Assembly: GCA_036172155.1 (NCBI GenBank)
Contig: JAVHSM010000035.1
Location: 1 to 41,548, forward strand
Direction: 5' to 3'
DNA length: 41,548 nt
Origin: Candidatus Magasanikiibacteriota bacterium
GTDB taxonomy: Bacteria > Patescibacteriota > Patescibacteriia > Magasanikbacterales > GWA2-37-8
Shown: positions 1 to 41,548 of the stretch, one piece after another
How the letters are laid out: each line of letters opens with the position of its first letter
How positions within the stretch are numbered: position 1 is the first letter of the stretch
The notes under the pieces: generated by a model
What the model was told of the DNA's origin: nothing
Seen by the model: only the letters and a program-made list of their open reading frames with translations
Databases searched by the model: none
Made by a program: the position numbers and the translations under genes

Positions 1-2295
1 ACAGCACCGGTTAGAAACAGGGTGATATGGGATGGCCGTGATGTAAATAATATTTATACCTTATTTGTTTACGATGGCGCTAAAAAGTTGTTAGCCTCTA
101 CTGTTTTGGGTTCAGAAAGTTATTATTACGATACTGTTGCTTTACCGTTAAAAAACCAGTTGGTGAGAGATCTGTTGATTTCGGCACAAAGCGGTAAAGT
201 TTTAAAAATTCATTTAAACGGAAGTCAACTTACATCAATAATTTTGTTGGATGTTTCCAAGCCAGTGGCTGTTGCGGTTAATAATAATGGCACTGAATTG
301 GTACTCGCTTATCCGGATAATAAAGTATTGGATATTTATGCGTGGGATGGTGCAAAAATTATTTTAACAAAAAAAATAACATTAAATTCAGAAATAATTT
401 ATCCGGTGTCGTATAATACTGACGAAACCATAATATATGGAGTTAGTCGCGATAATAAATTAGTGGCAATAGAAAAAAATAGTGGAAATATTTTGACTGG
501 TTTTCCTACTATGCTTTCGTCTGTGGCAGTGGGCAGTCCATTATTGGTGAATTTGGACACTAGTAGTTCATCTGATGAGATCGTAGTCAATTTATCAAAT
601 GGCAGAAAAGATGTTTTTGATGGATTGGGCAACAAATTGGCGATTGATCTTGGTGTAAAAAGTTTTGGTAATCAAAGTTTAGACATTCAAAATAAAACGG
701 ACAATACACTCTTGTCTGGTTTGAATAATTTTGTTTTACAATCGGTTAGTTCTATAAAAAATTTGTTATCATCTTTTTGGAGTGTCATTAAAATTAATAT
801 TTTGAGTAAAATAGATTTGCTGGATGTTGATATTTCTGCCAACCCTTCTTCCGGTGTTCCACCTATGATAGTAAAATTATCCGCCACCGCCTCTGGTGGT
901 GCCGCCAAAGTATCAGACAGATTAAATTTCAGCCAACTAAACCTAAGAAACATTGTCCCTACTAATGCCACCGGATCAGGTGAATCACAAGATAACGGCG
1001 ATACACTCTACTTAAATAAGATGATGTGGAAAGCAGTTGATTTACCATACACAATCACACCTAATACAGTTGTCGAACTTGATTTCAAATCCAATGGCCT
1101 TGGTTGGAGCCACGGTTTTGGTTTTGACAATGGCTACCCAGTGTGGAATGTAAAACACTATATTCCTTTCAGTTCGGTTTATGGTGAAAATATTAACGCC
1201 GACAATTCATTCAACGATTATGTTTCTCTAGGTCAATGGAAACACTACAAAATCCCAGTCGGCAAACTATTAGTAAATAAAGCTTACAGTGAAATGTATT
1301 TTAATTCTTATTGTGGAAATGCTTATTGCCCCGCTGTCTTTGATTCTTATTTCAGGAATGTTCGTATTTACGAATCCGACAAACCAAATTATTCTTTTGC
1401 TTGGGACTTTGGTGATGGTACGACGGTCACTAGTTCGGCTGGTTATGATTCCATTTATCACACCTATAATAATTCAGGAGATTATACTGCCAAAGTAACT
1501 GTGGATGATGGACAAACACAGATCGTTAAAACTATTCCAATCAAGACTGCTTGGGCGACATTTGACACGTTAATTTCTGCTTCTCCAAGTAGTGGTGTTC
1601 CACCTCTGCCAGTGAGACTTTCCGCCACTCCTTTTGGTGGTGCCGCCTTATCGAGTCCGTTGAAAGTGAATTTTAACAGTCAAACTTTAAAGAATTTTTC
1701 TTCTTATCCCAATCAATCTGGAACATCAACTGTTTTAGATGGTGGCGATACAATCGGATTAGTAGGCTTTAATTTCAAGACCTACGATGTCAATTATACT
1801 CTTACCTCAAGCACCATGCTAGAATTTGATTTTAAATCCAATGTTTATGGTTGGAGTCATGATATTGGTTTTGAAACTCCTTGGACATCTGGCAAGCGCT
1901 TCTTTAACTTAGCCGGTACTGCCAATTATACAGATTGGCCAATAAATGATTTCAGAAATTATAACAAACAAGGACAGTGGCAACATTATAAAATTCCGGT
2001 TGGTCAATACTATATTGTCTTTGCTTCAAAACTTATTTTAGATGCCTACTGCAGTAATGCCTGGTGTCCAACTAATTTTGATTCATATTTCAGAAATATT
2101 CGTATTTATGAATCCGACAAATCTCTTTATAGCTATACTTGGGATTTTGGTGATGGATCTAACGCTTCTAGTTCAGTGGGGTATGATGTAATGTATCATA
2201 CATATACCACTCCTGGTAATTTTGTGGCCAAGGTAACAGTGAACGATAGTCAGAGTTTGGTATCCAATTCCACAACAATATCAGTAACACCTTAA
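1..2295 (+). CDS. Surface/secreted repeat protein with two PKD-type modules; 5' end open at window edge
   Basis: The frame is open from nt 1, with no stop before the GTG at 22. There are two copies of the PKD hallmarks 'SSGVPP..V.LSAT..GGAA' and 'WDFGDG...YHTY...G.Y/F.AKVTV.D'. Stop is TAA at 2293-2295. Confidence 0.75.
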   Translation, partial: TAPVRNRVIWDGRDVNNIYTLFVYDGAKKLLASTVLGSESYYYDTVALPLKNQLVRDLLISAQSGKVLKIHLNGSQLTSIILLDVSKPVAVAVNNNGTELVLAYPDNKVLDIYAWDGAKIILTKKITLNSEIIYPVSYNTDETIIYGVSRDNKLVAIEKNSGNILTGFPTMLSSVAVGSPLLVNLDTSSSSDEIVVNLSNGRKDVFDGLGNKLAIDLGVKSFGNQSLDIQNKTDNTLLSGLNNFVLQSVSSIKNLLSSFWSVIKINILSKIDLLDVDISANPSSGVPPMIVKLSATASGGAAKVSDRLNFSQLNLRNIVPTNATGSGESQDNGDTLYLNKMMWKAVDLPYTITPNTVVELDFKSNGLGWSHGFGFDNGYPVWNVKHYIPFSSVYGENINADNSFNDYVSLGQWKHYKIPVGKLLVNKAYSEMYFNSYCGNAYCPAVFDSYFRNVRIYESDKPNYSFAWDFGDGTTVTSSAGYDSIYHTYNNSGDYTAKVTVDDGQTQIVKTIPIKTAWATFDTLISASPSSGVPPLPVRLSATPFGGAALSSPLKVNFNSQTLKNFSSYPNQSGTSTVLDGGDTIGLVGFNFKTYDVNYTLTSSTMLEFDFKSNVYGWSHDIGFETPWTSGKRFFNLAGTANYTDWPINDFRNYNKQGQWQHYKIPVGQYYIVFASKLILDAYCSNAWCPTNFDSYFRNIRIYESDKSLYSYTWDFGDGSNASSSVGYDVMYHTYTTPGNFVAKVTVNDSQSLVSNSTTISVTP

Positions 2296-2304
2296 TAGAT
2301 ATTT

Positions 2305-5300
2305 ATGACATTACTTAACTTAAACAAAAATTTTTCTTTAAATAATATGTTCAAGTCTGAATATCTATTAAAACCGTTGGTGAGTATTGTGGTTTTGCAA
2401 ATGATTTTGATGCCAGTAGCGCCGGTGTTGGCGGAAGAATTGCAAAATCTAAACAGTTTTTCCTTTGAAGGTGCTACCAGTACGCCGGTAGAAGCAATTA
2501 ATATTGTCGATTCGATAGCGACATCTACAGAAAATGTTACTATATTAAACATCGACAGTATACCGACACCAACCACCTTATTTGGTACTCTATTGATTGA
2601 TAACACTAATAATTTTTCAACTAGTAGCGCAACTGCATCTCTAAATTTGGATACCACTTCCAGCACTTCAAATGTTTTATTAGTAAACACTTCCACAGTG
2701 AATGATAATTTGGTAACTCAACAACCATTAGCCAATCAAATTAATATATTAAGTAGAGACATATTCTTGTTGGATGAATTGGTACCTTTAAAAATTAGAA
2801 ATATTGATGAAGAACAAGAGCTGGCCGATTCAATTTTGGCTATTCCAAAGATAGTATCACTGGAAGAAAATATTAAAATTCCAGATTCTTTATTTAAAGT
2901 GGTGGACGAGTACAAAGATGAAGCTGATCTTGGTAATGGAAAAAAAGTGATGAAAATTTTCCCAACACCAAGGCAGACATATGTTGACAATGGTATACAA
3001 AAAGTTCGTCCGTCTGGTTGGAATAAATTTGATCAGGATCCGGTATCCAAAATTAGAACGCCAAAAAGTGGTGGTTATAATTTTGGTGTTTCTTTAACAG
3101 AGAACGAAAAAGTGGATATTACTGTGGGTGATCTTGAACATAGAAATATTGGAAGACAAACTAATTTGGTTGTTCCTGGCAAAACATCTTTTCGCCAATT
3201 TACTGATAAGGATAATTATGTTGTTTCTTCTTTTAAAGATGTTTATAAAGATGTGGATGTAAATTTTGTTGACAAACAAACTTTTCGTACCAAAGAAATT
3301 ATTATCAATAAACCACCGACTGGTATTAATGCCGATGAATTAATTTTTTGGGAAGAATATAAAATACCGACCAATGCGGTAGTGGCTATAAATGATAAAG
3401 AAATTAATGGCTCTAACGATAATGTTCAAGGAGAAGTTTCTATTTCTTCACCGACTGGGGAAAAATTTATAATAAGCGGGGCTATTATTTATGATGGTTC
3501 ATTTCAGGATGTAAATGATATTGAATCAAGAGCTGAGGCTGTTAAAGAAATTGTTGAAGTCGATCATATCAATAATAAAGTACGAATAGGCTTGAAAGTT
3601 TCTGCCGATTATTTGCTATCCGTCGATAGAATTTATCCAGTGACGATAGACCCCATCTATACCACCTGTATGCAAGGCGGTGGCAGTAATATTGGTACTT
3701 GTAATATAAACGAAGTTTATCTCCGATACATGACAAGTAATACTTACTTGGCATATCAATCAAAAGCTTATTTGTTGCTGGGTTATTCGTCAGATGTAAA
3801 CGGTCCGGCCACCAGACAGCCGGTAATCGGTTTTATGCAAAGTAATGGTAGCTATTTTCCAAATTTAACATCATACGGAACATTAACAAATGCCAAACTT
3901 TATTTAACCAGATCAGAAAATGCCGGGTTGGGGTCTACTTCTGGTAGTGGTATTGCTACTCATGTAATGAAAGTTACTAATTCTTGGGATAAAAACACAG
4001 TTATTTATGGACACCCTGGGATACAAAATGATGGTATTCATAATTATTTGTCCGATATTTCAAGTTCGTATACTTCAATTTCTCGAAGTATCGCCAGTGG
4101 ACAGTCAGTTTCTTGGGATGTTACTAGTGCTGTTCAAGATTGGATAAGTGGTAGTTCAAATTATGGACTTTATATCGAGCCTACTCCTCATTGGACATCA
4201 GGTGTTACTCCGGGCTGGCCTTTAAAGAATTTTTGGTTTAGATCTTCTGTGTGGGGTAGCTCAGGTGGACCGTATCTTGAATTAAATTTTACACCACCCG
4301 TTCCATCCAAACCGGATCTCATTGATAACGGGACGACCATCTCTCCAAAGTCAGTCACTGCTGGTCAAAGTTTAACTATTAATTTTAAAATTAAAAATAA
4401 TAGTTCGGCGGCTAGTGTAGGACAGTCTAGTGTTCTGAAATATTATTTTAATCCATCTAGCAATTGTTATGGTACTTCAAATCCGGCCGGGCAAATTACC
4501 ATTCCAACTTTAAACGCTAATGGTACAAATAATCAGTCCACAGGTTATACTGTTCCGTCCGGAATATCGGGAAATTATTGTTTTTATTATGTAATTGACG
4601 CGAATAATAATGTTGATGAAAGTAATGAAAGCAATAATACTCTTTATGCCAATATTACTGTGGCTCTGGCTGTCGTCGATCCGTTGGAACCAAACAATAC
4701 CTCGGCCAGCGCGTATAATATTGGTTCAAATACTTCGTATGTCAACAATTCTTTGGAGTTGACTTCCAGTGATCAAGATTGGTTTAAATTTATTTATAAT
4801 TCCAAAACATATTATTTTAAAGTCCGTGGATATACTTCCGGAAGTATCGGTAAATATGGTATAAATTTCAGTCGTTCCGGTTCGGCAGTGACTATTGAAA
4901 CAACCAGCGTCGGCGGAAGCTCGGTAGATACTTATTTGGAATTGTACGATAGTAACGGTTCGACGATATTAACCAGTGATGATGATAATGGTGCCGGAGC
5001 TTTTTCTTTAATAAATAATTATAGCTTGGTGGTTGATGTTTATGATTTTGTAGCGTCAAATTTTGCTATTACTGATACCAAATTACGATATTCCGGTTTG
5101 TCGGATACCATCACTATGAATGGTTATGTTCAAAATACTGGAAATGTGGGTGGTAGTGTAAATTATATTCTGCGTTTAAAAAATTTAGCGGATGGTTCTG
5201 TTTATAATCTTAACAGTCTTTCTCCAAGTTCATTAAATTTATCGGCTGGTTATAGCCAATATGTGAATTTAACCGGTTCAGTGCCAAACGGCATGCCATT

Positions 5301-8300
5301 TTACGGTAATTATTCGGTGGAGGTGATTTTGGATTCTAATTTCGCTATTACGGAAAGTAACGAAAATAACAACACTGCTAACAGCACTAATAATGTATCT
5401 GTACAACAATATTATACCGGCGGTGGCGGTGGCAGTGGTTCTTCTTCTGACGCTGATGCTGATACATTTACCAATGTGGAAGAAACTTATGTTGGCACAA
5501 ATGTAAATGGTACACAATCATTGAGCCCATTTGATAATAACAACAAGCAAAAGACGGCAATTTTGTCGGATAAACCAAAAAATATGGTAGCGGCGTCAGT
5601 TAGTTATTCGGATGCGATGAGTATTGTAAAAACTTCTTTATTTGCCGACAATTCTTCCTACAGCGCTGATCCGGTAAATATTCGTACTGGTGCATTTGAA
5701 TTTAATCAAACAGATTTTGCCTTAGTCGGGCGCGGTTTGCCGATAAATTTTAATCGTGTTTACAATAGTAAAATTTCAGATATTGGTGGTCGTCTTGGTA
5801 ATGGCTGGAGCGATTCATATAATATTTTTTATTATCAAGACCCAACTACAAAAAATATTCTATTATATTTAGGCGGTTCATTGACTACTTTGTTTACCAC
5901 CAACGATGGTGGGGTTACTTTCAACGCCCCGCATGGTGAATTTGAAATTTTGACCAAGGAAAGTGGAAATTTGGTATACAAAACATTGAACGGTATAAAA
6001 TATATCTTTTCTCTGCAACTCACCAATAATCTTGGTATTTTAAAACAAATTGTAGACACCAAAGGCAATACAGTAACTTTAAATTATAATACTGTCCGTG
6101 ATATTCCGCTCATTTCATCTATCGTTGATGCTTCCGGCAGACAAATTAGTTTTGTTTATCCTGTAAGCACCGATCCATTGTGGGATAAAATACAGGAAGT
6201 GCGTGAGAGTGTCGGTGGGACAAGTAAACTAATCGCCAAATATACCTACGATAGCAATGAAAATTTAATCACCGATCATCAAGAATCCAATTATTCCGTC
6301 GAGGTAACAAAAAATATTGATCGTACTTTTACTTATGATGTTTCCGGCCGAATGCTTACATATACTGATACACGCAGTACAACTTTATATAATGAGTATG
6401 ACGGCACTGGTCGTATTACCAAGCAATACGAAAAAAATCCACGTTTGGGTTCCAATGACAAACGCTTAATTTATGAATTGATTTACACTGATGTTGCCGA
6501 TCCAGGTGTAGCTGGAAGTGCCCACTGTACTTTGGTAAAAAATTATCGCGATGCCAGCAATCATTATGATGAATATGCTTGTTATAATAGTAACGAATTA
6601 AAAATTTATAGTAAAAAAGGTAATAACATTGAGCAATGGCAATACGATGGTAGTGGCATGATAATAAAATATACTGATGCACTAGGCAATGTCACTAATT
6701 ATACTTACGATGTCAATCGCCGTTTGATTTCTCAGACACCAGCGGATAGTATCGATTGGCACACCGTGGTCACCTTTGAATATGAAAATAATTTTAATCG
6801 CCTCACCAAAAAAACTGAAACCGTCACCGCTCTTACCGGTAAAACACCGCCATCACCGAGAGTAACAAATTTTACAATCGATTCGGCTACTGGCAATTTG
6901 ACAACCGTCCAATATCCAGATGGCCTTTCCGAATCATTTCAATATGATGCATTCGGTAATGTAAAAAAATATACCAATAAAAATAATGCGGTGACGGATT
7001 ATGTTTATGATAGCAACGGCAATTATGTAAGTAGTGAAACTGTGACAGTCACTCAGGCCGATAACACCGCTCAAACCATAAAAAAACAATATGGCTATGA
7101 TGGCTATGGTCATCGTACTTCGTATGTCGATCCAAATGGCAAGACATATAGTTATGGCTATGATACCCGTGGCAATATGCGGTTTGAGACTGATCCGTTG
7201 GCCAATAGTAAATATTATAAATATGATCAAGAAGATCACAGAATATTAGAAACGGACGCACTCGGACATGACACGCAATATGTTTATGATACCGATATCA
7301 ATGCTAGTTTGCTGTCCGTAACCAAAGTGAGTGGTAGCGGGAATATTGTTAATAGTCGTCAATATGATTATGTCGGTAATGTGATTAAAGAAATTGACGG
7401 CAATGGCAATAATAAAAATTATACTTACACCGCCGAAAATTGGCTATTAAGTACTGCTGATGCTAAACGCACAATCACCAATGATTATTATGTGAACGGT
7501 TGGTTGAAAAAACAGACGGACAGCGAAGGTCGTCGCACAGATTATTTTTATGACACCCGTGGAAACAAAACTGAAACCAGAGCGTATTATGATGCGACAA
7601 ATTTTATTTCCAACAAATTTGTTTATGACGGTTTCAATCGAGTGATTTCCCAAACTGATGGAAAAAATAATGTCACCACTTTTGCATACGATGTAATGGG
7701 TCGCCTCATCACTTCGACAGATGCCAAAGGGGGAGTGACTACATATTTTTATGATGCGGTCGGCAATAAAATCGGTGAACGCTCTCCGCGTGCTAGTGCC
7801 GACGCCACTCTACGCAATAGCTATGGATATTCCACCGCCTATTTTTATGACAATGCTAATCGCTTGATCAAAAAAGTAAATGCCAATGATAAAGCGACCC
7901 TATATATTTATGATGCCAACGGCAATATTATCAAGTCAATTGAAAACCAAAATAGCGACGGCACATCGGCCACTCATGTTTCACAAGCAACTTATTTTGA
8001 TAACAATTGGAAAAAAACTGAAACCGATGCTGAAGGTGGAATAGTACAATATGCTTATGAAAAAGTTGGCACAATAAAAACCAAAACTTCCGCCGCTGGC
8101 TTGGTGACGAGCTATACCTATGATGATTTCAATCGTCTTACCAAAGAAACAGACAATGCTGGTTTGGCTACTATTTATCAATATGACGCCAATAACAATA
8201 AAACCGCAGTCACTTATTCTGATAATACTAAAACTCAATATACCTACAGCCCTCTCAATCAAATTCTTACCGTCAAAGATGCTCTCAACGGTACTCGTCA

Positions 8301-10587
8301 ATTTGAATATGATGGCGCCAACAATAAAATCAAAGAAACAAACAAACTGGGCAAAGTGACAAATTTTGTCTATGACAAATTAAATCGTTTATCCCAAGAA
8401 GCCAATCCGGCAGGCACAGCTACCAATTATACTTATGATAATAATTCCAATCGTACCGCGGAGATCGTCGGAGCGAAAACTACCGCCTACGAATACGATG
8501 AATTAAATCGTAATACTAAAATTATTTATCCTGGAAATAAATCCGAAAGTGTCACTTATGATACTAATGGAAATATAGCCACCAAGACAGATGGCAAAGG
8601 ACAAAAAATAACTTATTCTTATGATAAATTAAATCGTCAGACAACCAAACTTCTGCCGGGTGGTTTTGCTGTACAATATGTTTATGACAATTGGAGTAAC
8701 CTCACCAATCTCACTGATGAAAGCGGCACCACTGTATATATTTATGATAAATTAAATCGCAACACCAATGAAACCAAAACATTGGTTGGTTTGACTGGAA
8801 AAAATTATACTGTGGTACGCGCGTATAATGCCGATAGCCAGATGTCCGCGCTTACCGATTCGGCCAATCGTAAATTTGATTATGCTTATAATACTCGCGG
8901 TTTATTGGACAATGTAAAATATGGTGCTACTACTTTGTCCAAATATAGTTATTCCAATTTTGGCAAACCAAATTTGGTAGAATATGGCAATGGTGCAAAA
9001 ACCAATTTAATTTATGATAGTTTAAATCGTGTTACTAATATTGCGACCAACTCCGGTACGACTACTCTGTTCTCTCAAAAATATTCTTATGATGCCCAGA
9101 GCAATCGTATTACCATGAATGATGGGTCTAATAGTACTACCACTTATAACTATGATGATCTTGAACAACTTATCAATGTAAATATAAATATCAATGGAAC
9201 CAATAGCGTCTTAGGTTACAGCTATGATGTTTATGGCAATCGTACTGTTCAAACTAATCCACTCAGCACTGCCAACTATACTTATACTGCCGGCACAAAT
9301 GAATTGAGTACGGTAACATATAACAATCGTCTTTCCGTAGCGAGCACCTTTGATACCAATGGTTCGCTCACTAAAGAAACCTATGCCAAATTAGGCAAGG
9401 CTGATAAAGATATTACTTACACTTGGGACAACCAGAATCGTCTGGCGCAAATAAATTATCACTATACCAATCGTCCGGCCTTTATGCCGGCTGTACCGGA
9501 CAATACTCTGAATTTCACTTATGATGATTTTGGCAACCGTACCAAAAAACAAACCAATAGTGGCACGCTCACATATTATGTGAATTCCGGTAATGTGGTC
9601 TTGAATGAAATCAGTAGTACTGGCACCACCACAAAATCTATGGTGTATGGTTTGTCATCAATCGCTGAAATAGATCAAAATAATGTTGTAACATATATTC
9701 ACCAAGATACATTGGGATCCACTGTACTTACCACAAATCAATCAGGTGGTACTGTGACTAAATACGAATACGACCCCTTCGGCCAACTCATCGGCCAAGA
9801 TGGTTTCACCAACACCAACTATCTCTACACCGGTCAAGAATACGACCAAGAAAGTGATCTCTACTATTACAACGCCCGCTACTACAACCCACGCCTCGGT
9901 CGTTTCATCACCCGTGATCCATACCTTGGCCGTGATGGTGACACTCTCTCTAGAAATGGATATACTTATGTTAAGAATAACCCACTCAAATATGTGGATC
10001 CGAGTGGGGAGGTAGAAGAGCAAAGTGTGTACGATAAAGTTGTAAATAACGATTATGTTCAAGGAGTCGGAGGTTTTGTTGTGGGAGCTTCGCAAGGATT
10101 GTGGTCAACAGTTAAAACTGTTGGAAATGCAATTGTGAATCCGATTGATACTATAGTAGATATTGGCAAAGGGGTTAAGGATATAGCTGTAAATACATAC
10201 GATGGTAGTAAATTAATATATAACGAAATTAGTAATAAAGGAGTTGGCGGTTTTATTGATGATGTAGGCGAAGGTATAAAATATTCCGCAAAAAATACCT
10301 ATAACGATTTATTGAATAAAACCCCGTATGAGCAGGGTAAAATGATAGGGTTTATAACTGAGAAGGTTGCGGAAGTTATTGTCCTTAAAAAAGCCGCATC
10401 TAATATAAATAGTAATTCTTATCTTCGTATAGGTGAAGGCTATACGCAAAAGGGTGCTATTGCTAAAGAGTTTAGGATAGCTATCGGTGGTAAAAAAGCA
10501 TGGATACATGCACATATTCATGCAGGTAATTTATTTACACCTTCTAAATGGGTGCAAAAATTTTTCGGATTTAAGAAGTACAACTAA
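2305..10587 (+). CDS. RHS/YD-repeat polymorphic toxin (2760 aa) with a multidomain N-terminal region and an unrecognised C-terminal tip
   Basis: Hydrophobic signal-like N-terminus (LLKPLVSIVVLQMILMPVAPVLA). DNRLRE-like stretch ('LTNAKLYLTRSEN', 'VMKVTNSWDKNTV', 'SWDVTSAVQDWISGSSNYGLYIEP'). Two CARDB-like modules ending 'ESNE(S/N)NNT'. PPC-like module ('DPLEPNNTSASAY..DQDWFKF..DTYLELYDSNG'). RHS plug start 'DPVNIRTGAFEF...NRVYNS'. Dozens of YD repeats ('YTYD..GN'). Core end 'YYNARYYNPRLGRFITRDPY...NNPLKYVDPSGE' at ~9850-10011, followed by a ~190-aa unique tail. Confidence 0.9.
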   Translation: MTLLNLNKNFSLNNMFKSEYLLKPLVSIVVLQMILMPVAPVLAEELQNLNSFSFEGATSTPVEAINIVDSIATSTENVTILNIDSIPTPTTLFGTLLIDNTNNFSTSSATASLNLDTTSSTSNVLLVNTSTVNDNLVTQQPLANQINILSRDIFLLDELVPLKIRNIDEEQELADSILAIPKIVSLEENIKIPDSLFKVVDEYKDEADLGNGKKVMKIFPTPRQTYVDNGIQKVRPSGWNKFDQDPVSKIRTPKSGGYNFGVSLTENEKVDITVGDLEHRNIGRQTNLVVPGKTSFRQFTDKDNYVVSSFKDVYKDVDVNFVDKQTFRTKEIIINKPPTGINADELIFWEEYKIPTNAVVAINDKEINGSNDNVQGEVSISSPTGEKFIISGAIIYDGSFQDVNDIESRAEAVKEIVEVDHINNKVRIGLKVSADYLLSVDRIYPVTIDPIYTTCMQGGGSNIGTCNINEVYLRYMTSNTYLAYQSKAYLLLGYSSDVNGPATRQPVIGFMQSNGSYFPNLTSYGTLTNAKLYLTRSENAGLGSTSGSGIATHVMKVTNSWDKNTVIYGHPGIQNDGIHNYLSDISSSYTSISRSIASGQSVSWDVTSAVQDWISGSSNYGLYIEPTPHWTSGVTPGWPLKNFWFRSSVWGSSGGPYLELNFTPPVPSKPDLIDNGTTISPKSVTAGQSLTINFKIKNNSSAASVGQSSVLKYYFNPSSNCYGTSNPAGQITIPTLNANGTNNQSTGYTVPSGISGNYCFYYVIDANNNVDESNESNNTLYANITVALAVVDPLEPNNTSASAYNIGSNTSYVNNSLELTSSDQDWFKFIYNSKTYYFKVRGYTSGSIGKYGINFSRSGSAVTIETTSVGGSSVDTYLELYDSNGSTILTSDDDNGAGAFSLINNYSLVVDVYDFVASNFAITDTKLRYSGLSDTITMNGYVQNTGNVGGSVNYILRLKNLADGSVYNLNSLSPSSLNLSAGYSQYVNLTGSVPNGMPFYGNYSVEVILDSNFAITESNENNNTANSTNNVSVQQYYTGGGGGSGSSSDADADTFTNVEETYVGTNVNGTQSLSPFDNNNKQKTAILSDKPKNMVAASVSYSDAMSIVKTSLFADNSSYSADPVNIRTGAFEFNQTDFALVGRGLPINFNRVYNSKISDIGGRLGNGWSDSYNIFYYQDPTTKNILLYLGGSLTTLFTTNDGGVTFNAPHGEFEILTKESGNLVYKTLNGIKYIFSLQLTNNLGILKQIVDTKGNTVTLNYNTVRDIPLISSIVDASGRQISFVYPVSTDPLWDKIQEVRESVGGTSKLIAKYTYDSNENLITDHQESNYSVEVTKNIDRTFTYDVSGRMLTYTDTRSTTLYNEYDGTGRITKQYEKNPRLGSNDKRLIYELIYTDVADPGVAGSAHCTLVKNYRDASNHYDEYACYNSNELKIYSKKGNNIEQWQYDGSGMIIKYTDALGNVTNYTYDVNRRLISQTPADSIDWHTVVTFEYENNFNRLTKKTETVTALTGKTPPSPRVTNFTIDSATGNLTTVQYPDGLSESFQYDAFGNVKKYTNKNNAVTDYVYDSNGNYVSSETVTVTQADNTAQTIKKQYGYDGYGHRTSYVDPNGKTYSYGYDTRGNMRFETDPLANSKYYKYDQEDHRILETDALGHDTQYVYDTDINASLLSVTKVSGSGNIVNSRQYDYVGNVIKEIDGNGNNKNYTYTAENWLLSTADAKRTITNDYYVNGWLKKQTDSEGRRTDYFYDTRGNKTETRAYYDATNFISNKFVYDGFNRVISQTDGKNNVTTFAYDVMGRLITSTDAKGGVTTYFYDAVGNKIGERSPRASADATLRNSYGYSTAYFYDNANRLIKKVNANDKATLYIYDANGNIIKSIENQNSDGTSATHVSQATYFDNNWKKTETDAEGGIVQYAYEKVGTIKTKTSAAGLVTSYTYDDFNRLTKETDNAGLATIYQYDANNNKTAVTYSDNTKTQYTYSPLNQILTVKDALNGTRQFEYDGANNKIKETNKLGKVTNFVYDKLNRLSQEANPAGTATNYTYDNNSNRTAEIVGAKTTAYEYDELNRNTKIIYPGNKSESVTYDTNGNIATKTDGKGQKITYSYDKLNRQTTKLLPGGFAVQYVYDNWSNLTNLTDESGTTVYIYDKLNRNTNETKTLVGLTGKNYTVVRAYNADSQMSALTDSANRKFDYAYNTRGLLDNVKYGATTLSKYSYSNFGKPNLVEYGNGAKTNLIYDSLNRVTNIATNSGTTTLFSQKYSYDAQSNRITMNDGSNSTTTYNYDDLEQLINVNININGTNSVLGYSYDVYGNRTVQTNPLSTANYTYTAGTNELSTVTYNNRLSVASTFDTNGSLTKETYAKLGKADKDITYTWDNQNRLAQINYHYTNRPAFMPAVPDNTLNFTYDDFGNRTKKQTNSGTLTYYVNSGNVVLNEISSTGTTTKSMVYGLSSIAEIDQNNVVTYIHQDTLGSTVLTTNQSGGTVTKYEYDPFGQLIGQDGFTNTNYLYTGQEYDQESDLYYYNARYYNPRLGRFITRDPYLGRDGDTLSRNGYTYVKNNPLKYVDPSGEVEEQSVYDKVVNNDYVQGVGGFVVGASQGLWSTVKTVGNAIVNPIDTIVDIGKGVKDIAVNTYDGSKLIYNEISNKGVGGFIDDVGEGIKYSAKNTYNDLLNKTPYEQGKMIGFITEKVAEVIVLKKAASNINSNSYLRIGEGYTQKGAIAKEFRIAIGGKKAWIHAHIHAGNLFTPSKWVQKFFGFKKYN

Positions 10588-10593
10588 TATTAT

Positions 10594-10839
10594 ATGAAAT
10601 ATATTAAATTAGATTATACAAAAGTAAATACAGATCAACAAAATTATATTTATTTGTTGGAGATAGATGATGATGGTATGGTTGAAAAACAGCTCGCATT
10701 AGATAAAAATAATAAAATTCTACATAAGATAACGGCAGATATACCGACAGGAGATTTTCGGTGGGAATTCAACAAATTCAGTGAAGAAGAAATAGAAAGG
10801 TATAAAATAACAAAGGAGGAATTTTTTCAATATTGGTAA
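10594..10839 (+). CDS. Candidate immunity protein for the RHS C-terminal toxin
   Basis: 81-aa acidic ORF starting 6 nt after the RHS stop, with no signal peptide. This is the canonical immunity-gene position. No family recognised. Confidence 0.5.
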   Translation: MKYIKLDYTKVNTDQQNYIYLLEIDDDGMVEKQLALDKNNKILHKITADIPTGDFRWEFNKFSEEEIERYKITKEEFFQYW

Positions 10840-10885
10840 AATTATGAAGGAACATTTAGTAGAGATGATTTTAATTTAATCAACA

Positions 10886-11189
10886 ACATATTAACTAAAC
10901 TCATCAAGACACCCTCGGTTCCACCGTCCTCACCACCAGCCAATCCGGCAACATACTCACCAAATACCAATATGACCCCTTTGGCCAACTCATCGGCCAA
11001 GACGGTTTCACCAACACCAACTACCTCTACACCAACCAAGAATACGACCAAGAATCCGAACTCTATTATTATAACGCCCGCTACTACAACCCACGCCTAG
11101 GCAGGTTCATCTCTCGTGACCCATACCTCGGCCGTGATGGTGACACACTCTCTAGAAACGGATATACTTATGTAAAGAAAAATTTATAA
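10886..11189 (+). pseudogene. Orphan RHS core-end fragment (toxin-less remnant)
   Basis: Roughly 85-90% identical by eye to 9691-9981. Translates to '(T)HQDTLGSTVLTTSQSGNILTKYQYDPFGQLIGQDGFTNTNYLYTNQEYDQESELYYYNARYYNPRLGRFISRDPYLGRDGDTLSRNGYTYVKKNL*'. An in-frame TAA lies just upstream (10896-10898), there is no start codon, and the fragment ends before the DPxG motif. Confidence 0.85.
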
Positions 11190-11213
11190 AAAATAAACTT
11201 AAATATTCAAAAC

Positions 11214-12701
11214 ATGAAAAAAATTATTTCTAATTCGATTATAATTTTTTCTCTACTGTATGTTATATTTCTCAGTGGAAATTCTGTTTTAGCAAAGTCT
11301 AATTTTTCAAGTCCTCCAACAAGAAAATTATTAGCTTGGAGTGGGTGGGATAAAGCTGTCTCTTGGTTTAAAAAATCTACACCACCACCTGTGCTGGTCA
11401 TTCCAAAAGTTGTTCCAGCCAAGAAAAGTGATACTTCTGTCGTTAATAAAAAAAATCTACCAAAGCAACAAGCAGTTGTTAATAAAAAAACTGTTGGCAA
11501 AACAAATATTTCAGCCACTCCGGGAAAAGTTTTTGTACAGCCTTTTGTAGGCAATTCTGTTGCGTTACTTGATACTTTAGACAAAAAAATAAATTCAGAT
11601 AAAATTATTAGCGTTTATGTAGCGCCTACTAACCCTGAGGTAGTTGATGTGGGAAGTTTTAACTCAGAAAGATCAATGACCATAGCTAAAGGAATTAATA
11701 ACAAAGGTGTTGTGGTTGGTGATTCAGAAAAAAATAACCGCAGCCCAGGAACCCCATTTTTATTTAAGAATGGTATTATAAAAAATATTGGTGGCGGTTA
11801 TTATGGGACAGCTAATGCTATAAATGATAATGATCAAGTAGTTGGTCAATTGTTGGAACCAAACAATGTCGGAATTTTTAGCGGAATGGTTCGCCCTTTT
11901 CTTTGGGAAAATGACAAAATCACTAAAATTGGAAAATCACCTGGTATTTCGTTAGATATAAATAATAAAAAGCAAATTGTTGGGTTTATGTGGATAGGAC
12001 AATATGAAGGTTATCCGGTACATTCATTTATTTGGGAAAAAGGAGTTACCAAAGATTTGGGTACTTTGGGAGGTGATGACGATGGTGGTGCGACTACCGC
12101 CAATGCAATTAATAATGTTGGTCAAGTGGTTGGTTGTTCTATAGCTAAAGATGGATTTCAACATCCTTTTTTGTGGGAAAATGGAAAAATGAAGAATCTT
12201 GGGAATTTATATAATGAAGGTGGATGTGCGGTTGATATCAATGATTCTGGTCAAATAGTTGGGTATTTTTATAAAAAAGATAAAAATCCAAAATATAGAA
12301 TAATTGAACCATTTATATGGGAGAAAGACCAACTAAATCCATTGACGGATGCCCCCAAAAATTTTTGGCCATATAAAATTAACAATCATGGAGATATTGT
12401 TGGTGCATATAATGGTCTGACGATTAGAAAAAACGGTATTTATTCGTCGTATTTAGAATTAAGTGGTTGGTCGTTGGATGTTAATGACGGAGTCGGTTTT
12501 AATGATAACAGACAGGTGGCGGCGTCAGGTAATAGGGCTGAAAATAATTTTAAATATGGCTTGATGATTTCCTTACCAGATAACATGCCGGACATAAAAG
12601 CAAAAGTTCAAAATATAATTAAAATTGAGCCGATGGAAGAACCTAGAGATCCGAACACTGCCTACCCAGTCTTAGTCCCTGCTCCAGCTCAGAATTTTTA
12701 G
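11214..12701 (+). CDS. Secreted HAF-family extracellular repeat protein
   Basis: Signal peptide (MKKIISNSIIIFSLLYVIFLSGNSVLA). At least 6 repeats of 'IN(N/D).GQ(V/I)VG', each followed by '(H/R/E)(P/S)F(L/I)WE(N/K)G...(N/D)LG', e.g. INNVGQVVGC...HPFLWENGKMKNLGNL. Confidence 0.65.
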   Translation: MKKIISNSIIIFSLLYVIFLSGNSVLAKSNFSSPPTRKLLAWSGWDKAVSWFKKSTPPPVLVIPKVVPAKKSDTSVVNKKNLPKQQAVVNKKTVGKTNISATPGKVFVQPFVGNSVALLDTLDKKINSDKIISVYVAPTNPEVVDVGSFNSERSMTIAKGINNKGVVVGDSEKNNRSPGTPFLFKNGIIKNIGGGYYGTANAINDNDQVVGQLLEPNNVGIFSGMVRPFLWENDKITKIGKSPGISLDINNKKQIVGFMWIGQYEGYPVHSFIWEKGVTKDLGTLGGDDDGGATTANAINNVGQVVGCSIAKDGFQHPFLWENGKMKNLGNLYNEGGCAVDINDSGQIVGYFYKKDKNPKYRIIEPFIWEKDQLNPLTDAPKNFWPYKINNHGDIVGAYNGLTIRKNGIYSSYLELSGWSLDVNDGVGFNDNRQVAASGNRAENNFKYGLMISLPDNMPDIKAKVQNIIKIEPMEEPRDPNTAYPVLVPAPAQNF

Positions 12702-12736
12702 ATATCGTTGTGTTGATAAATAAGTAGATATAGGAT

Positions 12737-12768
12737 AAAATAGAGCTGTTAAAACATAGCTCTATTTT
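12737..12768 (+). terminator. Rho-independent terminator after the HAF-repeat gene
   Basis: Stem aaaatagagct (12737-12747) pairs with agctctatttt (12758-12768) around a 10-nt loop, with a T-rich 3' side. It abuts the ATG of the next gene. Confidence 0.55.
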
Positions 12769-13254
12769 ATGATTCGTACCCTAGTTGATTTTTTCTCTGG
12801 TTTTCCTCCAGAAATTGCCACCTTTATTTTGGCGATGTTGCCTTTTACCGAAAAGGTTTCCTTGGCTATCGGCGTGGCCGCTTTTCATCTCAACGGTTTG
12901 GAGGTGATGCTTATTGTTATGGTAGGCAATATGGTGCCAATTTTTTTGATTTTGGGTTTAGCTGAGAAGTTTCACATTTGGATCTCCAAAAATGACGGTT
13001 TTTTTGGAAAAACTTGGATAAAAACAATCGCTCACGCTCAGCACAAATTTGCCAAATATCAAAAGTATGAACTTTGGGGTTTGCTTATTTTTATGAGTCT
13101 ACCATTACCAATAAATGGTGGTATTACCGGTTCGCTAATCGCTTTTGTATTAGGTATGCCAGCCAAAAAAGCTTGGCTGTATCTTTTTGCTGGGGTAATT
13201 GTTTCAAATTTAATTACCTTGGGAGTTACAGTAGGTTTGGGGAAAATATTTTAA
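12769..13254 (+). CDS. Small multidrug-export-family membrane protein (COG2426/PF06695-like)
   Basis: 161 aa with about 4 hydrophobic helices. 'LPFTE..SLAIGVA' and 'VGNMVPIFLIL' fit the family pattern as I remember it. Confidence 0.5.
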   Translation: MIRTLVDFFSGFPPEIATFILAMLPFTEKVSLAIGVAAFHLNGLEVMLIVMVGNMVPIFLILGLAEKFHIWISKNDGFFGKTWIKTIAHAQHKFAKYQKYELWGLLIFMSLPLPINGGITGSLIAFVLGMPAKKAWLYLFAGVIVSNLITLGVTVGLGKIF

Positions 13255-13269
13255 TTCAACTTGTTGATT

Positions 13270-14346
13270 ATGAATTTGGATAAATTGCAGATATTGAATA
13301 AAAAGATTGAGGAGGCGATGTCTTTGCTAAAATTACCGGAATTAAAAAATAAAGCCCAACAACTCGAAGCCCAAATGAGTGGGGCTGATTTTTGGTCTGA
13401 TCAAAAACGGGCACAAAATATTTCTCAAGATTACCAAAATATAAAATCGGAGATAGAAAAGTGGGAGGAAATAAAAAAACAGGTTAGCAATTCGTTGGAA
13501 TTGGCGCAGAGTGGCGATGAGAGTTTGGAAAAAGAAATCGAAGTTCAAACTTCGCAATTAGAAAAAAAATTTCAAGATTACGAATTATTTTTGCTTTTAA
13601 ATAGTCCCTACGATCAAAACAACGCTATTATCTCGATTCACGCTGGCAGTGGTGGTACCGAGGCTCAAGATTGGGTAGAAATGTTGTTGCGGATGGTTTC
13701 GAGATTTTGTGAAAAACAAAGTTGGCGCCTTGAAATACTCGACGAAAGTCGGGGAGAAAAAGTTGGTTACAAATCGATTACTGTTCGTATTAGTGGTCGT
13801 TACGCTTTTGGTTATTTAAAATCCGAACATGGCGTGCACCGCATGGTACGCATCTCACCGTTTGACGCCGAAAAAATGCGCCACACTACTTTTGCATTGA
13901 TGGAAGTATTACCTGAATTGGATGATAAAATCGAAGTTACCGTTGATCCAAAAGATCTGCGTATTGATACATTTATGAGTGGTGGTAAAGGCGGACAAAG
14001 TGTGAATACTACTTATAGTGCGGTGCGTATTGTGCATATTCCGACTGGCATTAGTGTATCCTGTCAAAATGAACGCTCGCAAATGCAAAACAAAGAAACC
14101 GCGATGAAAATTCTCAAAGCCAAATTGCATCTTTTGGAAGAAGAAAAACAGGTCAAGGCGCACAAAGAATTACGCGGTGAATATAAATCAGCGGAGTGGG
14201 GGAATCAGATTCGCAGTTATGTTTTGCATCCGTATCATTTGGTTAAAGATCATCGTACGGATTATGAATCGACTGATCCGGAGGGGGTGCTCGAAGGGGA
14301 TTTGTTGCCACTTTGTGAAGCTTATTTAAAATGGATTAAAACTTAA
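13270..14346 (+). CDS. prfB: Peptide chain release factor 2
   Basis: GGQ motif (SGGKGGQSVNTT) and the RF2-specific SPF tripeptide (RISPFDA). Full length in a single frame. ATG at 13270 is preferred over TTG at 13261. Confidence 0.9.
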   Translation: MNLDKLQILNKKIEEAMSLLKLPELKNKAQQLEAQMSGADFWSDQKRAQNISQDYQNIKSEIEKWEEIKKQVSNSLELAQSGDESLEKEIEVQTSQLEKKFQDYELFLLLNSPYDQNNAIISIHAGSGGTEAQDWVEMLLRMVSRFCEKQSWRLEILDESRGEKVGYKSITVRISGRYAFGYLKSEHGVHRMVRISPFDAEKMRHTTFALMEVLPELDDKIEVTVDPKDLRIDTFMSGGKGGQSVNTTYSAVRIVHIPTGISVSCQNERSQMQNKETAMKILKAKLHLLEEEKQVKAHKELRGEYKSAEWGNQIRSYVLHPYHLVKDHRTDYESTDPEGVLEGDLLPLCEAYLKWIKT

Positions 14347-14348
14347 TT

Positions 14349-14429
14349 GTCATTCCCGCGCTTTTAATTGTCATTCCCGCGAAAGCGGGAATCCAGAAAT
14401 GCGTAGATTCCCGCTTTCGTGGGAATGAC
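14349..14429. repeat. Cluster of family-A palindromic elements (one partial, one forward, one inverted)
   Basis: gtcattcccgcg (14349-14360). gtcattcccgcGAAAgcgggaatcc (14370-14394). gattcccgctttcgtgggaatgac (14406-14429). Confidence 0.9.
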
Positions 14430-14442
14430 AAAATTAAATTTT

Positions 14443-15045
14443 ATGAACATAATGTCCGAATGTAATTTAGCACAAATAGTTTTCGAAATTTTAAATGGGA
14501 AAGTTTTGGTTTTTCCAACGGAGACTTCTTATGGTTTGGGATGTGATGCCACCAATCAGGAGGCAGTGGCTCGGATTTTTAAAATAAAGGGTAGAGTAGA
14601 GGATAAACCACTTTTAATTGTGGTGGATAGTATCGAAAGTGCGAAAAAATATTTAAAATGGAATGATAAAATAGAAAATCTGGCCAAAAAGTATTGGCCT
14701 GGATCACTCACGATAGTGGGCGAATATGGCGGCGAAAATTTGGCCGATGGTATCATTAGCAAAGACGGTACAATAGCGGTGCGCGTTTCAGCCTATCCAC
14801 TGTTCAAATCAATTATCGAAAAAATCGGTCGGCCGCTTGTGGCGACATCGGCCAATTTGGCTGATGAACCATCGCTTTTTGATCCGGTAAAAATTGCTCA
14901 AGTTTTTGAAAATAAAGCAGACCAACCGGACATAATTTTAAATTATGGAATTCTATCAACAATGCCAGCTACCACTATCGTATCGGTAGTTGGTAATGAA
15001 ATAAAAATTATAAGGCAAGGCAGTGTTGTTTTAAATGAAATATAA
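14443..15045 (+). CDS. tsaC: L-threonylcarbamoyladenylate synthase, short TsaC/YrdC form
   Basis: 'VFPTETSYGLGCDA', 'KGR...KPLLIVV' and 'VATSANL'. The ORF-track start at 14419 reads through the palindromic repeat, so ATG 14443 is preferred. Confidence 0.85.
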   Translation: MNIMSECNLAQIVFEILNGKVLVFPTETSYGLGCDATNQEAVARIFKIKGRVEDKPLLIVVDSIESAKKYLKWNDKIENLAKKYWPGSLTIVGEYGGENLADGIISKDGTIAVRVSAYPLFKSIIEKIGRPLVATSANLADEPSLFDPVKIAQVFENKADQPDIILNYGILSTMPATTIVSVVGNEIKIIRQGSVVLNEI

Positions 15046-15052
15046 TTGATTT

Positions 15053-15077
15053 GTCATTCCCGCGAAAGCGGGAATCC
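15053..15077 (+). repeat. Family-A palindromic element (GAAA loop)
   Basis: gtcattcccgcGAAAgcgggaatcc, an 8-bp stem attcccgc/gcgggaat. Confidence 0.9.
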
Positions 15078-15084
15078 AGAAAGT

Positions 15085-15387
15085 ATGAATAGGAGGGATT
15101 TTTTTGTATATATTCTAGCTAATCAAAAAAATGGCGCTATCTATGTTGATGTTACTAATAATTTAATTAGAAGAATATATGAACATAAAAATAATATTAT
15201 AGATGGGTTTACAAAAAAATATAATATCCATAATTTGGTATATTATGAATCTTATGATGATATTAGAAATGCTATTAGCAGAGAAAAACAAATAAAAAAA
15301 TGGAATAGAAAATGGAAAATAAGATTAATTGAAGAAAATAACTATTCTTGGAAAGATTTGTATAAAGAATTAAATCCTATTAATTAA
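15085..15387 (+). CDS. GIY-YIG nuclease family protein (UPF0213/YhbQ-like)
   Basis: 'FFVYILANQKNGAIYVDVTNNLIRRIYEHK' and 'REKQIKKWNRKWK'. The ORF-track start at 15046 translates the repeat (ICHSRESGNPE), so ATG 15085 is preferred. Confidence 0.8.
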   Translation: MNRRDFFVYILANQKNGAIYVDVTNNLIRRIYEHKNNIIDGFTKKYNIHNLVYYESYDDIRNAISREKQIKKWNRKWKIRLIEENNYSWKDLYKELNPIN

Positions 15388-15391
15388 TATC

Positions 15392-15444
15392 CTGGATCAC
15401 CGCCTGCGCGGGGATGATAAAACTATAGTGATAGCAGGAATGAC
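15392..15444 (-). repeat. Degenerate family-A element in inverted orientation plus a terminal GGAATGAC
   Basis: ctggatcaccgcctgcgcggggatgat (15392-15418) is the reverse complement of a GTCATTCCCGCG...GGAATCCAG-like unit. gcaggaatgac lies at 15434-15444. Confidence 0.7.
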
Positions 15445-15453
15445 AATTATTAT

Positions 15454-16329
15454 ATGAATGAAAAACTTTTCAATGTAGATTATTTGAAGCACCTTTGTTT
15501 CAAATTTCAGTTGCGACCATCCAAAGAATATGGTCAAAATTATCTTATCAATCCGGAGGCGATAGAGATGGTGATCGTCGCGAGTGGTGTCAACAAAAAA
15601 GATACCGTGGTGGAAGTGGGTCCCGGTTTTGGTATTCTCACTTTGGATTTGGCGGCCAAAGTAAAAAAATTATTCGCATTTGAAATTGAAATAAAACTAA
15701 AACCATATTGGGAAGAAATCAGTACGCGCCTATCTCAAAGTAAAGAAAATAATTTTGAAATTATTTGGGGTAATGTTTTGAGAATGGCGAAAGATCGCCA
15801 TGTCGCTGAGCTCCTCGCGATGACCGGTGAATACAAAGTAGTGGCCAATTTGCCATATCAGATTACTTCGCCAATATTAAAATTATTTTTGGAAGATTTG
15901 AAAAACAAACCCAAAGAAATGACTTTGATGGTACAAAAAGAAGTTGCTCAAAGAATTTGCGCCAAACCGGGGGAGATGTCGGTACTTGGTTTGTCGGTAC
16001 AATATTTTGGCGAGGCCGAAATTGTTGGTGAAGTAAAAAATAACAATTTTTGGCCTGTACCAAAGGTAGATTCGGCGATTATAAAAATAAAACTTAAAAA
16101 ATCTACAACCACCCCTGAACAAGACCGTCAATTTTTCAAAATTATTAAAGTTGGCTTTGCTCAAAAAAGAAAATTATTGACCAAAAATTTATTGCCAATA
16201 ATTGGCAAGCAACACAAAGAAAAACTGTTAGCCGAATTAAAAAAACTTGGTCACAAAGAGACAGTGCGTGCTCAAGAACTCAGTATCGCCGATTGGCAAG
16301 CATTAACAAAGATATCCACATTACAATAA
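15454..16329 (+). CDS. rsmA: 16S rRNA (adenine1518/1519-N6)-dimethyltransferase
   Basis: 'YGQNYL', the SAM motif 'VVEVGPGFGILT' and 'ANLPYQITSPIL'. Confidence 0.9.
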   Translation: MNEKLFNVDYLKHLCFKFQLRPSKEYGQNYLINPEAIEMVIVASGVNKKDTVVEVGPGFGILTLDLAAKVKKLFAFEIEIKLKPYWEEISTRLSQSKENNFEIIWGNVLRMAKDRHVAELLAMTGEYKVVANLPYQITSPILKLFLEDLKNKPKEMTLMVQKEVAQRICAKPGEMSVLGLSVQYFGEAEIVGEVKNNNFWPVPKVDSAIIKIKLKKSTTTPEQDRQFFKIIKVGFAQKRKLLTKNLLPIIGKQHKEKLLAELKKLGHKETVRAQELSIADWQALTKISTLQ

Positions 16330-16349
16330 TGTAGTTTTTGTGTTATAAT
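16321..16349 (+). promoter_or_regulatory. Candidate extended -10 promoter for the TSP3/giant-protein operon
   Basis: TGtTATAAT at 16341-16349, with a weak -35 TTACAA at 16321-16326 (17-nt spacer). It overlaps the rsmA stop. Confidence 0.35.
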
Positions 16350-16370
16350 AACAGCAAATTATTTGAGCCT

Positions 16371-17024
16371 ATGGAAGACGGCGAAAAACCCACTCAAACT
16401 GGCTTGTCAAAAGAGCAAAAGATCGGATTTGTCTTGTTGCTGGCTTTTGGTATTCTTTCGATTGGGTTGGGAGTTTTGCAAATTCGCAACAATATGTACA
16501 GTCATTTCGCGCTCAACAATTCTGTGCCGGCTACAATTAAAGATCAGGTGGACACTGTCGATGCATTACGCTTTCGCGATACCGATAAAGACGGTCTGAG
16601 TGATTTTGATGAATTGTATGTCTATGGCAGTAGTCCATATTTGGCCGATTCCGACAGCGATGGGATTCTCGACGGACAAGAAATAAAAAACGGTACCAAC
16701 CCTCTTTGCGCGGAAGGACAAAATTGTGGAATGTCTCCGGAAACTGTCGCCATAGATGCTTTGAATACCAGCAGTTTGGCGGTTGATCCTTCATTATATG
16801 CATCTGCCGGTAGTTTGCCGTTTGATTTGGAAAACGCTGTCAAAGATCCGGTTCAAGTTAGAAAAATGCTGATCGATGCGCATATTAGTCCTGATATAGT
16901 GAACAAAATTTCCGATGTTGATCTAATGAAAATGATCACCGAAATCATGTCCACTTCGACTGTCACCAACAATATCCAATCTTTAAACAATAGTATTATT
17001 TTAACTACCGGTACCAAAAAATAA
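16371..17024 (+). CDS. Single-pass membrane protein with thrombospondin type-3-like Ca-binding repeats
   Basis: TM helix IGFVLLLAFGILSIGLGVLQI. Asp-rich repeats 'DTDKDGLSDFDE' and 'DSDSDGILDGQE'. ATG 16371 is preferred over the alternative start at 16338, which overlaps the -10 box. Confidence 0.7.
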   Translation: MEDGEKPTQTGLSKEQKIGFVLLLAFGILSIGLGVLQIRNNMYSHFALNNSVPATIKDQVDTVDALRFRDTDKDGLSDFDELYVYGSSPYLADSDSDGILDGQEIKNGTNPLCAEGQNCGMSPETVAIDALNTSSLAVDPSLYASAGSLPFDLENAVKDPVQVRKMLIDAHISPDIVNKISDVDLMKMITEIMSTSTVTNNIQSLNNSIILTTGTKK

Positions 17025-17033
17025 TTTTGCCGT

Positions 17034-20000
17034 ATGTTTTATAAAAAAATAAAAAAATTCACGATCGGTATTATTTTATCCGCCTTTATTTTTTCATCCA
17101 TGGCTGGATTTTTACTTTCCGCTCAACCGGCTCAGGCCATACCGGTAGAAATTTTGGGTGATGTGCCAAGGCAAGCTGGTGGAATATTTGACATGATAAA
17201 AAACGGTTGGAAAATAGCGATCATGAATGCTTTCCAACAAGCAGTGGCTTATGGTATGCGCAAAGTGGCTTATGATAGTGCTGTTTATATTGCTTCGGGT
17301 GGCAAAGGTCAAAAACCTTTTTGGCATACGGATAATAATAAAAGTTATTTGCAAAATGTCGCTGACGAGGCGGCTGGTACGGCTATCGAACAGCTAGGCA
17401 GTGGGTTTGGGGTGAATCTTTGTATGATTCCCGATGTAAAAGTGGATTTGGCATTTCGTCTTGGTTTGCACTACAATTTTGCGACTGCGGACGGTAATAA
17501 ACCACCACCACCAAGTTGTAGTTTTACTAAGTTTTTGGAAAATTGGAATGGTGATGCTTGGGCTAGTAAATATGGAGATGGCGCAGGCGGGGTAGATTCC
17601 AGTAAACTTTTTAATAGTAGTTTTTCAGCGGATAACACCGATTTGGGTTTGGCTTTGAAATCCACCGAACAGATAGACAGATTGGTAGCCAAACAAACCA
17701 ATGGCGCCAGTGCGGATCGTATCGAGGGACAAGGTTTCAAAACTTTGGCTAATCTAATTGACGGCAAAACCAAAACACCAAGTCAGGCTATAAAACAAAG
17801 CGCGGAAGCCAATTCTCCTTCTGCTAACCAGAAAAAAAGCGAAGAGCAGATGATGGCGGCGCTTGGGGCGGGTGCTTATGAAATTTTGCCTTCGACATTA
17901 TCTTTGTTTTTGAATACTTTGGCTGGGCAGATGGTGAAGAATTTTCAGGACAAAGGGATGTTACCATTTGGCGCGTGTGTCGGCGGATATGGTGGCGCGG
18001 CTTGTAAAAGTGGTGGTACCGCCGCCAATTACGACGCCAGTCCGGATGTCAACGGCCGAGCGGTGGCCGAAGCGGTATTCAGTGATTTTTTGATCGTCAA
18101 ACTCAATCCTTCCAATAATTATGATATTATCAAAGAGTTGAATAGCGGTTGTGACACCAACAATCGCGGATTATACAATTGTCGTATTGATCAGGGTCTA
18201 GTACGGGCTATCCAAGAAGATAAAAACGGCAAACCGATGACTATCGCCGAGGCTTTGAGCAATGGTTCGCTAAAGGGTGATAGAAAAATAATTTCTCCAA
18301 AAGACCAGATTCATGATTCCAACTGTGAAGTTGATAATTTTTATTGCTACTCCAATATTAGAGTTTTGCGTCAATTGGGTATTATGCCACTTGGTCTGGA
18401 AATTGCCGCCTTGCATAGCGATCCGGATTCTCCTTGGACACTCAGCGATGTGGTTCGTGGTTTTTATGATTGCAATAAAAACCAATTTGGTGATATCATT
18501 TATGATCCGGTGAATCATCCGTTTTGTCATTTGGTAGATCCAAATTGGGTAATAAAATTGAATCAAACAAAATGTAGTGTCTTTGCTTCCAGTGCCGTGC
18601 CTCAAAGTTCGGGAATTCCTGACAGAATTCAAGAATGTGAAGATTTGAAGATCTGTACCGCCGAATCCAAAGACCCTAGTCATACTTGTTTGAATTTTGG
18701 TAATTGTTTGCGTGAAAAAAATATTTGGCGTTTTGAAGCTGATTCTTGTGATGCTCAATTTGCTACCTGTCGCACTTTTGCCGATTCGAGCGGAAAAAAT
18801 GTTTCATATCTTTATCGTACTTTGGATACCGGTGAGTGTGATCAAAAAACCGCCGGTTGTCAGGCTTATAGCTTGGAACAAAACGATAGTGGTAATTGGA
18901 ATCCAGTCAATAAAATCGATTACGGGTCTTATTCCACCGGTATTTATTTGAATAAAAATGTTGCTACCAATTGTTCGGCTAACTCAGCTGGCTGTTCGGC
19001 TTTTCGCGCGCTCAATGATGACGGACACGGGACAGTGTTTGATATCAAAAAAGCGCCGGATTATCTACATTGTTATGATGTGGGTGCCGACCAATCCAAC
19101 GGTATTCAATGGCCGCAAAATTTTGCCGATATTGCCAAATTAAAACCCAGAGAAGAATGTAAAAACTACGCGTCGGTCTGTATCGCCGATGAAATTGGTT
19201 GTTCGCAATATACTTTGGCTGATGTACCGGCAGGTGAGTCCGCGCCGATTATTCCGGGTAAATTTACACCGGCATCTTCGACTATCGACGCCGTGTCCGG
19301 CACCACTATCACCGATTGGAATGATCAATGCGACGCAAAATGCGCCGGCTATGATGCTTATCGTGAAATGCCGACAAAATATTCAGCCGGTACAGCCTTG
19401 ACTTATTTGGTACCACCGTCCGCGTACAATAATTCCGGCACCACCTGTAATGCCAACCAAGAAGGTTGTAACAGTTTTACCAATTTAAGCACCACTGAAA
19501 ATGGTGGAGAAAAAGTAGAATATTTTACTGATCTGCGCGCTTGTATCAAACCGGATATTACCAAACAAAAGAATTTTTATACTTACGAAGGTTCTATTGC
19601 CGGCGGTTATCAATTGCAGTCATTTGTTTTACAGGAAGATAAAACCGGTGACAGTGATCCAAATGCAAAAGCCGGCGGTCCAGCTTATGTGTTTGCTACC
19701 GACCAAGAAAAAATCGATGCCAAAGAAATTTGTAACGCCACCAAATACAAATCCAGTCTTCAAGATGTGTTGATTTCCGATTGTCGTGAATTCAATGATG
19801 ACAAAGGCAGTGTCTATTATCGTTTGTTGTCACATACTGTGGTGGTCTCCGCTGACTGTACACCTTATCGTTTGAATAGTAGTGAGTTGGCTGGCAAAGA
19901 TACTTGTTTTGGCAACGGCGAACTCAAAGACGGATTCTGTTTTTATCAAGGTTTGCCAGGAGGAATAGAAACCTCTGCCGGATCTAGTCAATCTTGTACC

Positions 20001-23000
20001 GCTGATGTCGTGTCTTGTCGTGCTTACAAAGGCAGTAGCGCCAATAAAATTCAGACAGTCTTGACCGATACTTTTGAAAATCAAGCAGAACTATTACCGG
20101 AGAATGGCTGGACTACTGATACTTCCACTTCACCCAACAACACCATCAGCTGGTCCACCGAATCTACTCATATCGGCGGACATTCTTTGAGTTTTGTTGG
20201 TGTGGGAGCATTACAAAAAACAGTTCCTCTCAAAGGTGGTAATTTGGACGCTTTGTCCAACCTAGGATACAGTGTGAGTTTTTGGGCCAAAGGCAGTGGT
20301 GTCAATGTAGCAGTTTTAATGCAAGACGGTCGTGGTAATAATACTTCTACTAGTTCGATTTCAGTGAATAATACTTGGCAATATTTTAAATTTAATTTTG
20401 AATTAAACTCAGCAGGGGAGAGCGGTGAAGGAGATTTGATTTTCCAAAATGCCGTTAATGGTAATTTGTTTTTGGATAATTTGCGGGTGACGAAAGTGGT
20501 AGACTATTTGTATCTGGTCAAAGATTCTCTAAGAGTTGATTCGATTTGTGACGATAATCAGCAAGACAACTTGCCAGGTCACGCTTTGGGTTGCACCGCC
20601 TATACCGGTCCGCAAAGTACCAATCCGGATAATTTAAAATCTGCCACCGGTCAAGATCTATATTTCCTTACCAATTTTAGTTTCCTTTGTCGTGATGGCG
20701 CTATCGGTTGTACCGCTTTCAAAGACACCTTCAACAAATCCAATTCCACCGTATCCGACACTGGTCCGCGCGCCTACAATGTCCGTTTGACCGGAGCAAC
20801 TGCCAGTAAAGCGTCAATAGTGCTTGGTAATGATAGCTATTCTTGTAATATTGAACAGGGCAAAACCAGCTGTTATGTGAATATTCTTGGCCATGACAAA
20901 AAAGAAATAGAAACACAATCACTAGGCAATGCCAAAGCGGATTTTGTCAACTCTACTTATTTTGTCCCGGCCGATACTTCCAACTCAGATCCGATTTATT
21001 TGGTCGCCAAAAATGATCAGGTGGATTTCACTTGCAGTTCAGCGGATTTGGGTTGTACTTTTGCCGGTTTGCAAAAAAGCACACCGTCTGGCAATAAATT
21101 CGAAACCACTACCATCAAGCTCGACCCTAATCAGTTTGACACTTGGTCGGATTCTTCCGGTGCTATCAAAGATGGTATCTTGTGTCATCAGGAAGCGCTA
21201 GGTTGTAATGCCTATGCTTCAAGCAAAGGCGACGCCTATTTCAAAGATCCGCAAATTACCGGCGCCAAGATTTGTACCTACAACAATAGTGTGCAAATAA
21301 AAGATGTCAATACCAGTGGTTGGTTTTGGAGTGGTGTGGGAGTTTGCGCCAGCACCTCGACGCCGGCGGTTTTGACTGCCAATACTTGTACCGCCGATTC
21401 CGATTGCGCCGGTGGCAATGTCTGTATCAACAAAGATATCCAACCGTGTTATCCCAATTATTTACAAAACGGCAACGCCTACGGTCTGTGGTCGTATGGC
21501 GATAAAGGCAAATACGACAATTTTGTTGGCACTTGTCCAACACAACAAAATGATTGCACTCAATTTGTCGATCACAACGAATTGGATAGCTTCGGCAATC
21601 CGATCGCTTATTTCAAAATTAACAATGACAAAATCCAAACGAATAATTGTTCCGGTCAGGTCAGTCAAAAAGCCGGTTGTGTGTTATTTGATCAAGTGGA
21701 CAAACCAAATAAAATTTGGAACACCGCGGCGACTTATGCCAAGAGCGACGCCTATTATGTATCTTCGACTTCCGGACAGATTGATATCAATCAGGTTACC
21801 AAAGTACCACCCCAATCGGTACCGGGAAATAATGATGCCAATATTATTATCCAAGTAACTCACGATAGAGAGTGTGCGGAGTGGCTCCAATGCAAACAAT
21901 CGCATCCGGTTTGGGATGACCAACTAAATAGTTGGAAACAGGTCTGTGAAAAAGTCGGTCGCTGTGATCGACTACCGGCCAACGCGCAGGGAAATAATTC
22001 GACCAACTGCGCCGAGTTTATCGACGGCCAACATAGCGACAGCGAACAACTGCTCACCGAAGATCTATATATCAATCGCGACACCACTTGGAACGGCCAC
22101 GACTATGACGGTCTGTCTATCTTGGGTATGTATCCGGTAGAAGAGCTCAAACAATTTGATATCAATACCGACACCAGCACTATATCGGACTGGCGTTTGG
22201 TCAAACCGATAGTTTGTTCGGGCGGAGTCGTTAACAATTGTCCGGATAATCCGCTCAGTGATTTTGCCTGTATCAAATCCGGCGAGTCTTGCGGCCCAGG
22301 TAAAAAAGGTCTGTGTTTGAATGGTAATTGTCTGCGTGATCCTTATGGTGACAATAGTGTTACCGATATCGTAGAAAAATCCCCGAGATATACCTGTCGC
22401 GCCTATCCGGAATCCAGTGCTCCTTTCCCAAATTTTAGCCAAACCAGCAAACAAGATTTTTCGGGAGTGAACAAATGCAATGAATTAACACTAGACCAAG
22501 CGCCAAACCAATTGAATTGTGAATGTAGTTATTCCAAAGTCAGTTTTGGTAATGGTGCGATGACCAAATATTTTGGTTATAATTCTACCACGACCGATAG
22601 TAATAATTCGGTATGTATTGGTGGTAAAAACAACGGAAAACTATGCGAAGGTAAGGATCTGGCTTCCACTTCCGCTACTTCCACGCCGACATCTTGTCAA
22701 GGTGGTACCTGTCAAATACTCGATAAAGTAAGCGAATTTTTGGGCTGGCAGGGGCAGTGTTTGGAAAAGGATTTTTCACGCACTATCAACGGTCTGAAAG
22801 ATGAATACCCATGTTTGTCGTGGTTGCCGGTGGACAAACTCGACGGGGCAATAGATATCAACGACCAAAATTCACTGGCCGGATTTACTCCATATCCAAA
22901 CCACCAATATTGTCTAGATGGAGAATATTATCAAAAATTAAAACCTTTTGGTACTTGTGAATGGCATCCAAAAATTAAATATGTTGGAATCGCTTTCGTA

Positions 23001-25178
23001 CCGAAGTGTGATTCAAAAAAATGTGAAGAATTAGGAAAAAAATACTGTGAAAATTATCCAGGTTTTACACTGAAAACAGATGACCAATATTTTTTTGAAA
23101 AGGTTGATCTACCAGTGATTGGATATTATTGTGGTGGAATAGCGATTGGTGGAAAGAAAGATGGAAATGGTGATTGTAGTGGTTTATTTAATTCTTGTAA
23201 GTGGGATTGTGTTCAAAAGGAAACCGTGGTAAAAGCCGGCGGCTGGATGGCTCTGGACAAACCCACTTCAGCCAATGATACCGCTATTGGTTGTCGTATT
23301 GTGGCTAAAATAGATAAAACAGCTGTCGCCCAGACAGATAATATTTGGAAAGATAAAAAAGACTTTAAATTAACTGTGTTTGATAGTAACTATTTAAATA
23401 ATTTAAATTATAATTTTAATTCACCGATTGATACTTTCGCTAGATTGACTTCTTATACAGACACAGCCAACCAAGATTTAATACGCTTGATGTATTGCAA
23501 TACTAGTCCGACGATTTCAATGCCTTTTAGCGACGGTAGTTGTAAAGATACAAAGAATGAAATTACTACGATTAATGCTGATAGTGGAAAGATTATTAAG
23601 AATTTAACTTATGGTGGTTGGACAATTGGAAGCACGCAAAATTGTACTGACTCTCAAAGTTGTAACGGTGGAGCAAGTGGAGCGGCGTGTGTTGGTGCAG
23701 TGTCTGCACCTGCAAAATGTCAAAGATTTTGTAAAATAGATAATGACTGTAAATTTTCTTATGAAAATGATAATCAAGATCAAGTCTCTGTTGATTTGGG
23801 TAATTGTATTTTACCGAGTTCCGGTACTGGATTAGGCACTTGTAGTAATTTTGCAGATAATGCTTGTTTTGATCACTCCTACGGAGATAAAACCACCAAT
23901 AATTGTCAGCAATGTGTTGGACCAAATAGCAACGGTGAATATATACCTTATAAGTGCAATTGCCAAACGGAACAAATTATATCAAACGAATGTCAAAATG
24001 TGAAAATTGTCAGTTATCCAAATAATACATCTAATGAAAACGGTGTTTGTAAAGTTGCGAAAACTGCAGGCAAATGTAATGATAAAAGTTTAGATCCATA
24101 CAAAGGTACCGATTGTCTAACAAATCATGAATGTTATAGTAAAGTGTGTATTGAGAGCTTTGTAGGGGGTGGCCCAGTGTTTGTTTGTGCGGATAAAGTG
24201 ACACCGCCAAAACCGCCCGATGAAATATCCGCTAAAATTAATAATGCTTTTCACGAATTTCACCAACTATTTGCTAAAGTAGATATTAGTAGTTTGTGGT
24301 TATTTTCAACAAAAAATCAAGCTTATGAATTGTTAAAAGACGACACAACAGTAAAAACAAATTTAATAACCAACGACATCACCAACTTCGGCAATGCCCC
24401 ATCTGTCCACCCTGTCGGCGCCTGCAACTCCTCCGGCCAATGTCTAGAGCTCCCTCAAGCCGGTATTACCATCAACGACCAATCCTCCGGCAACATCTTC
24501 ATCACCGCCCTCCCACACCCCGCCATCCTCCATTTCTTCGCCTCTGCCGACAAAAACCAAATGCCAATAAGAAAAATAAAGATAGACTGGGGAGATGGCA
24601 CCGGCGCCCACCCCTACGGTGGCAACCAAGGCAGCTCATTCTCCAACCAACGCGGCGCCGTACAAGCCAACAGCTGTATCAATGGTAACTGTATATATAT
24701 CGGTACCAACGGACAATCCGTTTCTTCCACCATCCATTGCAGTAAAACCTTCGACTGTAAAAACCAACTCCTAGACATCTGCCAAGAGAAATCCATCGCC
24801 CCCGACTTCGCCACTATCTCCAAAATCACCTGCGACAGTCATTATTTCTCTTTCAATTACACCTACGACTGTATCCAATCCGACACCAAACACTGGAACC
24901 AAGACTGTTCAACTATAGATCCAAAATGGGAAGGTGGCTGTTGTATATTCCACCCCAAAGTACAAGTATTGGATAACTGGGGATGGTGTAATGGAACTTG
25001 TGGAGATGAGAAGTCTGCGGGGGGTGTGGGGTGTTATCAGGGAGAGAAATTAGCAACAGAGGATAATGGTTGGAAAAATGAATGTGATATGTTAGGATCA
25101 CAAAGTATCCCATTCACTCCTCTCAACATCCAAAACATCCTAGTCTCTCCAAACAAAACCGAAAGTCCGATCAAATAA
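17034..25178 (+). CDS. Giant (2714 aa) secreted cysteine-rich protein, function unknown
   Basis: Uninterrupted 8.1-kb ORF. Signal peptide ends AQPAQA. Cys residues are very frequent throughout. A CBM/galactose-binding-like stretch lies at ~20064-20500 ('GHSLSF', 'YSVSFWAKGSG', 'NNTWQYFKFNF', 'LFLDNLRV'). A PKD-like 'IDWGDGTG' lies near the C-terminus. Confidence 0.8.
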   Translation: MFYKKIKKFTIGIILSAFIFSSMAGFLLSAQPAQAIPVEILGDVPRQAGGIFDMIKNGWKIAIMNAFQQAVAYGMRKVAYDSAVYIASGGKGQKPFWHTDNNKSYLQNVADEAAGTAIEQLGSGFGVNLCMIPDVKVDLAFRLGLHYNFATADGNKPPPPSCSFTKFLENWNGDAWASKYGDGAGGVDSSKLFNSSFSADNTDLGLALKSTEQIDRLVAKQTNGASADRIEGQGFKTLANLIDGKTKTPSQAIKQSAEANSPSANQKKSEEQMMAALGAGAYEILPSTLSLFLNTLAGQMVKNFQDKGMLPFGACVGGYGGAACKSGGTAANYDASPDVNGRAVAEAVFSDFLIVKLNPSNNYDIIKELNSGCDTNNRGLYNCRIDQGLVRAIQEDKNGKPMTIAEALSNGSLKGDRKIISPKDQIHDSNCEVDNFYCYSNIRVLRQLGIMPLGLEIAALHSDPDSPWTLSDVVRGFYDCNKNQFGDIIYDPVNHPFCHLVDPNWVIKLNQTKCSVFASSAVPQSSGIPDRIQECEDLKICTAESKDPSHTCLNFGNCLREKNIWRFEADSCDAQFATCRTFADSSGKNVSYLYRTLDTGECDQKTAGCQAYSLEQNDSGNWNPVNKIDYGSYSTGIYLNKNVATNCSANSAGCSAFRALNDDGHGTVFDIKKAPDYLHCYDVGADQSNGIQWPQNFADIAKLKPREECKNYASVCIADEIGCSQYTLADVPAGESAPIIPGKFTPASSTIDAVSGTTITDWNDQCDAKCAGYDAYREMPTKYSAGTALTYLVPPSAYNNSGTTCNANQEGCNSFTNLSTTENGGEKVEYFTDLRACIKPDITKQKNFYTYEGSIAGGYQLQSFVLQEDKTGDSDPNAKAGGPAYVFATDQEKIDAKEICNATKYKSSLQDVLISDCREFNDDKGSVYYRLLSHTVVVSADCTPYRLNSSELAGKDTCFGNGELKDGFCFYQGLPGGIETSAGSSQSCTADVVSCRAYKGSSANKIQTVLTDTFENQAELLPENGWTTDTSTSPNNTISWSTESTHIGGHSLSFVGVGALQKTVPLKGGNLDALSNLGYSVSFWAKGSGVNVAVLMQDGRGNNTSTSSISVNNTWQYFKFNFELNSAGESGEGDLIFQNAVNGNLFLDNLRVTKVVDYLYLVKDSLRVDSICDDNQQDNLPGHALGCTAYTGPQSTNPDNLKSATGQDLYFLTNFSFLCRDGAIGCTAFKDTFNKSNSTVSDTGPRAYNVRLTGATASKASIVLGNDSYSCNIEQGKTSCYVNILGHDKKEIETQSLGNAKADFVNSTYFVPADTSNSDPIYLVAKNDQVDFTCSSADLGCTFAGLQKSTPSGNKFETTTIKLDPNQFDTWSDSSGAIKDGILCHQEALGCNAYASSKGDAYFKDPQITGAKICTYNNSVQIKDVNTSGWFWSGVGVCASTSTPAVLTANTCTADSDCAGGNVCINKDIQPCYPNYLQNGNAYGLWSYGDKGKYDNFVGTCPTQQNDCTQFVDHNELDSFGNPIAYFKINNDKIQTNNCSGQVSQKAGCVLFDQVDKPNKIWNTAATYAKSDAYYVSSTSGQIDINQVTKVPPQSVPGNNDANIIIQVTHDRECAEWLQCKQSHPVWDDQLNSWKQVCEKVGRCDRLPANAQGNNSTNCAEFIDGQHSDSEQLLTEDLYINRDTTWNGHDYDGLSILGMYPVEELKQFDINTDTSTISDWRLVKPIVCSGGVVNNCPDNPLSDFACIKSGESCGPGKKGLCLNGNCLRDPYGDNSVTDIVEKSPRYTCRAYPESSAPFPNFSQTSKQDFSGVNKCNELTLDQAPNQLNCECSYSKVSFGNGAMTKYFGYNSTTTDSNNSVCIGGKNNGKLCEGKDLASTSATSTPTSCQGGTCQILDKVSEFLGWQGQCLEKDFSRTINGLKDEYPCLSWLPVDKLDGAIDINDQNSLAGFTPYPNHQYCLDGEYYQKLKPFGTCEWHPKIKYVGIAFVPKCDSKKCEELGKKYCENYPGFTLKTDDQYFFEKVDLPVIGYYCGGIAIGGKKDGNGDCSGLFNSCKWDCVQKETVVKAGGWMALDKPTSANDTAIGCRIVAKIDKTAVAQTDNIWKDKKDFKLTVFDSNYLNNLNYNFNSPIDTFARLTSYTDTANQDLIRLMYCNTSPTISMPFSDGSCKDTKNEITTINADSGKIIKNLTYGGWTIGSTQNCTDSQSCNGGASGAACVGAVSAPAKCQRFCKIDNDCKFSYENDNQDQVSVDLGNCILPSSGTGLGTCSNFADNACFDHSYGDKTTNNCQQCVGPNSNGEYIPYKCNCQTEQIISNECQNVKIVSYPNNTSNENGVCKVAKTAGKCNDKSLDPYKGTDCLTNHECYSKVCIESFVGGGPVFVCADKVTPPKPPDEISAKINNAFHEFHQLFAKVDISSLWLFSTKNQAYELLKDDTTVKTNLITNDITNFGNAPSVHPVGACNSSGQCLELPQAGITINDQSSGNIFITALPHPAILHFFASADKNQMPIRKIKIDWGDGTGAHPYGGNQGSSFSNQRGAVQANSCINGNCIYIGTNGQSVSSTIHCSKTFDCKNQLLDICQEKSIAPDFATISKITCDSHYFSFNYTYDCIQSDTKHWNQDCSTIDPKWEGGCCIFHPKVQVLDNWGWCNGTCGDEKSAGGVGCYQGEKLATEDNGWKNECDMLGSQSIPFTPLNIQNILVSPNKTESPIK

Positions 25179-25193
25179 TATTCACACTGCATT

Positions 25194-25298
25194 ATCATTC
25201 CCGTGAAAACGGGAATCAACGCTGTCATTCCGAGCCAAGCCGAGGAATCTTCACTCTGTCATCCTGAGCAGAGCGAAGGATCCCTCTCATAATGACAG
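25194..25298 (+). repeat. Cluster of one family-A and two family-B palindromic elements
   Basis: atcattcccgtGAAAacgggaatc (25194-25217). gtcattccgagccaagccgaggaatc (25224-25249). gtcatcctgagcagagcgaaggatccct...aatgacag (25258-25298). Confidence 0.9.
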
Positions 25299-25310
25299 CA
25301 AACAAAAAAA

Positions 25311-25336
25311 CTCTCGAATCATCGAGAGTTTTTTAT
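25311..25336. terminator. Bidirectional Rho-independent terminator between convergent genes
   Basis: aaaaaaa-ctctcga-atca-tcgagag-ttttttatt. The stem is 7 bp, with an A-run upstream and a T-run downstream. Confidence 0.7.
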
Positions 25337-25360
25337 TCTCCTCAGTATATTATTTTATTT

Positions 25361-25402
25361 GTCATTCATTTTAATTTGTCATTCCCGTGTAAACGGGAAT
25401 CC
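25361..25402 (+). repeat. Partial end plus a full family-A element (GUAA loop)
   Basis: gtcattc (25361) and gtcattcccgtGTAAacgggaatcc (25378-25402). Confidence 0.85.
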
Positions 25403-25491
25403 AATCAAATAACATCCTAAGGAGGGAGTGCTAGAAATGCTCATGGGAATTAGCCATGAGACTGTTTCTAGCACATCCCCAAGAGAAAAAT

Positions 25492-25908
25492 TTACTGGAC
25501 ACGTTCCAGCTCGCCGCACTCGCCATCGCCGCCGCAAGCCTCTAGATGGTTAATGTCGTGCCAGGTAATTCCTGACTCTGGCACCCACCACCCGGTGAAG
25601 TGTACACCGCAAACCGGAAACTGTTCGTCCGGTGTAAGTTTCGCTTCCATGATATATAAAATATCATTTAGCGACCGCCACTTTCCGGTAGGCAAGTCCT
25701 TCCGGCAAACCGGCGCAGTCTCAGGCGACGAAGAAACATCACCCTTCGAAACCGAACCGTCGGCGCCGTTGCCATCAGCGCCACCGTCAGTCGGTGGCAC
25801 CCAGTTTGGGTCGCACTCAGGCGACCCAGGACAACCGGTGAGTGCATTGCACCCACCGGCCAATAACACGGCGACCAAAGTCGCCAGGAACATAGCAGTC
25901 ATCTTCAT
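25492..25908 (-). CDS. Small secreted Cys-containing putative lipoprotein in a GC-rich islet
   Basis: ATG (25908-25906) lies 5 nt after a GGAGG (complement of 25914-25918). Signal peptide MKMTAMFLATLVAVLLAGGC has a lipobox-like AGGC. 8 Cys. No family recognised. Confidence 0.6.
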   Translation of the reverse strand: MKMTAMFLATLVAVLLAGGCNALTGCPGSPECDPNWVPPTDGGADGNGADGSVSKGDVSSSPETAPVCRKDLPTGKWRSLNDILYIMEAKLTPDEQFPVCGVHFTGWWVPESGITWHDINHLEACGGDGECGELERVQ

Positions 25909-26010
25909 GACTACCTCCAAGCTACCCCGTTGTCGCCGGGGAGCCGATTACCGCTAACCAGTAGGGTGTGCAACCTGCACGCCTTTTGGATTACGGTGGG
26001 GTGTTTGTTT

Positions 26011-26102
26011 GTCATTGCGAGATTCCCGTTTGCACGGGAATGACAAGCGAAGGAATTCCTCGGCGGAGTTTATACTCGCGAAGCGGGTGCTCGGAATGAC
26101 AG
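26011..26102. repeat. Composite of family-A (inverted, GCAA loop) and family-B elements
   Basis: gtcattgcgagattcccgtttgcacgggaatgac (26011-26044), then gcgaaggaattcctcgg...ctcgcgaagcgggtgctcggaatgacag (to 26102). Confidence 0.85.
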
Positions 26103-26282
26103 ACAAACATACCACCATAATCTTTGCGCGGTAGTCAGATATATTTTTCTCTTGGGTTATAATGGCACAGTCGATTTATCTCTTTTTTCAAGAGCAAACC
26201 AACCGCACACATGTCAAAGAACGAACAGCTTGTAATAGCACTATTAAAGGGTTTTGTCAATCTTTGCCATTCAACCCACCAA

Positions 26283-26321
26283 GGGATTCCTCCGCTCGTG
26301 CGAACTCGGTCGGAATGACAG
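26283..26321 (-). repeat. Family-B half element (inverted)
   Basis: gggattcctccgctcgtgcgaactcggtcggaatgacag. Confidence 0.8.
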
Positions 26322-26493
26322 TATAGACAAAATCCTCCTAATTTAAGCTATTATACCTGTATGGTGACATATTTTTTGGTTATGAACAATGGGGGGGTGG
26401 ATAACTTTTTCTGATTAAAAATGTTTATGGGGGTGGTGGTGTTTTTTTGACATTTTGATGTTTTTTTTGTTACAGTGCCTATGTATTAAATTT

Positions 26494-26893
26494 ATGGATA
26501 CAAAATTATTACTCGATTATTGTTTTACAAATTCTGAAAGGAAATTTGCGACCGCTTCGTCATTATTTCGTTCCAAAAAATATTCCGATTGTTTATTTTT
26601 TTTGCCATCTTACTTTAGAATTTTTGTTAAAAGGTAAATACATAGAAATAAGAAAAGAAATGTTTCCAATTATTCATGATTTAGAAAAAATAGCGTTAAA
26701 AATAAATTTGCCATTGGACAAAAGGCAAAAAGAAGTTTTAACTATTATCAACACATTTAATATCGCCGGTCGATATGGTGATTATAAATTATCTTTTTAT
26801 AAACAAGCGGATAAAAAATTTGCCAAGAAATATTTTGAACATACAAAAAAATTAAGGATATGGATAAAAAAATTTGTACCCAAAGACAAGTAA
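26494..26893 (+). pseudogene. HEPN-domain gene interrupted by a +1 frameshift in a T8 run
   Basis: The N-terminal part 'MDTKLLLDYCFTNSERKFATASSLFRSKKYSDCLFF' is in frame 1. The remainder, 'CHLTLEFLLKGKYIE...IIHDLEKIA...AGRYGDYK', is in frame 2. The switch point is the T8 run at 26596-26603; removing one T restores a single ORF. Confidence 0.7.
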
Positions 26894-27038
26894 AAATTTT
26901 TGCCAAAGATTTTATAAATTATTTAAAAAAACAGCACGGTCTAAAAATAAAAACCGCGTGGTGGTTCCTTTCCATGTCAAAGATTTACCATTAGGAACTT
27001 TGAAGAGTATTTTGAGAGAAGCAGGGATAAATTTATAA
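26860..27038 (+). pseudogene. HicA-like toxin remnant (internal deletion plus frameshift)
   Basis: The N-terminal-like part 'KIFAKDFINYLKKQHGLKIK' is in one frame. The C-terminal-like part 'RVVVPFHVKDLPLGTLKSILREAGINL*' is in another. The central GSH-containing core is missing, and there is no hicB partner. Confidence 0.5.
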
Positions 27039-27188
27039 ATTGACCAATAGTGAACGACTGTATCCATGATGATTAATTCCACCTCCGAAGGCGGATTTTT
27101 TATTGTCTCAAATTGAGACGATGGGCGTATAAAAATGAGACAATCAAAATCACTTGTGGATAAGTATTGTTTAGCGGTTTTTGACGGT

Positions 27189-27217
27189 TTGTTTGGTATT
27201 TGTAAATGTGGTATAAT
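27189..27217 (+). promoter_or_regulatory. Candidate sigma70-type promoter of the T4SS-like operon
   Basis: -35 TTGTTT (27189-27194), a 17-nt spacer, then an extended -10 TGgTATAAT (27209-27217). Confidence 0.45.
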
Positions 27218-27250
27218 ATCCGCGTAAATAATAAGCAGACAGTTTTAATT

Positions 27251-27274
27251 GTCATTCCCGTGAAAACGGGAATC
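27251..27274 (+). repeat. Family-A palindromic element (GAAA loop) in the operon leader
   Basis: gtcattcccgtGAAAacgggaatc, ending 7 nt before the ATG at 27282. Confidence 0.9.
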
Positions 27275-27281
27275 TAAAAAC

Positions 27282-30200
27282 ATGTTCTCAATTTTAAAAC
27301 AGAGAACAATCGCGTTATATCATTTTGTCAGAGCACGCCAAAAGCTTGTTGGTAGTTTTTGTTTTTTGTTTTTTGTTTTTTTGGCGGTGTATTTTGTGGC
27401 TGATGTGCATGTTGCGCAAGCGCAAGCGGCTGCTGCGGCTACTACGGCTGCTACGGTTGAACCAGGTGTGTTTATTCACGCGGTGGTGTCTATTCTGTTG
27501 TATGTCGCGCAATTCTTTTTGAAGATAGCGATGTTTACTTTGAATTTTATCATTGAGGTGGCTGGCTATAATGGATTTTTGAGTTCTTCAGCGGTGAGTA
27601 TCGGCTGGGTGATGGTGCGCGATATCACCAATATGTTTTTTGTGATTATTTTGTTGTTGGTAGCTTTTGGCACGATTTTGGGGTTGGAACAATATGAATG
27701 GAAAAAAATGCTGGTCAAATTCTTCTTCGCCGCGATACTGGTGAATTTTAGCCGAGTGATTTGTGGTTTGATTATTGATGTCGGCCAAGTAGTGATGATT
27801 ACATTTGTGAACGGCGTCGCCGCTACCGCGGGTGGTAATATGATTAACGCTTTTGGTTTGTCAGATTTTAATAAACTCTCTGCCGATGTGAAGGCGCAAG
27901 ATAGTACCGATCCAAGCAATATAGTCGTGGCCGCGATAAGCGCGGTGGTGTTTTCCGGTTTGACTATGGCTATCATGTTGTCGTTTCTGTTTATTTTGGT
28001 GGCTAGAATGATTGTCTTGTGGGTTTTGATTATTTTGTCGCCGTTTGCTTTTGTGCTGAGTGTGATTCCGCAAACGCAAAAATACGCTTCGCAATGGTGG
28101 TCTGAATTTGGTAACCATGTGGTGGTCGGACCGGCGCTGATGTTTTTTCTGTGGTTATCTTTTGCGGTGGTAGGGGGCGGACATATCAATGATGAAATTA
28201 GCGGTGCTAGTCAAGTACCAAAAGCACAGCAAATGAATGAGACTGACAACGGTGGTATTGTTTCGCAGATGAAATGGAACAGCATGGCCAGCTTTGCGAT
28301 CGCGATCGGTATTTTGTTGGTTGGTGCCAAGACCGCCCAGTCACTGGGCACTCAGGGTGGTAGCGCAATGAGCAAAGCCACAGATTTTGCCAAGAAGACG
28401 GCGATGGTGGCATCGGGTGCCAGCGCGGCAATGTGGTTGGGGAGAAAAGGGGCGGAGGGGTTGAAAGCGGGAGCCAAAGGCGCCGGCAAATTGGCCTATA
28501 TGGGTACTTTGGAAAATAGCGTGGAAAGAGTGAAAAATTTTGGACAGCGCCAGCTGGAAGGTTATCGGGCTTTTCGTGTGGCTGGGCCTAGGGCAGTGAT
28601 GGAAACGGTAGAAGCAAAAGATGAAAAAGGCAAAGTTGTATATGAAAAAGACGCAAACGGGAAAGTTGTAATTGATGAAAAAACCGGTCAGGCGAAAGCA
28701 AAGATGGAGACTAGACAAAAAAAATATGAAAATGGTGAATTGATGTGGCAAGAACGCACCGGTCCTTTGAGTAAGATTGGAAGCGGCTATCGCAAAGTAT
28801 TGGCTTCGCAAAAAATGTTAGAAAAAGTAAAAGAACAAAAAGAGACCAGAGAGGAATTGATAAAATCTCGTGCCGGTGTGGTACCAAAATATCTTATGCA
28901 AAAATTGGAAGGACCAGGTATTAGAGATTTAGAAAGAATGGAGAAAGGGCAATTAGCGGCGGAAAAAGAAAGATCAGCGGCCAAAACTTCTGAGATGGAA
29001 GCGATAGGACGCCAGCAAGTATTGTCATCCAAACGTTATAAGGCCGGAAAATGGCAAAATGAAAATCCGTCTGTTGGTGCACAAATCGCCCAGCACAAAG
29101 AAAGAGCCGCCGCTACCGAAGAGGGCATAAAAAGTTTATTTGAGGCGGCTAAAGCTTCTTATTTGGAAACCAGTGCTGGTAAAAAAGTTTTGAATGCTAA
29201 AGTGGCGGCGAGTTTGAAAATTGCTCGCGATGAGTCCCATATTAAAACGACTGAGGGTGAGTCAAGACGCAAGTTTATGCGTAAAGACCCAGTAGGACAA
29301 GCTATTTTACAAGAAAAATCCAAATGGGATGCTAGAGGAAAACGTGGAGAGTCTTTGACTAAAACGGCTGAAGAAAAGGCAAGAGCTGAATTTGCCAAAG
29401 GGTCAGAAGGTAAACAGTGGCTGGCGGAACAAAAATCTGGCGAACTGCAAACAAAAGTATATGCAGGGGATATTGCTGCTTTGGAAGCTGAGGCTGAAAA
29501 GAAAGTAACTGACTTACAGCCAGATCTTGTGTCACAATTAAATATTAGTGAACAAGCCAAAAAAGCAGCCGAAGATTTTATCAAGACCTTAAAAGAAAAA
29601 GATTTGCAAGGAAGCTTTGAAAAAGCCGCTGAACGCATGCGAGACATTTTAAAAACAAAAGATAAGGGTGAGATGGCCAAGAAGCTGAAGGCAGCCGAGG
29701 AAGAGAATCCATATATTATGGCCATGACCGAAGGCCAAAGATTGAAAACATCCACCGACGCTTCCAGTATTAGAAAAAAACAAGCCGAACAAGCGGCCAA
29801 AAATGTGGCAATTTCCAAACCAAAATATGGTACTACTACCGCCTCGACTGCTTTGTCCGATTATTCCGAGGGAAAAATGAAAGAGTACCGACAATTGGAG
29901 CGTTCAGCTGCTATGCGCAAAGCCACCGAAGTATATGTAGAATTAATGGCACAAAAAGATGCTCATAATAATGGTGAAGAAGGGGCTGCTGCTTTGGATA
30001 TCGATCAAGAAGCCGAACTATTCGCGGCGAGTAGTTTGTTGTCAGAAGAAGCATGGCAAGATGATCAACATGATTATGTTACTTCAATGTTGCAGGACTT
30101 AAAAGATGGAAAGATGAATGATAAAGATGGAAATATAACCTCTGATGGAAAAAAATGGGAAGTGGCTGCCAAAAATTTTGGTAAATTGGGTTGGTTGGGG

Positions 30201-31589
30201 GAAAAAGCTAAGGATGGTGAAATAAAAGATAACAATGGAAAATATAATTTTGAAGTTGATAGAAACTATGATCGAAGAAGTGCAGCTGATTTGCAAAATT
30301 TAGCTGCGAGTGGTATGGATGTAGATTTGGTGGTGGCCCACAAAAAAATTGCTCAGAGAAAAGAAGAAAATGAAATCATAGTTCAAGAGGAATCTATACG
30401 TATAAAAGATGATGCTTTGTCAAAAGCATCAAAAGATAAAACAGTGATGGGGCGAGAACCGGTGGCTGATAAAATAAATCTTGCTCGAAATCAAGCTACT
30501 GATTCAGCTGCGCGTTTAAAATTAACTGGAGTTGAAGCTGCCAATTATATTAACGCAGCCGTAAAGGAAGCTACCGAATCTGCAATTTTGGCTGAAAAAG
30601 ATATTGCCCAATCAATAGCTGAACGAATAAAAACAGTAGAGAATGATAATACTACTGATTATTGGCAGTTGGCTGATGATGTTTTGTCTAAAAGTAATAT
30701 CACAGGATTGTCGTCAGCCGCAGATATGGAGGCCAGATATGCAAAATCCGAAGATTTTATGCAAGATGCTGTCAAATCCAATAGGAAAAATGCCGTTGCC
30801 ACTGGACATGAAGAATTGGGTTATAATCAGGATTATGATTCCGGCAGAGGTGTTTATCGTTTTACAACTTTCGCCGAGGGACAAGCTGGTATGCGCGCGG
30901 AGCGTGTGAAACAAAAGCGTCAACAATTGGTTGGTACCGATCAGTATCATAGTAATGGTACTTTGGCCCAAAAACAGGGAATTATCGATGATTTTAATGA
31001 AGGCGCTATTTCTCTCAGTACCGGCGGTGTTACCAAAGATATCCAACTCAACAGTATGCCTGAGCGTTCCTTAAAAGCTGGCCACTATATACATAAAAAT
31101 GAAGACGCACAGGTTATAACTGGAAAAGACGGCGGACGATATGCGGTAGTGGGAGGATCTGCAGCTTTGGAAAAATTTGCGGAAGATGGTGATACTACTC
31201 AGGAACAAGTTCAGCAACATATGTTAACGCGTGGTGTTTTGGCAGAATTAATGGCTGGTGAAATAGGTTATTCCATGGTTGGTTGTAAACTCTATCAGCA
31301 CACTTCTGAAGCGGAAGCTCAACAGGGTATAATTAATTTAGATATTGCCGGTTTACAGGTTAAAACCGTGAAAGAATTGGCTGGAAAGTTATTAGAAAGA
31401 ATTAATAATGATCCAAAATATTTGGCTAAATCAAAATATAAAAATCAGCAAGCGCGTGTAGTAAAAAAATTAACACAAATTATGAATTCTGTTTATAGAA
31501 CTGCCAATGACAGAAATAAAAAAGAGAACAAAAGCGCGGATAATAAAGCCGCAGAAGAAGCAATAGCTCTAGGAGTTATTCCAGGTTAG
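27282..31589 (+). CDS. VirB6/TrbL-like polytopic membrane protein fused to a ~1000-aa K/E/A-rich (coiled-coil-like) region
   Basis: The N-terminal ~330 aa carry at least 6 hydrophobic helices, e.g. ITNMFFVIILLLVAFGTILG, FFFAAILVNFSRVICGLIIDVGQVV, AIMLSFLFILVARMIVLWVLIILSPFAFVL and VVVGPALMFFLWLSFAVVG. The rest is charged and low in complexity. The T4SS context supports the call. Confidence 0.55.
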   Translation: MFSILKQRTIALYHFVRARQKLVGSFCFLFFVFLAVYFVADVHVAQAQAAAAATTAATVEPGVFIHAVVSILLYVAQFFLKIAMFTLNFIIEVAGYNGFLSSSAVSIGWVMVRDITNMFFVIILLLVAFGTILGLEQYEWKKMLVKFFFAAILVNFSRVICGLIIDVGQVVMITFVNGVAATAGGNMINAFGLSDFNKLSADVKAQDSTDPSNIVVAAISAVVFSGLTMAIMLSFLFILVARMIVLWVLIILSPFAFVLSVIPQTQKYASQWWSEFGNHVVVGPALMFFLWLSFAVVGGGHINDEISGASQVPKAQQMNETDNGGIVSQMKWNSMASFAIAIGILLVGAKTAQSLGTQGGSAMSKATDFAKKTAMVASGASAAMWLGRKGAEGLKAGAKGAGKLAYMGTLENSVERVKNFGQRQLEGYRAFRVAGPRAVMETVEAKDEKGKVVYEKDANGKVVIDEKTGQAKAKMETRQKKYENGELMWQERTGPLSKIGSGYRKVLASQKMLEKVKEQKETREELIKSRAGVVPKYLMQKLEGPGIRDLERMEKGQLAAEKERSAAKTSEMEAIGRQQVLSSKRYKAGKWQNENPSVGAQIAQHKERAAATEEGIKSLFEAAKASYLETSAGKKVLNAKVAASLKIARDESHIKTTEGESRRKFMRKDPVGQAILQEKSKWDARGKRGESLTKTAEEKARAEFAKGSEGKQWLAEQKSGELQTKVYAGDIAALEAEAEKKVTDLQPDLVSQLNISEQAKKAAEDFIKTLKEKDLQGSFEKAAERMRDILKTKDKGEMAKKLKAAEEENPYIMAMTEGQRLKTSTDASSIRKKQAEQAAKNVAISKPKYGTTTASTALSDYSEGKMKEYRQLERSAAMRKATEVYVELMAQKDAHNNGEEGAAALDIDQEAELFAASSLLSEEAWQDDQHDYVTSMLQDLKDGKMNDKDGNITSDGKKWEVAAKNFGKLGWLGEKAKDGEIKDNNGKYNFEVDRNYDRRSAADLQNLAASGMDVDLVVAHKKIAQRKEENEIIVQEESIRIKDDALSKASKDKTVMGREPVADKINLARNQATDSAARLKLTGVEAANYINAAVKEATESAILAEKDIAQSIAERIKTVENDNTTDYWQLADDVLSKSNITGLSSAADMEARYAKSEDFMQDAVKSNRKNAVATGHEELGYNQDYDSGRGVYRFTTFAEGQAGMRAERVKQKRQQLVGTDQYHSNGTLAQKQGIIDDFNEGAISLSTGGVTKDIQLNSMPERSLKAGHYIHKNEDAQVITGKDGGRYAVVGGSAALEKFAEDGDTTQEQVQQHMLTRGVLAELMAGEIGYSMVGCKLYQHTSEAEAQQGIINLDIAGLQVKTVKELAGKLLERINNDPKYLAKSKYKNQQARVVKKLTQIMNSVYRTANDRNKKENKSADNKAAEEAIALGVIPG

Positions 31590-31607
31590 ATTTATTAAAA
31601 TATAGTT

Positions 31608-32960
31608 ATGTTGTTTAAGGCGTTACAATCTATCACCGACTATCGTTTGCAAAATATCACGATGTTTAGACAATCTATTTTGTCATTGAAGGATTTAACT
31701 TTGAAATTTGGTTATAACAGTAGTGATGATAAATTTTCTATTTGGCGCGGCATTTTGTCTTTGGCTGACGAGCTAGATTTTTTGTCCGGCGACGAACTAG
31801 CCGAAGAACAAAAAAAATTCCAAGAAAATATAATTTTATTTATTGACAATGATCTGCTGTTGTCTTTGCAAACCAAAATGCAAGGGTTGGATAGTAGTGC
31901 CCAAAACATTAGTCAGTTGAGTGAATTGGATGTCGTTAATACTCAATTAAGTTTGCAGTTGGAGTATGTTTGTACCATTTTGAATTTATTCAAAAAATCA
32001 GGAGTCATTTATAGCTCAGAGGAATTGTTTACGGCCATGACCAATACCACTAGTGTCGAAAATAAATTTAGAATACTAAATACGTTGGTATATTTATTGA
32101 ATGATGATGAAATTCGCCAGGCTGCCCGTTTTGAACTGCCAAAGTTTTTAACAATGGAAGAAAATATTCAACAAAAGTTATATACTTGGGAGGAAGCGGT
32201 TACATTATTTTTGGTGCTTGCCATTGTTGTCAAAGAATTTTCTCACCTGTCTGAATTTAAGCAATATTTTGTTGTGAAGAATTATTTTTACCATTCGTTG
32301 GTATTGGGTGTACCTATTGTCAAAGTGGTCGAATCAGCCTTATCCGAAACGAGAAATATTTTATCTTATGTTGATAAAAATTTAATTTTGCTGAATGCGT
32401 TTGTAAAAAATCAAGAACATATATTGACCGGCAAAAATTTGGAAACTCAGGCCGGCCTAGCCGATTTATTAAATAAATATATTGGTCAAAATTTATCGGA
32501 ACCGGAAAGTGAAACAAATGTTACGAAATTTTTGGAAGAATATTATATTGATGCGAAAGATAAAAATTTGTATGTGAATTGGTTAAAATCATTTTTTTCT
32601 ACATATTTTCATTTAGCGCAAGCCAATTTGATCGACAATAATACCGGCGGTCAATTGAATGAAAAAGAAATTGCGGAGAACGAATTGATCAGATTATGCA
32701 CTTTTTTCGCTCTTGGCCAGATTGGATTTGATGAGATTATACAATATTATCAACAACAGAATGAAATCAATGTTCCGTTGACAAGATTCATCACAAAATT
32801 AAGAGAGTTGGCCGATCTTAAAGATCAAAGTGTAGCCGATGATTTGTTAGTGTTAACTGCCGCTTTGCATGAGAATGGAATTTTATTAGACAACAACGAA
32901 CTGATTGAGTTTCACGAATCCGACAACAAATTTCATTGGAATGAAGATTATCTAAAATAA
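31608..32960 (+). CDS. Hypothetical soluble protein, paralog A (450 aa) of the T4SS-like operon
   Basis: No TM or signal peptide. Clearly alignable to the next ORF (LYTWEEAVTLFLVLAIVVKEF / LYFWEEALEFNLMLHIIWKNF, and others). Confidence 0.7.
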   Translation: MLFKALQSITDYRLQNITMFRQSILSLKDLTLKFGYNSSDDKFSIWRGILSLADELDFLSGDELAEEQKKFQENIILFIDNDLLLSLQTKMQGLDSSAQNISQLSELDVVNTQLSLQLEYVCTILNLFKKSGVIYSSEELFTAMTNTTSVENKFRILNTLVYLLNDDEIRQAARFELPKFLTMEENIQQKLYTWEEAVTLFLVLAIVVKEFSHLSEFKQYFVVKNYFYHSLVLGVPIVKVVESALSETRNILSYVDKNLILLNAFVKNQEHILTGKNLETQAGLADLLNKYIGQNLSEPESETNVTKFLEEYYIDAKDKNLYVNWLKSFFSTYFHLAQANLIDNNTGGQLNEKEIAENELIRLCTFFALGQIGFDEIIQYYQQQNEINVPLTRFITKLRELADLKDQSVADDLLVLTAALHENGILLDNNELIEFHESDNKFHWNEDYLK

Positions 32961-32961
32961 T

Positions 32962-33996
32962 ATGCCAGAAGAAATTATCGTGCCGGCTTCAACTGAAGCG
33001 ACTGATAACGAGTCGGTACAAAACAATTTATATTTTTACCGTTTGGAAAATTGGGATGAGGTGAAAAAATCTCTCAATCTTTTGATTGAAAATGAAGATC
33101 TGTTGTTGCAAAGCAACGATGCAATCATTGATAAGATGTTTAATTTTGCCAGTCCGCTATTTTTGAATGGAACATTTTATGAAGCTAGCAATGTCTTTGA
33201 TGCCGCCGATATCGCTTCTGCTAGTTTTTTGTCTCCATTACTCATAAAAGAATTTATCAAAAATCCAACGGATAAAATATTATGCGATCGGTTGGTGGTA
33301 CATTTGTCTTTGGCGGGGGCGGCGACACAAAATATGCCCAAACCTGATTTTAAACCATACAATCTAAGCGAAATGATCAAAATTTTGGTGGATGGCAATA
33401 AAGATATTTATAATAATGTTACTTTTTTATATACATTGAGAATTATACTCGATTCAGAAGGCCCAGATGATAGAGCGGCGGCTGTTTTTAGTACTTTTGA
33501 ACCGCTTGATACCACCGTCGAGGAACCAACTCTTTATTTTTGGGAAGAAGCTTTGGAATTTAACCTGATGTTGCATATAATTTGGAAAAATTTTGTTTTG
33601 TTTGGAACACAGCAACAAGAAATTATTTTGAAAAATTATCTTTTTTCGGCGATTGTGGCTGGTGTGCCGGTGGAATATTGGCTCAAAGAGATTTTGACTG
33701 CGGATGTAGAAGGTTTTGATAACGAAAAAGCTAATTCCTTTTTTCTCAAAACGATTGAAAATAGCAACGAGCGTATTCCGACCAATACAGTAACCGAGGA
33801 ATCGCGTAAATTGATGGAAATATTGCCGGAATATATCGGAAAAATTTTTAGCGGTGATATCAAGACTTTGACCCAAGAAAAATTTATTGAAGATTTTTAT
33901 AAAGGACAGGTGGCTGAAAAAAAATTCAGCGAATGGCTTCGCAATTTATTGCAATTGTATTATAATTTAAGAAACGGAACATATTTGCGCAAATAA
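32962..33996 (+). CDS. Hypothetical soluble protein, paralog B (344 aa)
   Basis: Start is 1 nt after the upstream stop (TAAtATG). Paralogous to 31608-32960. Confidence 0.7.
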   Translation: MPEEIIVPASTEATDNESVQNNLYFYRLENWDEVKKSLNLLIENEDLLLQSNDAIIDKMFNFASPLFLNGTFYEASNVFDAADIASASFLSPLLIKEFIKNPTDKILCDRLVVHLSLAGAATQNMPKPDFKPYNLSEMIKILVDGNKDIYNNVTFLYTLRIILDSEGPDDRAAAVFSTFEPLDTTVEEPTLYFWEEALEFNLMLHIIWKNFVLFGTQQQEIILKNYLFSAIVAGVPVEYWLKEILTADVEGFDNEKANSFFLKTIENSNERIPTNTVTEESRKLMEILPEYIGKIFSGDIKTLTQEKFIEDFYKGQVAEKKFSEWLRNLLQLYYNLRNGTYLRK

Positions 33997-33997
33997 T

Positions 33998-35251
33998 ATG
34001 GACGATCAAGTCGCACAACCGACAATTTTGGTAAAAAAATCCGATGGTACGACCGAACGGATTACTTTGGCTGAACTAAAAGCGCGTCAGGCTGGGGCGC
34101 AGACAGTACCGGTTGTACCTGTGATTGCACCTGTCATTCCGAGCCGTGCCGAGGAATCCCTTGGAATTGCTTCGTCGCCTACTGTATCGCAGGCTCCTCG
34201 CAATGACATCGAGAAACCACATGGTTTAGTAGTTGGTCCGCATGAAAAAAAAATAATAATGCCAACGCTGGTGATGCCAAAGCCGTTGGAAATTGTCATT
34301 CCGAGTAAGGTCGAGGAATCCCTTGATAAATTAAGAGATTCCTCCACTACACTGCGTTCCGGTCGGAATGACAGTGAAAAACCGTTGTTACACGAAGAAG
34401 TTCCGGAAAGTCCGCACGCGCAAACCACCACTGTACCGACTCGTTTGGATCAGGCGGATAAAATTATTTTTGGTTTGTCATTCAAAGTGCCGGCGCAATT
34501 TTCCAATCGTTTGCGCAGTGCTATTCAGTTGCGCCTGAAAGATATTCGCAGTGAAGCGGACACCAAAGATCTATGTTTGCGTTCCATAAAGGATGGGGGA
34601 TTGGGATTGACCGAGACTCAGGCACAGGAAGTAGTGATCAAAGCCAAACCAATGGCGATGGAAATAAAAATAAAAGACAAAGACCAATTTGATTTGCCGG
34701 CAAAAATTGAATTATCACCGGCGCCGGTTGTACCGATGCAAAAAATAAGTCAGGAAGTAAGCAATAAAGAAGCGGTGGTAGATAAAATTATTGGCCAAGG
34801 TTCTTCAATGTCGGCTCCGACTATCGCCGATCTGTTACCGTCTAAACCGGTGCCAGTCAGTGCGATGCCTGCTCCGGCTCGAATGCCGACTTCGGTATCA
34901 TCTCAAAAAATACAAATGCACGATATGAAAGCCAAACCGGCCGCGCTTGGTCCGCTCGATGAAATACAATATTTTTCTTTGATTGATCTGCGTCGTTTGT
35001 CATTTCAGGCCAGTGAAGCGGTTAGCCGTTTGAAACAAAAATTTGTCAATCTGAAAGAAGAATCGTTTTTATTGTTTATTGATTCGTGGAGCGCTTGGCG
35101 CAACAGTGGACTATATCAAAGTTATATGGAGGCGGTAGATTCCGCATTGGTGCAAAAGCGCCGTTTGGTTTCGGTGGTGGGAGAAAAAGAAAAAATTTCT
35201 TTGGCGGAAATTGAGGCGGTAATAAAAATGGAAAAAGAATTAGAAATTTAA
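33998..35251 (+). CDS. Hypothetical 417-aa protein carrying two in-frame palindromic-repeat insertions
   Basis: TAAtATG coupling to the upstream gene. Contains 'VIPSRAEESLGIASSPTVSQAPRNDI' and 'VIPSKVEESLDKLRDSSTTLRSGRNDS', which are translated repeat elements. No family recognised. Confidence 0.65.
   Translation: MDDQVAQPTILVKKSDGTTERITLAELKARQAGAQTVPVVPVIAPVIPSRAEESLGIASSPTVSQAPRNDIEKPHGLVVGPHEKKIIMPTLVMPKPLEIVIPSKVEESLDKLRDSSTTLRSGRNDSEKPLLHEEVPESPHAQTTTVPTRLDQADKIIFGLSFKVPAQFSNRLRSAIQLRLKDIRSEADTKDLCLRSIKDGGLGLTETQAQEVVIKAKPMAMEIKIKDKDQFDLPAKIELSPAPVVPMQKISQEVSNKEAVVDKIIGQGSSMSAPTIADLLPSKPVPVSAMPAPARMPTSVSSQKIQMHDMKAKPAALGPLDEIQYFSLIDLRRLSFQASEAVSRLKQKFVNLKEESFLLFIDSWSAWRNSGLYQSYMEAVDSALVQKRRLVSVVGEKEKISLAEIEAVIKMEKELEI
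34133..34207 (+). repeat. Composite family-B element (75 nt) inside a CDS
   Basis: gtcattccgagccgtgccgaggaatccc...gctcctcgcaatgac. Confidence 0.85.
34295..34372 (+). repeat. Composite family-B element (78 nt) inside a CDS
   Basis: gtcattccgagtaaggtcgaggaatccc...gattcctcc...ggtcggaatgac. Confidence 0.85.
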
Positions 35252-35252
35252 T

Positions 35253-35681
35253 ATGGATCAATTTGTAGTACCGCAATTTATCGATGTGGAAGACAAAATT
35301 TTCGGACCGGTGACGGCCCGCCAATTTATTATTTTGCTGGTGGCCGGCTTGGTGTTGTTTATCGCTTACAAATTGGTTGATACTACTTTATTTATTTTTC
35401 TATTAGCGATAATCGGTGGGTCGGCTCTGGTATTGGCCTTTGTGAAAATTAATGGTCAATCATTTCATTATTTCTTGTTGAATTTGATCCAGACATTGCG
35501 TCGTCCCAGTCGTCGGATCTGGTATAAGAGTGAAGATAAAGCCGAATTGGAGGAACTGCGCAAAGGTGAGAAAGTAGTGTTGATTGAAAAAGTAGCCGAG
35601 GTGCCGCGTTTGTCTTATAATCGTATTCGTGATCTATCATTAGCGGTAAATACCGGTGGTTATTATAAACCAGAGGTGTAA
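35253..35681 (+). CDS. PrgI-family (VirB3-like) small T4SS membrane protein
   Basis: 'VPQFIDVEDKIFGPVTARQFIILLVAGLVLF' matches the PrgI-family N-terminal signature. Two hydrophobic helices. TAAtATG coupling to the upstream gene. Confidence 0.75.
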   Translation: MDQFVVPQFIDVEDKIFGPVTARQFIILLVAGLVLFIAYKLVDTTLFIFLLAIIGGSALVLAFVKINGQSFHYFLLNLIQTLRRPSRRIWYKSEDKAELEELRKGEKVVLIEKVAEVPRLSYNRIRDLSLAVNTGGYYKPEV

Positions 35682-35692
35682 TACCATTTATT

Positions 35693-35797
35693 GTCATTCT
35701 GAGTGAAACGAAGAATCTCTTAAAGTTTGGTTAGAGGGATCCTTCGTTTCACTCAGGATGACGGTAAATAATAGATTCCCGTTTGCACGGGAATGAC
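35693..35797. repeat. 70-nt composite family-B hairpin plus an inverted family-A element
   Basis: gtcattctgagtgaaacgaagaatctct...agagggatccttcgtttcactcaggatgac (35693-35762). gattcccgtttgcacgggaatgac (35774-35797). Confidence 0.9.
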
Positions 35798-35806
35798 ATA
35801 TAAAGT

Positions 35807-36490
35807 ATGAAAAACAAACAAGCCGCCGCCAAAAAATCCGCCATTCCTGTTGCTCAGCGATTTTTGGGTGTGGCGGAAATCAAGCAAGACACACTGGTGA
35901 TGAAAGACGGTACGATGCGGGCTATCCTGATGGTGTCCAGTATCAATTTTTCGTTAAAAAATGAAGACGAACAAAATGCTATTATTTCTTCGTATGTCAG
36001 TTTTCTCAACGCTATTGACCATCCTTTACAAGTGGTGATTCAATCGCGTGAGCTGTATATCAAACCCTATCTGCAAGATTTACAAAAACGCGAGCGTGAA
36101 CAGACCAATGAATTGTTACGAGCGCAAATCGCTGATTACCGATCGTTTATTACCGAATTAGTGGAGATGGGAGAAATTATGAGCAAAAATTTTTATGTGG
36201 TAGTGCCGTATGATCCGCTTTCCAACAAACAAAAAAGTTTTTGGTCGCGCGCGACCGAAGCTTTCAATCCGATAGTAACAGTGAAATTGAAAGGTGAACG
36301 ATTTGCTCAGCGAAAATTCGATTTGGAACAGCGTTTGCGCCAAGTCGAATCCGGTTTGCGCAGTATTGGTTTGGAGGTAGTGCGCCTAGACACGCAATCA
36401 CTAGTCGAAGTGTTGTATTCTACCTACAATCCGGACATTGCTTTGACAGAGCGTTTGTCGCCGCTTAACGATATGCAATTAGAACAATAA
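35807..36490 (+). CDS. T4SS-locus protein, candidate detached N-terminal domain of VirB4
   Basis: 227 aa, in the same reading frame as the downstream ATPase and separated from it only by TAA+TTT. 'VAEIKQDTLVMKDGTMRAILMVSSINFSLKNEDEQ' resembles the start of long VirB4/TrsE proteins, judged from memory rather than by search. Confidence 0.5.
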   Translation: MKNKQAAAKKSAIPVAQRFLGVAEIKQDTLVMKDGTMRAILMVSSINFSLKNEDEQNAIISSYVSFLNAIDHPLQVVIQSRELYIKPYLQDLQKREREQTNELLRAQIADYRSFITELVEMGEIMSKNFYVVVPYDPLSNKQKSFWSRATEAFNPIVTVKLKGERFAQRKFDLEQRLRQVESGLRSIGLEVVRLDTQSLVEVLYSTYNPDIALTERLSPLNDMQLEQ

Positions 36491-36493
36491 TTT

Positions 36494-38362
36494 ATGGCTT
36501 TCAAACCACTATTTGGCCAAGGTAAAGCGGTAAGTGCTTCTCTTTTGGAAAAAGAAAAGAGTGAGTTAGAAAAGACTTCCGCGCAAGAAATAATCAGCCT
36601 CGAAGAAGAGCGGGTCTATCGCGAAGGGGTAGTATCGCTCAAAGATATTATCGCGCCGTCAGCGTTGAATATTGAATCCAATTTTATTCAGTTGGGTACG
36701 ACTTTTTGTCGCACGATTTTTATCATGAGTTATCCGCGTTATATTTCGATTGGCTGGAGTTCGCCGATTATAAATCTGTCGGTCAATATGGATATCGCCA
36801 TGTTTTTTTATCCGATTAAGGCGGCGATTATTTTGAAACAATTAAAAAATAAAGTGGGCGCGCTTGAAGCCCAGATCAACGCCGATGCCGAAAAAGGCGC
36901 GCCGCGTGATCCGGTGCGCGAGACGGCTTTGCGTGATGTGGAGGAATTGCGTGACAATCTTACTCAAGGTACAGAACATTTTTTTCAATTTGCTTTTTAT
37001 GTCACGGTTTATACCAAGAGTAAAGAAAAACTGGATCAGCTATCGGAAGATATTGAAAGTATTTTTGGTAGTAAATTGATTTTGAGTCGTAAAGTTCTTT
37101 ATCAGGCCGAGCAAGGTTTTAATTCTACTTTACCGCTGTGTAATGATGAGTTGATGATCGCGTACAATATGAACTCTTCGCCGATTGCCGCGTCTTTTCC
37201 TTTTATTTCCGCCGAGCTTACTTCGGACAACGGTATTTTGTATGGCATCAATCGCCACAACAACAGTTTGATTTTGTTCGATCGTTTTTCGATGCAAAAT
37301 GCCAACATGGTAGTATTTGCGACATCCGGTGCCGGTAAAAGTTACGCGATCAAATTGGAAATTTTGCGTTCGATGATGATGGGTATTGATGTGATCGTGA
37401 TTGATCCGGAAATGGAATACAAACATCTGTCCGACGCGGTGGGCGGTACCTATATCAATATTTCGCTATCATCGGAAAGTAAGGTAAACCCGTTTGATTT
37501 ACCGCGTCCGACCGGCCAAGAAATGGCTGTTGATGATATTATTCGCAGTGCGGTGATTACCGTGAAGGGGTTGTTGCGTATAATGCTAGGCGGAATTTCC
37601 ACGGAGGAAGATTCGATTATCGACAGGGCATTGATTGAAACTTATGCCAAAAAAGATATTACGCCGGATGCGGATTTGACTACGGCTCAGCCGCCGATAA
37701 TGCAGGATTTGCAAGAGGTACTCGAAGGGATGGAAGGTGCCGGTCAGCTGGTGCTAAAATTAAAAAAATATACCGAGGGTACATTCAGCGGGTTGTTCAA
37801 TTCGCCAACCAATGTGGAGATAAAAAATCAGCTAGTAGTGTATAGTGTGCGCGACCTAGAAGATGAGTTGCGGCCGTTGGCTATATATGCCATTATTAAC
37901 TATATCTGGAATGTGGTGCGTTCGGAGCGCAAAAAAAGAATTTTGGTGATTGATGAAGCTTGGTGGCTGATGCAACACGAAGATTCCGCTCGTTTTATTT
38001 TTGCGTTGGTGAAACGCTGTCGCAAATATTTCTTGGGCGTCACGACTATTACTCAGGATGTCAACGACTTTTTACATTCGCAATACGGGCAGGCGATCGT
38101 GACCAATTCGGCTCTGCAATTATTGTTGCGTCAGTCATCGGCGGCCGTGGAAAATGTCCAAAAAATATTTATGTTGACGGATAGTGAAAAATATTTATTG
38201 TTGGAAAGCGGCCCAGGTGAAGGAATATTTTTTGCCGGATTAAAACATGCGGCCATAAAAGTAGTAGCCTCATATACCGAAGATCAGCTGGTGACCACCA
38301 ACCCACAACAGTTGTTGGAGATTGAACGCGCCAAAAAAGAATTTGAAAAACAAACTCAATAA
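36494..38362 (+). CDS. virB4: VirB4/TrsE/PrgJ-type T4SS ATPase
   Basis: Walker A 'ATSGAGKSYA' (~37321-37350) and Walker B 'RILVIDEAWWLM' (~37940-37975). 'GVTTITQD'. Position directly after the PrgI-like gene. Confidence 0.85.
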   Translation: MAFKPLFGQGKAVSASLLEKEKSELEKTSAQEIISLEEERVYREGVVSLKDIIAPSALNIESNFIQLGTTFCRTIFIMSYPRYISIGWSSPIINLSVNMDIAMFFYPIKAAIILKQLKNKVGALEAQINADAEKGAPRDPVRETALRDVEELRDNLTQGTEHFFQFAFYVTVYTKSKEKLDQLSEDIESIFGSKLILSRKVLYQAEQGFNSTLPLCNDELMIAYNMNSSPIAASFPFISAELTSDNGILYGINRHNNSLILFDRFSMQNANMVVFATSGAGKSYAIKLEILRSMMMGIDVIVIDPEMEYKHLSDAVGGTYINISLSSESKVNPFDLPRPTGQEMAVDDIIRSAVITVKGLLRIMLGGISTEEDSIIDRALIETYAKKDITPDADLTTAQPPIMQDLQEVLEGMEGAGQLVLKLKKYTEGTFSGLFNSPTNVEIKNQLVVYSVRDLEDELRPLAIYAIINYIWNVVRSERKKRILVIDEAWWLMQHEDSARFIFALVKRCRKYFLGVTTITQDVNDFLHSQYGQAIVTNSALQLLLRQSSAAVENVQKIFMLTDSEKYLLLESGPGEGIFFAGLKHAAIKVVASYTEDQLVTTNPQQLLEIERAKKEFEKQTQ

Positions 38363-38379
38363 TTTTTTAATATATTTTT

Positions 38380-38985
38380 ATGATTTCATTGCGCGCCAGA
38401 ATATTTATTATCGTTAGCCTGATAATTTTGATTGTTTTGAGTATTAGTATTTTTTTGTGGATCAGATCTCGACCGCCGGTCGCGCCGAATTATTTGGAAA
38501 ATCCGCCAACAGTGGTGGGTGGTGATGTGGGTAGTATTCCGGCGTCGGTAGCGCCGACACCGCTGACAGCCATTCCAAGTAATGTGAAAGTAATACCGGC
38601 CACAGCTGTGGAAGTACAGCAGAATGCCGCGCAACAATTGGCCAAAATTTTTGTGGAAAGATTAAATAGTTATTCTACCGAAAGTCAATTTCAAAATGTG
38701 CGTGATGTGCAGGAGTTGGTGACAGTTGGCTACTGGAAAGAATTAAGTATGAAAATTGGTGTGGCTAACACCTCACCGTCCACCGTTCCGTTTGCTTCGG
38801 CAATTACCAAAATTTACAGCACAAAATTGGTGGCATGGAGTAACAATAATGCTGTTGTGGAATTTCAAGCAAAAGTTGGTGAAGAAAAAAATAATATCGT
38901 TTCAACTCGTGATCAGGGTGGCAAAGTCACTCTCGTTAAAAGCGGAGAAAATTGGTTGGTGGATAAATTTGAGTGGGTGAAATAA
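38380..38985 (+). CDS. Bitopic membrane protein, possible PrgL/VirB8-like T4SS component
   Basis: N-terminal TM helix (IFIIVSLIILIVLSISIFLWI) plus a ~150-aa extracytoplasmic domain. Size, topology and position after virB4 match PrgL/VirB8-like proteins. No motif-level proof. Confidence 0.4.
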   Translation: MISLRARIFIIVSLIILIVLSISIFLWIRSRPPVAPNYLENPPTVVGGDVGSIPASVAPTPLTAIPSNVKVIPATAVEVQQNAAQQLAKIFVERLNSYSTESQFQNVRDVQELVTVGYWKELSMKIGVANTSPSTVPFASAITKIYSTKLVAWSNNNAVVEFQAKVGEEKNNIVSTRDQGGKVTLVKSGENWLVDKFEWVK

Positions 38986-39010
38986 AAATTTATTGCGTAG
39001 TGATTTGTTT

Positions 39011-39099
39011 GTCATTCCGATGTCATCCTGATCCGCCAAAGGCGGAGAAGAATCCCTTAGTGGCGAACATAAGGGATTCTTCATTTCATTCAGAATGAC
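39011..39099. repeat. Partial end plus a composite family-B hairpin
   Basis: gtcattccga (39011-39020). gtcatcctgatccgccaaaggcggagaagaatccctta...taagggattcttcatttcattcagaatgac (39022-39099). Confidence 0.9.
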
Positions 39100-39133
39100 A
39101 ATTGATTGGTTTGATGTTTGATAGCCAAAACTT

Positions 39134-39862
39134 ATGAGTTTAAGGAGGGGAATAATTGAAAATATAAAAAATTATCTTTTTCCGGTATTTTGTTTGCAGT
39201 GCCAAAAAGAAGGACAATGGTGGTGTGAAAAATGTATTGACGCATTGGAAAATGTCGGAGTGTTTTATTGTCCGGTTTGTCATCTAAAAAATTCTTCCGG
39301 TACACCTTGTCAGAGGTGCCAGTCCGCGACTGCCTTAAACGGTGTCGCGGCTTTTTTTGATTACAATGAAAAAGCCATTGTTGGACAATTAATTCGCCAG
39401 TTCAAATATAATTTTGCTTACGATATTGTCGATGTTTGGAAAGAAATTATTGATAAATATTTGTTGAAGATTATTGAGGTGCAAAAAATAAATGCCGGTA
39501 TTTTTATGGTGATACCCGTGTCTTTGCATCGGTCGCGCTATCGCCGGCGTGGTTTTAATCAAGCGGAGTTGATCGCCGAATTGTTGTATACAAAATTAAA
39601 AGAAATATATCCGCTAACAAGTTTTGAAAAAAATAGTTTGATTCGTGAAAAACCAACCAAACAGCAAGCCAAATTAAATCGCGCCGATCGTTTAAAAAAT
39701 TTGCAAAACGCGTTTGGGTGGCAATCTACTTATCCTCCCGGTAAAAATATTATATTGGTGGATGATGTCTATACCAGTGGTGCGACTATGCAAGAATGCG
39801 CAAAAATATTAAAACGCGCCGGTGCGCAAAAAGTTTTCGGTCTTACCTTGGCGCGCGATTGA
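39134..39862 (+). CDS. comFC: ComF-family protein (ComFC, PRTase-like competence protein)
   Basis: N-terminal Cys clusters (CLQC...CEKC, CPVC...CQRC). PRTase motif 'ILVDDVYTSGATM'. 'GFNQAELIA'. Confidence 0.85.
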   Translation: MSLRRGIIENIKNYLFPVFCLQCQKEGQWWCEKCIDALENVGVFYCPVCHLKNSSGTPCQRCQSATALNGVAAFFDYNEKAIVGQLIRQFKYNFAYDIVDVWKEIIDKYLLKIIEVQKINAGIFMVIPVSLHRSRYRRRGFNQAELIAELLYTKLKEIYPLTSFEKNSLIREKPTKQQAKLNRADRLKNLQNAFGWQSTYPPGKNIILVDDVYTSGATMQECAKILKRAGAQKVFGLTLARD

Positions 39863-41273
39863 TGTTTTGCCAGATATTAACAAACTTATCCGAATAAACT
39901 TTTTTCCAGACAGTAGAAATGTTTATGTCTTTTTCCAATTGAGTAGTTTCAACTTTTAAAATTTTGTTGGTATCAAAAAACCAATTGTTAATGGTGTCCG
40001 GTTCCGCCATTCTTGTAAAATTTGGTTTTTTTAGGAAGATATAATCGGCGTTGTCTTTTTCTATTTCTTTTAGACCGTTTTGATTGTCCAATATTTCAAA
40101 ATAATGCTCCAGCATGGTTTTGTTTTTATCGTACATCCAAGTGGCGGTGCCGCGGCCGTCAAAATATACCAATGCATTGGGTAGTGTCCAGTTGAGATAA
40201 CCTCCCCAGCTGAATTCATTAAATATTTTTATTGGTTGGTTGGTCGTATTTTTGAGGAAAGTGATTGCCTGATAAGGAAATGAATTTCTTTTGGCCAAAA
40301 TAACATCATTCCAAACATCATTGGTAAAATGAACGGCGTGGATATAGTAACCTGATAACAATATTAAAGTCGCACAAAATAAAATGGTGATGAACTTAGG
40401 TAAAAGGGATCCTTTACTGCATTCAGGATGACAGCCAAGAGCTGTAGGTATTTTTTTTAATGAAAATTCTTGCGCGATTATTGCAATGGTTTTTTCAAAA
40501 ATAGGCACCGCCAACAATCCTACAAAAATCGCCTGTCGCTTGTACATAAAAGCGGCATAGTAGAAAGCGCAAAATAATATTGTATGCGTAAAATTTATTT
40601 TTTTCTTATAAAAACTATAAAAAACCATTACCAACGCGATTGTTTGAATTATTAAAATTTTCCAAAATATGGGGAAAACATAGCTAGGCACCCATTCGCT
40701 GATGTGCATTTTATAATAGTTTTGTCCGAAATATTCCCAAATTTCTGTCCAGATTTTCCAACCATAAGGATTGATGGCAATCAACAAAGCGGCGATAATT
40801 TGTATTATGATAATAATCATAGTCATCCTGAGTGTTAGCGAAGGATCTCTTTTTGTTGGATTAAGGGATTCTTCGTGGATTTTATCCTCGCGAAGCGGGG
40901 GTTCAGAATGACAAGATATGTCATCTAGTTTATCCGGAAACATTTTTGTCTTGTATTTTATCGGTAATAAAATACTTATTAGTGCACCAACTAAATAGAT
41001 ATTTAAAACAATAAAACCCAAAATCCAACTTCCGTGCAATATCGACCACAGCCAGAACAGCGGTGGTAATAGATACAACCAGCGAAAATTACTTTTGGCT
41101 TTTTCAATCAGCCAGACTGTCAAAGAAAAAAATAAGGGCGTAAACATCGCCAGACGCGCCACAAAAATATGGATGACCGTGGATTGACAGATTAACGCTA
41201 TAATTAAATAAGTTGAAGTAATTTTTTTGGAAAAAGTTTTTCCGATAATTATAAATGACAAAAAAAACAACAA
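39843..41273 (-). CDS. Polytopic membrane protein (possibly a GT-C-like glycosyltransferase) with in-frame repeat insertions
   Basis: 476 aa with many hydrophobic helices and a soluble C-terminal domain ('NEFSWGGYLNW...VYFDGRG'). 'CHSEPPLREDKIHEESLNPTKRDPSLTLRMT' and 'GCHPECSKGSL' are translated repeat elements. The functional call is weak. Confidence 0.55.
   Translation of the reverse strand: MLFFLSFIIIGKTFSKKITSTYLIIALICQSTVIHIFVARLAMFTPLFFSLTVWLIEKAKSNFRWLYLLPPLFWLWSILHGSWILGFIVLNIYLVGALISILLPIKYKTKMFPDKLDDISCHSEPPLREDKIHEESLNPTKRDPSLTLRMTMIIIIIQIIAALLIAINPYGWKIWTEIWEYFGQNYYKMHISEWVPSYVFPIFWKILIIQTIALVMVFYSFYKKKINFTHTILFCAFYYAAFMYKRQAIFVGLLAVPIFEKTIAIIAQEFSLKKIPTALGCHPECSKGSLLPKFITILFCATLILLSGYYIHAVHFTNDVWNDVILAKRNSFPYQAITFLKNTTNQPIKIFNEFSWGGYLNWTLPNALVYFDGRGTATWMYDKNKTMLEHYFEILDNQNGLKEIEKDNADYIFLKKPNFTRMAEPDTINNWFFDTNKILKVETTQLEKDINISTVWKKVYSDKFVNIWQNINRAPR
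40406..40432. repeat. Family-B half element inside a CDS
   Basis: gggatcctttactgcattcaggatgac (27 nt). Confidence 0.8.
40822..40912. repeat. Composite family-B element inside a CDS
   Basis: gtcatcctgagtgttagcgaaggatctct...taagggattcttcg...ctcgcgaagcgggggttcagaatgac. Confidence 0.85.
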
Positions 41274-41548
41274 AAAAGGAGGACGAGAATGGTGAAATTA
41301 TCTTAATTGATGATGGTTCCAGAGATAAATCCTGGAGTGTGATTGAATTACTTTCAGCGAAAAATCCGAACATTCGTGGAATTAAGTTCCGTAGAAATTA
41401 CGGAAAATCGGCTGCACTGAATGTTGGTTTTGAGGCGGTTCAGGGCGATGTGGTGATTACCATGGATGCCGATTTGCAGGATTCACCCGATGAAATTCCT
41501 GAATTGTATAAGATGATTGCGGATGATGGATTGGATTTAGTTTCCGGT
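41255..41548 (+). CDS. Family-2 glycosyltransferase (polyprenol-phosphate sugar transferase type), 3' end beyond the window, N-terminus atypically short
   Basis: 'IILIDDGSRDKS', 'RRNYGKSAALNVG' and 'VVITMDADLQDSPDEIP'. The in-frame ATG at 41255 is preceded by TAA at 41252-41254. Confidence 0.7.
   Translation, partial: MTKKTTKKEDENGEIILIDDGSRDKSWSVIELLSAKNPNIRGIKFRRNYGKSAALNVGFEAVQGDVVITMDADLQDSPDEIPELYKMIADDGLDLVSG

What the first reader, a model, noticed from the sequence alone, without database searches (positions are those of the whole stretch)
25194..26321. Two families of GTCATTCC-ended palindromic elements with GNRA loops and compensatory stem changes
**Family A** has the consensus GTCATTCCCGYG-NRA-RCGGGAATC. 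Read from the GTCATT end, the copies are:
- 14370, 15053: stem ...CCCGC/GCGGG, loop GAAA
- 25194, 27251: stem ...CCCGT/ACGGG, loop GAAA
- 25378: loop GTAA
- 26021, 35774 (opposite strand): loop GCAA

Every loop is a GNRA tetraloop. The C:G to T:A change at the closing pair is compensated.

**Family B** has the consensus GTCATYCYGAG...CGARGRATC. It keeps its pairing through three variants:
- ATTCC/GGAAT: 25224, 34133, 34295
- ATCCT/AGGAT: 25258, 40822
- ATTCT/AGAAT: 35693

Family-B halves also pair up into 70-90-nt long hairpins (35693-35762, 39022-39099).

I count about 20 copies or part-copies in 41 kb. They sit at almost every operon boundary. Covariation suggests selection on a folded RNA or ssDNA form, not just sequence drift.
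Basis: seen in the sequence. Interest (0 to 1): 0.6.

Follow-up and report, generated by a model that had tools for sequence, protein, structure and literature searches.

The report
Hairpin repeats tied to Ssn nucleases
These short palindromic repeats are real and belong to a known, widespread class of DNA hairpin repeats that travel with small GIY-YIG (Ssn) nucleases; this tiny groundwater genome carries three such nucleases and some 275 repeats, many sitting in frame inside essential genes.

Summary
The window carries 20 clean (T)GTCAT…ATC hairpin units plus about 7 partial ones; the 786-kb genome carries about 275. Stem covariation is real.

They are not a new RNA class. Family A matches the published 28-nt Neisseria NTS/dRS3 motif, the CGTC-1 REP type. 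In Neisseria this motif is bound and cut only as single-stranded DNA by SsnA, a 94-aa GIY-YIG nuclease.

The window encodes such a nuclease (15085-15387) behind a family-A unit. Two paralogs on another contig are each bracketed by family-B units. Across 116 homologous loci from many phyla, 69 show the same repeat–gene–inverted-repeat layout. Repeat subtype follows the nuclease tree (6 changes against 26-29 in the shuffles printed).

Congeners show empty sites for single units and for the whole cassette. Their copy numbers run from 0 to 51, against 231 here. At least 26 units lie in frame inside Pfam-verified housekeeping genes, a trait already described for this repeat class.

GNRA loops hold here (78 of 81) but not across taxa (17 of 47). 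Only 47 of 275 units are followed by a T-run.

Verdict: new member of a known kind. Cleavage and mobilisation by these nucleases are inferred, not shown.

The parts
14349..14360 (+). 5' half-site (tag plus left arm only), 9 nt upstream of a full family-A unit
14370..14429 (.). Inverted dimer of family-A units (14370-14393 +, 14406-14429 -), tags outward
   Evidence: Folds as one 26-bp DNA hairpin, -30.8 kcal/mol, z -8.4.
15053..15076 (+). Family-A unit (NTS-type), upstream repeat of the ssn cassette; ends 8 nt before the ATG
   Evidence: DNA fold -9.0 kcal/mol, z -4.7.
15085..15387 (+). ssn-like gene: 100-aa single-domain GIY-YIG protein (P0001)
   Evidence: Pfam PF01541, E 1.7e-13; translation; 579 relatives in genome contigs.
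15389..15444 (-). Decayed downstream inverted repeat(s) of the ssn cassette: one tag with a broken arm, then a degenerate A-like unit
15793..15824 (-). 32-nt unit (arms ATCGC/GCGAT) in frame inside rsmA (15454-16329)
   Evidence: Ten congeners lack it; net +21 nt.
25194..25217 (+). Family-A unit with a mutated tag (ATC instead of GTC)
25224..25249 (+). Family-B1 unit (arms ATTCC/GGAAT, GA-type core)
25258..25282 (+). Family-B2 unit (arms ATCCT/AGGAT)
25378..25401 (+). Family-A unit, loop GTAA
26009..26044 (.). Left arm of an ATTGC-type unit (26009-26019 +) abutting a complete family-A unit (26021-26044 -); looks nested
26052..26100 (-). Long B1-type unit with a nested hairpin; right arm carries a 1-nt insertion
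26285..26319 (-). 35-nt B1-long unit
27251..27274 (+). Family-A unit, loop GAAA
34133..34372 (.). Four units inside ORF 33998-35251: 34133-34158 +, about 34165-34207 - (ATTGC type), 34295-34320 +, 34337-34372 -. The frame stays open.
   Evidence: The ORF has no Pfam match.
35693..35762 (.). Inverted B2 dimer (35693-35717 +, 35738-35762 -)
   Evidence: Absent from this spacer in 10 of 10 congeners.
35774..35797 (-). Family-A unit in the prgI-traC spacer
   Evidence: A unit sits at the same place in 2 of 10 congeners; 8 have none, 6 of them with spacers of 7-12 nt.
39011..39099 (.). Half-site (39011-39021), 33-nt unit with mismatched arms (39022-39054 +) and B2 unit (39075-39099 -), forming a long hairpin
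40408..40912 (.). Three units inside ORF 39843-41273(-): 40408-40432 -, 40822-40847 +, 40867-40912 -
   Evidence: The ORF has no Pfam match, so whether it is a real gene is open.

Best explanation
**What the elements are.** They belong to the (C/T)GTC-tagged palindromic repeat superfamily: CGTC-REPs, Neisseria dRS3/NTS, Ssn-related motifs (SRM).
- Each unit has an unpaired GTC tag, a hairpin whose first pairs are A:T and T:A, and a closing C with a short tail.
- On transiently single-stranded DNA the unit folds. It is then the recognition site of a small single-domain GIY-YIG nuclease of the Ssn family, which nicks just 5' of the tag.

**What this genome holds.** It encodes three Ssn paralogs, each bracketed by its own repeat subtype:
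- The window's gene (15085-15387) goes with family A.
- The two paralogs on contig C34 go with family-B types.

**Why the stems covary.** A copy must still form the hairpin to be recognised and propagated. The pressure acts on the element, not on an RNA function of the host.

**How they behave.**
- Repeat–ssn–repeat cassettes behave like autonomous units.
- The roughly 275 solo units and inverted dimers behave like their miniature derivatives.
- The load expanded recently in this lineage and survives only where harmless: in spacers, or in frame in tolerant protein loops.

**Shown here.**
- The repeats, their covariation and the three genes.
- The cassette layout across phyla.
- Nuclease clade tracking repeat subtype.
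- Presence/absence polymorphism among congeners.
- In-frame intragenic copies.

**Inferred from the published family.**
- ssDNA binding and cleavage by these three proteins.
- Their role in spreading the repeats.
- Any effect on DNA uptake or recombination.
For: **Motif identity.**
- The consensus of 51 cross-phylum and window units is nnTGTCATTCCCGCGAAnGCGGGAATCCAG.
- The published NTS is CGTCATTCCCGCGMAVGCGGGAATCYRG (PMC11893778, passages).
- The paper's own SRM search pattern hits this genome 52 times, against 1.05 in 20 shuffles.

**Partner genes.**
- Three single-domain GIY-YIG ORFs of 100, 96 and 94 aa.
- All three have a GTCAT hairpin upstream on the gene strand. The two on C34 also have an intact inverted one downstream; the window's is decayed.

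**Layout across taxa (116 homolog loci with both flanks held).**
- 86 have a same-strand unit within 120 nt upstream.
- 85 have an inverted unit within 120 nt downstream.
- 69 have both.
- Hairpin density is 7.7 per kb beside the gene and 0.36 per kb further out.

**Cognate pairing.**
- Homologs closest to the window protein are flanked by CCCG-type units.
- All 29 best loci for the second C34 paralog have GA-type flanks beside their main Ssn gene, and none has the CCCGCG type.
- On a tree of 120 Ssn proteins (113 labelled), flank class changes 6 times. The five shuffles printed gave 26-29.

**Association among 31 related genomes.**
- 7 of 7 genomes with a strong Ssn match hold 7 or more units.
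- 8 of 24 without one do.
- Fisher p = 0.002, overstated because kin are not independent.

**Mobility.**
- The sua5-rsmA spacer is 0-16 nt in three congeners. It is 411 nt with the cassette here, and 858 nt with a cassette between perfect inverted units in another congener.
- The prgI-traC spacer is 7-12 nt in 6 congeners. Two congeners hold one roughly 28-nt unit there. This genome holds a unit plus a dimer.
- Ten identical copies of a 47-nt form occur in this genome.

**Other transposases.** No RAYT and no IS110 transposase was found in this genome.
Against: **No biochemistry here.** Cleavage, ssDNA specificity and mobilisation are transferred from Neisseria and Wolbachia homologs. I could not align those homologs, because no SsnA sequence was in reach.

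**Repeats without the nuclease.** Eight related genomes hold 8-63 units with no strong Ssn match found: G003, G009, G010, G011, G015, G016, G022 and G023. G003 is 100% complete. So the repeats persist, and perhaps spread, without the nuclease.

**Signs of decay in the window's own cassette.**
- Its downstream repeat is decayed.
- Its protein reads YVD where the two paralogs read YIG.
- It may therefore be inactive.

**Subtypes with no matching nuclease.** Arms ATTTC (21 units), ATTGC (15) and ATCGC (4) have no matching nuclease in the assembled 88% of the genome.

**Orientation bias.** Singletons lie 43 in the same sense as transcription and 17 opposite. This model does not predict that.

**Messy intragenic sites.** Intragenic copies replace native loop sequence rather than insert cleanly.

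**Weak predicted folds for family B.** Single family-B units are not predicted to fold better than shuffles.
Confidence: 0.8

Rival explanations
1. The units act mainly as RNA: transcribed 3'-end hairpins with GNRA tetraloops that end or stabilise transcripts. On this view, selection on that RNA fold explains the covariation.
For: - Singletons between co-directional genes lie 43 same-sense and 17 opposite. All units together lie 83 and 51, p = 0.007.
- Family-A units fold well as RNA: -13.6 kcal/mol, z -4.6.
- 78 of 81 family-A loops in this genome are GNRA.
- Di Nocera et al. 2013 argue that many such repeats are transcribed and act as RNA (PMC3733652, abstract and section 15).
Against: - Only 47 of 275 units have a T-run within 14 nt.
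- A canonical terminator (25305-25334) stands beside the units rather than in them.
- 50 of 275 units lie deep inside ORFs.
- 51 of 134 units in co-directional spacers lie antisense. About half of all units sit in inverted pairs, whose second member would carry the complementary loop.
- Across taxa only 17 of 47 loops are GNRA.
- Family-B units fold at z about 0 as RNA.
- Copy number runs from 0 to 231 among 12 genomes of one genus. That does not fit a conserved host function.
- SsnA does not bind the RNA form.
Confidence: 0.12
2. The units are relics. They spread by some other means, or long ago, and the flanked GIY-YIG genes are now domesticated or unrelated passengers. There is no present nuclease–repeat interplay in this organism.
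For: - Eight related genomes hold repeats with no strong Ssn match found.
- The window cassette's downstream repeat is decayed.
- Di Nocera et al. 2013 proposed that CGTC repeats lost their dedicated enzyme.
Against: - Ten identical 47-nt copies occur in this genome.
- This genome has 231 pattern matches, against 0-51 in its congeners.
- A congener holds a cassette bracketed by perfect inverted units.
- Repeat subtype tracks the nuclease tree.
Confidence: 0.12
3. They are classical REP/REPIN elements mobilised by a RAYT (IS200/IS605-type tyrosine transposase).
For: - Same general look: short tagged palindromes, and inverted dimers that form long hairpins.
Against: - No Y1_Tnp match in the genome, which is 88% complete. 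The same search rang in 6 control genomes.
- The tag is TGTC (T before GTC in 256 of 275 units), not GTAG.
- The flanked gene is a GIY-YIG nuclease, not a RAYT.
Confidence: 0.03

Closest known systems
NTS / Ssn-related motifs with SsnA GIY-YIG ssDNA nucleases (Chenal et al. 2025, Nat Commun 16:2388; PMC11893778; abstract, passages and sections 7 and 10 read)
   Same: - Family A matches the 28-nt NTS consensus, including the tag and the 3' C-Y-R-G tail.
- The partner gene is a single-domain GIY-YIG protein of about 94-100 aa.
- The repeat–gene–inverted-repeat layout is the same.
- Different homologs go with different repeat variants.
   Different: - The host is a 0.8-Mb groundwater genome from a phylum of 0.5-2-Mb genomes, probably Patescibacteria.
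- One small genome holds three paralogs with three repeat subtypes.
- 18% of units lie deep inside ORFs, against the 2% reported for N. meningitidis.
- The GA-core family-B forms and the 31-50-nt nested forms fit the paper's search pattern poorly (52 hits against about 275 units).
CGTC-tagged REP superfamily: CGTC-1 = Neisseria dRS3 = Rickettsia conorii RPE-6 (Di Nocera et al. 2013, BMC Genomics 14:522; PMC3733652; abstract, sections 6 and 15, and passages read)
   Same: - The tag is often TGTC.
- 8-bp stem starting A:T, T:A; 4-nt loop; short CCA-like tail.
- Mostly inverted dimers.
- Several families coexist in one genome.
- Intragenic in-frame copies concentrate in DNA repair and replication genes and tRNA synthetases. 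Here: UvrC-like, PcrA/UvrD, AddA-like, LigA, SMC, RarA, PheT, ValS, LeuS.
   Different: - That paper found no dedicated enzyme. Here the flanked GIY-YIG genes are evident.
- It listed five phyla; this host's phylum is not among them in the text I read.
- The commonest tail here is CCT (100 of 275).
REP/REPIN elements with RAYT transposases
   Same: - Tagged palindromes and inverted dimers.
- A flanked single gene (the REPtron layout).
- Action on ssDNA hairpins.
   Different: - The enzyme class differs (HUH tyrosine transposase against GIY-YIG), as does the tag (GTAG).
- No RAYT is present.
Rickettsia palindromic elements inserted in frame in protein genes (recalled: Ogata et al. 2000; mentioned in PMC3733652)
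   Same: - Short palindromic repeats are tolerated in frame within essential genes of a reduced genome.
   Different: - The best-known Rickettsia case (RPE-1) is longer.
- Here the units are 24-50 nt, and the sites are shared hot spots occupied by different subtypes in different congeners.

Membership tests
Ssn-related motif / NTS | Sequence fits CGTCATTCCCGCGMAVGCGGGAATCYRG or the degenerate SRM pattern, and is enriched over shuffles | tested here: met
   The family-A consensus matches apart from T for C before GTC. The SRM pattern gives 52 hits against 1.05 in shuffles.
Ssn-related motif / NTS | Units flank a gene for an Ssn-type nuclease on both sides | tested here: met
   Both C34 paralogs are flanked on both sides. 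The window gene has an intact upstream unit and a decayed downstream one. 69 of 116 homolog loci are flanked on both sides.
Ssn-related motif / NTS | Bound and cut as ssDNA only, on one strand, 5' of the tag | not testable with these tools
   Needs purified protein and oligonucleotides.
Ssn nuclease family (cd10448) | Small single-domain GIY-YIG protein of about 94 aa | tested here: met
   100, 96 and 94 aa, with PF01541 as the only domain.
Ssn nuclease family (cd10448) | Catalytic Tyr, Tyr and Glu at the positions mutated in SsnA (Y6, Y17, E64) | tested here: inconclusive
   The invariant residues are Y9, Y20 and E67 in the window protein, a uniform shift of +3, and Y7, Y17 and E64 in the 94-aa paralog. 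This compares numbering only. I saw no SsnA sequence.
Ssn nuclease family (cd10448) | Assigned to CDD cd10448, or inside the Ssn clade of the GIY-YIG tree | not testable with these tools
   No CDD library was on hand. NCBIfam gave no hit over its cut-off. PDB gave only weak UPF0213 hits, E 0.13.
CGTC-1 REP (dRS3 / RPE-6) | CGTC or TGTC tag, 8-bp stem starting A:T and T:A, 4-nt loop, short unpaired tail, mostly inverted dimers | tested here: met
   T precedes GTC in 256 of 275 units. Inverted pairs: 55 with tags outward, 15 tandem, 3 inward. The stem and loop are shown.
REP/REPIN with RAYT | GTAG tag and a RAYT gene flanked by the repeats | tested here: not met
   No PF01797 match. The tag is TGTC.
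Intrinsic terminators / GNRA RNA hairpins | Hairpin followed by a U-tract; GNRA loop conserved among relatives | tested here: not met
   A T-run follows 47 of 275 units. GNRA loops occur in 17 of 47 distinct cross-phylum units.
Any Rfam family | Match at the gathering score | tested here: not met
   0 matches in the window.

The most novel reading that the evidence does not exclude
The repeat–ssn–repeat cassettes are active autonomous mobile elements of a class not yet demonstrated: a GIY-YIG, ssDNA-hairpin-guided transposon. The solo units and dimers are its miniature derivatives.

On this reading the genome is caught in a burst, with three co-resident nuclease/repeat specificities spreading side by side. 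The three natural pairs would give a readable recognition code for programmable ssDNA nucleases.
Probability: 0.3. Interest if true: 0.75.

Novelty: new member of a known kind. Interest (0 to 1): 0.4.

Why it matters
**A known repeat class in an extreme host.** The finding puts this class, and its recently identified nuclease partner, into an ultra-small groundwater genome.
- About 1% of the DNA is these repeats (8317 of 786415 bases).
- At least 26 copies are translated as part of housekeeping proteins, if those genes are expressed.

**A ready specificity panel.** Three nuclease paralogs with three matching repeat subtypes sit in one genome. That is a natural test set for how Ssn enzymes read their hairpins, which bears on their proposed use as ssDNA tools.

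**Raw material for the open question.** Both earlier papers left open whether the nuclease mobilises the repeats. The empty and filled sites among congeners are the material needed to ask that.

**A practical point for annotators.**
- These units break short-read assemblies at their positions.
- They generate spurious ORF extensions and recurrent peptides of the VIPxxxGI and DSRxxGND kind.

Tried and rejected
**Searches that found nothing**
- Rfam at gathering score on the window: 0 matches.
- RAYT (PF01797) and IS110 (PF01548) in the own genome: none. The genome is 88% complete.
- NCBIfam on the three nucleases: nothing over its cut-off.
- PDB sequence search with the window protein: only UPF0213 chains at E 0.13-0.17.

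**Sequencing runs**
- Four DNA runs of one groundwater study hold the stretch. No RNA holder is listed.
- I laid their contigs on 14300-34290.
  - The contigs end at the repeat units.
  - The many 'joints' link one unit to another and read as repeat artefacts.
  - No contig showed an empty site.
  - So nothing can be said about polymorphism within the sample.

**Taxonomy**
- I asked for the kinship of five named candidate-phyla genomes. None is told for such handles. The host's phylum therefore stays inferred, from genome sizes and habitat.

**Method slips and limits**
- My first core-defined test of family-B arms used a greedy gap that shifted the right arm by one base. I discarded it and repeated it with a lazy gap.
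- The crude count of 103 units 'inside ORFs' included chance hits and over-extended ORF starts. I replaced it with the stricter 50 of 275 and the Pfam-verified 26.
- In the cross-phylum alignment my detection rule required the outer five pairs to be complementary. Only the inner three pairs (147 of 153 cells paired) are an unbiased test there.
- In the tree test I ran 200 label shuffles but printed only five (26-29). I did not print the minimum.

**Tests with no signal**
- Orientation against local GC skew: 55 against 46, p = 0.43.
- Position within co-directional spacers: 65 of 131 units lie closer to the upstream stop.

Supplementary Data 4 and 5 of PMC11893778 and Additional file 3 of PMC3733652 may already list such genomes or intragenic cases.

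**Literature searches for prior description in this phylum**
- 'Patescibacteria' with 'GIY-YIG'.
- 'Candidate Phyla Radiation' with 'extragenic palindrom'.
- The only near hit, PMC12455944, merely lists a GIY-YIG protein among transferred genes (passages).
Full report
**Observation**

The window is one whole contig (C35) of a 786,415-base, 81-contig genome. The genome is 88% complete and has 39% G+C.

- GTCATTCC occurs 17 times in the window, against 1.24 expected and a maximum of 4 in 100 shuffles.
The copy at 25194 starts ATC instead of GTC.
- Both long hairpins fold strongly as DNA, with z of -8.9 and -6.9.

**Genome-wide census**

I used a structural definition: the tag GTCA[TC], a 6-nt arm, its complement with at most one mismatch, then C.

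| Unit length | Observed | Mean of 20 shuffles |
|---|---|---|
| up to 30 nt | 180 | 19.5 |
| 31-50 nt | 152 | 35 |
| over 50 nt | 51 | 58 (no excess) |

- A stricter set has 275 units covering 8317 bases, 1.06% of the genome.
- Their arms are ATTCC 145, ATTCT 48, ATCCT 35, ATTTC 21, ATTGC 15, ATCCC 7 and ATCGC 4.
- 137 of the 275 sit in close pairs: 55 pairs with tags outward, 15 tandem, 3 inward.

**Covariation**

- Family A, closing pair in this genome: T:A 38, C:G 42, T:G 1.
- Family B, defined by core only with the arms free:
  - 58 of 80 hits have fully complementary arms. Shuffled right arms gave a mean of 17.6 and a maximum of 26.
  - Three main co-varying arm pairs dominate.
- Across phyla, 51 distinct 24-nt units:
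  - 98.5% of cells are paired, against 84.3% shuffled and 20-50% when slid.
  - 54 cells show changes on both sides, against 8.2.
- My detection rule forced the outer five pairs to pair. The unforced inner three pairs are paired in 147 of 153 cells.
- The fold is therefore conserved while the sequence changes.

**What it is**

A text search for the 8-mer led to Chenal et al. 2025 (PMC11893778).

- They define the Neisseria NTS, a 28-nt motif that contains the dRS3 repeat.
- They show that SsnA, a 94-aa single-domain GIY-YIG protein, binds and cuts it only as ssDNA. SsnA does not act on duplex DNA or RNA.
- The three bases before the palindrome matter for cutting. The C after it matters for binding.
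- ssnA genes in many phyla are flanked by such motifs.

The consensus of my cross-phylum alignment equals their NTS, apart from T for C before GTC.

Di Nocera et al. 2013 (PMC3733652) had already classed these repeats as the CGTC-tagged REP superfamily.

- CGTC-1 equals dRS3 and Rickettsia RPE-6.
- They noted TGTC variants, 8-bp stems, 4-nt loops, short tails and inverted dimers.
- They also noted copies inside DNA-repair genes and tRNA-synthetase genes.
- They found no dedicated enzyme.

**The partner genes here**

The genome has four GIY-YIG places.

- One is the N-terminus of a uvrC-like gene on C66. I judged this from the translated sequence; I did not run it against Pfam as a whole protein.
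- The other three are small single-domain ORFs, about 51% identical to one another:
  - window 15085-15387, 100 aa;
  - two on C34, 96 and 94 aa.

Their flanking repeats differ:

| Nuclease gene | Flanking repeats |
|---|---|
| Window gene | Intact family-A unit 8 nt before its ATG; decayed inverted copy after its stop |
| 96-aa paralog (C34) | ATTCC-GA-type units on both sides |
| 94-aa paralog (C34) | ATYCT-GA-type units on both sides |

**Comparative tests**

- The public genome collection holds at least 579 relatives. The best 80 come from many phyla and are 53-70% identical. That is closer than the in-genome paralogs are to one another, which points to horizontal transfer.
- Of 116 homolog loci with both flanks held, 86 have a same-strand unit upstream, 85 an inverted unit downstream, and 69 both. 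Hairpin density is 7.7 per kb near the gene and 0.36 per kb further away.
- Relatives of the window protein carry CCCG-type flanks.
- All 29 best loci for the 94-aa paralog, drawn from a 401-genome phylum sample, have GA-type flanks beside their main Ssn gene. None has the CCCGCG type.
- On a FastTree of 120 proteins (113 labelled), flank class changes 6 times. The five shuffles printed gave 26-29. Kin share labels, and the loci were chosen by similarity to two queries, so this overstates independence.
- In the phylum sample, 119 of 401 genomes have a match at E ≤ 1e-15, with up to 8 copies each.

**Mobility**

Copy numbers among 31 related genomes, from the two gapped patterns summed:

- 231 in this genome.
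- 0-51 in its 11 congeners; five of them have 0 or 1.
- Reversed-pattern controls gave 0 everywhere.

Association with the nuclease:

- All 7 genomes with a strong Ssn match hold 7 or more units.
- 8 of the 24 without one do.

Empty and filled sites:

| Spacer | State in congeners | State in this genome |
|---|---|---|
| sua5-rsmA | 0-16 nt in G001, G003 and G006; 110-127 nt with an unrelated hairpin repeat in five others; 858 nt in G007, a cassette between perfect inverted units | 411 nt with the cassette |
| prgI-traC | 7-12 nt in six; one unit of about 28 nt in G008 and G011; no unit in G004 or G007 | That unit plus a 70-nt B2 dimer |

- Ten identical 47-nt copies of one long form occur in this genome.

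**Copies inside genes**

- 50 of the 275 units lie more than 90 nt from the start and more than 30 nt from the stop of long open frames.
- I checked 18 of the host ORFs against Pfam. Fifteen are recognisable proteins, and together they hold 26 units:
  - RNA and tRNA modification: RsmA (in the window), MnmA (4 units), an RlmI-like methyltransferase (4).
  - tRNA synthetases: PheT (2), ValS, LeuS (2).
  - DNA replication and repair: SMC, LigA (3), an AddA-like helicase-nuclease, PcrA/UvrD, RarA.
  - Others: SecA, a MurC-like ligase (2), a Wzy-type protein, a VirD4-like protein.
- Three ORFs had no Pfam match, including the window ORFs 33998-35251 and 39843-41273.
- In rsmA, ten congeners lack the unit. 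This genome has 48 nt where they have 27, a net gain of 21 nt.
- In mnmA there are three sites:
  - One site is filled only here (+60 nt; 9 of 9 congeners empty).
  - One site holds B-type units in two genomes, A-type units in two others, and nothing in six.
  - One site holds different units here and in G008.
- The units replace native loop sequence rather than insert cleanly.
- All of this matches what Di Nocera et al. describe for this repeat class, so it is not new in kind.

**Against the RNA reading, and for it**

Against:
- Loops are GNRA in 78 of 81 family-A units here, but in only 17 of 47 distinct units across taxa. G-N-A-N holds in 41 of 47.
- Single family-B units fold at z about 0, as RNA or DNA. 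I recall that sheared G·A pairs and GNA-type triloops are unusually stable in DNA and are not credited by these energy models. That would matter for family B, but no call tested it.
- T-runs follow only 47 of 275 units.
- A separate canonical terminator stands at 25305-25334.

For:
- Singletons in co-directional spacers lie 43 same-sense and 17 opposite.

**Verdict**

- The repeats are real and structured.
- They are a new member of the known Ssn/SRM, or CGTC-REP, kind.
- The host is probably a Patescibacteria genome. That is inferred from phylum genome sizes of 0.5-2.0 Mb and a groundwater source; no call shows it.
- Biochemical activity and nuclease-driven spread are inferred.

Noticed in passing
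window 14349-14360 and 39011-39021; also L031, L053, L060, L014: Tandem 'stutters': the tag plus left arm alone is repeated one to three times, about 18-21 nt apart, just 5' of a complete unit. The same pattern recurs in unrelated phyla, so it may be a footprint of how the units are copied.
   Followed up: no
G000 contigs C4 (x2), C23, C24, C25, C26, C46, C49, C54, C63: A composite element of about 100 nt. It pairs a 47-nt long unit (ten identical copies) with an inverted 25-33-nt unit and has conserved outer flanks. It looks like a recently amplified MITE-like form.
   Followed up: partly
window 26009-26062: A complete family-A unit sits between the left arm of an ATTGC-type unit and a remnant right part. 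It looks like one element nested inside another.
   Followed up: no
G000 C66 about 26223-27493 (L004, L086): A uvrC-like gene carries several units within and after its N-terminal GIY-YIG region. An assembly gap (run of N) lies in the middle. I did not verify it as one ORF.
   Followed up: partly
L102-L106, sua5-rsmA spacer of G002, G004, G008, G010, G011: Where this genome has the ssn cassette, five congeners carry a different, conserved hairpin-forming sequence of about 110 nt. It has no GTCAT tag and I could not identify it.
   Followed up: no
window 14300-15633, 24972-27639 (table 2): In four groundwater metagenome runs of one study, summed contig depth over bins holding family-A units is about 900-4600, against about 10 for unique sequence. 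The same short element is probably shared by many community members. Depths are summed over organisms, so this is only a hint.
   Followed up: no
window 25305-25334: A canonical two-way terminator hairpin: 13 pairs with A-run and T-run flanks; RNA fold -15.7 kcal/mol, z -6.1. It lies between the repeat units and is distinct from them.
   Followed up: yes
window 2305-10587 and 17034-25178: Two giant ORFs of 2760 and 2714 aa. Downstream lies a type-IV-secretion-like set (PrgI 35253-35681, TraC-like 35807-36490) and a ComF-like protein (39134-39862). I did not study them.
   Followed up: no
window 15142-15150 (P0001 residues 20-22): The window's nuclease reads YVD where its two paralogs read YIG in the second half of the GIY-YIG motif. 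Together with its decayed downstream repeat, this may mean that this copy is inactive.
   Followed up: no
window 26546-26893: A small HEPN-domain ORF (Pfam E 5.3e-07) sits between repeat clusters at 26285-26319 and 27251-27274.
   Followed up: no

What the first reader, a model, noticed from the sequence alone, without database searches (positions are those of the whole stretch)
27282..38985. Minimal T4SS-like operon without relaxase, coupling protein or hydrolase, carrying three unknown mid-operon genes
Eight co-directional, near-contiguous ORFs run in this order:
1. VirB6/TrbL-like giant (1435 aa)
2. Two paralogous soluble unknowns (450 and 344 aa)
3. A 417-aa unknown
4. PrgI/VirB3-like protein (142 aa)
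5. A 227-aa ORF
6. VirB4 ATPase (622 aa)
7. A bitopic ~200-aa protein

The order VirB6-like ... PrgI-like, VirB4, small bitopic protein mirrors prgH-prgI-prgJ-(prgK)-prgL of Gram-positive conjugative T4SSs.

Nothing in this window looks like a relaxase, a VirD4/FtsK-type coupling ATPase, VirB11, a VirB1/CHAP-type wall hydrolase, an integrase or an oriT. About 1200 codons in the middle of the operon have no recognisable family.

The locus is embedded among giant surface proteins and an RHS toxin. I read it as a candidate non-conjugative, T4SS-derived envelope machine of an ultrasmall bacterium, used for host-cell interaction or macromolecule import or export, with lineage-specific components.
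Basis: partly seen in the sequence, partly recalled or inferred. Interest (0 to 1): 0.8.

Follow-up and report, generated by a model that had tools for sequence, protein, structure and literature searches.

The report
Chromosomal type IV secretion operon, Magasanikbacteria
This is a real, intact type IV secretion gene cluster of an ultrasmall Patescibacteria bacterium that lacks the parts needed for plasmid transfer; this kind of system was already described in 2023-2025, so the locus is a new example of it, and its only new content is two widespread unnamed component families.

Summary
VirB4 (NCBIfam CD1110 family, 1.9e-107) and PrgI/VirB3 (Pfam, 7.8e-12) pass curated cut-offs. The unnamed 227-aa ORF is a TrsD-type separate VirB4 N-domain. 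The 201-aa bitopic protein has a VirB8/PrgL-like predicted fold. VirB6 is supported only weakly by sequence. The 450/344 pair are true paralogs of a fast-evolving family, and the 417-aa protein belongs to a large unannotated family (about 2,500 clusters).

The operon really ends with ComF(C) at 39134-39862: ComF follows directly in 63 of 65 related loci. The order VirB6-like, variable genes, 417-like, PrgI, TrsD, VirB4, VirB8-like, ComF recurs in 80 species-level genomes of class ABY1, among housekeeping genes. The window has no relaxase, coupling protein, hydrolase, integrase or tRNA.

Wang 2023 (Cell) and Quinonero-Coronel 2025 (Microb Genom) describe this relaxase-less chromosomal Patescibacteria T4SS, including TrsD and the ABY1 comF linkage. 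Verdict: new member of a known kind. The substrate is unknown; I favour nucleic-acid handling (about 0.35) slightly over effector export (about 0.3).

The parts
17034..25178 (+). 2714-aa secreted, Cys-rich giant protein (Sec signal peptide, 126 Cys). It is a recurrent upstream neighbour of the operon and a possible surface adhesin; whether it belongs to the system is uncertain.
   Evidence: No Pfam hit. Signal peptide and composition. A homolog lies directly upstream of the VirB6-like gene in 16 of 40 related loci that have at least 1.5 kb of upstream sequence.
27282..31589 (+). Extended VirB6/TrbL-like protein, 1435 aa. Polytopic N-domain (aa 1-390, nt 27282-28451) followed by a K/E/A-rich tail of about 1045 aa. 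The tail is probably cytoplasmic (inferred from the net +6 charge just after the last TM helix).
   Evidence: NF046089 CD3337/EF1877, 9.7e-5, below cut-off. 10 of 28 orthologous N-domains hit Pfam TrbL (best 6e-6) and 5 of 28 hit CD3337/EF1877, with no other family matched. About 7-8 hydrophobic segments. N-domain 58% identical to L001; the tail is conserved only in some relatives.
31608..32960 (+). Variable-slot family, paralog A (450 aa). Soluble, no signal peptide, no known domain.
   Evidence: Paralogous to the next ORF, E = 7e-15. An iterative HMM unites the genes at this position in 58 loci. Undetectable by BLAST in relatives whose VirB4 is 92% identical. No Pfam hit in 32 members and no PDB sequence hit.
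32962..33996 (+). Variable-slot family, paralog B (344 aa).
33998..35251 (+). Conserved '417 family' component. Soluble, with three small folded modules (aa 8-32, 150-215, 319-415) joined by disordered linkers. Always located immediately upstream of the PrgI gene. This copy carries two in-frame palindromic-repeat insertions (34133-34158, 34295-34320).
   Evidence: Present in 79 of 83 loci. 2,495 representatives at E <= 1e-3 in the exhaustive profile search, nearly all full-length matches. AF2 model with module pLDDT above 90. No Foldseek PDB match, no Pfam hit, no PDB sequence hit. Same position in the distant loci L084 and L086.
35253..35681 (+). PrgI/VirB3-like small membrane protein (142 aa, two TM segments).
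   Evidence: Pfam PrgI, 7.8e-12, above the gathering score. TM segments. 84% identical to L001.
35686..35804 (.). Two palindromic repeat elements that fill the operon's only long intergenic gap (125 nt). They form strong hairpins in the transcript.
   Evidence: Inverted repeats. RNA fold -61.5 kcal/mol, z = -10. Relatives have a median PrgI-to-TrsD gap of 14 nt, so this is an insertion.
35807..36490 (+). TrsD/TraD-type protein (227 aa): the VirB4 N-terminal domain encoded as a separate gene.
   Evidence: NF041427 TrsD, 4.8e-9. It matches the N-terminal part of three VirB4 models (Mbov_0397 positions 110-233, CD1110 positions 19-168, Pfam TraC_F_IV positions 17-180). A separate gene in all relatives, where the reading-frame relation to VirB4 is random (33/24/21).
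36494..38362 (+). VirB4 ATPase lacking its N-domain (622 aa). Walker A ATSGAGKS is at nt 37319-37342 and Walker B ILVIDE at nt 37940-37957.
   Evidence: CD1110 family, 1.9e-107, above cut-off, covering profile positions 174-728 of 752. 71-93% identity across the retrieved homologs and loci. Both motifs intact and invariant.
38380..38985 (+). VirB8/PrgL-like bitopic protein (201 aa): TM helix at aa 4-29, a disordered linker, and an NTF2-like domain at aa 76-199 (nt 38605-38976).
   Evidence: AF2 mean pLDDT 82, domain above 90. Foldseek PDB top hits: CagV 1.5e-5, PrgL 1.8e-5, TraH of pIP501, TcpC, Rickettsia VirB8, TrwG of R388. No sequence-level family. Present in 73 of 83 loci.
39134..39862 (+). 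ComF(C)-type protein (242 aa): double zinc ribbon plus a phosphoribosyltransferase-like domain. It is the last gene of the conserved operon. In this window a repeat insertion (39075-39099) separates it from the preceding gene.
   Evidence: TIGR00201 comF, 1.2e-32 (below cut-off); Pfam Pribosyltran and DZR_2. Directly downstream in 63 of 65 loci with coverage, median gap 3 nt.

Best explanation
The locus is the chromosomal, Patescibacteria-clade type IV secretion system of a Candidatus Magasanikbacteria (class ABY1) bacterium. It derives from the conjugation machinery of monoderm bacteria (MPF-FATA type) but is no longer a conjugation module.

Shown here:
- A nine-gene operon encodes an extended VirB6-like polytopic membrane protein, two copies of a fast-evolving soluble family, and a conserved soluble protein with three small modules on disordered linkers.
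- It then encodes PrgI/VirB3, a VirB4 split into TrsD plus an ATPase with intact Walker motifs, a bitopic VirB8-like protein, and ComFC.

Inferred:
- VirB6, PrgI and VirB8-like form a channel across the single membrane.
- The TrsD/VirB4 hexamer docks on PrgI and powers translocation.
- The long VirB6 tail, the 417-family protein and the slot proteins form a lineage-specific cytoplasmic platform that replaces the missing coupling protein.
- The machine acts at the contact with a host cell.

Most likely substrate (about 0.35, by association only): nucleic acid moved in concert with ComFC. ComFC is operonic in 63 of 65 relatives, and RadA and RecG lie next to the operon in some ABY1 loci. This would make it functionally closer to the Helicobacter ComB or archaeal Ced DNA-import systems than to a conjugative exporter.

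The confidence of 0.85 applies to the identity and architecture, not to the substrate.
For: Identity:
- VirB4 CD1110 family above cut-off, PrgI above the gathering score, and TrsD tiling the VirB4 N-domain.
- VirB8-like fold.
- VirB6 family-level hits only to TrbL and CD3337/EF1877.

Lineage and conservation:
- The nearest VirB4 homologs are 80-93% identical and all Patescibacteria.
- 80 species-representative loci share the gene order.

Not conjugative, chromosomal:
- No relaxase, T4CP, hydrolase or integrase domains and no tRNA in the window.
- Housekeeping flanks here and in relatives.

Functional, not decaying:
- Walker A and B are invariant.

Nucleic-acid link:
- ComF adjacency in 63 of 65 loci, median gap 3 nt.
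- RadA and RecG downstream in L084, and RecG among the recurrent neighbours.

Literature:
- The same system, TrsD, the lack of relaxase and the ABY1 comF/recG/radA linkage are described in PMC12102498.
- T4SS genes are essential for epibiotic growth in Southlakia (PMC10633639).
Against: - The VirB6 assignment for this copy is below curated cut-offs, and a family profile finds no solved VirB6.
- The VirB8 assignment is structural only. NTF2-like folds are common, and non-T4SS proteins (CaMKII hub, ARC6) also score.
- No VirB2-like pilin or wall hydrolase is in the window, although the Southlakia locus has both.
- Against the nucleic-acid substrate: in Southlakia, deleting comEC abolishes competence but not growth, while the T4SS genes are essential (PMC12857230). 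The ComF match is below the TIGR00201 cut-off. The linkage is specific to ABY1, and gene adjacency is not mechanism.
- The rest of this genome is unseen, so a distant T4CP cannot be excluded.
Confidence: 0.85

Rival explanations
1. It is the same Patescibacteria-type T4SS, but it exports proteins. It would deliver effector proteins into or onto the host cell. The hypervariable slot-family proteins (450/344 here, replaced by different versions in close relatives) would be the effectors or effector adaptors, and ComF would be linked only by co-regulation.
For: - The slot position evolves far faster than the machine. It is undetectable by BLAST between genomes whose VirB4 is 92% identical, it is duplicated here, and an unrelated ~700-aa family accompanies it in the closest relatives.
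- There is no relaxase or T4CP, which Wang 2023 took to suggest protein export.
- The Southlakia T4SS is essential independently of ComEC.
Against: - The slot proteins have no signal peptide and no recognisable toxin or enzyme domain.
- No immunity-like partner gene is evident.
- T4SS effector export normally needs a T4CP, with a few known exceptions.
- The near-universal operonic ComF is left unexplained.
Confidence: 0.3
2. It is an ordinary conjugative ICE or plasmid transfer module whose relaxase, coupling protein, hydrolase and integrase lie off the contig.
For: - The VirB4 best hit is a conjugative-element family (CD1110).
- The contig is only 41.5 kb and is the whole window, so the distant genome is unseen.
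Against: - 27 kb upstream and 2.5 kb downstream carry housekeeping and surface-protein genes, with no mobile-element genes and no tRNA.
- The same cassette is vertically conserved, with 71-93% VirB4 identity across 80 species, in differing housekeeping contexts including contigs of 0.4-1.5 Mb.
- Published survey: relaxases are near virB4 in only 15 cases among 2,474 patescibacterial virB4 genes.
Confidence: 0.04
3. It is a decaying remnant: a split VirB4 and repeat-riddled genes indicate a pseudogenised, non-functional cluster.
For: - The VirB4 N-domain and the ATPase are in frame, separated by a single TAA.
- Palindromic repeats are inserted in the intergenic gaps and in frame inside the 417-aa ORF.
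Against: - The TrsD/VirB4 split is universal in relatives, with random frame relations, so it is an old two-gene arrangement. It is also known from pGO1-type systems.
- All ORFs are intact and the Walker motifs are invariant.
- The repeat insertions preserve the reading frame and fall in a predicted disordered linker.
Confidence: 0.02

Closest known systems
Patescibacteria-clade T4SS as surveyed by Quinonero-Coronel et al. 2025 (PMC12102498), ABY1-class arrangement
   Same: - VirB4 related to MPF-FATA, with a separate TrsD next to it.
- PrgI/VirB3 and a VirB6-like protein present.
- VirB8 homologs detectable mainly in class ABY1.
- Chromosomal location with no relaxase nearby.
- comF (and recG/radA) co-located in ABY1.
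All of these are reproduced here.
   Different: Nothing essential differs. Additions from this analysis:
- The grey 'unknown' genes between VirB6 and PrgI resolve into two families, a conserved one with about 2,500 clusters and a hypervariable one.
- A Cys-rich giant protein recurs upstream.
- No VirB2-like pilin gene lies within this 41.5-kb contig.
Southlakia epibionticum ML1 T4SS, SEML1_0006-0019 (Wang et al. 2023, PMC10633639)
   Same: - Same backbone and order: an extended VirB6-like protein, then PrgI, a ~290-aa TrsD-position protein and VirB4.
- An NTF2-like protein is also present in that locus.
- No relaxase or coupling protein in the cluster.
   Different: - Southlakia (class Saccharimonadia) also has six essential VirB2-like pilins, a lysozyme and a peptidase downstream of VirB4, and two VirB6-like or large proteins.
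- Its NTF2-like gene lies upstream and is non-essential.
- It has no operonic ComF.
- Function was tested there by Tn-seq; nothing has been tested for this locus.
Gram-positive conjugative T4SSs: pCF10 prgH-prgI-prgJ-prgK-prgL, pIP501 tra, pGO1/pSK41 trs
   Same: - A minimal monoderm set of VirB6-like, VirB3-like, VirB4 and a bitopic VirB8-like protein in a similar order.
- A TrsD + TrsE-like split of VirB4, as in pGO1.
- Structural match of the 201-aa protein to PrgL, TraH and TcpC.
   Different: This locus has no relaxase or oriT, no T4CP (PcfC/TraJ), no VirB1-type hydrolase (PrgK/TraG), no adhesin of the PrgB type and no plasmid or ICE backbone. It carries extra lineage-specific soluble proteins and ComF.
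DNA-uptake T4SS-related systems: Helicobacter pylori ComB (works with ComEC/ComFC) and the archaeal Ced system
   Same: - A T4SS-derived machine without a relaxase, linked to competence-type DNA-handling proteins.
- ComFC is operonic here. The VirB4 also gives a weak CedB hit of 3e-16, which reflects only the shared ATPase fold.
   Different: - ComB is a diderm VirB2-B10 system, and Ced uses CedA/A1/A2.
- No direct homology exists beyond the VirB4-class ATPase and the generic VirB3/6/8 roles.
- Import has not been shown for any patescibacterial T4SS.

Membership tests
Patescibacteria-clade T4SS (PMC12102498) | VirB4 signature ATPase of MPF-FATA affinity, grouping with Patescibacteria VirB4s | tested here: met
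   CD1110 (CTn2-type, MPF-FATA prototype) is the best model, at 360 bits against a cut-off of 325. All named homologs among the top 120 are Patescibacteria or Magasanikbacteria at 80-93% identity. No phylogenetic tree was built.
Patescibacteria-clade T4SS (PMC12102498) | TrsD-like protein (remote VirB4 N-domain homolog) encoded next to virB4 | tested here: met
   ORF 35807-36490 matches NF041427 TrsD at 4.8e-9 and the N-terminal parts of VirB4 models. It is adjacent to virB4 in the related loci.
Patescibacteria-clade T4SS (PMC12102498) | VirB3/PrgI homolog near virB4 | tested here: met
   Pfam PrgI, 7.8e-12, above the gathering score.
Patescibacteria-clade T4SS (PMC12102498) | VirB6/TrbL-like polytopic protein near virB4 | tested here: inconclusive
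   The window copy gives only NF046089 at 9.7e-5 to 3e-5, below its cut-off. 10 of 28 orthologs hit Pfam TrbL. The topology and gene position fit. A family profile against PDB sequences found no VirB6.
Patescibacteria-clade T4SS (PMC12102498) | Chromosomal location without an associated relaxase | tested here: met
   Housekeeping genes on both sides; no relaxase, integrase or tRNA in the 41.5 kb. Relatives have housekeeping flanks.
Patescibacteria-clade T4SS (PMC12102498) | VirB2-like pilin gene or array near virB4 (frequent but not universal) | tested here: not met
   No two-TM small ORF in the window's gaps and no T4SS_pilin Pfam hit. A T4SS_pilin-domain protein is present in the distant relative L084. 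The rest of this genome is unseen.
Patescibacteria-clade T4SS (PMC12102498) | Required for epibiotic growth on a host | not testable with these tools
   Shown only for Southlakia by Tn-seq. The organism here is uncultured.
Conjugative MPF-FATA T4SS (pCF10, pIP501, ICE type) | Relaxase and oriT associated with the T4SS | tested here: not met
   No relaxase domain in any ORF of the window.
Conjugative MPF-FATA T4SS (pCF10, pIP501, ICE type) | VirD4/TcpA-type coupling ATPase | tested here: not met
   The only P-loop T4SS ATPase found is VirB4. SXT_TraD matched only marginally (0.024) within VirB4 itself. The genome outside the contig was not testable.
Conjugative MPF-FATA T4SS (pCF10, pIP501, ICE type) | VirB1-type wall hydrolase (SLT/CHAP) in the operon | tested here: not met
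   No such domain in the window. VanW/PG-binding proteins recur a few kb downstream in relatives but are not VirB1 homologs.
Conjugative MPF-FATA T4SS (pCF10, pIP501, ICE type) | Mobile-element backbone (integrase, att repeats, tRNA target, or plasmid replication genes) | tested here: not met
   No tRNA and no integrase or replication domains. The repeats found are short dispersed palindromes, not att sites.
VirB8/PrgL family (for the 201-aa protein) | Bitopic N-terminal TM helix plus a C-terminal NTF2-like domain, encoded in a T4SS operon | tested here: met
   AF2 model. Top Foldseek hits are CagV, PrgL, TraH, TcpC and TrwG at 1.5e-5 to 1e-3, with TM-score against the target of 0.55-0.67. Sequence-level membership is not met: no Pfam, NCBIfam or PDB sequence hit.
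ComFC competence protein (for 39134-39862) | N-terminal zinc ribbon plus a PRTase-like domain matching the comF model | tested here: inconclusive
   TIGR00201, 1.2e-32, covers the full model but scores 113 bits against a cut-off of 233. DZR_2 and Pribosyltran domains are present. DNA binding is not testable here.

The most novel reading that the evidence does not exclude
The ABY1 version of the patescibacterial T4SS is a nucleic-acid import machine. A VirB4-powered channel would take up host DNA or RNA and hand it directly to the operon-encoded ComFC, and on to RadA and RecG. The ~2,500-cluster '417 family' scaffold, the VirB6 tail and the hypervariable slot proteins would form a new kind of cytoplasmic receptor that replaces the coupling protein. 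The recurrent Cys-rich giant protein would serve as the system's host-binding adhesin.
Probability: 0.2. Interest if true: 0.75.

Novelty: new member of a known kind. Interest (0 to 1): 0.3.

Why it matters
Patescibacteria make up a large share of bacterial diversity and depend on host cells. Their T4SS is the only T4SS known to be essential for its owner's growth, and its substrate is unknown.

This locus does not change that picture. It does give a clean ABY1 example and sharpens the parts list:
- a structurally VirB8-like subunit;
- a conserved three-module soluble protein family with about 2,500 clusters and no annotation;
- a hypervariable soluble family at a fixed operon position;
- a near-obligate operonic ComFC.

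These are concrete targets for multimer modelling and for genetics in cultivable relatives, to decide whether the machine imports nucleic acids or exports effectors.

Tried and rejected
- The window's own VirB4 is not on record in the contig index, so the contig could not be extended. The window is the whole contig.
- Profile searches of the 201, 417, slot and VirB6-N families against PDB sequences gave nothing meaningful.
- Member-by-member Pfam scans of the slot and 417 families gave only isolated chance hits.
- An NCBIfam scan of the 201 family found no VirB8 model.
- A Foldseek search of the 417-aa model found no match.
- Promoter and terminator consensus scans were not clearly above shuffled expectation: promoters within 1.1 sd, terminators about 2 sd above.
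- Rfam found no matches.
- I tested whether the in-frame TAA between TrsD and VirB4 could mean read-through or a pseudogene. I rejected this because the frame relation is random in 78 relatives.
- I tested whether the ~700-aa genes of the closest relatives, or the long Uhrbacteria 417-like proteins, contain the slot domain. No significant match was found.
- My first repeat pattern had the wrong spacer and found nothing. The corrected pattern worked.
- I considered batch-scanning all flanking ORFs of relatives for relaxase and T4CP. I dropped it because the tool lists only the 25 commonest families. Only the ten most recurrent neighbour families were scanned.


Full report
**Observation**

The window contains the eight co-directional ORFs at exactly the reported coordinates: 27282-31589, 31608-32960, 32962-33996, 33998-35251, 35253-35681, 35807-36490, 36494-38362 and 38380-38985. 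The gaps between them are 1-18 nt, apart from one of 125 nt.

Profile searches confirm the two strongest assignments:
- The 622-aa protein is a VirB4-class ATPase. It matches NCBIfam CD1110 VirB4-like at 1.9e-107 (360 bits against a curated cut-off of 325) and Pfam P-loop_TraG at 2.3e-27.
- The 142-aa protein is PrgI/VirB3-like. It matches Pfam PF12666 at 7.8e-12, above the gathering score, and has two hydrophobic segments.

The 450-aa and 344-aa proteins are real paralogs (28% identity over 169 aa, E = 7e-15). Neither these nor the 417-aa protein match any Pfam or NCBIfam family.

No ORF of the window carries a relaxase, VirD4/TcpA, VirB11, SLT/CHAP or integrase domain. The window also has no tRNA gene and no Rfam match.

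**Corrections and additions to the anatomy**

It matches TrsD/TraD (NF041427, 4.8e-9) and the N-terminal parts of three VirB4 models. The 622-aa ATPase matches only positions 174-728 of the 752-position CD1110 model. In this window the two ORFs happen to be in frame, separated by one TAA. In 78 relatives the frame relation is random (33/24/21), so this is an old two-gene arrangement and neither a pseudogene nor a read-through.

2. *The 201-aa bitopic protein is VirB8-like by structure.* The AlphaFold2 model built on 36 homologs has a mean pLDDT of 82, with the folded domain above 90. It shows a TM helix, a disordered linker and an NTF2-like domain. The best PDB matches are CagV (1.5e-5), PrgL of pCF10 (1.8e-5), TraH of pIP501, TcpC, Rickettsia VirB8 and TrwG of R388. 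There is no sequence-level support.

3. *The VirB6 assignment is the weakest.* The window copy matches only the CD3337/EF1877 mobilome membrane protein model, at 9.7e-5 and below cut-off. At family level, 10 of 28 orthologous N-domains hit Pfam TrbL and 5 of 28 hit CD3337/EF1877, and no other family is hit. The N-terminal ~390 aa carry about 7-8 hydrophobic segments. The remaining ~1045 aa form a K/E/A-rich tail whose start is positively charged, so it is probably cytoplasmic; this is an inference.

4. *The operon does not end at 38985.* A ComF(C)-type gene at 39134-39862 (TIGR00201, 1.2e-32; zinc ribbon plus PRTase-like domain) lies directly downstream in 63 of 65 related loci with coverage. 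The median gap there is 3 nt. Here a palindromic repeat insertion widens the gap.

**Lineage and conservation**

The closest VirB4 homologs are 80-93% identical. All that carry a name are Candidatus Magasanikbacteria or Patescibacteria.

A scan of species-representative genomes returned 80 loci from Magasanikbacteria, Uhrbacteria, Falkowbacteria and unnamed Patescibacteria. Together with three loci from long contigs, they share one order:

VirB6-like (744-1900 aa) → 0-3 variable genes → 417-like → PrgI → TrsD → VirB4 → 201-like → ComF

An iterative HMM shows that the variable genes next to the 417-like gene are one fast-evolving family, present in 58 loci. The window's 450/344 pair is a duplication of it. 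The window's closest relatives (VirB4 91-92% identical) carry a copy of this family that BLAST cannot detect, plus an unrelated ~700-aa family.

Identity of each component to its counterpart in the closest long-contig relative, L001:

| Component | Identity to L001 (%) |
|---|---|
| VirB4 | 92 |
| TrsD | 86 |
| PrgI | 84 |
| ComF | 59 |
| VirB6 N-domain | 58 |
| 417 family | 54 |
| VirB8-like | 51 |
| Slot family | none detectable |

The 417 family is large. An exhaustive profile search found 2,495 representatives at 50% clustering, almost all matching over the full length. Its most distant retrievable members again sit immediately upstream of PrgI, TrsD and VirB4.

The 417-aa model has three confident small modules (aa 8-32, 150-215, 319-415) separated by disordered linkers. 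It has no structural neighbour in the PDB.

**Context**

Upstream of the operon are RF-1, Sua5, a GIY-YIG protein, KsgA, an RHS giant and a 2714-aa secreted Cys-rich giant. Downstream are ComF and a polytopic membrane protein.

Beyond the cassette, the flanks of relatives are diverse (237 clusters from 376 ORFs). The recurrent families are housekeeping: VanW/PG-binding, Hsp20, ClpP, EngA, RecG, LytR-CpsA-Psr and SufBD. This is a vertically inherited chromosomal cassette and not an ICE or plasmid module.

The 2714-aa giant has a homolog directly upstream of the VirB6-like gene in 16 of 40 loci with enough upstream sequence.

**Comparison with what is known**

- Wang et al. 2023 (PMC10633639) found an unusual T4SS in the Saccharibacterium Southlakia. 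It resembles Gram-positive conjugative systems but lacks coupling and relaxase proteins, and its genes are essential for epibiotic growth.
- Quinonero-Coronel et al. 2025 (PMC12102498) surveyed Patescibacteria. They described a monophyletic, MPF-FATA-related VirB4 clade. TrsD was the commonest associated component, alongside PrgI/VirB3 and VirB6 homologs, and VirB8 homologs were found almost only in class ABY1. Relaxases were rare, the location chromosomal, and comF, recG and radA were co-located in ABY1.
- A 2025 review lists these systems as new members of the T4SS superfamily (PMC12857230).

This locus meets the sequence-testable features of that kind, apart from a nearby VirB2-like pilin, which is frequent but not universal. 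It fails every feature that defines a conjugative module.

**Mechanism**

*Shown:* the component set, its conservation, intact ATPase motifs (Walker A ATSGAGKS and Walker B ILVIDE, both invariant), and the absence of conjugation genes.

*Inferred from established T4SS biology:* VirB6, VirB3 and VirB8 form the membrane translocon. VirB4, with its N-domain supplied by TrsD, docks on VirB3 and energises the channel. The long VirB6 tail, the 417 protein and the slot proteins all lack signal peptides, so they most plausibly form a cytoplasmic platform in place of the missing coupling protein.

*Substrate:* unknown.
- I slightly favour nucleic-acid handling (about 0.35). ComFC, which established knowledge identifies as an ssDNA-handling competence factor, is operonic in nearly all ABY1 relatives, and RadA and RecG adjoin the operon in some.
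- Effector export (about 0.3) is supported by the hypervariable slot genes, and by the finding that ComEC is dispensable while the T4SS is essential in Southlakia.

**Verdict**

Novelty is limited to a new member of a known kind, with modest added value in the parts list. Interest: 0.3.

Noticed in passing
window 14370-14429, 15053-15076, 25224-26044, 27251-27274, 34133-34320, 35693-35797, 39075-39099, 40408-40847: A family of ~25-nt palindromic hairpin elements (GTCATYCY...RGRATC) occurs 16 times against 0.07 expected by chance. Most copies are intergenic. Two are in frame inside the 417-aa ORF, in a predicted disordered linker, and two are inside the minus-strand 476-aa membrane ORF. Copies fill the PrgI-to-TrsD gap, where they fold at -61.5 kcal/mol (z = -10). 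The element is also present in 14 of 86 related loci.
   Followed up: partly
window 15046-15387 (GIY-YIG ORF) with a repeat at 15053-15076; L007:160-184 next to L007:216-500: A small GIY-YIG nuclease ORF has a copy of the hairpin element at its 5' end. Its homolog in L007 also has one just upstream. The nuclease could be linked to the spread of the repeats. This was not tested.
   Followed up: no
window 17034-25178: A 2714-aa secreted protein with 126 cysteines and no Pfam domain. A homolog lies directly upstream of the VirB6-like gene in 16 of 40 relatives, so it may be a functional partner of the T4SS, such as an adhesin.
   Followed up: partly
window 22-2295, 2305-10587, 10594-10839; L059:13682-21890: A PKD-domain protein is followed by a 2760-aa RHS-repeat protein (13 RHS repeats, DUF6531, CARDB) and an 81-aa ORF that could be its immunity protein. 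A homologous PKD + RHS pair lies just downstream of the T4SS operon in L059.
   Followed up: no
window 25180-26545: About 1.4 kb with no convincing gene, locally GC-rich (0.465) with negative GC skew. It is packed with repeat copies and holds overlapping ORFs on both strands (25492-25920 on the minus strand, with a lipoprotein-like N-terminus; 25553-25957 on the plus strand). It could be a degraded or foreign segment.
   Followed up: no
window 26546-26893: A lone HEPN-domain ORF (Pfam, 5.3e-7) lies between the giant protein and the T4SS operon. No adjacent nucleotidyltransferase partner was recognised, and it is absent from all related loci.
   Followed up: no
L001:4297-6534, L006:4247-6451, L007:4104-6179, L014:2248-4404, L040:3794-6067: A separate ~700-aa family with no Pfam hit sits between the VirB6-like gene and the slot-family gene in the window's closest relatives. 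It is absent from the window. This marks the position as a variable cassette site.
   Followed up: partly
L084:7385-14311: In a distant relative the operon is followed by a 369-aa protein with a weak T4SS_pilin domain, then RadA and a convergent RecG. This fits the published ABY1 link to DNA-recombination genes.
   Followed up: no
record titles of L006, L008, L012, L014-L017, L050 and others: Many species-representative MAGs that carry this Patescibacteria-type operon are titled 'uncultured Gammaproteobacteria bacterium' in the public records; one is titled 'Candidatus Methylomirabilis sp.'. These are probably mislabelled.
   Followed up: no
window 39843-41273 (minus strand): A 476-aa polytopic membrane protein with no Pfam hit is convergent with ComF. 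Homologs of ~525 aa recur at the same position in the 12 relatives listed (cluster of 12). The window copy is shorter at its N-terminus and carries repeat insertions.
   Followed up: no
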